This document shows, one piece after another, positions 1-37,984 of a stretch of DNA of 37,984 nt. How positions within the stretch are numbered: the first letter of the stretch is position 1; the number at the start of each line of letters is the position of its first letter. Under the pieces are notes generated by a model. It was not told the DNA's origin and made no database searches. It was given only the letters and a program-made list of their open reading frames with translations. Origin of the DNA: an uncultured Candidatus Saccharibacteria bacterium (lineage in GTDB: Bacteria; Patescibacteriota; Minisyncoccia; UBA6257; GWB1-50-10); the NCBI GenBank assembly GCA_964528065.1, contig CAZGRD010000003.1, positions 1 through 37,984 of the forward strand. The letters run 5' to 3'. Made by a program: the position numbers and the translations under genes.

Positions 1-1182
1 TATGATCCTGGGGACAAGGGATTCGTATTCTTCCTTTGTGTATTGTTTGTTGAGGATGCAGTATTGTTTGTTGCGGAGGCCGACGCAGGCGAAACAGTCG
101 GAAATGGATTGGCAGTGGTCCGTGAAATAAACATCTCGAAAACCACCAAGACCGCTTACCGTAAAATTCACGCCGTAACTATCCTCTGCGCCACCAGAAA
201 CAGATTCATAAATTAATTGAGTACCGCGGCCAATGTGATTTACGTCCATACAGTCTTTGGCCTTAAGACAACGCGCTGCGTAAGAAACATTTTCCATTTC
301 AAAAGAGTTAAAAGCATACTTCACGTTCCGACAATCCCTTAGATCGTGACCCAAACTATTTTGGCAATTGGTTACTTGAGCGTATTTATGCAAGGAACGC
401 CGCACCAGTTCTCTAAATTGTCGCCTAACCGACTCCGTAGCTTGAAAACCCTCATCCAAACTTTTGATTTTCTTAAGGTACTCATCTCGTGTAAGTTGTT
501 TATTTTCAAAACAATACTCTTTCCCGCGCAGGTTGGAACAGAGAAAACAGTTTTTGCAGTTCACGCAGTCAAACAGAAAGGAAGAATCAATGCAATCACG
601 GCTGTAGAGAAAGTATTTGCAGTTATAATTGTGCGAACCCATTATAACCTCGGCGCACAATTCAGAGTTTTGGACATCCAAGCAATCAAACACCCACCTG
701 GAGTCATCTATGTTTTTGGAAAAATATACGCTCTCCGCTTTAATAACTGAGTAGGAAAGATAAATATCGGAATTATCCCGGCTAAAATTAGAAAATTCTC
801 CACCACGTACATTAGTTTGCCAAAGGTTTTGCTTGGGGACACGCCCAAGTAGTTCTTGGAATTGAACGAAAAACGGGCGACCCCAGTCCAATCCCAGACC
901 GTAGGACAAGGGGTCCCACTTGTCCGACCACCAACACTCCCGGCAATATATCGGAAACGAATGATTTTCCCTGTCGAACATGGAGATAACTCTATGGCCG
1001 CATAAATCACACGGTAGCTTGTATAGGGCACGTTCATTTCGCCAAACCATCCGACGAATCATCCGGCACTCCGGGCACCACGTCGGGGGCGGGACATTTA
1101 TTTTCTTATAGAAATTGAAATCTTCCGGTTCAACAACGAAACTCTGCTTACAATTTTGACACTGTTTCGTCTCTGAATTCAT
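1..1182 (-). CDS. Cys-rich multi-zinc-ribbon protein, paralog of the adjacent 556-aa gene (C-terminal end runs off the window)
   Basis: Absent from the supplied ORF track. Hand translation of the minus strand from the ATG at 1182..1180 gives MNSETKQCQNCKQSFVVEPEDFNFYKKINVPPPTWCPECRMIRRMVWRNERALYKLPCDLCGH...CFACVGLRNKQYCILNKQYTKEEYESLVPRII. It is stop-free for 394 codons down to base 1 and collinear with the neighbouring 556-aa protein. Start and stop overlap as ATGA at 1179..1182. Confidence 0.7.
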   Translation of the reverse strand, partial: MNSETKQCQNCKQSFVVEPEDFNFYKKINVPPPTWCPECRMIRRMVWRNERALYKLPCDLCGHRVISMFDRENHSFPIYCRECWWSDKWDPLSYGLGLDWGRPFFVQFQELLGRVPKQNLWQTNVRGGEFSNFSRDNSDIYLSYSVIKAESVYFSKNIDDSRWVFDCLDVQNSELCAEVIMGSHNYNCKYFLYSRDCIDSSFLFDCVNCKNCFLCSNLRGKEYCFENKQLTRDEYLKKIKSLDEGFQATESVRRQFRELVRRSLHKYAQVTNCQNSLGHDLRDCRNVKYAFNSFEMENVSYAARCLKAKDCMDVNHIGRGTQLIYESVSGGAEDSYGVNFTVSGLGGFRDVYFTDHCQSISDCFACVGLRNKQYCILNKQYTKEEYESLVPRII

Positions 1183-2849
1183 GCTATTTCCGCATTGTAA
1201 CAGGTTTCACAGTAGACAATCTCGGGCCTTTCGGGGGCATAAGGAGTTTCGAATTTGTTCTGACAGCCGGGTTTCATGCACCTCCGGTGCCACAAATTCC
1301 GCGGCGGGCGCAATTTAAGCCTCCGCATATAGCGACAATCGGGACATAACCGCGGAATTGGAAGGCTCTCCCGGCGATAAAAGACCAGTTCGGGTCTTAG
1401 AATGTTGTAGTTTTTGCGGCAATTCGCACAAACCAAAGCTTCTTTCAAAATATCGTCGGACACTTCCCCGATATCATCCGGAATTTCTTCCAATCTCAAA
1501 GTTTCTTTGCCGAATGTCCCCGGTACGCGGTCTTCCCACCTATATCCCCTCGTTATTGCTTCTTCTTTACTGAGAGGCATATAAACGTTTCCTTGAGTCT
1601 CGTTGTAACCGAACGGCGAAAAACGTGCCGGAAAGAATTCACCGAATTCTTTCGTCTTTTTCATATGAGCGATGATTTTGTTTCTAAGAACTCGGTATTC
1701 GTCTTCCGAATATCGTTTGTTGAGAATACAAAACTTACCCTGTTTCACACCGACACATCCAAAAAGGTCCTCGCCGTTGTGGCAGTCGTCACAATAAGTA
1801 AGACGCGCATTGTTGTAACTGAAATGCACGAAACGGCAATCATAGTCGTAAGTCATGCCGTGGCCTTCGTAAATCAGTTCGCAGCCGAAACCAACGTGAT
1901 AGAAGTCCATGGAATCCTTCATATCGGTACAAAGAGTCGCGTACTTTACATCTTCAACGTTGTCGGCATCGAAAACGAAGTGGGAATTTTTGGAGTTGAT
2001 AATCATATTCCCGGAAACATCCGCGGATTTTTCGATAACCGCGAAGCGATGAATGCCGTTTTTCACCAAATCCAGCCACTGTTTATAAAGTCCGTCACGA
2101 GTTTGCTGGGAAGTAAGCTTGTATTCTTTTACCTTTTTCTCGTAATCTTCCTTGGAATAAGGTTTGTTCAAAAAATAATGTTGCCTGCCCCGCAGGTTCG
2201 ACGACAAAAAGCAGTTGGAGCAGTTCCGACAGTCAAAGCAATAAAGACAATCGGTGCAGTCGCGAAGACGAACGCCGTATTGGCAACCGTAACATCTTTC
2301 GGAATCAACAAGCTCGTAGACACGCTCGGCAACACCCAAAACGTGGTAACAGTCGCTGCTGTCCTTTTTAATACCGCCCCACATATTCGTTGAGTACAAA
2401 ATATTCTCCGAATCGAATGTTCCGAAACATAAATAGCAATTTTTGTTGTCGGAGGAATGATGAGTGTAATCAGCATTCACGCTATTTTTGGAGAGAAGAG
2501 CGATACGCGGTACCCGGAGCTGCAGTTCATAAAATTGCTCAAAAAAGTTTTTCGAGAAATCAAAATCACGGCCATAATCGGTGCCGTCCCATTTATCCGA
2601 CCAAAAACAGAGCGTGCAGTAAATTTTATAGGGTTTGTTCGAAGAGTAAATCGTAACTACATTCTTCCTGCAAAGGTCGCAATCGCGCCGATATAAAACC
2701 CGCTCATTGCGCCACGCATAACGCCTTTGCTGACGACAATCGGGACATAAAGTCGGCGGCGGGACGTCTATTTTCTTGTAAAAATCGAAATCTTCGGATT
2801 CCATTACAAAATCCTTCTTACAGTTCCGGCAAATTTTCTTTTCGGACAT
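1179..2849 (-). CDS. Cys-rich multi-zinc-ribbon protein (family unknown to me)
   Basis: 556-aa ORF with about 34 Cys by my count. The N-terminal module is CRNCKKDF..FY..PPPTLCPDCRQQRR. It recurs at the C-terminus as CANCRKNY..FY..PIPRLCPDCRYMRR, followed by VYCETCY. The central region has CxxC runs (DCTDCLYCFDCRNCSNCF). Sits 3 nt downstream of the mnmA stop. Confidence 0.75.
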   Translation of the reverse strand: MSEKKICRNCKKDFVMESEDFDFYKKIDVPPPTLCPDCRQQRRYAWRNERVLYRRDCDLCRKNVVTIYSSNKPYKIYCTLCFWSDKWDGTDYGRDFDFSKNFFEQFYELQLRVPRIALLSKNSVNADYTHHSSDNKNCYLCFGTFDSENILYSTNMWGGIKKDSSDCYHVLGVAERVYELVDSERCYGCQYGVRLRDCTDCLYCFDCRNCSNCFLSSNLRGRQHYFLNKPYSKEDYEKKVKEYKLTSQQTRDGLYKQWLDLVKNGIHRFAVIEKSADVSGNMIINSKNSHFVFDADNVEDVKYATLCTDMKDSMDFYHVGFGCELIYEGHGMTYDYDCRFVHFSYNNARLTYCDDCHNGEDLFGCVGVKQGKFCILNKRYSEDEYRVLRNKIIAHMKKTKEFGEFFPARFSPFGYNETQGNVYMPLSKEEAITRGYRWEDRVPGTFGKETLRLEEIPDDIGEVSDDILKEALVCANCRKNYNILRPELVFYRRESLPIPRLCPDCRYMRRLKLRPPRNLWHRRCMKPGCQNKFETPYAPERPEIVYCETCYNAEIA

Positions 2850-2852
2850 TAC

Positions 2853-4094
2853 CTAAATAATAACACCGCCGCCCAAAAGTTCACCTTCCTCGGAGTAAAA
2901 AACCGCCGATTGACCCGGGGCAACGAATTTCTGAGGCTCTTTAAAGGTTAACTTTATTCCTGATTCGTTACTCATGATTCTTGCCTCGGCCGGCGGCTGG
3001 CGATAACGAACACGCACTAAAACATCCTTTCGCCAATTCGCGCCGGAGATCCCGAGCAATATCGAGGGACAAATTGTTCCAGGAAAATCCGGGTTTATAA
3101 AACTGACGTGCGCAAGATCAACTTCTCCTTTATACAAAGCCGGATTGTCGCTGCCCTCGGCAACGACAACGGTGTTCGTTTTCACGTCTTTGGCCGCCAC
3201 GTAATGCGGCTTCGTTTCGTGCCGTCCCCCGATTCGCGATTTATAATTTGAAATTCCAATGTGCCGCTGACCGATGGTATAAAACCCCGCCCCGTCGTGC
3301 TCGCCCACTTTTTCGCCGGCCGTCGTGAGAACTTTTCCCTTCTCCGCCGGAATGCGTTTTTTCAGGAAATCCCGCAGACTGACTTTTCCCAAAAAACAAA
3401 TCCCCTGCGAATCCTTCTTCTCGGCCGTCGGCAACCCGGCCCGTCTCGCCATCTCCCTCACCTCACTCTTCAAATAATCGCCGATTGGAAAAAGACAATG
3501 CTTCAGCTGGTCTTGGACCAAAGTCCAGAGAAAATAAGATTGGTCTTTGTTTTTATCTTTGGCTTCAAATAAGTTTAGCAAGCCGGCATTTTCTTGAGAG
3601 AAGCTCTCGGAACTCTCGCGGGCTTGGTCTCCAAAGGAGCCGCGAGAGCGAGAGCGCAGGTCGGCTTCGGCCGCTGGAGCCGAAGAACGACCGGTTCTCG
3701 AAAGAGAATGACGGCGAAGCTTAACATAGTGTCCGGTCGCCACATAATCCGCGCCCAAAGACAACGCTTTTTCCAAAAACAACCCGAATTTTATCTCCTT
3801 GTTGCACATCACGTCCGGATTGGGCGTAATTCCCCGTTTATAGCCCTCAACCATATACTCCACCACTCTCTGCTTATACTCTTTTTCGAAATTAAAAACG
3901 TAGAAGGGAATATTCAGATGAGCTGCCACCCGGCGGGCATCCGTCGCATCGCGTTCGGCACAGCCGTCAAGGTTATAGCAGCGCATGAAAACACCGGTCA
4001 CATCATAGCCGGCATCGCGCAAAAGAAGAGCGGCAACCGATGAGTCCACTCCGCCCGACATCGCGACATACGCTTTTTTCCCATTGCTTGACAT
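2853..4094 (-). CDS. mnmA: tRNA 2-thiouridine(34) synthase MnmA
   Basis: PP-loop motif AMSGGVDSS near the N-terminus. Catalytic Cys contexts NPDVMCNKEIKF and DSQGICFLG. KDQSYFL motif and C-terminal PGQSAVFY..GGG. Confidence 0.9.
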   Translation of the reverse strand: MSSNGKKAYVAMSGGVDSSVAALLLRDAGYDVTGVFMRCYNLDGCAERDATDARRVAAHLNIPFYVFNFEKEYKQRVVEYMVEGYKRGITPNPDVMCNKEIKFGLFLEKALSLGADYVATGHYVKLRRHSLSRTGRSSAPAAEADLRSRSRGSFGDQARESSESFSQENAGLLNLFEAKDKNKDQSYFLWTLVQDQLKHCLFPIGDYLKSEVREMARRAGLPTAEKKDSQGICFLGKVSLRDFLKKRIPAEKGKVLTTAGEKVGEHDGAGFYTIGQRHIGISNYKSRIGGRHETKPHYVAAKDVKTNTVVVAEGSDNPALYKGEVDLAHVSFINPDFPGTICPSILLGISGANWRKDVLVRVRYRQPPAEARIMSNESGIKLTFKEPQKFVAPGQSAVFYSEEGELLGGGVII

Positions 4095-4102
4095 CCATTA
4101 GC

Positions 4103-4131
4103 ATTATTATTTAAACTTCTTAGTGCGTCAA
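4103..4131 (-). promoter_or_regulatory. Candidate mnmA promoter: TTGACG-17-AATAAT, with the -10 box 8 nt from the ATG
   Basis: Read on the minus strand: TTGACG (4131..4126), 17-nt spacer, AATAAT (4108..4103), GCTAATGG, then the ATG at 4094. No Shine-Dalgarno sequence. Confidence 0.35.
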
Positions 4132-4151
4132 TTATAAATTCTTAAAGAACA

Positions 4152-4721
4152 ATGTTGTCGTATAACGAACTAAAAATCGGAATGCTTTTCGTGAAAGACG
4201 GCGAGCCGTACGAGGTTTTGGAGTACGCGTTCGTAAGGATGCAGCAACGGAAACCCGTCGCTCAGCTCAAAATCAAAAACCTGATATCCGGCAAGGTTAT
4301 GCCTTACACCGCCCACCAGAATGAAAGTTTTGGGGAAGCGGAAATCGAGATAACGCCGGTCCAGTTCATTTACCACAACCGGGGTGAATATTGGTTTCAT
4401 GAAGTGGGAAAACCGAGCACCCGGTTTCTTTTGACGGACGAGGTTTTGAATGAGACCGGCAAGTATCTCAGGCCGGGAACGGAAGTAAAAGCATTTAAAT
4501 TCGGCGACAAAATAATAAATGTTGAGCCGCCGATTAAAGTTGAACTTAAAGTCGCCGAGGCGCCGCCTTCGATAAGAGGCAACACCGCCCAGGGCGGCAC
4601 CAAAACCGCGATACTGGAAACCGGCGCCAAAGTAAGCGTCCCGCTTTTTATAAACGCGGGAGATGTAATCCGCGTAAATACGAGAACGGGAGATTACGTA
4701 GAACGAGCGGAAAAAAATTAA
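4152..4721 (+). CDS. efp: Elongation factor P
   Basis: 189 aa. N-terminus is MLSYNELKIGMLF.KDGEPYEV. Three-domain EF-P length and layout, with GDVIRVNTRTGDYVERA at the C-terminus. Confidence 0.85.
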   Translation: MLSYNELKIGMLFVKDGEPYEVLEYAFVRMQQRKPVAQLKIKNLISGKVMPYTAHQNESFGEAEIEITPVQFIYHNRGEYWFHEVGKPSTRFLLTDEVLNETGKYLRPGTEVKAFKFGDKIINVEPPIKVELKVAEAPPSIRGNTAQGGTKTAILETGAKVSVPLFINAGDVIRVNTRTGDYVERAEKN

Positions 4722-6562
4722 GAACCTTCGGCTGACTTCTTGAGCGCGTCTTCAAGAGCACCTCGAAGACCTTCTATATCAACAGGAGTTTTGGTTTCGG
4801 GTTGGTGGGTTCTTTTCTTTTCTTCCAGCGGTTTTAGCTCGCTCAAGCTCACTCCTTTTTCAACCTCCTCGATGCCCGCCTCGCCGCCCCTTACAATCGA
4901 ACCGAAATGGGGACGGGCTTGTTGTTGTTCTCTCATCGGCGGCCTCCAATCGTTTCTTTCCCTGTCCTTGCGTCTTCTGTTTTTCCCAGCCGGCGGGGTG
5001 CTCTGTTCTTTTTTAATTTCCGTTTTCGAGTCAAACTCGATTCCCAGTCCGGATAAATCCGTCATATACTCTCCCCTGGTTTTCCCGCGGAAACTTGATT
5101 CCGTGGGCAAAGGCTTCAATTCTCCTTCTTCGATCTTCGCGTAACAATCGCTGCAGTAAACGGGCCGGCCGGGCGTCGGTTCGAACGGCACTTCCGCTTC
5201 TTTGCCGCAGATTGAACAGACGGTTTTGAATTTGTCCTGAGGCATCCCCGATTCGGTCCATTTGATAATTTCGTCTTCCACCACCTGCTGGGGTCTTCCG
5301 TACCGCTTGCGGGAATTTTTGATGATTTCTTCTTGGGTAACAAAAGAAGCGTTAACGTTGAAGGGCGGCAGAGTCAGCGCCGAAAACGGCCGGCAAGTCA
5401 CGCCGTTTACCATCAGCTTCAGGTAAACGTGGTAATTGGGGAGATTTACCAAATCCTGCTGGGTGAGTTCAGGCGTAAACTCGGTTTCCAAAAATTCGGC
5501 GTCAGCCGCTCCTATCCGGAAAATAATCATGGTACCCACGTTGCCGAAAACGGCGTCCCTCACTTTCGTGGAAACACTTGAGGAAAAATCGGTTACAAGC
5601 TGGCCTATATACTGGTGAGCGATGGTAAGATTCAGGCGGTATTTTCTCGCCTCCGAAAGAATCCCCGCAAAGCTGTCGGTCGCGAAATTCTGAAACTCGT
5701 CGACGTAAAGATAAAAATCCACCCGTTCCTCTTCCGTAATTCTGACTCGCTCCATTGCCGCAAGCTGGATTTTGGTGATAATCATCGCTCCCAGAAGAGC
5801 GGAGTTATCCTCGCCGATTCTTCCTTTGGAAACGTTAACGAGGAATATTTTTCCCTGGTTCATAATGTCGAAGATATCAATCGTGCTTTTCGATTGGCCG
5901 ACGATGTTTCTGATGAGAGCGGTGGAAAGAAACTGACCGACTTTGTTCTGAATTGGGGCAATGGCTTCGTTCCGGAATTGGTCCCGCCATTCCTCGAATT
6001 CGTGAATCCAAAAAGATTTGATCACCGGGTCTTTGACGTTCGCAACAACCTTCTGCCGATATTCTTTGTCAACCAAAATTCTCGTGACGCCCAAAAGGGT
6101 GCTGCCCGGCGTGTCTAAGAGCGCAAGAATCGCGTTGTTCAAAATGTATTCCATTCTGGCCGACCAAACGTTCGCCCAGATTTTCGTAAAAATCCCCATC
6201 AGACCCGAAGCGACTAAATGCTTGTACTTCGGGTCGGGCAACTCGAGAATATTGAATCCGACATGGTACTCGGTATCGGCCGGATTGAAATAAATGACGT
6301 CGTCGATTCTTTCTTTGGGAATCTTGGTGATAATTTCCTCGACGAGCTCGCCGTGAGGATCAACAACGCAAACACCTTCGCCGTTCGCGATGTCCTGAAT
6401 AATCATGTTGTGAAGGAGAGCGGATTTTCCGGTACCGGTTTTACCGATTACGTAAGTGTGCTGCCTTCGGTCTTTGCGCTTTACGCCAAAAAGCCGGTTG
6501 GAGTTCCGAAAATTCGTCCGGCCCAGATAAATAACGTCTTTCTCGTCCGTAAGAACCGCCAT
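4718..6562 (-). CDS. TraD/VirD4/TrwB-like P-loop ATPase (type IV coupling-protein-like) with a C-terminal zinc ribbon and disordered tail
   Basis: Walker A GKTGTGKS at about residue 41. Walker B-like FYLYVDEFQNF, then LTIAHQY. No N-terminal hydrophobic helices. C-terminal CSICGKEAEVPFEPTPGRPVYCSDCY, followed by an R/K/E-rich tail. Confidence 0.65.
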   Translation of the reverse strand: MAVLTDEKDVIYLGRTNFRNSNRLFGVKRKDRRQHTYVIGKTGTGKSALLHNMIIQDIANGEGVCVVDPHGELVEEIITKIPKERIDDVIYFNPADTEYHVGFNILELPDPKYKHLVASGLMGIFTKIWANVWSARMEYILNNAILALLDTPGSTLLGVTRILVDKEYRQKVVANVKDPVIKSFWIHEFEEWRDQFRNEAIAPIQNKVGQFLSTALIRNIVGQSKSTIDIFDIMNQGKIFLVNVSKGRIGEDNSALLGAMIITKIQLAAMERVRITEEERVDFYLYVDEFQNFATDSFAGILSEARKYRLNLTIAHQYIGQLVTDFSSSVSTKVRDAVFGNVGTMIIFRIGAADAEFLETEFTPELTQQDLVNLPNYHVYLKLMVNGVTCRPFSALTLPPFNVNASFVTQEEIIKNSRKRYGRPQQVVEDEIIKWTESGMPQDKFKTVCSICGKEAEVPFEPTPGRPVYCSDCYAKIEEGELKPLPTESSFRGKTRGEYMTDLSGLGIEFDSKTEIKKEQSTPPAGKNRRRKDRERNDWRPPMREQQQARPHFGSIVRGGEAGIEEVEKGVSLSELKPLEEKKRTHQPETKTPVDIEGLRGALEDALKKSAEGS

Positions 6563-6588
6563 CTTTACTGTATTTTACATTTTATTCT

Positions 6589-7629
6589 CTAATCTATCAA
6601 TCGGCCGACGTCCTGGATGGTTATCAAAACCATAAGGACCAAAAGAAGAACGAAGCCAAAAGCGTTGATGGCGGTTTGAACCTTCCGGGAAATCGGCTTC
6701 ATTCTTATCTTCTCGATGATAAGCAGGAGAAAACGACCGCCGTCCAAAGCCGGAAAGGGAATAAGGTTCAAGACGGCAAGGTTCACCGAAATGAAGGCCA
6801 TGAGTTCAAAAAGATACACGAAGCCCAAAGAGCCGGCCTGCGAGGCGAGCGCAACGATGCCGACCGGCCCGGCAACGGTTTCAAGCACTCCGGGCTGAAC
6901 TACGAGTTTAAGAAAAAAATCGACGAAGCTCACCGCTACCAGTTTCAGAGTGGAAACCGTTATCTGAAATCCCTTAACGAAACTTTTCCCAAAAGATTCG
7001 CCGGCAAATCCCACGTCAACCAAACTTACCCCTAGAGGGCCCTGGCCTTCCGGAGGATTTTCCCTGCCTTTTAAACTTACGCCGAAAACGTCTTCTCCTC
7101 TCATGATTTCGAGCTCTAAAGTTTCGGCGGACACGGCATTCACCAAACCGATGAATTCACCGCTCGGAACCGGGTCGTCGAGAACAACCTCGCCGCTTTT
7201 TGCCGTAAGAACAATATCGCCTTCTTTAAGACCCGCCTCGTAGGCAGGCGAATCCGGCAAAACTTGGGCGATAAAAAGGTGGCTGGGAGCGCCGGCAAAA
7301 AAAACGGCGCTAAAAACGAGCCATCCCAAAACAACGTTCATAAAAACTCCGGCGAGAATGATGACCGAACGGCGCCATACCGGCTCGGCTGAAAAACTTT
7401 TCGGCGTCCGCTCGTCGCTGTCCTCGCCGAAAATTTTTACAAAACCGCCGAAGGGCAGGAGATTCAAGCTGTAGAGCGTTTCCCCGAACTTTTTGGCGAA
7501 AAGCCGCGGAGGAAAACCGAGTCCGAATTCTTCAACCTTCACGCCGAAAATTTTGGCGGAGGCAAAATGGCCGAATTCGTGAACGAGAATAAGAACCGAC
7601 AGGCTGATTACAACGACGAGGATAATCAC
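6589..7629 (-). CDS. rseP: M50 site-2 protease (RseP/RIP metalloprotease)
   Basis: HEFGHF (HExxH) in the first TM helix. PDZ-like middle region. NLIPFPALDGG motif near the C-terminus. Confidence 0.85.
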   Translation of the reverse strand: MIILVVVISLSVLILVHEFGHFASAKIFGVKVEEFGLGFPPRLFAKKFGETLYSLNLLPFGGFVKIFGEDSDERTPKSFSAEPVWRRSVIILAGVFMNVVLGWLVFSAVFFAGAPSHLFIAQVLPDSPAYEAGLKEGDIVLTAKSGEVVLDDPVPSGEFIGLVNAVSAETLELEIMRGEDVFGVSLKGRENPPEGQGPLGVSLVDVGFAGESFGKSFVKGFQITVSTLKLVAVSFVDFFLKLVVQPGVLETVAGPVGIVALASQAGSLGFVYLFELMAFISVNLAVLNLIPFPALDGGRFLLLIIEKIRMKPISRKVQTAINAFGFVLLLVLMVLITIQDVGRLID

Positions 7630-8183
7630 GATTTTATTTCTTTTATTTTTGCCTCCACGAATTTTTCAATGTCTTCGTTTGCTTTGTCGGTTTCCTCCTG
7701 AACCTTGCCCTTCAACCGGAACTTTCCGTCTTCATCCAAACCGCCTTCCGCTTCCGCCCTCTGAATGGCTTTATTGGCTTCATCCCGAAGATGACGGACC
7801 TGAATGCGGTAATTCTCGGCCACTTTTCTGACGTGCCTTACCAAATCCTCGCGCCTCTCTTCGGAGAGTTCCGGTAGGCTTACTCTTATAATCATTCCGT
7901 CCGCGCTTGCGGACACGCCTAAATCCGAAGCCTCAATGGCTTTTAAAACGCCGGAAACGGCTTCTTTATCCCAAACCTGAACGATGATATTCCTCGGCAG
8001 TTCAACGCTCGTCGCCCCCACTTGTTTCAACGGGACAAACTGGCCGTAATAATTTACCTTTAAACCTTCAAGAATGGCCGGATTGGGCCGATTGGTTCTT
8101 ATGCCCTGAAGCTCTTTTCGGAATGTTTCGAGCGTGCTCCCCTTTTTGTTTTTAAAATCGTCCAATATGGTGTTTTCCATCAT
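7626..8183 (-). CDS. frr: Ribosome recycling factor
   Basis: 185 aa. Contains LQGIRTNRPNPAILEGLKVNYYG and LPELSEERREDLVRHVRK, typical of RRF. 4-nt overlap with rseP. Confidence 0.9.
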   Translation of the reverse strand: MMENTILDDFKNKKGSTLETFRKELQGIRTNRPNPAILEGLKVNYYGQFVPLKQVGATSVELPRNIIVQVWDKEAVSGVLKAIEASDLGVSASADGMIIRVSLPELSEERREDLVRHVRKVAENYRIQVRHLRDEANKAIQRAEAEGGLDEDGKFRLKGKVQEETDKANEDIEKFVEAKIKEIKS

Positions 8184-8950
8184 CTAAGTATATATTCTAT
8201 CGCTTTTCGCTGAAGATTTTGATTCAAGTTATACCGCTGAAGCGCCATTTCGCGCTCCATAAGTATACTCAAAACTCCCGAGTTTTTTAAAACCCCGTTG
8301 AAATACAGGGAAATTATCTTGTCGGAAAGAACCGAAAGAAGTTCGTCGTCTTTCTTTTCGCCGGTCTTTTCGGCAAGATTTATCGCTCTCCCAATCCGAT
8401 TGAAGGACTTGCCGGCGATTTCCTCGGCTCTCGATTGCGATACCTTGCAGCGTTCCGTCAAAAATTTTCTGATTTCGGAAACGGAAAAAGACCGAAAGTA
8501 AACCCGAGTCAGACGGGAACGGAGAGGAGCAAAAAGAACCTGAACGTCCTGGGCGATAAAAATTATCATCGCCTTCTCGGGCGGCTCCTCGACAATTTTA
8601 AGGAGCGCGCTTTCGGCCTCGGGCGTGAGAGCTTCGGCGTCCCTTACGACGGCAAGCCGCCTCGGCGACTTGAAAGGCCGGCCGAAAAGAAAGGATTTTA
8701 TTTCTCTTGCGGCGTCCACTCCGATTTTTCTTTTCTCGTCGGGCAGAAAAATCCGCGAATCAATGAGAGGTTTTTCTTCTCCGGCACCGGCTGGGTCGAA
8801 TTCGCCGGATTCGAGAAAAGAAGCAAGGGCGCGGGCGAAGTAAAATTTGCCGATTCCGGAGTAACCGTAGAAAAGGTAGGCGTGGGAAAGATTGTCCGAT
8901 TCGGCGAGCCGGCGAAACAATTCTTTTTTATCCTCGTGGCCGTAAAGCAT
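8180..8950 (-). CDS. holB: DNA polymerase III delta-prime subunit-like clamp-loader protein
   Basis: LSHAYLFYGYSGIGKFYFARALA is a degenerate P-loop typical of delta-prime. The LKIVEEPP motif is present. 256 aa. Confidence 0.7.
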   Translation of the reverse strand: MLYGHEDKKELFRRLAESDNLSHAYLFYGYSGIGKFYFARALASFLESGEFDPAGAGEEKPLIDSRIFLPDEKRKIGVDAAREIKSFLFGRPFKSPRRLAVVRDAEALTPEAESALLKIVEEPPEKAMIIFIAQDVQVLFAPLRSRLTRVYFRSFSVSEIRKFLTERCKVSQSRAEEIAGKSFNRIGRAINLAEKTGEKKDDELLSVLSDKIISLYFNGVLKNSGVLSILMEREMALQRYNLNQNLQRKAIEYILR

Positions 8951-9957
8951 CAGTGTTTGCTGAGCAGGGTGCGCTTGTAAACGTCCAGGTGCCCCAGGAC
9001 GGTCGCGGTGCCGCGGCTCACGCAGAAGATCGCGTCTTGGGCGGTGTAGGCGGAAACGCCCAGCGAACGTTTGAAGAAATCTTCCATGTTTCTCAACTGA
9101 GCGCTGCCGCCCGAGAGAATTATTCCTTTTTCCATTATGTCGGCCGCAAGTTCCGGCGGCGTAACGTTGAAAACGGACTGGACCGTATCCATAATTTCGA
9201 GGAGATAGGAATTTATGGCTTCGGCCACTTCGCCCGAAGAAACGACGAGGTCGCGGGGAAGACCGGAAGGCAAATCGCGGCCCCTTATTTTCATTTCAAG
9301 CTTGTTGCGGCTGGGCAAGGCGGTGCCGACGCCGATTTTTATATTCTCGGCCGTTCCTTCGCCTATCGCGAGGCCGTATTTCTTTTTGATGTATTCGGCA
9401 ATGGCGTGGTCAAAACGATTGCCGGCCACCCTCAAGCTGGCCCAGGTAACGATTCCGCCCAAAGAAATCACCGCCACTTCGGTCGTACCGCCGCCGATGT
9501 TCACCACCATATTCCCTTCGGAAGAGTGAATTGGGATACCGGCTCCCAAAGCGGCAAGAAGCGGTTCCTTTACGAGATAGACCTCCTTCGCTCCGGCTTC
9601 CCGGGCAGCGTTGTAAACCGCCCGGTATTCGGTCGAGGTGATGCCAGCCGGCACGGAAATTACCACTTCCGGCTTGAAAAAGTTGAAAGGACCGACGCTC
9701 TTGCCGATGAAGTATTTTAGCATCGCCTGGGTAACGTAATACTCGGCGATGACGCCGTCTTTCAGCGGCTTATAGGTTACGATGTTGTCGGGCGTCCGGC
9801 CGACCATTTCTTTCGCTTCCTGCCCGACCGCGAGAACGGTGTTGTCGGGCTTCCGCAGGGCAACGACAGTCGGTTCGTTGATGACAATGCCTTTATCCGG
9901 CAGGAAAACCAGCGTATTCGTGGTCCCCAAGTCTATGCCGATTTTTCGTATGAACAT
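8950..9957 (-). CDS. mreB: Rod-shape-determining actin homolog MreB
   Basis: IGIDLGTTNT phosphate-1 motif, VNIGGGTTEVAV phosphate-2 motif, ILSGGSAQL adenosine motif. 335 aa. Confidence 0.9.
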   Translation of the reverse strand: MFIRKIGIDLGTTNTLVFLPDKGIVINEPTVVALRKPDNTVLAVGQEAKEMVGRTPDNIVTYKPLKDGVIAEYYVTQAMLKYFIGKSVGPFNFFKPEVVISVPAGITSTEYRAVYNAAREAGAKEVYLVKEPLLAALGAGIPIHSSEGNMVVNIGGGTTEVAVISLGGIVTWASLRVAGNRFDHAIAEYIKKKYGLAIGEGTAENIKIGVGTALPSRNKLEMKIRGRDLPSGLPRDLVVSSGEVAEAINSYLLEIMDTVQSVFNVTPPELAADIMEKGIILSGGSAQLRNMEDFFKRSLGVSAYTAQDAIFCVSRGTATVLGHLDVYKRTLLSKH

Positions 9958-9968
9958 GTTGGTTAAAA

Positions 9969-11258
9969 TTAATCTACTCTTTTCACGTTCGCTCCCAGGT
10001 ACTTCAACCTTTCGTCAATCCTTTCGTACCCGCGGTCTATTTCTTCCACGCCCGAAATTTCGGATTCTCCTTCGGCGATCAGAGCCGCCGTAAGGTGAGC
10101 CATCCCCGCTCTCAAGTCCGGCACTTCGAGATGAGCGCCCCGAAGGGGCGTCGGTCCCAGAATTTCGGCGCCGTGGGGAAACTTGCCGGCAAAACGGCAA
10201 TTCGCATCGTGGCAATCTCTTGTCACTTTAATATTTGCTCCCATCAAATTCAAGTCCTTGGCGTAACCGAAACGGTCTTCATAAATTGTTTCGTGGATTT
10301 CCGAAAGCCCTTCCGCCTGAGTAAGAAGAATGGCAAGCGGCTGCTGCCAGTCGGTCATGAACCCCGGGTGGGTATTGGTTTCGATTTTGGTGGACTTCAA
10401 TTCGCCGGCCCGCCAAAATCTGATGCCGTCATCCTTTACCTCGTAATCGCCGCCGACTCTCCGCAGAGTATTCAAAAAAGTTATCAGATGTTCCTGAATG
10501 GCGTCTTTAACGAAAATGTCGCCATCTGTCGCAATGGCAAGTACCGCAAAAGAAACCGCCTCATTCCGGTCGGGCATTATTCTGTGCTTTACGCCCCGCA
10601 GGCGGCCGACACCTTCTATCCGGATTATCCGGTCGGCGCCGAGCTCGATGATTCCTCCCATCTTCTGAAGAAACTTGATTAAATCCATGATTTCGGGCTC
10701 AAGAGCCGCGTTTCTTATTACGGTCTCGCCTTTCGCCAAAACCGAGGCGAGAAGCGCGTTTTCGGTAGCGCCAACCGAAGGAAAACGCAGGGCGATTTCC
10801 GCACCGTGCAAGCCGTTCGGAGCCGTCGCCCGGTAGGAATTATCCGAAACGGTGATTTCGGCGCCGAGTTTTTTAAGCGCTTCAAGGTGGATATCGACGG
10901 GCCGGGCGCCGATTTTGTCGCCGCCCACAACCGGCACTTCGGCTACCCCCTTGCGGGCAAGAAGAGGCCCCAAGGCCAGAATAGGCAGCCGGTTGCGGCG
11001 GGTAAGCGAACGAACCTCGGTACTTTTTATGACCGGCGTTTTGATGGAGACGGTGTTGCCGTCTTTCAAAACTTCACTGCCGAGTTCCTCGCAAAGGCCG
11101 ATGGTGATCGCCGTATCACCTATCAGCGGAAAATTTTCCAAAATCGAAGTTTCTTCGGAAAGCATCGAAGCGACCAAAAGCTTCGTCGCGGCGTTCTTTG
11201 CGCCGGCAAGTTTTATTTCGCCCTTCAACGGCTGCCTGCCTTTAACGATAAACTTCAT
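9969..11258 (-). CDS. murA: UDP-N-acetylglucosamine 1-carboxyvinyltransferase MurA (Asp in place of the active-site Cys)
   Basis: The in-frame ATG at 11258 gives 429 aa starting MKFIVKGRQPLKGEIKLAGAKNAATKLL. Active-site loop is VVGGDKIGARPVDIH. The 558-aa ORF-track version adds a 129-codon extension that overlaps the divergent gene. Confidence 0.88.
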   Translation of the reverse strand: MKFIVKGRQPLKGEIKLAGAKNAATKLLVASMLSEETSILENFPLIGDTAITIGLCEELGSEVLKDGNTVSIKTPVIKSTEVRSLTRRNRLPILALGPLLARKGVAEVPVVGGDKIGARPVDIHLEALKKLGAEITVSDNSYRATAPNGLHGAEIALRFPSVGATENALLASVLAKGETVIRNAALEPEIMDLIKFLQKMGGIIELGADRIIRIEGVGRLRGVKHRIMPDRNEAVSFAVLAIATDGDIFVKDAIQEHLITFLNTLRRVGGDYEVKDDGIRFWRAGELKSTKIETNTHPGFMTDWQQPLAILLTQAEGLSEIHETIYEDRFGYAKDLNLMGANIKVTRDCHDANCRFAGKFPHGAEILGPTPLRGAHLEVPDLRAGMAHLTAALIAEGESEISGVEEIDRGYERIDERLKYLGANVKRVD

Positions 11259-11300
11259 TGTTATTATCTTGTCCCTCCAGTATACTATTCGAAAACCTCC

Positions 11301-12662
11301 ATGAAAAGACGCCTTCGGAACATTCTCTTTTCGATTTTCGTCCTGTTTTTCATGGTCCTCGGCGGTTACCTTATCTTCATCGCTCAGGGTTTCGTCGTAA
11401 ATCTTAAAGAGCTGAGAATCGAAAAAACCGGCGCCATTTTCCTGAAATTCGCGCCCCGGGATGCCGCTCTTTCGATAGACGGCGAAAAAACAGATTATAC
11501 GCAGAGCGGCTTCCTGGAATCGAACGGCCTCATCGTAAAGGACCTTGTTCCCGGCTCGTACGACCTCAAGCTTTCCAAAGACGGATATCACGACTGGGGA
11601 AAAAACCTGGAAGTTCAGTCGGGACTTATCACTTCCGAAAGCCACATCAATTTATGGCCGAAAACACTGCCGGCCGAAACGTTGATAAAAGAAAACGTCA
11701 GGGATTTTTGGCTGACGAGCGAAGGAGTCGTCCATAAAAACGGCAATAACCGGATAATCTTCAACGACCTCGTAATAAGAGGCAATGATGTCGCCCTTTC
11801 CGACAGCGACTCGAAAATTCTGATTACGAAAGAAAGAGAAGATTATTTCCTCGTTGACCTTAAGGATTCCCGCTCGGCCGTAAACCTCACCCATCTTTTC
11901 AACTCCCTCAAACAGCGTCAGCTGGCCCTTTCCGGCACCGTCCCCATAACGGAAATTTTCTTTCACCCTTTTAGCCCGAACAAGATAGTTATTGCGAGCA
12001 AAACCTCGCTTTATACGATTGACGTAAAGAAAGTCGAAATCGACAAGCTCGTCACCCTGGACGAAATAAAATCGGTGGCTTTGAGCGTAAGCGACGCCTT
12101 AATCCTCGACGGAAACGACGACCTTATGATAATAAACCTCCCTCTCAAAACCTCCCTTAACGAAAGGGTAAAAATGGAGCCGGCCGAGATTTTTACGACC
12201 AATTCCGACGGCACGAGCGTTTTTGTCCTTACTCCGGCCGGTGAACTGAAAGTTTACAGGCGTTCTCCCGGAAAAACCGATACTCTTGCCGCGAACGTCC
12301 GGGAATTTGAAATTTCTCCCGAAGAAAAAAGAATCGCTGTCATAACACTCGGCAACGAACTCAAGATCGCCTATCCCGAAGAATTTGAAGGAGACGTAAA
12401 AAGCGAGGCCGGGACGATTGTTAAAATCCCGGACGCGTTCCGGGGAAATATAAGAAAAGTAAGCTGGCTCGCCGACTCCCCGAATTACCTGATGCTTTTG
12501 GAGGGAAACGACTTAATCGTCCAGGAAATCGACACAAGAATGCCCGCAAACCGCCACCTTCTCCAAAGCGGAGTTCTCGATTATGAAACGGAAGGCAAAA
12601 ATATTTATATCCTGAAAGTAAACGGCGAGCTTACCGTTTCCTCCACTGCTGAGGGCGTCTAG
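11301..12662 (+). CDS. Membrane-anchored PEGA-like domain protein with a beta-rich C-terminal region
   Basis: The in-frame ATG at 11301 gives MKRRLRNILFSIFVLFFMVLGGYLIFIA (N-terminal TM helix). A PEGA-like segment follows: PRDAALSIDGEKT...LVPGSYDLKLSKDGYHDW. The ORF-track start at 10806 lies antisense inside murA. Confidence 0.5.
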   Translation: MKRRLRNILFSIFVLFFMVLGGYLIFIAQGFVVNLKELRIEKTGAIFLKFAPRDAALSIDGEKTDYTQSGFLESNGLIVKDLVPGSYDLKLSKDGYHDWGKNLEVQSGLITSESHINLWPKTLPAETLIKENVRDFWLTSEGVVHKNGNNRIIFNDLVIRGNDVALSDSDSKILITKEREDYFLVDLKDSRSAVNLTHLFNSLKQRQLALSGTVPITEIFFHPFSPNKIVIASKTSLYTIDVKKVEIDKLVTLDEIKSVALSVSDALILDGNDDLMIINLPLKTSLNERVKMEPAEIFTTNSDGTSVFVLTPAGELKVYRRSPGKTDTLAANVREFEISPEEKRIAVITLGNELKIAYPEEFEGDVKSEAGTIVKIPDAFRGNIRKVSWLADSPNYLMLLEGNDLIVQEIDTRMPANRHLLQSGVLDYETEGKNIYILKVNGELTVSSTAEGV

Positions 12663-13059
12663 CCTTGCGAAGGCCGGGTTTTTTTCGCTCCACCATCCGC
12701 GAGTCACGGGTAAGATACCCGAAAGCTTTGAGGCGGGGCCTAAAACCGGAATCGAACAAAATAAGAGCGCGGGAAATTCCCAAACGCACCGCTTCGGCTT
12801 GACCCGAAAGGCCGCCGCCCCTGACTTTTACGGTCGTCTTCACGCCGGTTAGAGTCAATTTATCGAAAGGAGCGTTGATAACGCCTTGTTCTTTCTTTGT
12901 CGGAAAGTACTTTCCGAATTCCTTGTCGTTCACCGTAATATCGTTTTTGCCGCTTCCCGCCGCGGGGAAAATCCTCACCCTTGCGATGGCGGTTTTCCTC
13001 CGGCCCACGGCCTCGAAGTAACGCTCGGTTTTTTGTTTTTTGGCGATTTTTACCGTCAT
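12631..13059 (-). CDS. rpsI: 30S ribosomal protein S9
   Basis: GRRKTAIARVRI, VKVRGGGLSGQAEAVRLGISRAL and LTRDSRMVERKK. Confidence 0.92.
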   Translation of the reverse strand: MTVKIAKKQKTERYFEAVGRRKTAIARVRIFPAAGSGKNDITVNDKEFGKYFPTKKEQGVINAPFDKLTLTGVKTTVKVRGGGLSGQAEAVRLGISRALILFDSGFRPRLKAFGYLTRDSRMVERKKPGLRKARRPQQWRKR

Positions 13060-13068
13060 GATCGATGA

Positions 13069-13407
13069 TTATTCTATAACGAGCCTTTTCATTCTATTCT
13101 TCAACAGTCTGTTTTTGGGAAGCATAAGACGCACTGCGTTTTGAAGAACCCAATTCGGGTTTTTTTTGAAAATTTCCGCGTAGGTTCTTCGCTTTAGGTG
13201 GCCGAGCGGGCCGGTGTGGCGGTAATAAATCTTCTCTTCCGATTTTCTGCCGCTTATCGCCAGGCTTTTAATGTTTTTTACGAAAACTTCGTCGGCGCCG
13301 GGAAGACGCGGCTCGTAATCAGGATTTTTCTTACCCTGAAGAATTACCGCTATTTCCGATGCCAGCCGGCCTAATTTTTTCCCCTTTGCGTCGAATGTGT
13401 ATTTCAT
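13069..13407 (-). CDS. rplM: 50S ribosomal protein L13 (short, 112 aa)
   Basis: GKKLGRLASEIAVILQGK and YYRHTGPLGHLK..AVRLMLPKN. Confidence 0.88.
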   Translation of the reverse strand: MKYTFDAKGKKLGRLASEIAVILQGKKNPDYEPRLPGADEVFVKNIKSLAISGRKSEEKIYYRHTGPLGHLKRRTYAEIFKKNPNWVLQNAVRLMLPKNRLLKNRMKRLVIE

Positions 13408-13754
13408 ACGAATTCTATAACCGCCATTTTTGCCGCGTCGCTCTTCCTGACTTTCAGGTGCTTTAAAATCCTGGTATAGCCGCCTTTCCTTTCCTTGTAA
13501 CGCGGCGCGATGTCGTTGTAAAGCTTGTAAGCCAAAGGCTTCGGGAGATTTTTAAGAAGGAGACGGAGCCCGGCAAGGTTCTGGCTTTTGCCGTAGGTTA
13601 CCAGCCGGTCAACGTAAGTCTTTATTTCCTTTGCCCGCGCTTCGGTGGTTAAAATCCGTCCGTCCCGCACCAGATTACCGGCGAGCACTTTTAAAAAAGA
13701 GCGGCGTTCGCTCTTCTTGCGGCCGAATTTCCTCCCCTTTTTTAAATGTCTCAT
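13404..13754 (-). CDS. rplQ: 50S ribosomal protein L17
   Basis: MRHLKKGRKFGRKKSERRSFL..LTTEARAKE..YVDRLVT, typical of L17. Confidence 0.9.
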   Translation of the reverse strand: MRHLKKGRKFGRKKSERRSFLKVLAGNLVRDGRILTTEARAKEIKTYVDRLVTYGKSQNLAGLRLLLKNLPKPLAYKLYNDIAPRYKERKGGYTRILKHLKVRKSDAAKMAVIEFV

Positions 13755-13840
13755 GCCAGTGTTGTTAAAACTTACGAGCTCAATGCGAAGTAAATTTTAC
13801 CACAACATTGAGCACTCTGAGATTTATCGAAGAGTTACCT
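13755..13840 (-). repeat. 86-bp start-codon-abutting cassette, copy 1 (upstream of rplQ)
   Basis: 84/86 identical to 16208..16293 and about 67/86 identical to 22207..22292 (hand alignment, no gaps). Contains TGGTAAAAT (13802..13794, minus strand) and an interrupted inverted repeat at 13757..13810. Fills the rpoA-rplQ spacer. Confidence 0.85.
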
Positions 13841-13847
13841 TATTTGT

Positions 13848-14624
13848 TTAAGATTTCTCTTTCTTCGGTCTTCCTTTTTTCTTCTTCTCTTCTTTTTTGC
13901 CTTCCGGTTCATTCATGACTTCGGCCCTCGTCACTTCAACCAAAGAAACTTTTTCGAAGTGGTCCTTCAAGATATTGGCCGCTTTGTGAATCGCTTCCGA
14001 TGGACTAATTGTCCCGTCCGTTTCTATCCTGATTTTAAGGCAGTTATAATCGGTGCGGTCGCCGACTCTCATGTTTTCAACCGAAAACTCAACCTGCTCC
14101 ACCGGAGAAAAAATGGCATCAAGGACGATAGTGCCGACATTCAACCGTTCCAAGCGCCTCGATTCGGCCGGCACGTAACCCAGGCCTTTCTCGACGATAA
14201 GCTCCATGTCGAGTTCGGCTCCTTTTTTAGTGAGAGTGGCAAGATGTAAGTCGGGATTCACCACCTTTACGAGAGTGGTGGATTCGATATCGCCCGCCTT
14301 CACTTCACGCTCGCCTTTTACCGTAAGCTTCAGCGTCTGGGGCTCGTCGGCAAGAAAATGAAATCTTACTTTTTTGAGATTCAAAATAAACTCGACTACG
14401 TCTTCAATCATTCCGGGAATGGTCGAAAATTCGTGGTCGGCGCCTTTCACCTTGATTTGAGTAATGGCGGCGCCGGGCAAAGACGAAAGCAAAACCCGCC
14501 TTATGGCGTTTCCCAAGGTTACGCCATAGCCGGTATAAAGGCCTTCAACGTGAAAAACTCCGGACTTTTCGTTCTCGGAAATCTTTTTAACTTTTAATGT
14601 TTCGCTAAGATAGGAATATTTCAT
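13848..14624 (-). CDS. rpoA: DNA-directed RNA polymerase alpha subunit, N-terminal domain only, with a lysine-rich tail
   Basis: GNAIRRVLLSS, IPGMIEDV and VENMRVGDRTDYNCLKIRIETDG are typical of the alpha N-terminal domain. The protein ends at 258 aa with EPEGKKEEKKKKGRPKKEKS. Confidence 0.88.
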   Translation of the reverse strand: MKYSYLSETLKVKKISENEKSGVFHVEGLYTGYGVTLGNAIRRVLLSSLPGAAITQIKVKGADHEFSTIPGMIEDVVEFILNLKKVRFHFLADEPQTLKLTVKGEREVKAGDIESTTLVKVVNPDLHLATLTKKGAELDMELIVEKGLGYVPAESRRLERLNVGTIVLDAIFSPVEQVEFSVENMRVGDRTDYNCLKIRIETDGTISPSEAIHKAANILKDHFEKVSLVEVTRAEVMNEPEGKKEEKKKKGRPKKEKS

Positions 14625-14633
14625 AAGCCGTTT

Positions 14634-15236
14634 TTATCTTGCGTAAAATTGACCAACCAAATTGATGTCAAAAGAAACGTTAATATCTTCCGATTTAGGG
14701 TGTTTTATACATTCGCCTTTCAGATTCTCCTTGTCAAGTTTTAACCAAGAAGGGGGTTCATATTGTTTGAGTTTCATCCCCAATTCTTCGAACATTTTCC
14801 CGGGCCGCGACTCGGGGCGAATCGAAATTACGTCTCCAATTTTAACACTATAGGAAGGAATTGTCACTTTGCGGCCGTTAACGACGATGTGGCCGTGCGA
14901 GATAGTCTGCCTCGCGACCCTCATCGAAGAAGCCAAACCCAAAAGAAACAAAACCCTGTCAAGCCGTTTCTCCAAAACAACGAGCGTCTTCTCAAGCGGT
15001 CCCTTGAAAAGATTTCTCATTTGCTTGCCCGAAAGACCGTAAGTTATCTGGATTTTTTGTTTTTCCTGAAGCTGTTTGCCGAATTCGGAAATGCTCCTCC
15101 GGCGGCGAGCCTGACCATGGACGCCCGGCCGGTAAGGACGGCGAATCATCACGCATTTGGGGCTTGAGCATCGCTCTGCTTTTATGAAAAGTCTCGTACC
15201 AAGCGATCTTTCTTTTTTTTCTTTTATCCTTTGCAT
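14634..15236 (-). CDS. rpsD: 30S ribosomal protein S4
   Basis: YGLSGKQMRNLF and the S4 RNA-binding domain RLDRVLFLLGLASSMRVARQTISHGHIVVNGRKV. Confidence 0.92.
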   Translation of the reverse strand: MQRIKEKKERSLGTRLFIKAERCSSPKCVMIRRPYRPGVHGQARRRRSISEFGKQLQEKQKIQITYGLSGKQMRNLFKGPLEKTLVVLEKRLDRVLFLLGLASSMRVARQTISHGHIVVNGRKVTIPSYSVKIGDVISIRPESRPGKMFEELGMKLKQYEPPSWLKLDKENLKGECIKHPKSEDINVSFDINLVGQFYAR

Positions 15237-15240
15237 ATTT

Positions 15241-15693
15241 TTAAACTCTTCTTGCCTTCTTGGGCCTCGGACCGTTGTGGGGAATCGGCGTTACGTCTTT
15301 GATGGATAAGATATTCAAGCCCTTCCCGGCAAGCGAACGGAGGGCGGAATCGCGGCCGGCGCCGACTCCTTTTACGAAAACGTCGATTTTAAAGGGACCG
15401 GAACGGCTGAGCTTTTCCGAAATCGCCTCCGCTACCTTGGAAGCGGCAAAAGGAGTGGATTTCTTGGGGCCGGAAAACCCCAAACTGCCGGCCGACATCC
15501 AGGCGATAACGTTGCCTTTTTCGTCGGTCGCGGTGATTACCGTATTATTGTACGAAGCCTGAACGTAAACCCGGCCGTTCTCGTATTTTCCTTTCGGCGC
15601 AGCGCTCTTTTTTTCGGTAAGCGTGCTCTCGACGGCCTCGGATTCTTTAATAACCTCCTCTTTTGTTTTTTCGATGACTTTTTTCTTACCCAT
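15241..15693 (-). CDS. rpsK: 30S ribosomal protein S11
   Basis: VYVQASYNNTVITATDEKGNV..SAGSLGFSGPKKSTPFAA..TPIPHNGPRPKKARRV. Confidence 0.92.
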   Translation of the reverse strand: MGKKKVIEKTKEEVIKESEAVESTLTEKKSAAPKGKYENGRVYVQASYNNTVITATDEKGNVIAWMSAGSLGFSGPKKSTPFAASKVAEAISEKLSRSGPFKIDVFVKGVGAGRDSALRSLAGKGLNILSIKDVTPIPHNGPRPKKARRV

Positions 15694-15696
15694 AGT

Positions 15697-16080
15697 CTAT
15701 TTCAGTTCAACTTTTCTTCTTCCGCTCCCGGCGGTCTTTCTTACGTTTCCGCGCACCGTTCTGGAATTACTCTTCGTTCTCTGGCCCCGGACCGGCAATT
15801 TCCTTATGTGCCTCATACCCCGATAAGCCTTAATGTCTTTCAAACGGTTTATGTTTTGCTTTATGATTTGCCGCAACTCGCCTTCGATTTTAAAACTTTT
15901 CTCGAGAGCGGATTGAATCTTACTTACTTCTTCTCCGGTCAGATCTTTGGTCCGCTTGTCGGGATTTATTTTCGCTTCGGCTAAAATCCGAAAAGCCGAC
16001 GTCCGACCGACGCCGTAAAGATAGGTTAAGGCGATGTTTATTTTCTTTTCGTCGGGTATGTTTATTCCGATGATTCTCAT
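15697..16080 (-). CDS. rpsM: 30S ribosomal protein S13
   Basis: MRIIGINIPDEKKINIALTYLYGVGRTSA and YRGMRHIRKLPVRGQRTKSNSRT. Confidence 0.92.
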   Translation of the reverse strand: MRIIGINIPDEKKINIALTYLYGVGRTSAFRILAEAKINPDKRTKDLTGEEVSKIQSALEKSFKIEGELRQIIKQNINRLKDIKAYRGMRHIRKLPVRGQRTKSNSRTVRGNVRKTAGSGRRKVELK

Positions 16081-16089
16081 GGTCTTGGT

Positions 16090-16203
16090 TTAACCCTGTC
16101 TTTGCTTGTGTTTGGGAGTCTTGCAGATAACGTAAATGCGCCCGCGACGGCGGACAATCTTGCAATTATTGCAGATTTTTTTAACTGAAGCTCTTACTTT
16201 CAT
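16090..16203 (-). CDS. rpmJ: 50S ribosomal protein L36
   Basis: Below the ORF-track size cut-off. Hand translation gives [37 protein letters not shown], 37 aa, with a TAA stop at 16092..16090. Confidence 0.9.
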
Positions 16204-16207
16204 ACAT

Positions 16208-16293
16208 GCCAATGTTGTTAAAATTTACGAGCTCAATGCGAAGTAAATTTTACCACAACATTGAGCACTCTGAGATTTATCGAAGAGTTACCT
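16208..16293 (-). repeat. 86-bp cassette, copy 2 (upstream of rpmJ, offset 4 nt from the L36 ATG)
   Basis: Differs from copy 1 at 2 positions. Inverted repeat at 16210..16263. TGGTAAAAT at 16255..16247. The cassette's terminal ATG (16207..16205) is out of frame with the L36 ATG. Confidence 0.85.
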
Positions 16294-16384
16294 TTTCAAT
16301 AATGTAATCCTTCGACAAGCTCAGGATAAGGTTTGCTGACTAAATTTTCTGCGTCCTCCGGACTTGAAAATTCAGAGCAAGACC

Positions 16385-16600
16385 TTACATTCTTCTTACA
16401 ATCCGGCCTCGCCTGTCGTTCAATCCCGGCATTTCAATAATGACCCGGTCGCCGGGAATTACCCGAATGTGGTTGATTTTCATCTTACCGGCCAAGTGGG
16501 CTAAAACTTCGCCACCACCGGCAAGTTCCACCCGAAAGAGCAGGCCCGGCAATGCTTCCTCGACGATGCCTTCTATTTGTATGCCTTTGTCTCGTTTCAT
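16385..16600 (-). CDS. infA: Translation initiation factor IF-1
   Basis: 71 aa S1-like fold: IQIEGIVEEALPGLLFRVEL..GGEVLAHLAGKMK.NHIRVIPGDRV. Confidence 0.9.
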   Translation of the reverse strand: MKRDKGIQIEGIVEEALPGLLFRVELAGGGEVLAHLAGKMKINHIRVIPGDRVIIEMPGLNDRRGRIVRRM

Positions 16601-16644
16601 CAGGCGATGTCAGTTTGAAATCCTAACAAAATAGGCAAAATAAG

Positions 16645-18258
16645 TCAATTGAGGATTATTTTTACCTTGTCGGGGTCCACCGGCACCCTGTTCACCCAGA
16701 AGGGCCAGAGAGAAATGTTCGCCCGCTCCAAGCCGGAAAGGAAAAAGACGGTCTTCCTCAGTTCCTCTTCGTTCTGACCGGCGAATTCCTGCTTCAGTTC
16801 TTCAACGTTAAGGTCCGGCTCAAAAACCACCTCCCCTTCAACCGGAAAAACCACCGAAGTTTCGGCAAAATCAATATTTGCCTCGCCGTAATCTATCGAA
16901 AATTCTTTCACCCTCGTACCGGGGTCAACGGTTTTCTGAGCGTCGGAAACAACGGCGCCTTTTAACATTTCTTCCTCAAAAACAAGGTAGCGAAGCTCGG
17001 CCTCGGCAAAAATGCGGAAAGTTCCTTCGTCGCCGCCCGTCTCGATTTTTTCGGTCAAAACGTCGAACTCCCGGGCATTCGGAAAAACCTTGAATTTATC
17101 GGAGAGCAAAATAAGCACCTGAGCTTCGAGAACTCCTTCCAAGTCCGAAAACAATTTCGTTTTCCCTTTGCTTATGTCTTCTTCGGTCGGCACGGCTTCT
17201 TCCCCTACGAAACCGCCGCTCATCGCTTCAACGGAGTCGGCATAAAAACCTTCGTACCGCGGGTCGCCTTTAAATCCGGGAATCCGCCAGTATTTTTCCG
17301 AAGCGATGTTGTAATCTTCGCCCGCTTCGCCAGCCGTAACTTTTACGCTGATTTTGGATGGGACAATTTTCCCGTTCTCGATTTTCGCGCCGGGAATGGT
17401 CATCCGTTCGTCGAGGCGAAATATTTTCCCGCTCGGAGAAAGAAACCTAGTTGTCGCGACAAGCACCTGGGATTCGGAACTGTAAGCGTTGTAAACCGTA
17501 AGAATGCCTTTTGCTCTTCGTTCGACTTTTTCCCGGCCGGAAGCGGGAAAACTCAAACTCAAGTTTCCTTTCGCTTTGAGAAGTTCGGCGGGAAGAATCA
17601 TTTTCGTCCCCTGAGCGGCGGCAACCTGATGGTCGATTGTCGCCTCCACTTCGTAAGCGAAAGTGACCGGAACTTTTTTGAGAATCATCTCCACGGTCGC
17701 TTTGGGCAGAATGCGGTTTGCGGCAAACGCGCCGCCTGCGACGACCAAAACCACCAGAGCGAAAGAAAAGGCTCTTTTCAAAATCCGATGCCTTTTGTTG
17801 TTTCTGAAAGCTTTTTTGGCCTCAGCCGGCAAAACTATCTTTTTGAACTCGAGAAGCGTTTCTTCTTCCTCTTCTTCCTCTTCCGCAGATTCTTCTTCCG
17901 TAACTTCTTCTGCGGCCTCTTCTTCTTCGGCACTTACCTCCGGTATTCTTCTGAACGCCGGTTTCGGCAGAATGTCGGAAATGACTCTTTCCCTCCGCCT
18001 GAAAACAGGGTTAAAGGCCTTAATTTTAGCGAGAGCCGCAAGCTCCAAAGTCCTGTCGTCAACCGATTCAATATGGAGTTCCTTATCCGCCGTCAAACTT
18101 TCTCTTCTTAAAACATGAAAATTATTTACCGATGAGGCCAGGACCGAATCGCGGGGAATATTCAAAACGACGATATGGCTCTTGGCTTCAATCAGCCGGT
18201 GAACGGCAACGTCAAGGTCTTCGTTTTTATCGAGAAAGAATTTTTTTTCGGTTTTCAT
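16645..18258 (-). CDS. Hypothetical single-pass membrane protein (cytoplasmic N-domain, poly-Glu linker, large external beta-rich domain)
   Basis: 537-aa ORF. Acidic run is SAEEEEAAEEVTEEESAEEEEEEEE. The one hydrophobic helix is AFSFALVVLVVAGGAFAA. I recognise no catalytic motif. Confidence 0.55.
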   Translation of the reverse strand: MKTEKKFFLDKNEDLDVAVHRLIEAKSHIVVLNIPRDSVLASSVNNFHVLRRESLTADKELHIESVDDRTLELAALAKIKAFNPVFRRRERVISDILPKPAFRRIPEVSAEEEEAAEEVTEEESAEEEEEEEETLLEFKKIVLPAEAKKAFRNNKRHRILKRAFSFALVVLVVAGGAFAANRILPKATVEMILKKVPVTFAYEVEATIDHQVAAAQGTKMILPAELLKAKGNLSLSFPASGREKVERRAKGILTVYNAYSSESQVLVATTRFLSPSGKIFRLDERMTIPGAKIENGKIVPSKISVKVTAGEAGEDYNIASEKYWRIPGFKGDPRYEGFYADSVEAMSGGFVGEEAVPTEEDISKGKTKLFSDLEGVLEAQVLILLSDKFKVFPNAREFDVLTEKIETGGDEGTFRIFAEAELRYLVFEEEMLKGAVVSDAQKTVDPGTRVKEFSIDYGEANIDFAETSVVFPVEGEVVFEPDLNVEELKQEFAGQNEEELRKTVFFLSGLERANISLWPFWVNRVPVDPDKVKIILN

Positions 18259-18269
18259 ATGTTATACGG

Positions 18270-19409
18270 TCAGTGTTTTGCCGTAAGCCACCTTGCCCTC
18301 CGGGCAAGAAGGTCGTTCAAGAATCCATACTGGGGCGGGGAATAAACGTGAGTGATGAAGGCAAGAACGTTATCGGCGTTTAAAAACGGCGCGCTTTCTT
18401 GATTCATTATAACACCGTAACCCTGCTCTGTAAGCAAATTTTTGAAATTAACGAGTTTCATCCGGGGTCCGAGAAATTTGCCGACAAGCACTGACGGCAA
18501 ATTGAAACCGAAGTAAAAATCGGGCTGCCGGCCCCGCCCTCCCGACCTGGGAAGAAGTTTCAATAAATTCTGAATTTCTTCCCTTATCATGCCCTCTATC
18601 GCTTTTTTTATCTTTCCGGAGGGCGGTTCTTTATCGAGGGACAGGAGAATTTCGGCGGCGACGCCGGTCGAAACACCGAAGAAAACGGCGATTTTTCTCA
18701 AAATCAGGCCGCTTCCCCACGGCAAAACCTTCAGGTGAAGCCAGTCCTCTTCGCCGTTTGCGAAAACGTTGGTGGCTTTGTCGCCGACGAGAACGAAATA
18801 ATCGGAAGGCGGCGGAACCGAAAGCCCGAGAATCCCGCCGCTCTCGACAAGAATCTTTTCCCTTCCCCAATGCTCCATTTTCTCGATGAGCGCCTCGAGG
18901 TCCCGGTGGATGAAAGTTCCCCGATAGCGGAAATAAAGGTTCGCGCCTTTAAAGCCTTGCGGATTAAAAACCCGGGATTGCCCCAAAGAAACTTCCCTTA
19001 TTTCGGCTCCGGCAAGAATCAAATCCAGGTCGTGAGCGCCGAGTTTCTTCGAAACCGTGCCCCGGTAACGATTCAAAAACTCCCAAAGACCGCGGAAAAC
19101 GAGAGTGTCGATTTCGGTCTCGCTGATCGGTTCGTCCGGCTCGCTTCTTTTTAAATGAATTGTGCTTTCAATCGTAACGGCTTTATCCGACCCCACCGCC
19201 AGAATCACTTTATCGACGGGAAAAAGAGGTTTTTTGATTCCTTCGAAATTCTCAACGAAACCCGTGCCGTAAACGTTTATTTTTTTATCCTTGTTTCTGA
19301 TTTTTGCCCTGGTCACGCCAAAGCCGAAGCCGAGATCTTCTATAACCAAAAAGGACTCCTGCTCTCTTTTCGGCAGTTTCTTCAATCTATCGAAAAGTTC
19401 GCCAACCAC
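18270..19409 (-). CDS. Hypothetical protein, possibly a divergent FtsA/PilM-like actin-fold protein
   Basis: 379-aa ORF with a GTG start. Segment order resembles FtsA/PilM: FLVIEDLGFGFGV..; ..SRVFNPQGFKGANLYFRY..; ..YFVLVGDKATNVF..LPWGSGLILRKIA... Canonical DxG/GGGT phosphate motifs are not conserved. Confidence 0.35.
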   Translation of the reverse strand: MVGELFDRLKKLPKREQESFLVIEDLGFGFGVTRAKIRNKDKKINVYGTGFVENFEGIKKPLFPVDKVILAVGSDKAVTIESTIHLKRSEPDEPISETEIDTLVFRGLWEFLNRYRGTVSKKLGAHDLDLILAGAEIREVSLGQSRVFNPQGFKGANLYFRYRGTFIHRDLEALIEKMEHWGREKILVESGGILGLSVPPPSDYFVLVGDKATNVFANGEEDWLHLKVLPWGSGLILRKIAVFFGVSTGVAAEILLSLDKEPPSGKIKKAIEGMIREEIQNLLKLLPRSGGRGRQPDFYFGFNLPSVLVGKFLGPRMKLVNFKNLLTEQGYGVIMNQESAPFLNADNVLAFITHVYSPPQYGFLNDLLARRARWLTAKH

Positions 19410-19427
19410 TATGTTAGTAGTATAGCC

Positions 19428-19973
19428 CTAACGAACGAGCGCCACAATGCTCGAAGGTACGCTGTTTCTTTTTCCCTTATTGAGATAAAAATCAATCCGC
19501 CCCCCGAAATATTTTTCGGCCTGGGCAATCGTTCTGGCTGGCGGTTTGCCCGCGACGTTCGCCGACGGCGCGACGAGCGGTCCGGTCTTTTTCAAAAATC
19601 CGCGAAGCCGTCCGTTGCGGGGCAGACGAAAAGCAATCGCCCCCGTGCCGCGATGAATGTAAAAAAACTTCTTGCCCTTCACCGGTAAAATCACGCTTAC
19701 CGGTCCGGGTTTATCCCGAGTTTCGCCGAGGGACCAGAGCACTTTAAGAATTACGAGGTGCTCTTCGCTTATCTTCACGCCGAATTTTTTCAAATCGTCC
19801 AAAGACGATATCAAAACAATGAACGGTTTCCCCTTCTCCCGCTCTCTTACCCGATAAATTCTCTCGACCGCTGCCCTGGAAAGAACCGAGCCAACCAGAC
19901 CGTAAACGGTATCGGTCGGCATTACCCCGATGCCGCCCTTTTTCAATATCTTCACTATTTCTCTGGATTTCAT
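19428..19973 (-). CDS. tsaC: L-threonylcarbamoyladenylate synthase (TsaC/YrdC family)
   Basis: YrdC-domain signatures GGIGVMPTDTVYGLVG and PLVAPSANVAGKPPA. 181 aa. Confidence 0.85.
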   Translation of the reverse strand: MKSREIVKILKKGGIGVMPTDTVYGLVGSVLSRAAVERIYRVREREKGKPFIVLISSLDDLKKFGVKISEEHLVILKVLWSLGETRDKPGPVSVILPVKGKKFFYIHRGTGAIAFRLPRNGRLRGFLKKTGPLVAPSANVAGKPPARTIAQAEKYFGGRIDFYLNKGKRNSVPSSIVALVR

Positions 19974-20036
19974 TGTCTGACTCGTTTAATTTGCTTCTAA
20001 TTTATTAATCATAATGCCTTTCTCTAAAAACGAAAA

Positions 20037-20060
20037 GGTGGTATACTTAAGTAGACCACC
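20037..20060. promoter_or_regulatory. 24-bp near-perfect palindrome (site A), candidate operator at the 5' end of the HTH gene
   Basis: GGTGGTATACTTAAGTAGACCACC, with one mismatch to perfect dyad symmetry. Preceded by TTCTCTAAAAAC (20020..20031). Contains TATACT 14 nt before the ATG at 20062. Confidence 0.6.
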
Positions 20061-20061
20061 T

Positions 20062-20385
20062 ATGTCGAAAACCAGCAGGAAAAACTTTGACGGGGAATTT
20101 AGAAAAGAAATTTGGAAAGTTTTCTGGGCGGAAATCGCAAGAGCGAGAAAAACCGGTCCGGCCGGTTTCCTCTCGCGGTTCCTAACCGAAGAAGAACGAA
20201 TTGTTCTGGAAAAAAGACTGGCCGCTCTCTATTTTTTGAAACGCGGTGAGAGTTTGAGAGAAACCGGCAAAAAAGCCGACGTCGCCAAAAAAACCGTAAT
20301 TTTCATCAAGCGCGGCTTGAAACAGCTAAATTACAAAAGGAGAGTTTATTCAAAAACTCCCGGAAAGAGCAAGCTCAAACAGTAG
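20062..20385 (+). CDS. TrpR/YerC-YecD-like helix-turn-helix protein
   Basis: FLTEEERIVLEKRLAALYFLKRGESLRETGKKADVAKKTVIFIKRGLKQLNY matches the layout of the TrpR-related YerC/YecD family. The ORF-track start at 20014 would place the palindrome inside the coding sequence, so I prefer the in-frame ATG at 20062 (107 aa). Confidence 0.6.
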   Translation: MSKTSRKNFDGEFRKEIWKVFWAEIARARKTGPAGFLSRFLTEEERIVLEKRLAALYFLKRGESLRETGKKADVAKKTVIFIKRGLKQLNYKRRVYSKTPGKSKLKQ

Positions 20386-20440
20386 CCCAAGTCCTATAGG
20401 ACAGGGCGCTGGGATTCTCTAAAAACCAAACAAATCCAAG

Positions 20441-20464
20441 GGTGGTATACTTAAGTATACCACC
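20441..20464. promoter_or_regulatory. 24-bp perfect palindrome (site B), second operator copy and/or bidirectional terminator hairpin
   Basis: GGTGGTATACTTAAGTATACCACC. Preceded by TTCTCTAAAAAC (20415..20426). Lies in the convergent spacer between the HTH gene and alaS. On the minus strand it is followed by CTTGGATTTGTTTGGTTTTTAG (U-rich). Confidence 0.6.
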
Positions 20465-20502
20465 TTACCTTACCAAAGCGCGGCGCAAGAGTGATTTGTC
20501 TG

Positions 20503-22206
20503 CTATTCAACGGTTGCTCTGATTCTACGGACGCCGGCTGACGACGCTTCTTCTTTAATAATTTTGAATTTGCCGATTTCGTCGGTGTGGGTCACGTGAG
20601 GCCCGCCGCAAAATTCCTTGCTCCAGGCACTCTCGAGCGTTTTCCCGACATAGTAAACTTTCACCCGGTCCGGATACTTGCCTTTGAAAAAATGGAGAGC
20701 GCCGGTTTTTTCCGCCTCTTCCTTCGACATCTCCTTAAAACCAACCGGCAAGTCTTCCTTTATTTTCTCGTTAACCAGCTTCTCCGCCTTTTCGATTTCC
20801 TCTTTCGTCATTTTCCGCGGAAAAGTAAAGTCAAACCGTGTCCGCTCGATCGTAATGTCCGAACCGCGCTGGGCAACTTCCGGCCCCAGCACTTCCCGGA
20901 GCGCCTGATTCAATAAGTGAGTGGCGGTATGGAGCCGTGTCACTTTTTTCAGTTCTTCCCCGTCCCCGGCTTTTAGTTCACCGGTGTCCAAAACGAGGCC
21001 GTGGCCGCCGAACTTTTTTTCCTGACCGGCCCGCGATATTTCCTGATGCTTCTCGAATTCCTTGTCGAAATCTTCACGGCGAAGCTTCTTGGCCTTATCT
21101 CCGCCCAGCTCTTTTATAATCTCGTAAGGCAAACCGTAACTCGAAAAAATGTTGAAAGCCCTTTCAACGTCCAAATCTTCTGTTTTTTTGAGTTCCCTTA
21201 ACCCGATCTCCAGAGTTTTTTCGAAACGCTCCTTTTCGGCGTTAAATTCCTCAAGTACTACTTCACCGTTAAGTTCGGAATAAAAAGCTTCGTAGTTTTC
21301 GAAAACCTCATCAAAAACATGCTGAGGATCAATCGTGTTGCCGGCAAGATAGAAATGGGTAACGAGACGGCGAATCAGCCGGCGCAGAATGTACCCCGCT
21401 TCCTTGTTTGAAGGACGCACCCCGTCGGAGAGAAGAAAAGCGATGCCTCGGCTGTGGTCGGCTAAAATCCGCTTCGTTTTCTCGTTAAGTTTCTCCGGCA
21501 GAAATTTCATGAGTGGCTTGAACAAGTCCGTCTCAAAAATTGTCGGCACGTTTTGCGAGACCATCGCAAGCCGCTCCAGGCCCATCCCCGTATCCACGCC
21601 CGGCGTTTTCAGTTTTTCCAAACCGCGAGGCGAACTGTAGTATTCGTTGAAAACAATGTTCCAAATCTCCACGCCGCGAACGTAAACTTCCGTCGTCGGC
21701 CCGCAGGGTCCCTCACTGCCGGTCGGCCCCCAAAAGTTATCTTCCCGTCCGAATTTTCTCACGTCGGTAACGCCCAAAGCGCGCCAAACCTTTTCCGATT
21801 CCTTATCGGGCGGCACGTCATCGTCTCCTTTAAAAACGCTCACGTAATCTATTGGGAGCTTCATCTCCTTGGTGATGAATTCGTAGGCATATTCTATCGC
21901 TTCTTTTTTGAAATAGCCGCCAAAAGAAAAATTGCCGAGCATCTCGAAAAAAGTGAGGTGAGATTCGTCGCCAACTTCGTCGATGTCCGAAGTCCGGAAC
22001 GATTTCTGAATCGAGGCCGTGTTCTTACTTCCGAAATCCTTCACCGGGTCGAGTTCGCCGGTAAAGTGCCGTTTGAACTGCTGCATACCGGCGGTGGTCA
22101 AAAGTACCGAAGGGTCGTCGGGAATAAGCGAGGAAGAAAGCACGATTGCGTGTTCCTTTCTTTCAAAAAATTCCAGAAAAAGTTTTCTTATTTTTTCCGA
22201 ATTCAT
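20503..22206 (-). CDS. alaS: Alanine--tRNA ligase, compact form (catalytic plus editing core, no C-Ala domain)
   Basis: N-terminus is IRKLFLEFFERKEHAIV.SSSLIP.DPSVLLTTAGMQQFK. Also DTGMGLERLA, editing-site HTATHLLNQAL and FCGGPHV. The protein ends at GVRRIRATVE (567 aa). Confidence 0.88.
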   Translation of the reverse strand: MNSEKIRKLFLEFFERKEHAIVLSSSLIPDDPSVLLTTAGMQQFKRHFTGELDPVKDFGSKNTASIQKSFRTSDIDEVGDESHLTFFEMLGNFSFGGYFKKEAIEYAYEFITKEMKLPIDYVSVFKGDDDVPPDKESEKVWRALGVTDVRKFGREDNFWGPTGSEGPCGPTTEVYVRGVEIWNIVFNEYYSSPRGLEKLKTPGVDTGMGLERLAMVSQNVPTIFETDLFKPLMKFLPEKLNEKTKRILADHSRGIAFLLSDGVRPSNKEAGYILRRLIRRLVTHFYLAGNTIDPQHVFDEVFENYEAFYSELNGEVVLEEFNAEKERFEKTLEIGLRELKKTEDLDVERAFNIFSSYGLPYEIIKELGGDKAKKLRREDFDKEFEKHQEISRAGQEKKFGGHGLVLDTGELKAGDGEELKKVTRLHTATHLLNQALREVLGPEVAQRGSDITIERTRFDFTFPRKMTKEEIEKAEKLVNEKIKEDLPVGFKEMSKEEAEKTGALHFFKGKYPDRVKVYYVGKTLESAWSKEFCGGPHVTHTDEIGKFKIIKEEASSAGVRRIRATVE

Positions 22207-22292
22207 GCCAAATTTATTAAAATTTGCGAACCTTTGGTGAAGTAAATTTTACCATAAATTTGAGCACTCTGAGGCGCACCGAAGAGTTACCT
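22207..22292 (-). repeat. 86-bp cassette, copy 3 (upstream of alaS), the divergent copy
   Basis: Same length and same register relative to the ATG. TGGTAAAAT at 22254..22246. Inverted repeat at 22209..22262 with three compensatory pair changes relative to copies 1 and 2. The stop codon of the upstream gene (22287..22289) lies inside the cassette. Confidence 0.8.
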
Positions 22293-23639
22293 GTTATTCA
22301 CTATGAGAACCTTAAGCTCGGCGAGCATTATTTTGGCGCTCCTGATTTCGGAGACGGTGTCCGCTTCAAGAACGGTCTTCTCGGCCCGGTCGAAAAGTTC
22401 ATAAATTTCCGTCGCTACCTCCCGGGTTATGTTTTTAGCTCTTGCGACATTCACCAAATCGTCGAACTGAATCCTCAAAGAAAGGTTGTCTTCCTTAATT
22501 TCCTTCTTCAAGCGGGTTTGGCTCAAACCGTTTTGGGCGGCGGCTTGGGCCGCGGCCGCCTGGCCGAAAGCCGTTGCGAGCTGTCCTTCGCCCATAAGAT
22601 TGCCCGCCTGGGTGAGATAAAATTCCGCTCTTTCCAGGAGCTCGCCGACCGATTTCGAAGAAACATATTCGTCCGACGAAATTCTCGTCTTCAGTTCTTC
22701 TGTCGCTTTTTCGGCTTCGTAAATCAGTTTGGTAAGCGACTCTTCTTCAACCACGCCGCCGTTGCCGTTCTGGAAAGTGCTCTGACGAACGATATTTAGT
22801 TCGCTTTTCAGGTCGCCGTCGGATATTCTTTCTCTTATTTCGTCGAAAATACCGAGGTCGGCGGCGTCTTTTACGGGCAGGAAGTCGAGATGAGGCGTTA
22901 TTTCTTCCGGCTCCGCCTTGAATCGCCCCTCAAAAATAGAAGTCAAATCGGTTTCCAATTCCCTGATTTTATCCTTGATTCCGTCCGGTACTTTTCCTTC
23001 GATATAGTTCAAAACATAAACAACTCGAAGTTCTTTCAGGGGATTTTCCTTGAGAGCAAACAAAACATTTTCCACCCGGGTCTTGAATTCGTCGGGCGAA
23101 TCGAACTTGGTTACCGCCTCGGCAACCGCAGTCTCGAGTTCTGTCCTTGCGGCGGCAAGTTCCTCTTTGACCCCGGCAACGCCCTCGAGGTCGCTGAAAA
23201 CCTCTTCATGTTTGACAATCCGGTCCATAAGAGCGTCCAAGAGTCGGTCTACGTTTTCGTTCCCGCTCTTATCACTAAGAGAAGAAATTCTCTGCCGCAA
23301 CCGCTCGGCGTTCTCTTTGTAATTTTGAAGAGCGAGAATCAAGCCTTTTTCGTTTTCTTTTTCCTCCAGGGCTTTGATTTCGGCCGCGATTTCGTTCAAA
23401 ACTTCCGTCTCAAAAGACGCCTTTCTCTCGTTGCCGAACGAAAAAAACCGCCGGATTCCCCGCTGCCAATTCTTCAGAAAGTAAAGCGCGTCTCCCGGCA
23501 GAAGCTTCGGCTCTTTAAGCCCCAAATCCTCAAAAGTTATACCGCTCCCGCTTTCGTCTCCCTCGTGAGCAACCGCACTGAAAGGAACGGCGATAAGGAT
23601 AAGACCGAATATCAAAACCGAAAGAAAAAGTTTCTTCAT
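22287..23639 (-). CDS. Secreted all-helical hypothetical protein (possibly DUF5667-like)
   Basis: Signal peptide MKKLFLSVLIFGLILIAVPFSAVA. LPGDALYFLKNWQRGIRRFF segment. Long E/K/L-rich helical sequence. Sits 3 nt after the rpoD stop. Confidence 0.5.
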   Translation of the reverse strand: MKKLFLSVLIFGLILIAVPFSAVAHEGDESGSGITFEDLGLKEPKLLPGDALYFLKNWQRGIRRFFSFGNERKASFETEVLNEIAAEIKALEEKENEKGLILALQNYKENAERLRQRISSLSDKSGNENVDRLLDALMDRIVKHEEVFSDLEGVAGVKEELAAARTELETAVAEAVTKFDSPDEFKTRVENVLFALKENPLKELRVVYVLNYIEGKVPDGIKDKIRELETDLTSIFEGRFKAEPEEITPHLDFLPVKDAADLGIFDEIRERISDGDLKSELNIVRQSTFQNGNGGVVEEESLTKLIYEAEKATEELKTRISSDEYVSSKSVGELLERAEFYLTQAGNLMGEGQLATAFGQAAAAQAAAQNGLSQTRLKKEIKEDNLSLRIQFDDLVNVARAKNITREVATEIYELFDRAEKTVLEADTVSEIRSAKIMLAELKVLIVNNR

Positions 23640-23642
23640 ATC

Positions 23643-24851
23643 TCAATAACCTTCAAGTTTTTTCGCTTCATGATGCTGTCTGATTCTTTCAAGCGACTTG
23701 GCTTCAATCTGACGAATTCGTTCGCGGGTGACGCCGAAAACCTTTCCCACTTCTTCAAGGGTGTGAGTAATATTATCCTCAAGACCGAACCTCATCGAAA
23801 GTATTTTTTGTTCGCGCTCCGTAAGGTCGTTCAAAATCCCCCGGATTTGGTCCCGTAGAAGCGCCTGGCTCGCCAGCTGGTCGGGACTCAAACTGGATTC
23901 GTCTTTGATGAAATCCGACAAAGTGGAGTCTTCGCCTTCATCTCCGACCGGCGACTCGAGAGATATCACTTCCTGGGAAATTTTCTGGATGTAGCGGATT
24001 TTTTCGACATCGAGACTCATTTCGGTCGCGACTTCCTCCGGAAGCGGCTCGCGGCCCAGCTCCTGCATCAGGCGCCGCTTGGCCTGGGTGTATTTGGTAA
24101 TCGTTTCAACCATATGAACCGGAATCCTGATGGTCCGGGAATAATCGGCAAGGGCCCGGGTTATTGCCTGCCGAATCCACCAAGTGGCATAGGTGGAAAA
24201 CTTGAAACCTTTTTTGTAGTCGAACTTATCAACCGCCCGGGAAAGACCGATGTTCCCTTCCTGAATCAAATCGAGAATGGAAAGATGGGGACTGCGATTC
24301 ACGTAGCGTTTGGCAAGCGAAACCACAAGCCTTAAGTTTGCCTGCACCAGTTTTTTCCTTGCCATTTCGTCTCCTCTTTCAATCCTTTTAGCAAGTTCTT
24401 TTTCCTCTTTGGAAGTAAGAAGGGGGGTACGGCCTATTTCCTTCAGGTACATTTGGACGGCATCGGGCAGGTCCGGCTCAAGCCGGGTCGCGTCGGTGAG
24501 CTCCTTGGCGCTTATGTCCTCCACGCCGCCGGTCATAATCGAGCCCGATTCCCTTACCTTAATGCCCTCCTTATCGAGCCGGTCGTAAACCTTCTCGAGA
24601 AACGAGAGATTTTTTTCAATGTTGGGAAAATAATTCAGCACCTCCGCATCGGTCAAAAACCCCCTTACCCGACCCCGCTCGACGAGATACTGGAGCGATT
24701 CTTCGAAGTCTTCCGGCGGTTTCTTCTCGATTCTCTTCCGCTTTGGAACTTTCTTTAAATGCTTTCTGTTCTTGGTTCTGGTTTTCTTCCTTCTCGCCGT
24801 TTTCTTCCTTTTTATCGTCTTTGTCTTTTTTCTCTTTACGGTTTTCTTCAT
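23643..24851 (-). CDS. rpoD: Primary RNA polymerase sigma factor (sigma-70 family) with a polybasic N-terminus
   Basis: Region 2 is [16 protein letters not shown]. Region 4.2 HTH is [24 protein letters not shown]. The N-terminal 45 residues are almost entirely K/R/T. Confidence 0.9.
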
Positions 24852-24856
24852 GGTTT

Positions 24857-26539
24857 TTACTTAAGCTCGTTTATTTTTCTTGCGACGACGTTGAATCTCA
24901 CTATAACATCGGAAAGTTTTCCGCTCTCGCCTTTTGCTTCGGCCGAACGGATTTCTTCCCGCAACTCTTCCAGTTCGCGCTTCAAGGATTCTATCTGAAG
25001 CTGGCGTACCAGTTCGTTGAATTCCCCGGTTAACGCTTCTTCGTCTTTGTCGGCAAATTCATAACTGCCCCGCAGTTCGAAAAGTCCTCCTTCTTCCACC
25101 TTGGGGTCGGCCAAAATTTTGCGATACCTTGCGGGCAGCCATTCTTCGTAAGGAGTAAGATTAGACCGAAAAACCGGATTTGTAAAAGCGAGCGAGAGTA
25201 ATCGGGCGGAAATCAAATCCATCCTTTCTTTCTCTGCCGGAGCGCCGACCGCCGCCGCCTCGGGTTCGCTCTTTTCAACGAGCGGAAGGTTTTCGAGTTC
25301 GTTCGAGAGAGCGACTTCCGAAATTCCGGAGAAACGGGAAAGTTCCTTCAGCCATTCACTCGCTTCCACCCTGCTTCTCAAGCCCTGAATTTTCGAAAGC
25401 ATTTTCCGGAGAACTCTTTTCTTCTCCGCGATGTCTTTCCCCAGACCGGCGAAGTGATGCTCAAAAACGCTTCTCAAAGCCGGCGTGGCGCCTTCAATCG
25501 CCCGGGTGAGATATTTTTCGTCGGCGGCTGCCGCTTCCGCCGGGTCTTTAAATTTACCCAAATCCACCACCTTGGCGTGGAAATCATAATTGTTGAAAAT
25601 ATCGAGCGCCCGCTCAAGAGCACGCTCTCCGGCATCATCGTTGTCGAAGCTCAAAATCACCGTATCGGCGACGCGCTTCAATCTCGCCAGGTGGTCGCCG
25701 GTTAGCCCCGTGCCGGAAACAGCAACGACGTTCTTTACTCCAGTCTGCCAGGCCATCAAAAAATCCATCTGGCCTTCAACGATGAAAACCGTGCGGCTCC
25801 CCGCAATTTCGCCTTTTGATTTGTCAAAACCGTATAAAATTCGGGATTTCGAAAAAATGGGCGTCTCCGGCGAATTCAGGTATTTGGGCATTTTCGACCC
25901 TTCCTCGCGGAGAAGCCGGCCGGTGAAAGCGACGGTTTTGCCGAGCGAATTGGAAATGGGAAAAATAAGCCGTCCCTGAAACCGGTCGCGGTAAAGACCG
26001 TCCAAATTTTTGTTGGCAAGGCCCGCTTTCACGACATCCAGAACGTCAAACCCGAGCTTGATGAGATGGAGAGTGAGTGATTCGCCGCCCGGAGCGAAAC
26101 CGAGCCCGAACTCTTCGATTGTCTGCGGAGCAAGGCCTCTTGCCTTCAAATATTTCCGGGCTTCTTCGTTCTTCGAAAGCTCGGCCGCGTAAAAAGATTT
26201 GGCTGATTCGTGAATCTTGTAGAGAATTCCGAACTGTTTCTCCAAAGCGGGGTTTAGGGTAGCAATCGCCACTCCGGCTTTCTCGGCCAAGAACCGAATG
26301 GCTTCGGGAAACTCCAAATTCTCGTGACGCATCACGAAAGTTATCAAGTCGCCGCCCAAGCCGCAGCCGAAACAATGCCACATTTTCCGTTCGGGCGAAA
26401 CAACGAAAGACGGCGTCTTCTCGGCGTGGAAAGGACAGAGCGCCTTGAAGTTCTTGCCGGCCGGGAGAAGTTTCAGGTAAGAGCGAAGGAAATCAACCAA
26501 ATCCAACCTCTCTTTAATTAGGTCGGTCTCACGGGTCAT
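24857..26539 (-). CDS. dnaG: DNA primase
   Basis: CHC2 zinc finger [30 protein letters not shown] motifs [10 protein letters not shown] and [11 protein letters not shown]. The ORF-track start at 26605 is a TTG. The ATG at 26539 ([18 protein letters not shown]) gives a typical N-terminus. Confidence 0.88.
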
Positions 26540-26614
26540 CAATTGGAAGTTTACCCCGTTAGAGACGCTCTGCCAAGAGGCGTAGCTATGATTGCCCTGA
26601 AGCAACGCCGAAAT

Positions 26615-27061
26615 CTATTCCACTATAATCTTACCGAAGTTTTGGGCATTCAGGTGGTTGTGGTAATTCCAGTTGCCGGCCTCGCTGAAAGTAAACGACC
26701 AGGAACCGCCGGCGGGAATGGCGCGGCAAGCGTCGAATATCCCCGCTTCCTCGGCCGTGCCGCATTTTTCGATATCCGAACCCGGATAAACTTTATGGGT
26801 GGGATGCATCGCCGAAGCCGGCCAAAAATCCATGGAGCTCCGGTTCTCGAAAACAACCGTGTCGCCGACCCGGACCGTAAGCGCGGCCGGTGAAAAACCG
26901 CTGTCGGTAAAAACAACTGTGTTTGTCTCGAGCGTCCCTTCGGAAACCGGAACACTGACCGGCGCCTCGTCAGCCCTGCCCATAACCAGAAAAACAACGA
27001 CAACGATTAAAATAACGGCGGCAACCGCAAGAATAATCATATTTTTCCCGTTCATATTCAT
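26615..27061 (-). CDS. Membrane-anchored cupredoxin-like protein
   Basis: N-terminal TM helix IILAVAAVILIVVVVFLV. Then TVVFTDSGFSPAALTVRVGDTVVFEN..H..H...WNYHNHL..FGKIIVE, resembling a plastocyanin-like fold. Confidence 0.5.
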   Translation of the reverse strand: MNMNGKNMIILAVAAVILIVVVVFLVMGRADEAPVSVPVSEGTLETNTVVFTDSGFSPAALTVRVGDTVVFENRSSMDFWPASAMHPTHKVYPGSDIEKCGTAEEAGIFDACRAIPAGGSWSFTFSEAGNWNYHNHLNAQNFGKIIVE

Positions 27062-27097
27062 AGAATAATTTTACGACCTTTTTATGATTTTTTGGGT

Positions 27098-27130
27098 AAA
27101 AAACCCCGCTCCGACCAAGATCGGAGCGGG
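27098..27130 (-). terminator. Rho-independent terminator (minus strand)
   Basis: 10-bp GC-rich stem pairing 27105..27114 with 27121..27130 (CCCGCTCCGA/TCGGAGCGGG), with a 6-nt loop. On the minus strand it is followed by GTTTTTTAC. Confidence 0.75.
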
Positions 27131-27148
27131 ATTAAAACGAGCGCGGAG

Positions 27149-27217
27149 TTATCTCCTCCTTCTCTTCGCTGCCTTTCTCTTCTTCGGCGCCGCCTTTTTT
27201 CTTTTTTTTGCTGCCAT
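27149..27217 (-). CDS. Candidate 22-aa polybasic micro-protein
   Basis: Hand translation gives MAAKKRKKAAPKKRKAAKRRRR, then TAA. The stop lies 18 nt upstream of the terminator at 27130..27105. A perfect TATAAT sits at 27291..27286 (minus strand). No clear Shine-Dalgarno sequence. Confidence 0.35.
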   Translation of the reverse strand: MAAKKRKKAAPKKRKAAKRRRR

Positions 27218-27376
27218 TTTCTTTAAATGTGTTTGCGACAGTCGACCAAGTTGCCGCTGAGTTCTAAAAATTGTCTTACATCTTAATTATATACCTTTAG
27301 GTTACGTGTTTTATAAAATTCTGTGGATAACTCCGCAAAAATTTAAAAAATAGAATTTTCCGCGGAGTCTTTCTGT

Positions 27377-27444
27377 AAAAACAGCAACAATTCTATAAAC
27401 GACGCGGGTCCCGGAGTTGAAAAACTCACGGGACCCGTTGCTGT
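27377..27444 (-). terminator. Compound hairpin terminator downstream of the GC-rich ORF
   Basis: On the minus strand an outer stem ACAGCAAC/GTTGCTGT (27444..27437 with 27388..27381) encloses the inner stem GGGTCCCG/CGGGACCC (27405..27437 region). TTTT follows. Confidence 0.55.
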
Positions 27445-27468
27445 GCGCGGGGACACGTCTTCGTCTCG

Positions 27469-27828
27469 TCACTTGATGACGCGGACGAAAACGCTTGGGA
27501 GCTTCGTCTTGAGTTCCCTCGCCTTTCCATCGGCGAGGCGGGAGTGCTCAGCCCGAGCACTGCGCCTACCCTCGACGTCGGAGAACCCGCCGTCGTCCCG
27601 GTCGAAGAGCTTCTCCCGGTAGACGATTCCCCGACCGCGGGAGTTCATGCCCGCGAAGTCGAGCCAGTGCTCGACATGCCCGCCGCTACGGAGCACGGCC
27701 ACTCCCTTCTTCTTGCCGGAAACGACCCGCATCGTCACCGCGATCTCCTCCCAGTGCCTCTTCTTCGCAACCTCGACAAACTCGTCGAGGTTCTTCGGCT
27801 TCCGCCGGAAGACATCCACGATACCCAT
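27469..27828 (-). CDS. Hypothetical protein, strongly GC-rich relative to its neighbours
   Basis: 119-aa ORF. ATG preceded by GAGGCGGGTAAC. GC-rich third codon positions throughout. Has its own downstream terminator. No motif I recognise. Confidence 0.5.
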   Translation of the reverse strand: MGIVDVFRRKPKNLDEFVEVAKKRHWEEIAVTMRVVSGKKKGVAVLRSGGHVEHWLDFAGMNSRGRGIVYREKLFDRDDGGFSDVEGRRSARAEHSRLADGKARELKTKLPSVFVRVIK

Positions 27829-27938
27829 GTTACCCGCCTCATAGTAAAGGTGCTTCCTAAACCCAGTGTCTAGGACTTATCCATAGGAAAGCACTTCACA
27901 CAATAAAAATCAAGGTACGGCAAGTCCCGCGCCAAAAA

Positions 27939-28370
27939 TCAGGAAGCAAACCTGATGATGATGAACGAACCGAGGAAAACCAAAATGCCCCCGATGAAGA
28001 AATAAATATTGGGGGTGGAGCGGAACAAAATGTAGCTGAAGAGCACCACGAAAAACGGATACGATATTTCGATTATTGAAGCGGTGGAAGCGTCCAAACT
28101 CTTGATGCTCGAAAATATGAAAAAATTGGCGAGAGTCGCGAATACAACGCAGATAGTAATTAAAGCCCAATTCGTCTTACCGAATACAAGAAGATTTTAC
28201 GTTAAGCCTTCGTTCAAAAATAAGAACGGCAATACAATGACCGCGGCCATTACCGCGCTAACGAACGTCATGGTCATCGGCGCGACGCTGGAAAGGATTT
28301 TCTGATCTATCGCATAAATCAAACCCCAAAGGACCGCCGCGCCGATTGCGTAAATAAATCCTGACTCCAT
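27939..28370 (-). pseudogene. Single-EamA-domain (DMT family) small transporter interrupted by one in-frame TAA
   Basis: Hand translation gives MESGFIYAIGAAVLWGLIYAIDQKILSSVAPMTMTFVSAVMAAVIVLPFLFLNEGLT*NLLVFGKTNWALITICVVFATLANFFIFSSIKSLDASTASIIEISYPFFVVLFSYILFRSTPNIYFFIGGILVFLGSFIIIRFAS. The frame spans 143 sense positions; codon 58 is TAA (28199..28197), and the terminal TGA is at 27941..27939. Confidence 0.6.
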
Positions 28371-28429
28371 ACTCTTAATATTATCAAATCTCGTGGCTTG
28401 ACGCTCCAGCGACCGGGGGGTGAACGCTA

Positions 28430-28792
28430 TTAGAACCTATTTCCTCGTTTCTGTTTCGATAAATAATTTATGTGTTCCTGCGCCGAAGTTCTGACCGGTT
28501 CAACTTCGTCGTTAACCAGCTTTCTTAAAATCTCGATGGAAGCGTTTTGGCTGTTGGCCACGGCCCACCTCGCTTCCCACTCTTTATCTTCGATAAGCAA
28601 CATCAACACTTCAGGAGTTACGTTTTCATTAACGGGGATCGCGCATCTCACCAAAGCGCTTTCGTCTTGTGCAAGTTGCCTAAGTTGCCCAATGGACAAG
28701 TTTCCGTCAGCTGCAACCTTCGCCCTTACTTCCTCATCCGGATCTTTGACCAATTTTTCAAGTTCTTCAGCCGACATATTCGTTTCAGTCAT
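28430..28792 (-). CDS. Leucine-rich-repeat-variant / HEAT-like repeat protein
   Basis: Repeats of the D.D..VR..VA type: DPDEEVRAKVAADGNLSIGQLRQLAQDESALVRCAIPVN..TPEVL..L..D.EWEARWAVANS. The ORF-track start at 28819 is a TTG inside the upstream gene, so I used the ATG at 28792. Confidence 0.55.
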   Translation of the reverse strand: MTETNMSAEELEKLVKDPDEEVRAKVAADGNLSIGQLRQLAQDESALVRCAIPVNENVTPEVLMLLIEDKEWEARWAVANSQNASIEILRKLVNDEVEPVRTSAQEHINYLSKQKRGNRF

Positions 28793-28799
28793 ACAATTT

Positions 28800-29135
28800 C
28801 TAAAATAATTTTCCTCCAATCACTGGGTTTACTTTGTCGGGAGCAATTAAAATAACATTACCATTTTCATCTGGCACACCGAGCGTTAGCACTTCAGATT
28901 CAAAAGAGCCGATTTTTCGTGGCGGGAAATTTACTACTCCCAAGACCAACTTTCCAGCGAGTTCTTCTTTTGTGTAAAGCGCAACAACCTGCACAGAAGA
29001 ATTCTTAATCCCGATTTCGGAACCGAAATCAATTTTTAGCTTATACGCGGGTTTTCTGGCTTCAGGAAAATCGTTAGCCTCTATAATTTTTCCTACCCTT
29101 ATGTCCAATCTTTGAAAATCATCAATCGTTGCCAT
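28800..29135 (-). CDS. csaA: tRNA-binding domain protein (CsaA/Trbp111-like)
   Basis: 111 aa: F.RLDIRVGKIIEA..FPEARKPAYKLKIDFG...VQVVA.Y..EELAGKLVLGVVNFPPRKIG.F.SEVL, typical of the EMAP/CsaA OB fold. Confidence 0.75.
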   Translation of the reverse strand: MATIDDFQRLDIRVGKIIEANDFPEARKPAYKLKIDFGSEIGIKNSSVQVVALYTKEELAGKLVLGVVNFPPRKIGSFESEVLTLGVPDENGNVILIAPDKVNPVIGGKLF

Positions 29136-29139
29136 AAAT

Positions 29140-29631
29140 TTATTTTGTCGCTACGGTATGAACAATACTTTCTAGTGAGAATTTCTTGCCCGCAAAATAA
29201 TCTTTAACCATTTGTTTTATGTCTAAATCTCTAAGAGTCATGTTGTCCATCGCATAAATTTCATCGGGAGAAAACCACTTTGCTTCAGTTACATCATCTT
29301 CAAGTTTTCCGCTTGATGTTTCCGAAATATCTCCGATGAAAATAATTTTGATTGCGTGAGGTGTAGCGCCAAGTTCTTTCTCAATATCTTTTCTTACTAA
29401 CGAATAAATGCCGAGGAGATATTTCGGCGTGAAAGAAAAGCCGGATTCTTCCAATACTTCTCGTTTAACTGCCTCAACTGGATTTTCACCAACATCAATC
29501 CAACCTGCTGGATGATTCCATTTTCCATTATCCGGTCCTTTTCGTTGCGCTTCGCGCACTAAAAGAATTTTCCCATCTCGTTCAAGGAGACCGCCAACTA
29601 CTCCAAATGTTTGTGTAAATACTCGTGTCAT
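29140..29631 (-). CDS. NUDIX hydrolase
   Basis: Complete Nudix box GWIDVGENPVEAVKREVLEESGF (Gx5Ex7REUxEExGU). Confidence 0.85.
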   Translation of the reverse strand: MTRVFTQTFGVVGGLLERDGKILLVREAQRKGPDNGKWNHPAGWIDVGENPVEAVKREVLEESGFSFTPKYLLGIYSLVRKDIEKELGATPHAIKIIFIGDISETSSGKLEDDVTEAKWFSPDEIYAMDNMTLRDLDIKQMVKDYFAGKKFSLESIVHTVATK

Positions 29632-29635
29632 ATTT

Positions 29636-29758
29636 TTATTTAATTAAATCATCAACGCTCACCTAAAGAGCTTTCGCGATTTTCTTAAGGGTATCGAGAG
29701 TTGGATTCTGGTTTTTGCCAGCTTTTAATTTTACCGGATATATTTTTTGACTAACCAC
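29636..29758 (-). pseudogene. 5'-truncated XRE-family HTH remnant with an in-frame TAG
   Basis: Hand translation gives ..VSQKIYPVKLKAGKNQNPTLDTLKKIAKAL*VSVDDLIK*. This matches the recognition helix and C-terminal part of Cro/cI-type HTH proteins. There is no N-terminal half, and the frame runs straight into the tRNA 3' end. Confidence 0.55.
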
Positions 29759-29759
29759 G

Positions 29760-29846
29760 CGGAAGGGGCGAGATTCGAACTCGCGGTGCCATTTCTGACA
29801 CACAGTCTTTCCAGGACTGCCATTTAAACCACTCATGCACCCTTCC
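29760..29846 (-). tRNA. tRNA-Ser (anticodon GGA), type II with a long variable arm; CCA not encoded
   Basis: Hand fold of GGAAGGGTGCATGAGTGGTTTAAATGGCAGTCCTGGAAAGACTGTGTGTCAGAAATGGCACCGCGAGTTCGAATCTCGCCCCTTCCG. It has a 7-bp acceptor stem and a 3-bp D stem with GG in the loop. The anticodon stem is CAGTC/GACTG with loop CTGGAAA. The variable stem is 5 bp, and the T arm is GCGAG-TTCGAAT-CTCGC. Confidence 0.9.
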
Positions 29847-30536
29847 TTACCTGATAATTGTGCCTTTGAAATCTTTATTGTTCAATAGCGCCTCCAGGTT
29901 TTTCAAGTCTTTGCCGGCCAAGACGACGGAAACAAGTTTATTTTTTTCGGCGAACCGGGCGGCAACCGGGTCGACGGGCGCGTGCGAACTCGGCTTCCAT
30001 TTTGCCGGAATCAGTTTTCGGTATTTGCGCCAGGTAATTTCGGGAATGTGCTCGGCGTCCTTGTACTTCATAAAATCCTTCGTATAAACTCCGTCCGGCT
30101 TCCCCACGATTACGAATTCCTTCACGCCGAAATCGTGGGCAAGAACCGCCGCCACGTAATCGGTGGACCAGCCCGGCCGCCAGCCGGAAGCGATGGTCAA
30201 GGGAAATTTCGGTTCCTTAATTTTATAGCGGTTGTCGATTACCACCGGGTCGGCGATATCCCGAAAGATGGTTCGCAAAAGATGGGCATTGGAGCGCGTC
30301 GCGTGAATCCCAAGCCAATCCTTGTCTTCGTTTTTTACAGCCGTTACTTTTGCCGCCGCTTCGACGTACATCCGGCTCAAACGGCCGCCGCCCACCACAA
30401 TCACAAGCCTCCTTCCCTTTTTCGCGTATCGCAAAACGAAGGAGCGGAAACGCCTCAAAAAACCCCAATCAATGTGATCGGGGAAAATAACGGAGCCGCC
30501 AAGGGCCATGACGACTATTTTTTGAGACGACTTCAT
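29847..30536 (-). CDS. pyrH: UMP kinase-like amino-acid-kinase-fold protein (short, archaeal-type layout)
   Basis: KIVVMALGGSVI..., LVIVVGGGRLSRMY, DWLGIHATRSNAHLL. 229 aa. Confidence 0.6.
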   Translation of the reverse strand: MKSSQKIVVMALGGSVIFPDHIDWGFLRRFRSFVLRYAKKGRRLVIVVGGGRLSRMYVEAAAKVTAVKNEDKDWLGIHATRSNAHLLRTIFRDIADPVVIDNRYKIKEPKFPLTIASGWRPGWSTDYVAAVLAHDFGVKEFVIVGKPDGVYTKDFMKYKDAEHIPEITWRKYRKLIPAKWKPSSHAPVDPVAARFAEKNKLVSVVLAGKDLKNLEALLNNKDFKGTIIR

Positions 30537-30543
30537 ATATTCC

Positions 30544-31119
30544 TTACAAACTGTAAGTCACAAGACTCATTAGCGCAAGTCCGATTGCCGCATAAAGAAT
30601 TATCTCGGCAGCGGTCAAAATAAAACCAAGAGGAAAAATAGAATAGAGAAGAACCAATATCACGCCGACCGACTGAAAAAGCATCTTCCGCTTGCCCCAC
30701 CGGTTGGCTTGAAATTGTTTGTTCTGGAAGTTCCGGAAATAGTATCCCATTCCAATCAAAATCATTTCTATTAAAATTATCGTGAAAGCGATGTGGGAGT
30801 CGAGATACTGGGGCAAAATCAGAAAGACCGAAAATCCGATGAGCAGTTTATCGGCCAGAGGATCGTACATGATTCCCCATTCGGTCACTTGGTTGCTGGT
30901 ACGGGCAAGGGCGCCGTCCAAGGCGTCCGAAAAAGCGGATATGAAAAAAAGAACGGTTGCCCACCGATATTCGCCGGTCGAAAGCAGGAAAGCCACAAAA
31001 GGAATGGTAATAAAACGAAAAATCGTGATCTGATTGGGCGTGACGCTTTTCGAAAAAAGCCTAAGAACGGTTGCGGCGAGCAATCTATCGGTCCAGGTTA
31101 CTTTGTACGGGTCAACCAT
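30544..31119 (-). CDS. pgsA: CDP-alcohol phosphatidyltransferase (PgsA-like)
   Basis: Family motif DALDGALARTSNQVTEWGIMYDPLADKL (DGx2ARx8Gx3Dx3D). Multiple TM helices. The ORF-track start at 31179 is a TTG overlapping the upstream gene, so I used the ATG at 31119. Confidence 0.75.
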   Translation of the reverse strand: MVDPYKVTWTDRLLAATVLRLFSKSVTPNQITIFRFITIPFVAFLLSTGEYRWATVLFFISAFSDALDGALARTSNQVTEWGIMYDPLADKLLIGFSVFLILPQYLDSHIAFTIILIEMILIGMGYYFRNFQNKQFQANRWGKRKMLFQSVGVILVLLYSIFPLGFILTAAEIILYAAIGLALMSLVTYSL

Positions 31120-31123
31120 ATTT

Positions 31124-31990
31124 TTACCAACTGCTTGAGGCGCCGCCGCCTCCGGAGGAACCGCCGCCGAATCCGCCAAAACCGCCGTGGCCGCCGTGAC
31201 CGCTGCCGCCTATCCACCAGGGATAATGACCGGTTTTTTTACCGCGTTGATAAGCGCGCGAAACCGTAAAATCAAACAGAAGCCCGAGCGGGATGAAAGA
31301 CACCAAAGCGATGATACCGGTATAGAGAAATCCGAAAATAAAACCCAAAACTACTCCGAAGATACCGCCGAAAACTCCGCCCAGCCACCAGGATTTGGAA
31401 CGGCCTAAAACGCTCCCGAGCCACACAAACACAAAAAGAAAAAAATATAATATTTTTTCGATAGAATCAAGAAGATCCTTATCGCCGTTTTTTTCGGAGG
31501 CGCTGGGTATGACTTCACTGCCGTTTATCGCCGCCATGATTTTATCCGCCACGCCGTTTGCGCCCAAATAATAATTCCCCTCCCGAAAAGCCGGTACCGC
31601 CACATTCTGCAATATCCAATAGCTTTGGGCGTCGGTTAGGGCTCCTTCGAGACCGTAGCCGACTTCAATCCGCATTTCCCGGTTTTCAATCGAGAACAAA
31701 AAAAGGACGCCGTTGTCTTCGCCCTTCTTTCCGATTCCCCAATCGGCAAAAAGTTCATTGGCGTAATCTTCAACGGTATCCCCGTCGAGCGACTTTATCG
31801 TTACGACCGCGATTTCACTGCCGGTCGTCTCGGTAAAACTTTGGAGCTTCGTCTCGAGCGCCGCCTTTTCTTCCGAAGCGAAGACCCCGGCAAAGTCATT
31901 TACGAATCCCGAAGGATTGCCGGGACTCGCGTAGGCAAAAGCAACGAGCGGTAAAAAAACTAAAAAAAGTAGTAATAAGCGCTTCACCAC
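31124..31990 (-). CDS. TPM-domain protein (YgcG-like) with a Gly-rich C-terminal tail
   Basis: GFVNDFAGVFASEEKAALETKL..TGSEIAVVTIKSL.G.TVEDYANELFADWGIGKKGEDNGVLFL......MRIEVGYGLEG. Tail is GGSGHGGHGGFGGFGGGSSGGGGASSSW. A GTG at 31990, 1 nt after the lemA stop, gives the signal peptide VKRLLLLFLVFLPLVAFAYA. The TTG at 32056 is the ORF-track alternative. Confidence 0.7.
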   Translation of the reverse strand: MVKRLLLLFLVFLPLVAFAYASPGNPSGFVNDFAGVFASEEKAALETKLQSFTETTGSEIAVVTIKSLDGDTVEDYANELFADWGIGKKGEDNGVLFLFSIENREMRIEVGYGLEGALTDAQSYWILQNVAVPAFREGNYYLGANGVADKIMAAINGSEVIPSASEKNGDKDLLDSIEKILYFFLFVFVWLGSVLGRSKSWWLGGVFGGIFGVVLGFIFGFLYTGIIALVSFIPLGLLFDFTVSRAYQRGKKTGHYPWWIGGSGHGGHGGFGGFGGGSSGGGGASSSW

Positions 31991-31991
31991 C

Positions 31992-32549
31992 TTAGAACTC
32001 CACTGCCGGAACCGTTTCGGCACCTTCCACGGCCTCAAAATAAACTTCCTCGGCAAAACCGAAAAGACCGGCGACGATATTTGTCGGGAAACGCTTTACG
32101 GAAACATTTAAAGTCCGCACCGCGTCGTTGTATCTCTTCCGTTCGACGCTCACCCGGTTTTCCGTTCCTTCAAGCTGAGTCATTAATGTTTGGACACTCT
32201 CCGAAGAGCGGAGCTGCGGATAATTTTCCATTACAACCAGAAGACGGCCGAGCGCGCTTTCCACTCCGGTCGCGGCCGCGGCTTTTTCGCTGACGCTGCC
32301 GGCGCCGGCATATCTCGTCCGGGCTTCGGCTAAAGCGTTAAAAACGGTTTGCTCCTGTTCAAAGATTCCTTTGACCGATTCCACGAGGTTGGGAATCAAG
32401 TCGAACCGCCGCTGGTACTGAGTCTCCACCTGCGCCCATTGATTGGTAATATCTTCTCTCTTCGTCACCAGCCCGTTGTAGGCGGCAAGAACGTAAAGCC
32501 CGACCAAGACGACTATCGCGACGATAATCCAAAGTGTTTTGTTTTTCAT
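31992..32549 (-). CDS. lemA: LemA family protein
   Basis: MKNKTLWIIVAIVVLVGLYVLAAYNGLV (TM helix), then WAQVETQYQRRFDLIPNLVESVKG and ENYPQLRSSE, typical of LemA. I used the ATG at 32549, which sits just downstream of the promoter below. Confidence 0.8.
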   Translation of the reverse strand: MKNKTLWIIVAIVVLVGLYVLAAYNGLVTKREDITNQWAQVETQYQRRFDLIPNLVESVKGIFEQEQTVFNALAEARTRYAGAGSVSEKAAAATGVESALGRLLVVMENYPQLRSSESVQTLMTQLEGTENRVSVERKRYNDAVRTLNVSVKRFPTNIVAGLFGFAEEVYFEAVEGAETVPAVEF

Positions 32550-32555
32550 AAAACA

Positions 32556-32583
32556 ATTATACCAAAGTCCTAAAATCAGGCAA
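32556..32583 (-). promoter_or_regulatory. lemA promoter, TTGCCT-16-(TGG)TATAAT, with the -10 box 6 nt from the ATG (leaderless)
   Basis: Minus strand reads TTGCCTGATTTTAGGACTTTGGTATAATTGTTTTATG. No Shine-Dalgarno sequence. Confidence 0.55.
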
Positions 32584-32633
32584 ATCAGCAACCCGGTCAG
32601 CTAGAGGTCTGGCTAAATTTGTCCAGAGAAAAG

Positions 32634-32733
32634 CCGCGGGTGAGAGAGACTTGGGAAGGTTAGGGATGTTCGAGCTGAAGGTCTTAGGACCGAAGCCGAA
32701 CTGGCACGTCTCTCGAGCCTGCGGTTTTTCTTT
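32634..32733. other. About 100-nt compound inverted repeat: candidate structured RNA or bidirectional terminator
   Basis: The outer arms are CCGCGGGTGAGAGAGAC (32634..32650) and GTCTCTCGAGCCTGCGG (32708..32724). They form 7+8 bp around a 2x2 internal loop. The inner part is GTTCG-A-GCT-GAA-GGTC-TTAG-GACC-GA-AGC-CGAAC. T-rich runs follow on both strands. Confidence 0.4.
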
Positions 32734-32752
32734 GGCTGACAGCGAATTCTCT

Positions 32753-33226
32753 TTAGTCAAAAATCCGCACCTCCACCCGGCGGGAAATGCCGAACTCCTT
32801 TGCTTCTTCCTTGGAGGGGTACCAAACGTCTACCCAACTGCAGCTGTAACGGGAGTGTTTTCTGTCCTCAACGATGAAGGTTTTGTCGCCGAAAAGCTCG
32901 GGAATCTGAATTTCCGTGCCGTAGGACAAACAGTTGTTGGCAACTATTCCGTCCCTTACGCTTCCCCCGGAAGCGGTTGTAAAAGGAGTATCGTCGGTCT
33001 CATCGGAACTTGAAGAATAGGCCGTCAAAATCGCCTCGGTTGTCCGGTAAGGCGGCCGGTCGTCGGCAACGGCTTTCGTCGGAAAAAGGCCCCTTATCGG
33101 GGTAACAACACCAATGGCTACAAGCATAACCGAGATAAAGCCCGTAATTATCCTCCTTTCTATAAAGAGGAGGGCCTTTCTCGCCCAGGCAGAATCCTTT
33201 ATTCCAAAAAAAATCGCCCGTTTCAT
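32753..33226 (-). CDS. 3D-domain (MltA/RlpA-like) cell-wall-associated protein
   Basis: C-terminal ILTAYSSSSDETDDTPFTTASGGSVRDGIVANN.LSYGTEIQIPELFGDKTFIVEDR is typical of the 3D domain. N-terminal TM helix. The ATG at 33226 is preceded by GGGAGGATAAGCCT. Confidence 0.7.
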   Translation of the reverse strand: MKRAIFFGIKDSAWARKALLFIERRIITGFISVMLVAIGVVTPIRGLFPTKAVADDRPPYRTTEAILTAYSSSSDETDDTPFTTASGGSVRDGIVANNCLSYGTEIQIPELFGDKTFIVEDRKHSRYSCSWVDVWYPSKEEAKEFGISRRVEVRIFD

Positions 33227-33240
33227 AGGCTTATCCTCCC

Positions 33241-33268
33241 ATTGTACCACCCCCGCCCGGGAAGTCAA
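33241..33268 (-). promoter_or_regulatory. Promoter of the 3D-domain gene, TTGACT-16-(TGG)TACAAT
   Basis: Minus strand reads TTGACTTCCCGGGCGGGGGTGGTACAATGGGAGGATAAGCCTATG. Confidence 0.55.
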
Positions 33269-33278
33269 CCCCCCAACC

Positions 33279-33305
33279 AAAAACCCTCATTTTATGAGGG
33301 TTTTT
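33279..33305 (-). terminator. groEL terminator (A-tract/hairpin/T-tract, potentially bidirectional)
   Basis: AAAAACCCTCAT-TTT-ATGAGGGTTTTT, starting 16 nt after the groEL stop. Confidence 0.75.
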
Positions 33306-33320
33306 GGAGTTTTAAGGGGT

Positions 33321-34934
33321 CTAGTACATCGGCGGGGCCCCTCCTTCCTTTTCTTTCTTCTCCGGAATCTCGGTAATGGCCACCCCGACCGTAAGGTAAG
33401 TGGCGGCAACCGAAATGGCGTTCAAAAAAGCGGTTTTGGTGACTTTTAAGGGGTCGATGATGCCCGCTTCCTTAAGATTGGTGATTTTATTGGTTATGGC
33501 ATTGAAACCCACCCAAACATCCTTCTCGGCGGCCAGCTTCCCGATAATCTCTTCGGGCGTTACGCCGCTGTTTGCGATGATGGCCCGAAGGGGCGCTTCT
33601 CTCGCTTTGTTCAAAATAAGATTTACGGCTCCGCTAACCGACGATGATTCCGAAGGGCCGTCCGGCGCGGCGTGGAAAAGAGCCATCCCGCCTCCCGGCA
33701 CGATGCCTTCTTCCATAGCCGCTCTTGTCGCGTGAACGGCGTCTTCCACTCTTTGCTTAAGTTCTTTCTGAGCCGATTCGGTCGGCGCGCCGACTTTTAT
33801 CACCGCCACCCCGCCCGAAATCTTGCCCAATCGTTCCTGCAATTTTTCTTTGTCGAAATCGGAATCGGTTGCTTTCATTTGGGCTTTGAGCCGGTGGACT
33901 CTTTCTTCGATGACACTCTTCACGCCGCCGCCGTCAACGATGGTAGTCGAGTCTTTGCCGGCGACAACCCGGCGGGCGCGGCCCAAGTCGGCCACTTCCG
34001 CGCTCTCGAGCTTCTTCCCCAAATCTTCGGAAATAAAAGTGGCGCCGGTCACAATCGCGATGTCTTCCAGCATTTCTTTTTTCCGGTCGCCGAAACCGGG
34101 AGCTTTTACCGCCAAAACGTTGAAGGTACCGCGAAGCTTGTTCACGACCAAGGTGGCAAGCGCTTCGCCGTCAATATCTTCGGCAACGATTAAAAGTTCT
34201 TTCTTGCCGGACTGAATTACTTTCTCCAAAAGCGGCAGAAGATCGCTTATCGCCGAAATCTTCCGGTCGGTTACGAGAACGTAGGGCTCCTCTAGCGCCG
34301 CTTCCATCCGCTCGGGGTTCGTAATCATGTAGCCCGAAACGTAGCCGCGGTCGAACTGAAGGCCCTCAACCATCTCGTAGGAATTGCCGATGGTGTTGGA
34401 ATCCTCAACCGTAACCACTCCCTCTTTGCCGATTTTCCCCATCACTTCGGCAATGAGCTTGCCGATTCCGCCGTCTTTGGCCGAAAGAGAAGCGACTTCC
34501 TCTATTTTTTTGTTGTCGTTTATGAGTTCTTTCTGGCTTTCCAATTTTTTGACGATGCTCTCGCTCTTTTTCTTCAGTTCTTCGGCGAGCTGGATGACGT
34601 TGAAGCCCTTCTCGCGAATGGCTTTTTCTCCTTCTTCAATCATGGCGTGAGCCAAAACCACCGAAGTGGTCGTGCCGTCGCCGACATTGTCGTTGGTCTT
34701 GTCGGCCGCCTGCTTTATGAAATCGGCGCCGAGATTTTCGAATTTATCCTCAAGTTCTATCTCTTTGGCGACGGAGACGCCGTCAAAAGTAACCTGGGGC
34801 GCACCGTAGCCCTTTTCGATAACCGCCGCCCGCCCCCGGGGACCAAGCGTCATCTTGACCGCTTCGGAAAGCTTATCTATGCCTTTTTTTATGGCGCTTC
34901 GCGCCTCTTCGTTGAATAAAATTTTCTTTGCCAT
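33321..34934 (-). CDS. groL: Chaperonin GroEL
   Basis: [42 protein letters not shown]-like [24 protein letters not shown]. The ATG at 34934 gives 537 aa. The ORF-track start adds a 36-codon extension into groES. Confidence 0.92.
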
Positions 34935-34941
34935 GTTGAAT

Positions 34942-35232
34942 TTATTCGATGATTGCGAGGATATCGTCCTCGTCGCCGACCAAATATTTCTTGCCGTCGA
35001 GTTCAACCTCATCGGGTCCGTATTTTTTGAACAAGACGACATCGCCGATTTTGACCGACATCGGTGTCCGCTCTCCCTTTTCGCTTAATTTGCCCGGACC
35101 GACGGCGAGGATTTTCCCCTTCACCGGTTTTTCCTTCTCGGCCGTCTCCGGCAAAACTATTCCCGATTTGGACTTTTTTTCTTCCTCAATCGGTTCTATG
35201 AAAACGTGATTCGATAATGGTTTAAAGTTCAT
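34942..35232 (-). CDS. groS: Co-chaperonin GroES
   Basis: MNFKPLSNHVFIEPIEEEKKSKSGIVLPETAEKEKPVKGKILAVGPG..GDVVLFKKYG. The ATG at 35232 is preferred over the upstream GTG at 35253. Confidence 0.88.
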   Translation of the reverse strand: MNFKPLSNHVFIEPIEEEKKSKSGIVLPETAEKEKPVKGKILAVGPGKLSEKGERTPMSVKIGDVVLFKKYGPDEVELDGKKYLVGDEDDILAIIE

Positions 35233-35246
35233 AGGTTTGTCTTTTA

Positions 35247-35273
35247 TTGGCACTCACGACCTTTTATTGCCAA
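35247..35273. promoter_or_regulatory. CIRCE-like inverted repeat (candidate HrcA operator), degenerate
   Basis: TTGGCACTC-ACGACCTTT-TATTGCCAA against the consensus TTAGCACTC-N9-GAGTGCTAA. The 9-nt spacing and position between the groES promoter and its ATG are correct. One half-site is degenerate. Confidence 0.5.
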
Positions 35274-35285
35274 TCCAGTTATGAT

Positions 35286-35313
35286 ATTTTAGCGGAGCGC
35301 CGAAGGTTGTCAA
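35286..35313 (-). promoter_or_regulatory. groESL promoter, TTGACA-16-TAAAAT
   Basis: Minus strand reads TTGACAACCTTCGGCGCTCCGCTAAAAT. Confidence 0.6.
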
Positions 35314-35335
35314 GAGAGTTCCCGGAAGGTAAAAT
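35307..35335 (+). promoter_or_regulatory. relA/spoT promoter, TTGTCA-17-TAAAAT, back-to-back with the groESL promoter
   Basis: Plus strand reads TTGTCAAGAGAGTTCCCGGAAGGTAAAAT, followed by 11 nt and then the ATG at 35347. Its -35 box overlaps the groESL -35 box on the opposite strand. Confidence 0.5.
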
Positions 35336-35346
35336 TAAAACTCCTG

Positions 35347-37041
35347 ATGGATACGGGTTGGCTTCAAAAATATCCGCAAAAAAGCTCCGTTCGCGAGGCC
35401 TTTGATTTCGCGAAGGAGGCTCACAAAGACAAAAAACGCAATAGCGGCGAACCTTATTTTTCCCATTGCGAGGCGGTGGCCGAAACCGTAAGCGAGTGGG
35501 GGCTTGATGATGAGTCCGTTGCCGCCGCCCTTCTCCACGACGTCATCGAAGACACGAGCTATACCCTCCGTGACATCGAAAAGCGGTTCGGCAAGGAAAT
35601 CGCCTCCATCGTCGACGGCCTTACAAAACTCGACAAAGTCCCCTTCCCGGAAAAGGACCAGAACGTAGAAACCCTCCGGAAATTCATCATCTCCTTCAGC
35701 CGCGATTTGAGGGTAGTTATCGTGAAGCTCGCCGACCGGCACCACAATATGTTCACCTTGAAATTTCTGCCGCCCGAGCGGCAGAAAAGTTTTGCCTGGG
35801 AAACGAGCGAAATTTACGCGCCGCTCGCCTACCGCCTCGGCATGCAGCGCCTCTCCGGCGAACTGGAGGACCTCACTTTTCCTTTTCTTCATCCCGAAGA
35901 ATACAAGTGGCTCTTGAAAAACGTTAAGGTAAAATTCGAAGAAAGGGAAAAATACGCCGAAGAACTCAAACCGCTCGTCAAAAAACTTCTTTTGAAAAAC
36001 AGTATAAGACCGATTGCCGTCGATTCCCGGGCCAAACGCTACTCCAGTTTGTATAAGAAGCTCCACCGCCACGACATGGACTTCGAAAAAATCTACGATT
36101 TGGTTGCTCTCCGCATCGTCGTAAAAACAGTCGAAGACTGTTATGCAACCTTGGGGATAATCCATAAAATATGGCCGCCCTTGCCGGGCCGGATAAAGGA
36201 CTATATCGCAAGACCGAAGCCCAACGGCTACCGAAGCTTACACACCACCGTTTTTGCCGGAGACAACAAAATCACCGAGTTCCAAATCCGCACCGAGGAA
36301 ATGCACAGAGAAGACGAACTCGGTATCGCCGCCCATTGGGCTTACGAACAAGTAAAGGGCTCGAAACGCAACGGCCGGAACTGGCGGGGCGTGCGAAACC
36401 ACAAAGAGCTTCTTTGGGTGGAACAGCTCCGCAGCTGGCAGCAGAACATTTCCGACAAGGACTTTGTGGACTCGCTCGCCGTCGATTTCTTCAAGGAACG
36501 GATTTTCGTAATTACGCCCCACAACGACGTAATTGACCTGCCCCACGGAGCAACGCCGGTAGATTTCGCTTATCACATCCACAGTGAAATCGGCAACCAG
36601 TGTGTCGGGGCGAAGGTAAACGGAAAAATAGTGCCGCTTGACTACGAACTCCGTTCCGGCGACATGGTGGAAATCATGACCCAGCGCGGGAAAAATCCCT
36701 CGGAGGGCTGGCTCCGGTTCATTAAAACTTCCCTTGCGAGAGACCAAATTAAAGGAATGATAAGAAAGGTAACTCGTTTTCCGGCAAGCCGCGAGCCCGA
36801 GAGTACGGAATTCAAAATAGTTAACCGCGACCGGCCCGGATTTTTGAAAGACGTCACCGGTGAATTCAGCGCGATGAAGATAAACATCACCTATCTCCAA
36901 AGCTCCACCGATAAGCGCGGCGTTCTTTCAACCGTGACCGTAAGGACCGAGCCGCTCTCAAAAACAAAAATCGAAAAACTTCTCGTGAAAATAAAAAGCG
37001 TGGAAGGCGTAAAAGAAGTAAGCTCCAAATTCAACCGCTAG
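35347..37041 (+). CDS. relA: Bifunctional (p)ppGpp synthetase/hydrolase (RelA/SpoT homolog), compact
   Basis: HD domain HCEAVA..LLHDVIEDT. Synthetase region RIKDYIARPKPNGYRSLHTTV. TGS region FVITPHNDVIDLPHGATPVDFAYHIHSEIG. ACT-like C-terminus. 564 aa. Confidence 0.9.
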   Translation: MDTGWLQKYPQKSSVREAFDFAKEAHKDKKRNSGEPYFSHCEAVAETVSEWGLDDESVAAALLHDVIEDTSYTLRDIEKRFGKEIASIVDGLTKLDKVPFPEKDQNVETLRKFIISFSRDLRVVIVKLADRHHNMFTLKFLPPERQKSFAWETSEIYAPLAYRLGMQRLSGELEDLTFPFLHPEEYKWLLKNVKVKFEEREKYAEELKPLVKKLLLKNSIRPIAVDSRAKRYSSLYKKLHRHDMDFEKIYDLVALRIVVKTVEDCYATLGIIHKIWPPLPGRIKDYIARPKPNGYRSLHTTVFAGDNKITEFQIRTEEMHREDELGIAAHWAYEQVKGSKRNGRNWRGVRNHKELLWVEQLRSWQQNISDKDFVDSLAVDFFKERIFVITPHNDVIDLPHGATPVDFAYHIHSEIGNQCVGAKVNGKIVPLDYELRSGDMVEIMTQRGKNPSEGWLRFIKTSLARDQIKGMIRKVTRFPASREPESTEFKIVNRDRPGFLKDVTGEFSAMKINITYLQSSTDKRGVLSTVTVRTEPLSKTKIEKLLVKIKSVEGVKEVSSKFNR

Positions 37042-37044
37042 GGG

Positions 37045-37971
37045 CTATTCCGTTTCACTCCCAATAACCTTATCGAGCAGATTTTGCCACTCCGCCTCCG
37101 AATTGAATTTCACCACTATCTTGCCCCGGCCCTCTTTCCTTTGAATCTCAACCGGATATCCCAATTTTTCCTCAAGGCGTTTTTCCCAGTATTTCGACTC
37201 CGGGTCAACCGGTTTCGGAAACTCGCTTTTGGTTTTGGCAACGGTCGTGCCGCTTAAAAACCTTTCGAAGAGTTCGTTTTGCCTTGCCGGATCGGCGGAA
37301 GCGAGAATAACCCGGGCCTGGGATTCGTTTATCCGGCCCTCCGCAAGAGCGTCCTGAATATTGCCGGGAAGACCGAGAAGCCGGACGGCGTTTGCGACCG
37401 TTTCCCGGCTCTTGCCGATTTTTGCCGCGACTTCCCGCTGAGTAAGATTGAATTCGTCCTGAAGGCGGGCGTAGGCCCGGGCGGCTTCAATCGGATTCAG
37501 GTTGCTCCGCTGAATGTTTTCGACGAGGGCTACCTCCAGCTTATTTTGATGAACGTCAAAACGCCTCACGATCGCCGGCACGACCGGAAGACCGATGAGC
37601 TTCGCGGCCATGAGCCGGCGCTCCCCGGCAATAAGCTGATACGAAACTTCGGTGCCGGTCGGCGTCTCGTTCTCGATTTTGGTAACGACGAGCGGCTGAA
37701 TGATTCCGAACTCCCGGATTGATTGGGCGAGTTCCCGCAAATCTTCCTGATTGAAAGCCCGGCGCGGCTGATAGGGGTTCGGCTGTATTTTTTCAACTTC
37801 AATATGAAAAATGGATTCATGGGAGCGCTTCGCCGCTCCGCTTACGAGAACCGGCTCTCTGTTTTGAGGCGGTAAAATTTCCCGTTCGGATTCTTTGTTT
37901 CCCGAAGGAAAGGTTTGGGGCGCCTTATTGTCTTTTTTCGGAATGAGAGATTCTAAGCCTTTTCCAAGCAT
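37045..37971 (-). CDS. parB: Chromosome partitioning protein ParB/Spo0J
   Basis: IQPNPYQPRRAF..L.ELAQSIREFGIIQPLVV, GERRLMAAKLIGL (ParB box II), HTH LTQREVAAKIGKSRETVANAVRLL. Confidence 0.9.
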   Translation of the reverse strand: MLGKGLESLIPKKDNKAPQTFPSGNKESEREILPPQNREPVLVSGAAKRSHESIFHIEVEKIQPNPYQPRRAFNQEDLRELAQSIREFGIIQPLVVTKIENETPTGTEVSYQLIAGERRLMAAKLIGLPVVPAIVRRFDVHQNKLEVALVENIQRSNLNPIEAARAYARLQDEFNLTQREVAAKIGKSRETVANAVRLLGLPGNIQDALAEGRINESQARVILASADPARQNELFERFLSGTTVAKTKSEFPKPVDPESKYWEKRLEEKLGYPVEIQRKEGRGKIVVKFNSEAEWQNLLDKVIGSETE

Positions 37972-37984
37972 TAATTTAATCTTA

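Follow-up and report, generated by a model that had tools for sequence, protein, structure and literature searches.

A structured, putatively promoter-bearing palindromic repeat family set between genes of Jorgensenbacteria

Why should one and the same 86-bp sequence lie immediately upstream of three different genes, rplQ, rpmJ and alaS, within a single stretch of DNA? The three copies, designated W1, W2 and W3, were located in the window (the whole stretch of DNA that was analysed, 37,984 nt) by a repeat search and by direct reading, and they occupy 13752-13841, 16205-16294 and 22204-22293 on the minus strand (90 nt each, including the ATG). Together with the genes identified using Pfam, these results agree with the initial annotation, which had placed the element before rplQ, rpmJ and alaS in the sense of these minus-strand genes (Table 1). 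W1 and W2 were reported to differ at 2 of 86 positions, and they are indeed identical at 84/86 without gaps; the ungapped figure of about 67/86 given for the third copy holds for W3 against W2 (67/86) and comes to 65/86 against W1. Each copy terminates in TTGGC with ATG coming next, so that at rplQ and alaS the last base lies at -1 of the start codon, as had been claimed. A profile built from the three copies recovered W1-W3 at E=1e-27 to 1e-29 (nhmmer, window), and no further match better than E=0.4 was found in the remainder of the window.

The surroundings of the copies were examined at the level of single codons. The product of rplQ (L17) is 100% identical to the L17 of Candidatus Jorgensenbacteria bacterium GWA1_49_17. 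The element had been said to fill the whole rpoA-rplQ spacer, which it does not, as the rpoA stop is separated from W1 by 7 nt (13841-13847). At rpmJ, the ATG that abuts W2 (16205-16207) is out of frame and the true start lies 4 nt beyond, at 16200; ATGTATGAAAG at rpmJ is also present in a relative that carries a different insert there. The CAGG that opens the third copy belongs to the DUF5667 gene upstream, of which it forms the last codons, and the stop codon of this gene is the TAA (22287-22289) within the GTAAC of W3. Genes in the window are spaced 3-11 nt apart, and the reading frames in the units are only spurious extensions of the adjoining genes. That the three downstream genes lack a Shine-Dalgarno sequence is true, but this cannot be counted as a trait of their own, because such a sequence is absent from nearly every gene in the window; its absence throughout the genome is thus not special to rplQ, rpmJ and alaS.

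Table 1. Positions of the element copies, their parts and the adjoining genes in the window
Feature	Coordinates	Strand	Details
W1, single gene-facing unit, rpoA/rplQ	13755..13840	-	GTAAC start 13838, TTGGC end 13755, rplQ ATG 13754
W1 hairpin P1	13814..13835	-	ACUCU..AGAGU + inner 2 bp
W1 hairpin P2	13755..13813	-	~21 bp; unpaired U, GG bulge, variable apical loop; 3' arm to -1 of start
W1 extended -10-like box TGGTAAAAT	13794..13802	-	in P2 5' arm
W2, gene-facing (right) unit before rpmJ	16208..16293	-	P1 16267-16288, P2 16208-16266, TGGTAAAAT 16247-16255
W2 left half, diverged inverted second unit	16299..16389	+	cmsearch E=6e-6 to 9e-6, folds
W3, single gene-facing unit, subfamily B, before alaS	22207..22290	-	P1 22266-22287, P2 22207-22265, TGGTAAAAT 22246-22254
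L17 (Pfam)	13404-13754
RpoA (Pfam)	13848-14624
L36 (Pfam)	16090-16200
IF-1 (Pfam)	16385-16600
AlaRS (Pfam)	20503-22206
DUF5667 protein (Pfam)	22287-23639
Sigma-70 factor (Pfam)

We also compared the element with known RNA families. Rfam 15 gave 0 hits at the gathering score over the whole window, consistent with the earlier remark that the element was not recognised as a known ribosomal-protein leader, T-box or riboswitch. Permissive Rfam scans around W1, W2 and the expanded copy of contig L016 returned only chance-level snoRNA and miRNA matches (E above 1); therefore, the CUGAUGAG-like strings in the L016 expansion do not form a recognisable hammerhead. The ARAGORN search for tRNA-like elements found only a tRNA-Ser (29759-29846), and a U-run of the kind that would mark an intrinsic terminator was looked for after the hairpins and was found after none of them.

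The initial annotation had overlooked that the copies form two hairpins whose changes are compensatory, that an inverted second half exists, that the element runs from stop to start, and that it is a repeat of REP/MITE-like nature. A unit (~83 nt) consists of GTAA, a short hairpin (P1) and a long bulged hairpin (P2, ~21 bp), and the flanks of P1, CTTCG and CTCAG, are conserved. The differences that separate W1 and W2 from W3 are compensatory. Further copies were gathered by a scan of a genome collection and a scan of metagenomes, which were anchored on different blocks. Among nine close copies, 97.4% of the cells were paired and eight pairs had double changes, values that were reached by 0 of 500 shuffles, and when the 3' partners were slid along the alignment, pairing fell to 27-47% (27-51% across the nine- and 23-copy alignments). 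With 23 copies comprising both half-types, 95.4% of the cells pair, compared with 72% after shuffling, and double changes occur in 28 of 30 pairs, although these numbers are somewhat inflated because the 23-copy alignment was made with covariance model R1 and is thus fitted to that model. In the copy before proS, the interior sequence of P2 is wholly different and the helices are the same, and the copy before a peroxiredoxin gene has a shorter P2. The GTAA tetranucleotide precedes P1 in nearly every aligned unit, whichever its orientation, the exceptions being the left unit of L008 (GTTA) and the rearranged rpmJ copy of L016.

An inverted second unit was found beside W2 and also in L001-L004, L006, L008, L016, L017 and L021, indicating that the full-length element measures ~180 bp and is composed of two diverged units set head to head, with their GTAA ends central (175-190 nt). 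Every full-length copy has the inverted half beside it, at cmsearch E=1e-4 to 3e-7. The W2 palindrome (~180 bp) has the infA stop at one end and reaches the ATG that precedes rpmJ at the other: read on the sense strand, the outer left hairpin of full-length copies opens with the TAA that stops the upstream gene (the infA TAA, 16385-16387, at W2), and the opposite end reads TTGGC followed directly by ATG. W1 and W3 are single units without an inverted partner; a candidate left half upstream of W3 was rejected, since its CGCCGAGCTTAAGGT similarity is C-terminal coding sequence of the DUF5667 gene, which is also present in L020, where the element is absent. The P1 stem differs between the two halves and is compensated within each of them (ACUCU/AGAGU as against AUCCU/AGGAU, and also AUUCU/AGAAU and ACCCU/AGGGU). 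Local hairpins rather than a single giant hairpin therefore appear to be preserved. The minimum-free-energy fold of the full W2 pairs its two P1 regions. A pseudoknot between the P1 loop and the apical loop of P2 was also considered and rejected, as the complementarity seen in W3 and L002 is lacking in W1, W2, L003 and L006 (alignment by eye).

Gene-facing units occupy at least 11 distinct sites in at least six genomes or metagenome bins. They lie before rplQ in the window genome; before rpmJ in the window, in JAZDPW and in a Logan contig; before alaS in the window and JAZDPW; before dnaJ in JAZDPW and CAZUMB; before a RodZ-like gene in CAZUMB and a JGI bin; and before rpsH in JAZDPW, with an internally deleted copy in a GWA1-like scaffold (rpsN-rpsH junction). 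Other sites are rpsK (ZHAO22 scaffold), rplO (contig L027), rpsC (ZHAO22, with the ATG inside the stem), proS (metagenome contigs L008 and L010) and a peroxiredoxin-like gene (metagenome contig L007). The search of related MAGs that the initial annotation had proposed thus yielded both orthologous copies and copies at additional sites. Its description of the element as portable is borne out by these different downstream genes and by empty sites in syntenic relatives; its description of the element as placed before translation genes applies to many of the sites and is not exclusive, since dnaJ, the RodZ-like gene, the peroxiredoxin-like gene and a glyA remnant are also involved. Separately, the S8 gene call was 21 residues too long, because it ran into the element.

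Empty sites were found among syntenic relatives for several of these junctions. The rpoA-rplQ junction is filled in the window genome only and is empty in L016, L020, L022 and L023, where the spacers measure 1-9 nt. Two genomes carry the element at the junction of the DUF5667 gene and alaS, which in L020 is empty and shows an ATGA overlap of these genes; the junction of infA and rpmJ is empty in L022 and L023 (spacers of 5-7 nt), and that of rpsM and rpsK is filled in L021 only. The P2 cores fall into three subfamilies that group by type and not by genome: A (rplQ, rpmJ, dnaJ and rplO), B (alaS and the RodZ-like gene) and C (rpsH and rpsK). The P2 cores of the CAZUMB dnaJ copy and the L027 rplO copy are identical. 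Decay is also evident, as the rpsH copy of the GWA1-like scaffold is internally deleted and the glyA remnant, which keeps GTGCTCAA-N6-GGTAAAAT, has lost its hairpin, and in JAZDPW nested palindromic expansions are present in the loops of P1 and P2. Other operon junctions of the relatives contain palindromic inserts that are unrelated to the family, some of them flush with the ATG (with terminal repeats CCCTCACCC and CCCGTTAGAA) and others ending 10-29 nt short of it. Five sites were counted in ~95 kb of the window's genome, a sample chosen for ribosomal-protein operons; the 11 kb beyond the window on the same scaffolds held no further copies, and two pattern scans of viral contigs gave only chance matches to the P1 pattern in coding regions. 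The behaviour is that of a dispersed, duplicating repeat family, which in the material sampled is restricted to one Jorgensenbacteria clade (Patescibacteria/CPR).

Could the copies have arisen from misassembly, or their likeness from chance? In one scaffold of the same genome, an N-gap falls at exactly the position at which a different contig has a copy, indicating that the repeats do disturb assembly. However, independent assemblies share the junctions: L009, an independent JGI contig, has the identical rpoA-element-rplQ junction save for one mismatch, and the copies are therefore not an assembly artefact. Given also the orthologous copies in other MAGs and E-values of 1e-20 or better, an artefact or chance similarity is hardly credible, and the refuting condition that the initial annotation had named on this point did not hold.

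If the copies are genuine and dispersed, the next question is whether they are simply decaying insertions, and their conservation speaks against this. The orthologous alaS copies of the window and JAZDPW are identical at 82/83 positions (98.8%), with P2 cores 100% identical, whereas the coding DNA flanking this copy is only 82.0% and 84.4% identical (300 nt on each side), and third codon positions in the same genome pair are 68% identical in alaS and 60% in rplQ. At rpmJ, the left half and its ortholog share 94.5% identity. Substitutions in orthologous copies fall in the apical and P1 loops. Since the orthologs are far better kept than coding DNA, the old copies have been either selected on their stems and boxes or homogenised, and a simply decaying insertion does not fit the observed conservation. 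This bears directly on the possibility that we are dealing with a purely selfish, non-autonomous palindromic element (MITE/REPIN-like) that survives where it is harmless, in small intergenic gaps. Such an element would leave filled and empty sites among syntenic relatives, subfamilies common to several loci and genomes, and decayed, deleted and nested-insertion copies, all of which were observed, and the unrelated palindromic insert families at comparable junctions in relatives point the same way. Even the closeness to start codons would follow from the gene spacing in the window, given that with genes 3-11 nt apart a tolerated insertion must be near one. We nevertheless consider the purely selfish reading unlikely: orthologs are 94-100% identical against 60-68% at synonymous sites, 11 of 11 sites have the same orientation with the TTGGC end 0-2 nt from the ATG or overlapping it, and a promoter-like box is kept in gene-facing units and degenerate in stop-facing ones. 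Near-perfect old orthologs are not what is expected of a purely selfish repeat, and could instead reflect a role at the RNA level.

Whether the element acts as DNA or as RNA was therefore considered from both sides. Whichever way a unit is oriented, its GTAA and its unpaired CTTCG and CTCAG are conserved; as the motif is shared by both orientations, the sense RNAs of the two halves would show different loop sequences. The wobble pairs were tried as an indicator of the strand under selection and gave no asymmetry, as the non-Watson-Crick stem cells comprise 12 G-U and 13 A-C. The motif in both orientations and the lack of a G-U excess point to DNA, or to either strand equally. The 11 independent gene-facing sites, on the other hand, all have one orientation, and their TTGGC end stays within 0-2 nt of the ATG even in long intergenic spaces, with an overlap at rpsC (ATG in the stem); this strict orientation and placement at the start codon point to a link with gene expression.

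Taken on the RNA side, the element could be a structured cis-acting element of operon mRNAs, serving for processing of the RNase III type, for stabilisation, or for keeping termination and re-initiation coupled over the hairpin base. The strong covariation of P1 and P2, the strong conservation and the strict orientation relative to genes would all be accounted for, and so would the reach of the P2 3' arm, which extends to -1 of the AUG in nearly all copies, and the coincidence of the upstream stop with the first outer-hairpin triplet in full-length copies. Moreover, the ancestral junctions overlap or lie 1-9 nt apart, which implies coupled translation. Against this, the same primary motif occurs in both orientations and gives different loops on the sense RNA; no excess of G-U over A-C (12 vs 13) is found, the apical and P1 loops vary freely and accept nested insertions, the downstream genes are heterogeneous, and no Rfam family matches. 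On this evidence, we regard a function of this kind as rather improbable.

Promoter signals offer another link with gene expression. Elsewhere in the window, promoter-like sites follow the pattern TG(G/T)TAnnAT, preceded by a -35 box at a distance of 17 nt, and the initial annotation was right that TGGTAAAAT shares their extended -10 form. This box lies in the P2 5' arm of all three window copies, agrees with the sigma-70 extended -10 motif TGnTAnnnT, and is present in 10 of 13 gene-facing P2 cores extracted by pattern, with W1 having it in addition. The proS copy has TGCTAAACT at the matching place, despite a stem that is otherwise unrelated. The peroxiredoxin and rpsC copies are without a -10 box, the rpsK copy reads TAGTAAAAT and has lost the TG, and in the stop-facing halves the -10 box is degenerate. 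On the sense strand, several left halves contain pairs of canonical promoter boxes, namely TTGAAA-17-TAGAAT (L004 and L021) and TTGAAA-17-TAATAT (L002), and the deleted rpsH copy of the GWA1-like scaffold keeps the hairpin with this putative promoter and the last 14 nt before the ATG. Upstream of TGGTAAAAT no -35 box was found, the best hexamer at 17 nt being TCTCAG, and a consensus promoter scan does not call the element; in promoters of the extended -10 class, however, a -35 hexamer at 16-18 nt spacing is optional. An AT-rich palindrome could give rise to such a -10 box incidentally, and the opposite strand of W2 also reads TGTTAAAAT. Judged from these motifs, an extended -10 promoter in the gene-facing units is plausible.

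We also considered whether the element is the operator of a DNA-binding regulator, CIRCE/HrcA-like for instance. The CIRCE consensus of the HrcA regulon is TTAGCACTC-N9-GAGTGCTAA, and a CIRCE-like site, TTGGCAATA-N9-GAGTGCCAA, lies before groES in the window. The most conserved block of the element, GAGTGCTCAA, equals the CIRCE half-site GAGTGCTAA with one inserted base (the local groES version of this half-site being GAGTGCCAA), the TTGGCA at the element end equals the other arm, and dnaJ is the downstream gene in two genomes. The resemblance of GAGTGCT(C)AA and the terminal TTGGCA to CIRCE arms is, however, one of parts and not of arrangement: the arms are everted and ~47 nt apart, a base is inserted, no left half-site is present at the 9-nt spacing, and no canonical CIRCE was found within 3 mismatches. 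The P1 stem variants CT/AG, TC/GA, TT/AA and CC/GG covary, which argues for base pairing rather than recognition of a half-site, and most of the downstream genes are not chaperone genes; they encode ribosomal proteins or tRNA synthetases. An operator of this type is thus very unlikely.

Portability and structure are direct observations, and around them we propose a model in which promoter activity and the mechanism of mobility are inferred. The element is probably, by a modest measure, a REPIN/Correia-like dispersed palindromic repeat that is propagated by hairpin-dependent copy-and-paste and is kept as a promoter-supplying spacer. The unit would spread at the DNA level, by a copy-and-paste process that requires hairpin formation, and would be retained because it acts as a self-contained spacer between genes. 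At its 5' end it brings a TAA, with which the alaS copy terminates the upstream gene. The extended -10 in the P2 5' arm would direct transcription to start ~7 nt after TAAAAT, in the P2 loop, and the resulting leader would be ~40 nt long, unstructured, AU-rich and without a Shine-Dalgarno sequence; the last of these would be nothing unusual, given that hardly any gene in the window has such a sequence. In some copies, the left half may add a complete -35/-10 promoter. Where operon transcripts read through the element, it would fold as P1 and P2 flush against the AUG, with a possible bearing on processing, stability or coupling.

In ~300 kb of loci, neither a transposase nor any other partner gene came to light, and the called genes of L016-L028 include no transposase gene. 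No target-site duplication is consistent across sites, the left flank being TAA and the right flank ATG, and the comparison of filled with empty sites revealed no duplicated bases, with only L001 readable as TA..TA.

The stop-to-start placement also allows a host-selected version of the element, in which, in ultra-compact CPR genomes devoid of Shine-Dalgarno sequences, it would serve as an RNA device that folds flush between stop and AUG, holds these codons next to each other and either lets terminating ribosomes re-initiate over the hairpin base or is cleaved so that an mRNA starting at the AUG is freed; in both cases it would take the place of the usual stop/start overlap and add a promoter. 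We judge this quite unlikely; such a device would constitute a new class of translation element that abuts the start codon and also spreads like a mobile repeat.

The genomes of CPR/Patescibacteria are tiny and tightly packed, and little is known about how their gene expression is controlled. Our findings indicate that here even ribosomal-protein operons gain and lose structured 80-180-bp inserts, which are placed with codon-level precision between stop and start and are more constrained than the adjoining coding DNA. If the promoter reading is true, these repeats offer such genomes a means of splitting long operons into new transcription units; should the RNA reading hold instead, they have a bearing on translation initiation without a Shine-Dalgarno sequence. 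In practical terms, the repeats break assemblies and mislead gene callers.

How does this family compare with known systems? REP, BIME and REPIN sequences are short extragenic imperfect palindromes that carry a GTAG tetranucleotide and are mobilised by RAYT tyrosine transposases (PMC3116915, PMC3337134). The Jorgensenbacteria units resemble them in having a conserved 5' tetranucleotide before a hairpin (GTAG there and GTAA here), in occurring either singly or as inverted doublets separated by a short spacer, in forming subfamilies within and between genomes, and in persisting at orthologous positions. They differ in being larger, with two hairpins (P1 and P2, ~83 nt), in having diverged halves that each appear to fold on themselves, whereas the members of a REPIN doublet pair into one long hairpin, and in a copy number that looks low beside the tens to hundreds per genome of REP sequences. 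The strict orientation, the flush stop-to-start placement and the CPR host are further differences, and no RAYT (Y1 transposase) gene, which in REP systems usually has REPs on its flanks, was found within ~95 kb of the window's genome.

Correia repeat-enclosed elements of Neisseria (PMC2649163) and other bacterial MITEs (PMC2229807, PMC10969869) can carry promoter boxes and, once transcribed, hairpins that bind RNase III. The family described here is likewise ~100-180 bp long, non-coding, palindromic, adjacent to genes and variably present between strains; its full-length copies have inverted terminal halves, and it may supply promoter boxes. Unlike those elements, it has no TA or other target-site duplication, no sequence similarity to them and no identified IHF site, its ends coincide with stop and start codons, and its orientation is fixed to the downstream gene. 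Mobile promoters, or promoter reuse, refer to highly similar upstream sequences before non-homologous genes within and between genomes (PMC3575422); that concept is based on sequence similarity alone, whereas in our case a covarying two-hairpin structure, an inverted partner and filled and empty sites are present. The stem-loop arrays of TIGR-Tas were considered as well and set aside, as they are tandem and lie beside tas genes, whereas the copies here are dispersed single units. In the literature on CPR/Patescibacteria, we found no paper describing interspersed repeats of such a kind. Membership in REP/REPIN, Correia/MITE or mobile promoters is not established, and the two-hairpin unit, the fixed orientation, the stop-to-start placement and the conservation of old copies are atypical of all three. 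Going by its sequence features, we suggest that the element is best described as a new, structured, putatively promoter-bearing palindromic repeat family of Jorgensenbacteria.

The copy of the dispersed palindromic repeat family before rpmJ has an ortholog at infA/rpmJ in JAZDPW-like genomes that is enlarged to 315 nt, with nested short palindromes (GACTC/GAGTC, CTGAG/CTCAG and CCCGCC..GGCGGG) built up within the loop of hairpin P1 and the apical loop of hairpin P2; the P2 stems are unbroken. Copies of the family also disturbed assembly and gene calling in the GWA1-like scaffold L026. At about 11800-11900 of this scaffold, a run of N occupies the position of the rpsE/rplO copy that is present in contig L027, and S8 (10001-10435) is called as 144 aa rather than 123 aa in the public protein set because the call extends into a remnant element.

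Operon junctions of relatives hold palindromic inserts of 113-136 bp that are not related to this family, and the same junctions span just 0-9 nt in other genomes. One insert family, with terminal repeats CCCGTTAGA(A/G)RTC, was found in three genomes and abuts the start codon flush, as does the CCCTCACCCTTCAA family. Within the window, the perfect palindrome GGTGGTATACTTAAGTATACCACC lies on either side of a plus-strand ORF (20014-20385, 123 aa), and L020, a relative, has kept it at the syntenic position (about 3462-3490). The palindrome probably serves as an operator or as a bidirectional terminator.

Coordinates of the features described in this section
Feature	Sequence	Positions	Strand
Orthologous infA/rpmJ repeat copy	L016 (JAZDPW)	7312-7626	
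Orthologous infA/rpmJ repeat copy	L017	2291-2465	
Unrelated palindromic inserts	L018	648-760, 1100-1222, 4500-4622, 5631-5759	
Unrelated palindromic inserts	L020	7897-8026, 9084-9219	
Unrelated palindromic insert	L021	7120-7252	
Perfect palindrome GGTGGTATACTTAAGTATACCACC, 24-26 bp	window	20035-20060, 20441-20466	
Free-standing GIY-YIG gene, 85 aa, between two genes	L016 (JAZDPW)	5111-5368	
Direct repeats	window	1064-1176 vs 2734-2846	
Direct repeats	window	25-60 / 1695-1730 / 2142-2177	
RpoA, 258 aa	window	13848-14624	
groES upstream region (putative promoter, CIRCE-like operator)	window	35235-35325	minus

The GIY-YIG gene of JAZDPW is missing from the syntenic site in the window (18258-18270). 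The direct repeats, which are 72-75% identical at a spacing of 1670 nt, suggest that diverged paralogues lie in tandem around a 556-aa ORF (1179-2849). In RpoA, Pfam gave no match to the alpha C-terminal domain, and the protein ends in a Lys-rich tail (...GKKEEKKKKGRPKKEKS); RpoA of the relatives is likewise short, Lys-rich at its end and without a match to this domain.

Across all gene starts in the window, almost every gene lacks a Shine-Dalgarno motif between -12 and -5 and has A/T-rich sequence upstream in its place (for example, at 13059, 13407, 15236, 15693 and 16080). An ATG lies 6 nt downstream of a putative TGGTATAAT promoter at 32564, a spacing which implies that mRNA from this promoter would be leaderless. 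Upstream of groES, a CIRCE-like operator with the sequence TTGGCAATA-N9-GAGTGCCAA stands 14 nt 5' of the ATG, downstream of a putative promoter, TTGACA-17-TAAAAT. The most conserved block of the repeat family, GAGTGCTCAA...TTGGCA, resembles both CIRCE arms, with their order everted and one extra base inserted.

Follow-up and report, generated by a model that had tools for sequence, protein, structure and literature searches.

We describe a short element of about 90 nucleotides that occurs three times between genes in a 37,984-nucleotide stretch of DNA (the window). The aligned copies from the window and from related genomes demonstrate a long hairpin, covariation between its two arms and a conserved promoter motif. 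Our preferred explanation, in which we have about even confidence, is that the element is a duplicative promoter-plus-leader hairpin module of the Correia or MITE kind, and that the pairing of its arms acts in RNA that reads through from the upstream gene.

Results

The element and its copies in the window

All three copies are on the minus strand, the strand of the genes around them. Copy 1 (13752-13841) lies between rpoA and rplQ, copy 2 (16205-16294) between infA and rpmJ, and copy 3 (22204-22293) between a DUF5667 gene and alaS. Identity is 98% between copies 1 and 2, and copy 3 is 76% identical to both. In the gene sense the element runs from GGTAAC through a small stem-loop (SL1) and a long hairpin (H1) to an ATG. 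SL1 is ACTCT-TCG-N6-CTC-AGAGT. The 5' side of H1 is GC-T-[9 nt]-GG-TAAAATTTAC, followed by a 14-nt loop that starts with TTC, and the 3' side is G(T/C)AA(A/G)TTTTA-[9 nt]-GC, followed by the ATG. Copy 2, for example, reads GC-T-CAATGTTGT-GG-TAAAATTTAC, the 14-nt loop, and then GTAAATTTTA-ACAACATTG-GC-ATG.

In copy 3, SL1 (ACTCT-TCG-loop-CTC-AGAGT) occupies 22266-22287 on the minus strand, and the TAA stop codon of the DUF5667 gene sits within GGTAAC, just 5' of this stem-loop. The 5' arm of H1, GC-T-CAAATTTAT-GG-TAAAATTTAC, is at 22242-22265, the 14-nt loop TTCACCAAAGGTTC at 22228-22241, and the 3' arm, GCAAATTTTA-ATAAATTTG-GC, at 22207-22227, where it abuts the alaS start codon (22204-22206), all on the minus strand. 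Copy 1 has SL1 at 13814-13835 and H1 at 13755-13813 (5' arm 13790-13813, loop 13776-13789, 3' arm 13755-13775), and its 3' arm likewise abuts a start codon, that of rplQ (13752-13754; all minus strand). Copy 2 has SL1 at 16267-16288 and H1 at 16208-16266 (5' arm 16243-16266, loop 16229-16242, 3' arm 16208-16228; minus strand). It ends in ATGtATG (16201-16207, minus strand), in which the element's own ATG (16205-16207) precedes the rpmJ ATG (16201-16203) by 4 nt and is in a different reading frame; a relative, JAZDPW, has GGCATGAAGG at rpmJ, without the extra 4 nt.

The L17 protein of the window belongs to a 100%-identity cluster named for Candidatus Jorgensenbacteria GWA1_49_17 (CPR). The same protein is also encoded by MFKG01000017 (GCA_001779475.1) and by numerous contigs from Rifle groundwater.

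Pairing, covariation and folding

The original prediction described an inverted repeat in which three pairs are compensated in copy 3 and the loop is rewritten, together with an SL1 whose stem is fixed and whose only variation is in a loop hexamer. The sequence reads as claimed on each of these points. The outer arms of copy 3 are CAAATTTAT and ATAAATTTG; relative to copies 1 and 2, three positions differ in each arm, and the changes match so that every one of the three pairs still forms. The H1 loop is rewritten between copies 2 and 3, and among the window copies the SL1 stem ACTCT/AGAGT is constant, with variation confined to the loop hexamer. The inner stem of copy 3 contains a single uncompensated A.C (GCAAA vs TTTAC); in copy 1 there are one U.G and one A.C, the latter polymorphic among strains.

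The further proposal that pairing is maintained by compensatory change extends well beyond those three pairs. In an alignment of eight distinct arm sets from several genomes, which took in the copies that we call L012 and L022, both members have changed in 10 of the 21 stem pairs, and 97% of cells remain paired. Adding copies was the suggested check of the covariation, and it bore the proposal out: none of 500 shuffles of the eight arm sets reached any of five covariation measures, and a slid-register control, in which the partner was moved by 1-3 columns, left 24-46% paired. The eight full-length copies have five stem pairs changed on both sides and 98% of cells paired. L012 has 8 of 21 pairs rewritten, which is most of both arms, and retains the helix. 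A T bulge and a 2-nt bulge (GG; TG in L012) are kept in all eight aligned arm sets. The sample is small, with only about five independent arm types, and within it the aligned arms are unambiguous: the two have been kept complementary as their sequence drifts.

Folding, the other suggested check, gave z-scores of -3.1 to -6.5 for the 64-nt hairpins as RNA. As DNA the same hairpins have z-scores of -3.9 to -8.6, and the antisense strand folds equally well or better than the gene sense. Single-sided changes, read in the gene sense, comprise about six G.U vs two to three A.C. A survey of the clade covering 43 co-directional intergenic regions counted 223 GU pairs of 2016 in the sense vs 236 of 2025 in the antisense strand; the sense strand was the more stable in 19 of the 43, which amounts to no strand bias. 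Wobble pairs and folding energy together are thus not decisive for assigning the structure to a strand, and they do not favour gene-sense RNA.

The position of the helix relative to the start codon differs somewhat from the original prediction, which had the 3' arm end 2 nt before the ATG. The H1 helix can be extended by GUGC/GCAU, and then includes the GC and the A and U of AUG. In a copy before rplO the ATG is 2 nt further from the helix. Masking of the AUG itself is not universal as judged from these alignments, since the AUG is outside the helix in the rplO copy and in a partial copy before glyA. The loop can also pair with the 5' arm (CATTGAGC with GCTCAATG) in the copy 1/2, L011 and L021 types, and in L011 this pairing gives a near-isoenergetic alternative fold. 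The copy 3 type lacks it; being confined to some types, it does not in our view qualify as a universal switch.

A promoter motif in the 5' arm

The 5' arm was originally said to hold a -10-like box. The box, TGGTAAAAT, is in fact a perfect and full extended -10 box, exact in all three window copies (minus strand 13794-13802, 16247-16255 and 22246-22254 in copies 1, 2 and 3). Its form TGnTAnnnT is kept in all copies except L016, mostly as TGnTAAAAT; L016 has kept the hairpin, SL1 and GGCATG, and its -10 is poor. In L012 the box is TGCTAAACT, shifted by one base, and most of the arm has been rewritten around it. The 2-nt bulge of the 5' arm (GG; TG in L012) provides the TGn of the box, which explains why this bulge is never paired away. 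The mirrored box on the opposite strand retains its TG in the copy 1/2 type only, so the constraint is asymmetric and directed to the gene.

A C|purine step is found 7-8 nt downstream of the box in all types and matches the Y-1/R+1 start element described across bacteria (PMC12641261). No -35 match is present upstream of the element's -10 box. Elsewhere the organism relies on canonical sigma-70 signals, as at the infA promoter, TTGACT-17-TGtTAGGAT. Ordinary TGnTAAAAT boxes precede other genes in the clade, and a relative has TGTTAAAAT before one. A half-element consisting of GTGCTCAAATTTATGGTAAAATTT, GGCA and 12 nt, with neither SL1 nor the 3' arm, precedes the SHMT gene (glyA). By eye, the regions upstream of called genes have no obvious Shine-Dalgarno sequence, so the Shine-Dalgarno-less leader of the element is not odd.

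From this we infer that the 5' arm is a sigma-70 extended -10 promoter, with predicted activity and with predicted starts on the minus strand at 13786 (G, copy 1), 16239 (G, copy 2) and 22238 (A, copy 3). It follows from the sequence, as had been proposed, that the full hairpin could form only in transcripts that start upstream and read through.

Copies in related genomes

Further copies were sought in species-representative genomes and in metagenomes with a pattern for SL1 only, which left the hairpin unconstrained. This pattern is blind to copies that lack SL1, such as the rplO copy, and copy counts are therefore minimum values. Additional contigs were obtained via L17 and S8 homologues, and the genes downstream were identified with Pfam. 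We saw 1-4 copies per genome; the genome and metagenome scans with the SL1 pattern gave 1-3 matches per genome.

In related Jorgensenbacteria, copies are found before rpsH (L011), proS (L012), the alaS orthologue (L013/L021), an HTH_25 gene (L015/L020) and a peroxiredoxin (AhpC) gene (L016). Orthologues of the rpmJ copy are present in L021 and L022, on contigs obtained via the L17 and S8 homologues. A fourth copy with the arms of copy 2, lacking SL1, is located between rpsE and rplO in L028, which is probably from the window's species.

Most copies share the same inner arms, TAAAATTTAC/GTAAATTTTA. The SL1 stem is invariant in all aligned copies except the remodelled rpmJ copies of L021 and L022, and its loop alone varies. 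Loop sequences are wholly different between copies of one genome. In L021 and L022, additional small hairpins have been inserted into loops, and L022 has a 49-nt insertion in the H1 loop together with three arm changes that leave wobble pairs at best. The L021 expansion contains a hammerhead-like CUGAUGAG...CGAA; by inspection, the core order required of a hammerhead is absent. Viral contigs had no match to the H1 pattern and six matches to the SL1 pattern, which look chance-level, lie inside apparent phage coding regions and were rejected.

An inverted pair at the infA-rpmJ junction

A covariance model constructed from the element copies matched a diverged inverted copy on the plus strand at 16303-16389 (30.6 bits), directly upstream of copy 2 and head-to-head with it. 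In the gene sense this copy (H0 and SL0) consists of a long hairpin, beginning at the infA stop codon, and then a tandem-G.A hairpin, ATCCTGAGC..GAAGGAT. SL0 and SL1 represent one and the same hairpin, oriented oppositely. The full unit, H0-SL0|SL1-H1, is about 190 nt long and is an inverted pair of halves of about 88 nt, of which copy 2 is one; it folds as three adjacent helices that span the interval between the infA stop codon and the start of rpmJ. In the window the copy-2 unit is flanked by an ATGTA repeat, which was not seen in a relative.

The same inverted copy is present in L015/L020 and in L022. In L015/L020 the unit has an H0 homologous to that of the window and is located between ftsK and the HTH_25 gene; therefore, the whole unit has moved between unrelated sites. 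The original prediction did not mention that copy 2 is half of an inverted pair of about 190 nt, or that pairing of the arms could equally be required at the DNA level. Nor did it describe a duplicating module that is present in some sister genomes and absent from others.

Spread between sites and constraint on sequence

At the level of sequence, the element has been copied to new sites and is under strong constraint. The rpoA-rplQ gap is 7 nt in JAZDPW (L17 91% identical) and 1 nt in a 76% relative. In that 76% relative (L025), alaS overlaps the upstream gene. At rpsE-rplO, two relatives have a 20-nt gene overlap and L028 has H1 with copy-2 arms; L027, whose S8 protein is that of L028, shows an N gap precisely at the site of the rplO copy. 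The rpsH site is filled in JAZDPW and has no covariance-model match in L027 or L028 (probably the window's species). All three gains that can be dated (rplQ, alaS and rplO) are 0-2 nt before the native ATG. Comparison of filled with empty sites at these three genes revealed no target-site duplication, and no transposase was found near any copy at the loci examined. Insertion polymorphism and multiple copies between related genomes, both present here, are features of MITE/Correia-like elements.

The alaS copy is identical to its JAZDPW orthologue at 89 of 90 positions; the genes that flank it are 81-89% identical, with third codon positions at 60-82%. The arms of copy 2 are identical to those of the L021 orthologue, and 4 of the 14 loop bases differ.

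Discussion

We infer promoter activity, the start site and an RNA-level role of the helix, and postulate that these work together as follows. The 5' arm would serve as a sigma-70 extended -10 promoter (TGnTAAAAT), with transcription starting at the first loop base after ACTTC, a purine. The 3' arm would be an AU-rich, Shine-Dalgarno-less leader that runs to the start codon. RNA started at the module promoter would contain the 3' arm only and would have an open leader. RNA reading through from the upstream gene would contain both arms and could form an interrupted helix, predicted at 21-23 bp and reaching the AUG; RNase III sites have a size of about 20 bp or more and are cut with a 2-nt stagger. 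The pairing would be kept for the effect of this helix in read-through RNA, either as an RNase III-type processing or stability signal or by covering the start region; in both cases the downstream gene would no longer be tied to transcripts from upstream. Whether by itself, with SL1 or as H0-SL0|SL1-H1, the module would copy itself to positions 0-2 nt before start codons in tight operons.

We also entertain a more far-reaching and rather unlikely idea, that one stretch of DNA is both a promoter and its RNA complement, and that transcripts are told apart by their origin. If so, read-through transcripts would fold into stacked helices that silence or cut the junction and bring the upstream stop codon beside the downstream AUG, and transcripts from the module promoter would have an open leader and be translated. 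Self-insulating modules of this type could insert harmlessly before the start codons of essential ribosomal-protein operons in a Shine-Dalgarno-poor CPR bacterium. Unrelated hairpin-bounded inserts that end at start codons in the sister genomes L023 and L025 would then be further cases.

Pairing of the arms might instead be important in DNA, a possibility that we take seriously even though we lean against it. The arms could be terminal inverted repeats or form a single-stranded DNA hairpin used for copying, as in MITE, foldback or REPIN-like elements, or they could be kept alike by template switching in a quasi-palindrome. A yeast study describes template switching that homogenises inverted-repeat arms near promoters (PMC13100816). 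The promoter would then be a passenger, or a payload that allows insertions to survive. The lineage-specific gains at four sites, the occurrence of the whole unit at non-homologous sites and the finding that copy 2 is one half of an inverted pair all favour a DNA-level role. SL0 and SL1 have opposite orientations in one transcript, which fits pairing in DNA better than a strand-specific RNA motif. In addition, folding as DNA is at least as good for the hairpin, whichever strand is taken, the G.U vs A.C counts are without strand bias, more small hairpins have been inserted in the L021 and L022 loops, and an assembly gap falls exactly at the rplO copy in L027. In its inverted and inserted hairpins the element resembles mobile DNA. 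However, there is no target-site duplication at the three datable insertions and no transposase near any copy, and copy number is low (1-4 per genome in the DNA examined). Template switching would erase the T bulge and the GG/TG bulge, and every aligned arm type has both. At alaS the orthologous copies agree at 99%, loop included, which points to a host-level function and not solely a copying signal.

The same near-invariance between species at alaS, over the whole 90 nt including loops, might be expected of a structured cis-regulatory leader RNA, or of a plus-strand antisense RNA, that binds a trans factor, with TGGTAAAAT being incidental. Several of the downstream genes encode ribosomal proteins or aminoacyl-tRNA synthetases, the plus strand has the better z-scores and tandem G.A motifs in SL1, and the near-isoenergetic alternative fold of L011 would also suit such an RNA. 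We nevertheless think this improbable. HTH_25 and peroxiredoxin (AhpC) genes are downstream as well, loops are wholly different between copies of one genome, and the half-element before the SHMT gene (glyA) retains the promoter arm only. No plus-strand promoter is conserved in copy 3, L011 or L012, and Rfam families are without a match at the gathering threshold, with nothing above chance level at E<=10.

Two further readings seem to us very unlikely, the second slightly more so. A dimeric repressor could bind a dyad-symmetric operator that overlaps the promoter, and the original prediction had offered a dyad-symmetric protein site as one reason for the covariation. The inverted repeat does overlap the -10 box, and most copies have unchanged inner arms (TAAAATTTAC/GTAAATTTTA). 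But a protein site needs constant sequence, and this reading is disfavoured because outer and inner arms both change with compensation, most clearly in L012 with its 8 of 21 rewritten pairs. The half-sites would be spaced by about 24 bp, and L022 tolerates a 49-nt insertion between them. The hairpin could also be an intrinsic terminator of the upstream gene fused to a promoter, being stable and downstream of upstream genes, with H0 starting right at the infA stop codon. Yet no U-tract follows H1, which leads through GGCAUG into coding sequence, and the hairpin is AT-rich and missing from the list of the terminator scan; the genome has classical hairpin and T-tract terminators elsewhere (e.g., 33277-33307).

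Since CPR/Patescibacteria cannot be cultured on their own, almost nothing has, to our knowledge, been learned about their promoters, leaders and operon remodelling. The promoter-plus-leader module provides a concrete and testable promoter motif, with starts predicted at single-base resolution, and shows that even the most conserved ribosomal-protein operons of these reduced genomes are being rewired by a small element that copies itself. Acting in RNA, the hairpin would offer a compact means of insulating an inserted promoter from its host transcription unit. Acting in DNA, it would represent a small mobile element new to the phylum, none of its kind having been found in the literature surveyed.

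Comparison with known systems

Several known systems share some of the properties of the element. Rfam gave no match at the gathering score in the window and eight related loci, and a permissive scan around copy 2 gave chance-level matches only (E of 1.5-9.4). An integron attC site was rejected by inspection, with neither GTTRRRY nor RYYYAAC at the arm ends on either strand. An invertible promoter (inverton) was also rejected; the promoter is inside an arm, and the arms are only 14 nt apart.

The R-sites of T7 early mRNA and the rpsO-pnp junction contain intercistronic RNase III processing hairpins. Like the element, these are interrupted helices of about 20 bp that are between cistrons, directly before the next start codon, and we hypothesize that RNase III might cleave the helix described here. 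Unlike the element, they are not repeated mobile modules and contain no promoter for the downstream gene.

REP, BIME and REPIN sequences resemble the element in being extragenic palindromes whose inverted pairs form longer hairpins and whose pairing is kept up through compensatory changes; REPs have been suggested to affect mRNA stability. They measure 20-40 bp, are GC-rich and high-copy, usually lie 3' of genes, have a GTAG or CGTC tag (PMC3733652) and are tied to RAYT transposases. None of these distinguishing features was found in the element, and we do not assign it to this group: its arms are AT-rich, have no end tag and hold a promoter, and there are only 1-3 matches per genome.

Correia elements of Neisseria (CREE or NEMIS) are the closest known system. 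They resemble our element in being small palindromic repeats between genes, mostly located on the 5' side of a gene. Both differ in presence or absence between strains, have parts of sigma-70 promoters in their inverted-repeat ends, and form hairpins in co-transcribed mRNA, which for the element are predicted. The inverted repeats that bound MITE and Correia elements correspond here to 21 arm pairs, 97% paired. CREE hairpins are RNase III substrates, and some CREE end at the A of an ATG (PMC2649163). A CREE measures 69-157 bp and has 26-bp terminal repeats, an IHF site and a duplicated TA (or CA) target, with about 120-250 copies per genome. In contrast, the element has a hairpin of about 60 nt, no target duplication that we have seen and few copies seen per genome; one of its arms contains a complete extended -10, and insertions are 0-2 nt before ATG within ribosomal-protein operons. 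It is not filed as a member of the Correia family.

Finally, the element shares with sigma-70 extended -10 promoters the motif TGnTAnnnT and a pyrimidine/purine start 7-8 nt downstream; such promoters need no -35 (PMC12641261). What sets it apart from an ordinary extended -10 promoter is that the predicted promoter is one arm of a conserved hairpin, and the other arm of that hairpin is the promoter's own leader.

An inverted counterpart of the element between infA and rpmJ

The element before rpmJ (copy 2) is one half of a larger structure. Upstream of it, the element is present a second time in inverted and diverged form (window 16303-16389, plus strand), as a long hairpin (H0) followed by the hairpin SL0, and related copies are found before an HTH_25 gene (L015 417-506, minus strand) and at the rpmJ orthologue of a relative (L022 2198-2284, minus strand). 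H0-SL0 is head-to-head with copy 2, producing a super-palindrome of ~190 nt that fills the interval between the infA stop codon and the start of rpmJ. The inverted copy retains the TGACTAAAT box on its own strand, where it is predicted to fire antisense into infA. A canonical sigma-70 promoter, TTGACT-17-TGtTAGGAT, is predicted 20 nt before infA (window 16620-16648, minus strand), and thus infA looks like a transcription unit of its own, with hairpin H0 after it.

Copy 2 ends in a double ATG (window 16201-16207, minus strand) that reads GGCATGtATGaaag. The rpmJ ATG is 4 nt downstream of the ATG of the element and in a different frame; the out-of-frame ATG opens an 8-codon ORF, MYESKSFS*. The double ATG is common to all eight of the eight strain contigs, and the JAZDPW relative has one ATG only at rpmJ (GGCATGAAGG).

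Components of the element in other arrangements

SL1, the small stem-loop of the element, and SL0 are a single hairpin type, YCTTCG-loop-CTCAGR (complement CTGAG..CGAAG, with tandem G.A). Hairpins of this type occur in both orientations, at window 16267-16288 and 16308-16330, at L012 4146-4170 (the locus with a copy before proS), and at L014 639-760, where the hairpin is repeated three times in tandem, its outer stems covary and the promoter hairpin is absent. The type looks like a broader repeat family.

The loops of SL1 and of the promoter hairpin H1 contain nested insertions in the sister genome, comprising several small, unrelated GC-rich hairpins (L021 7370-7565; L022 2305-2350 and 2375-2425). 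One of these insertions, located between TAAAATT and ACTTC, is a 49-nt block made up of three hairpins, and this block is not the same in two strains of a single species. The H1 loop can also contain a partial repeat of the end of the 3' arm (window 16229-16266; L011 5429-5492, before rpsH), which reads CATTGAGC in copies 1 and 2, TCACATTGGGC in L011 and GCGTTGGGC in L021, and is absent from the copy 3 type. This repeat can base-pair with the beginning of the 5' arm. The resulting alternative fold is the predicted minimum-energy structure of L011, in which both the 3' arm and the AUG remain unpaired.

Start-proximal boxes and terminators

Several genes of the window have TAAAAT- or TATACT-like boxes 6-9 nt before the start codon on the minus strand (27062-27080, 6563-6590 and 19410-19430; for example, cgTAAAATtattctATG at 27061). 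This spacing suggests leaderless or near-leaderless mRNAs, and no obvious Shine-Dalgarno sequence is present in the regions upstream of the window's genes. Near-perfect palindromic hairpins are found between convergent genes (GGTGGTATACTTAAGTATACCACC, 20441-20464) and at 33277-33307 (CCAAAAACCCTCAT-AAA-ATGAGGGTTTTTGG). The latter looks like a classical bidirectional terminator, so U-tract terminators are present in this genome.

Hairpin-bounded inserts in related genomes

L027 and L028 are probably from the same species, based on an identical S8 protein. A run of Ns, a scaffold gap, in L027 (11753-11851) falls exactly at the position of the L028 hairpin copy between rpsE and rplO, consistent with the repeat having broken the assembly.

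Two relatives carry a different element of ~135 nt, bounded by CCCGTTAGAA..TTCTAACGGG, each before a different gene and with its end precisely at the start codon (rpoA, L025 9085-9219; murA, L023 3070-3212). It has no Rfam match, and could be either a leader RNA not yet described or a second mobile module bounded by hairpins. L023, from an 88% relative, also has AT-rich inverted-repeat inserts of ~110-130 nt at the rplQ/rplM, rplM/rpsI, murA/mreB and mreB/holB junctions (650-765, 1100-1225, 4500-4625 and 5630-5760), and the rpsM/rpsK junction in L025 (7893-8030) reads TAA|TCCCTCACCCTTCAA...TTGAAGGGTGAGGG|ATG. A further small lineage-specific insertion is an 85-aa GIY-YIG ORF (L021 5111-5368), which separates two genes that lie side by side, 11 nt apart, in the window. 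Based on the intergenic inserts of L023 and L025, the clade as a whole seems to have hairpin-bounded fillers between its operon genes.
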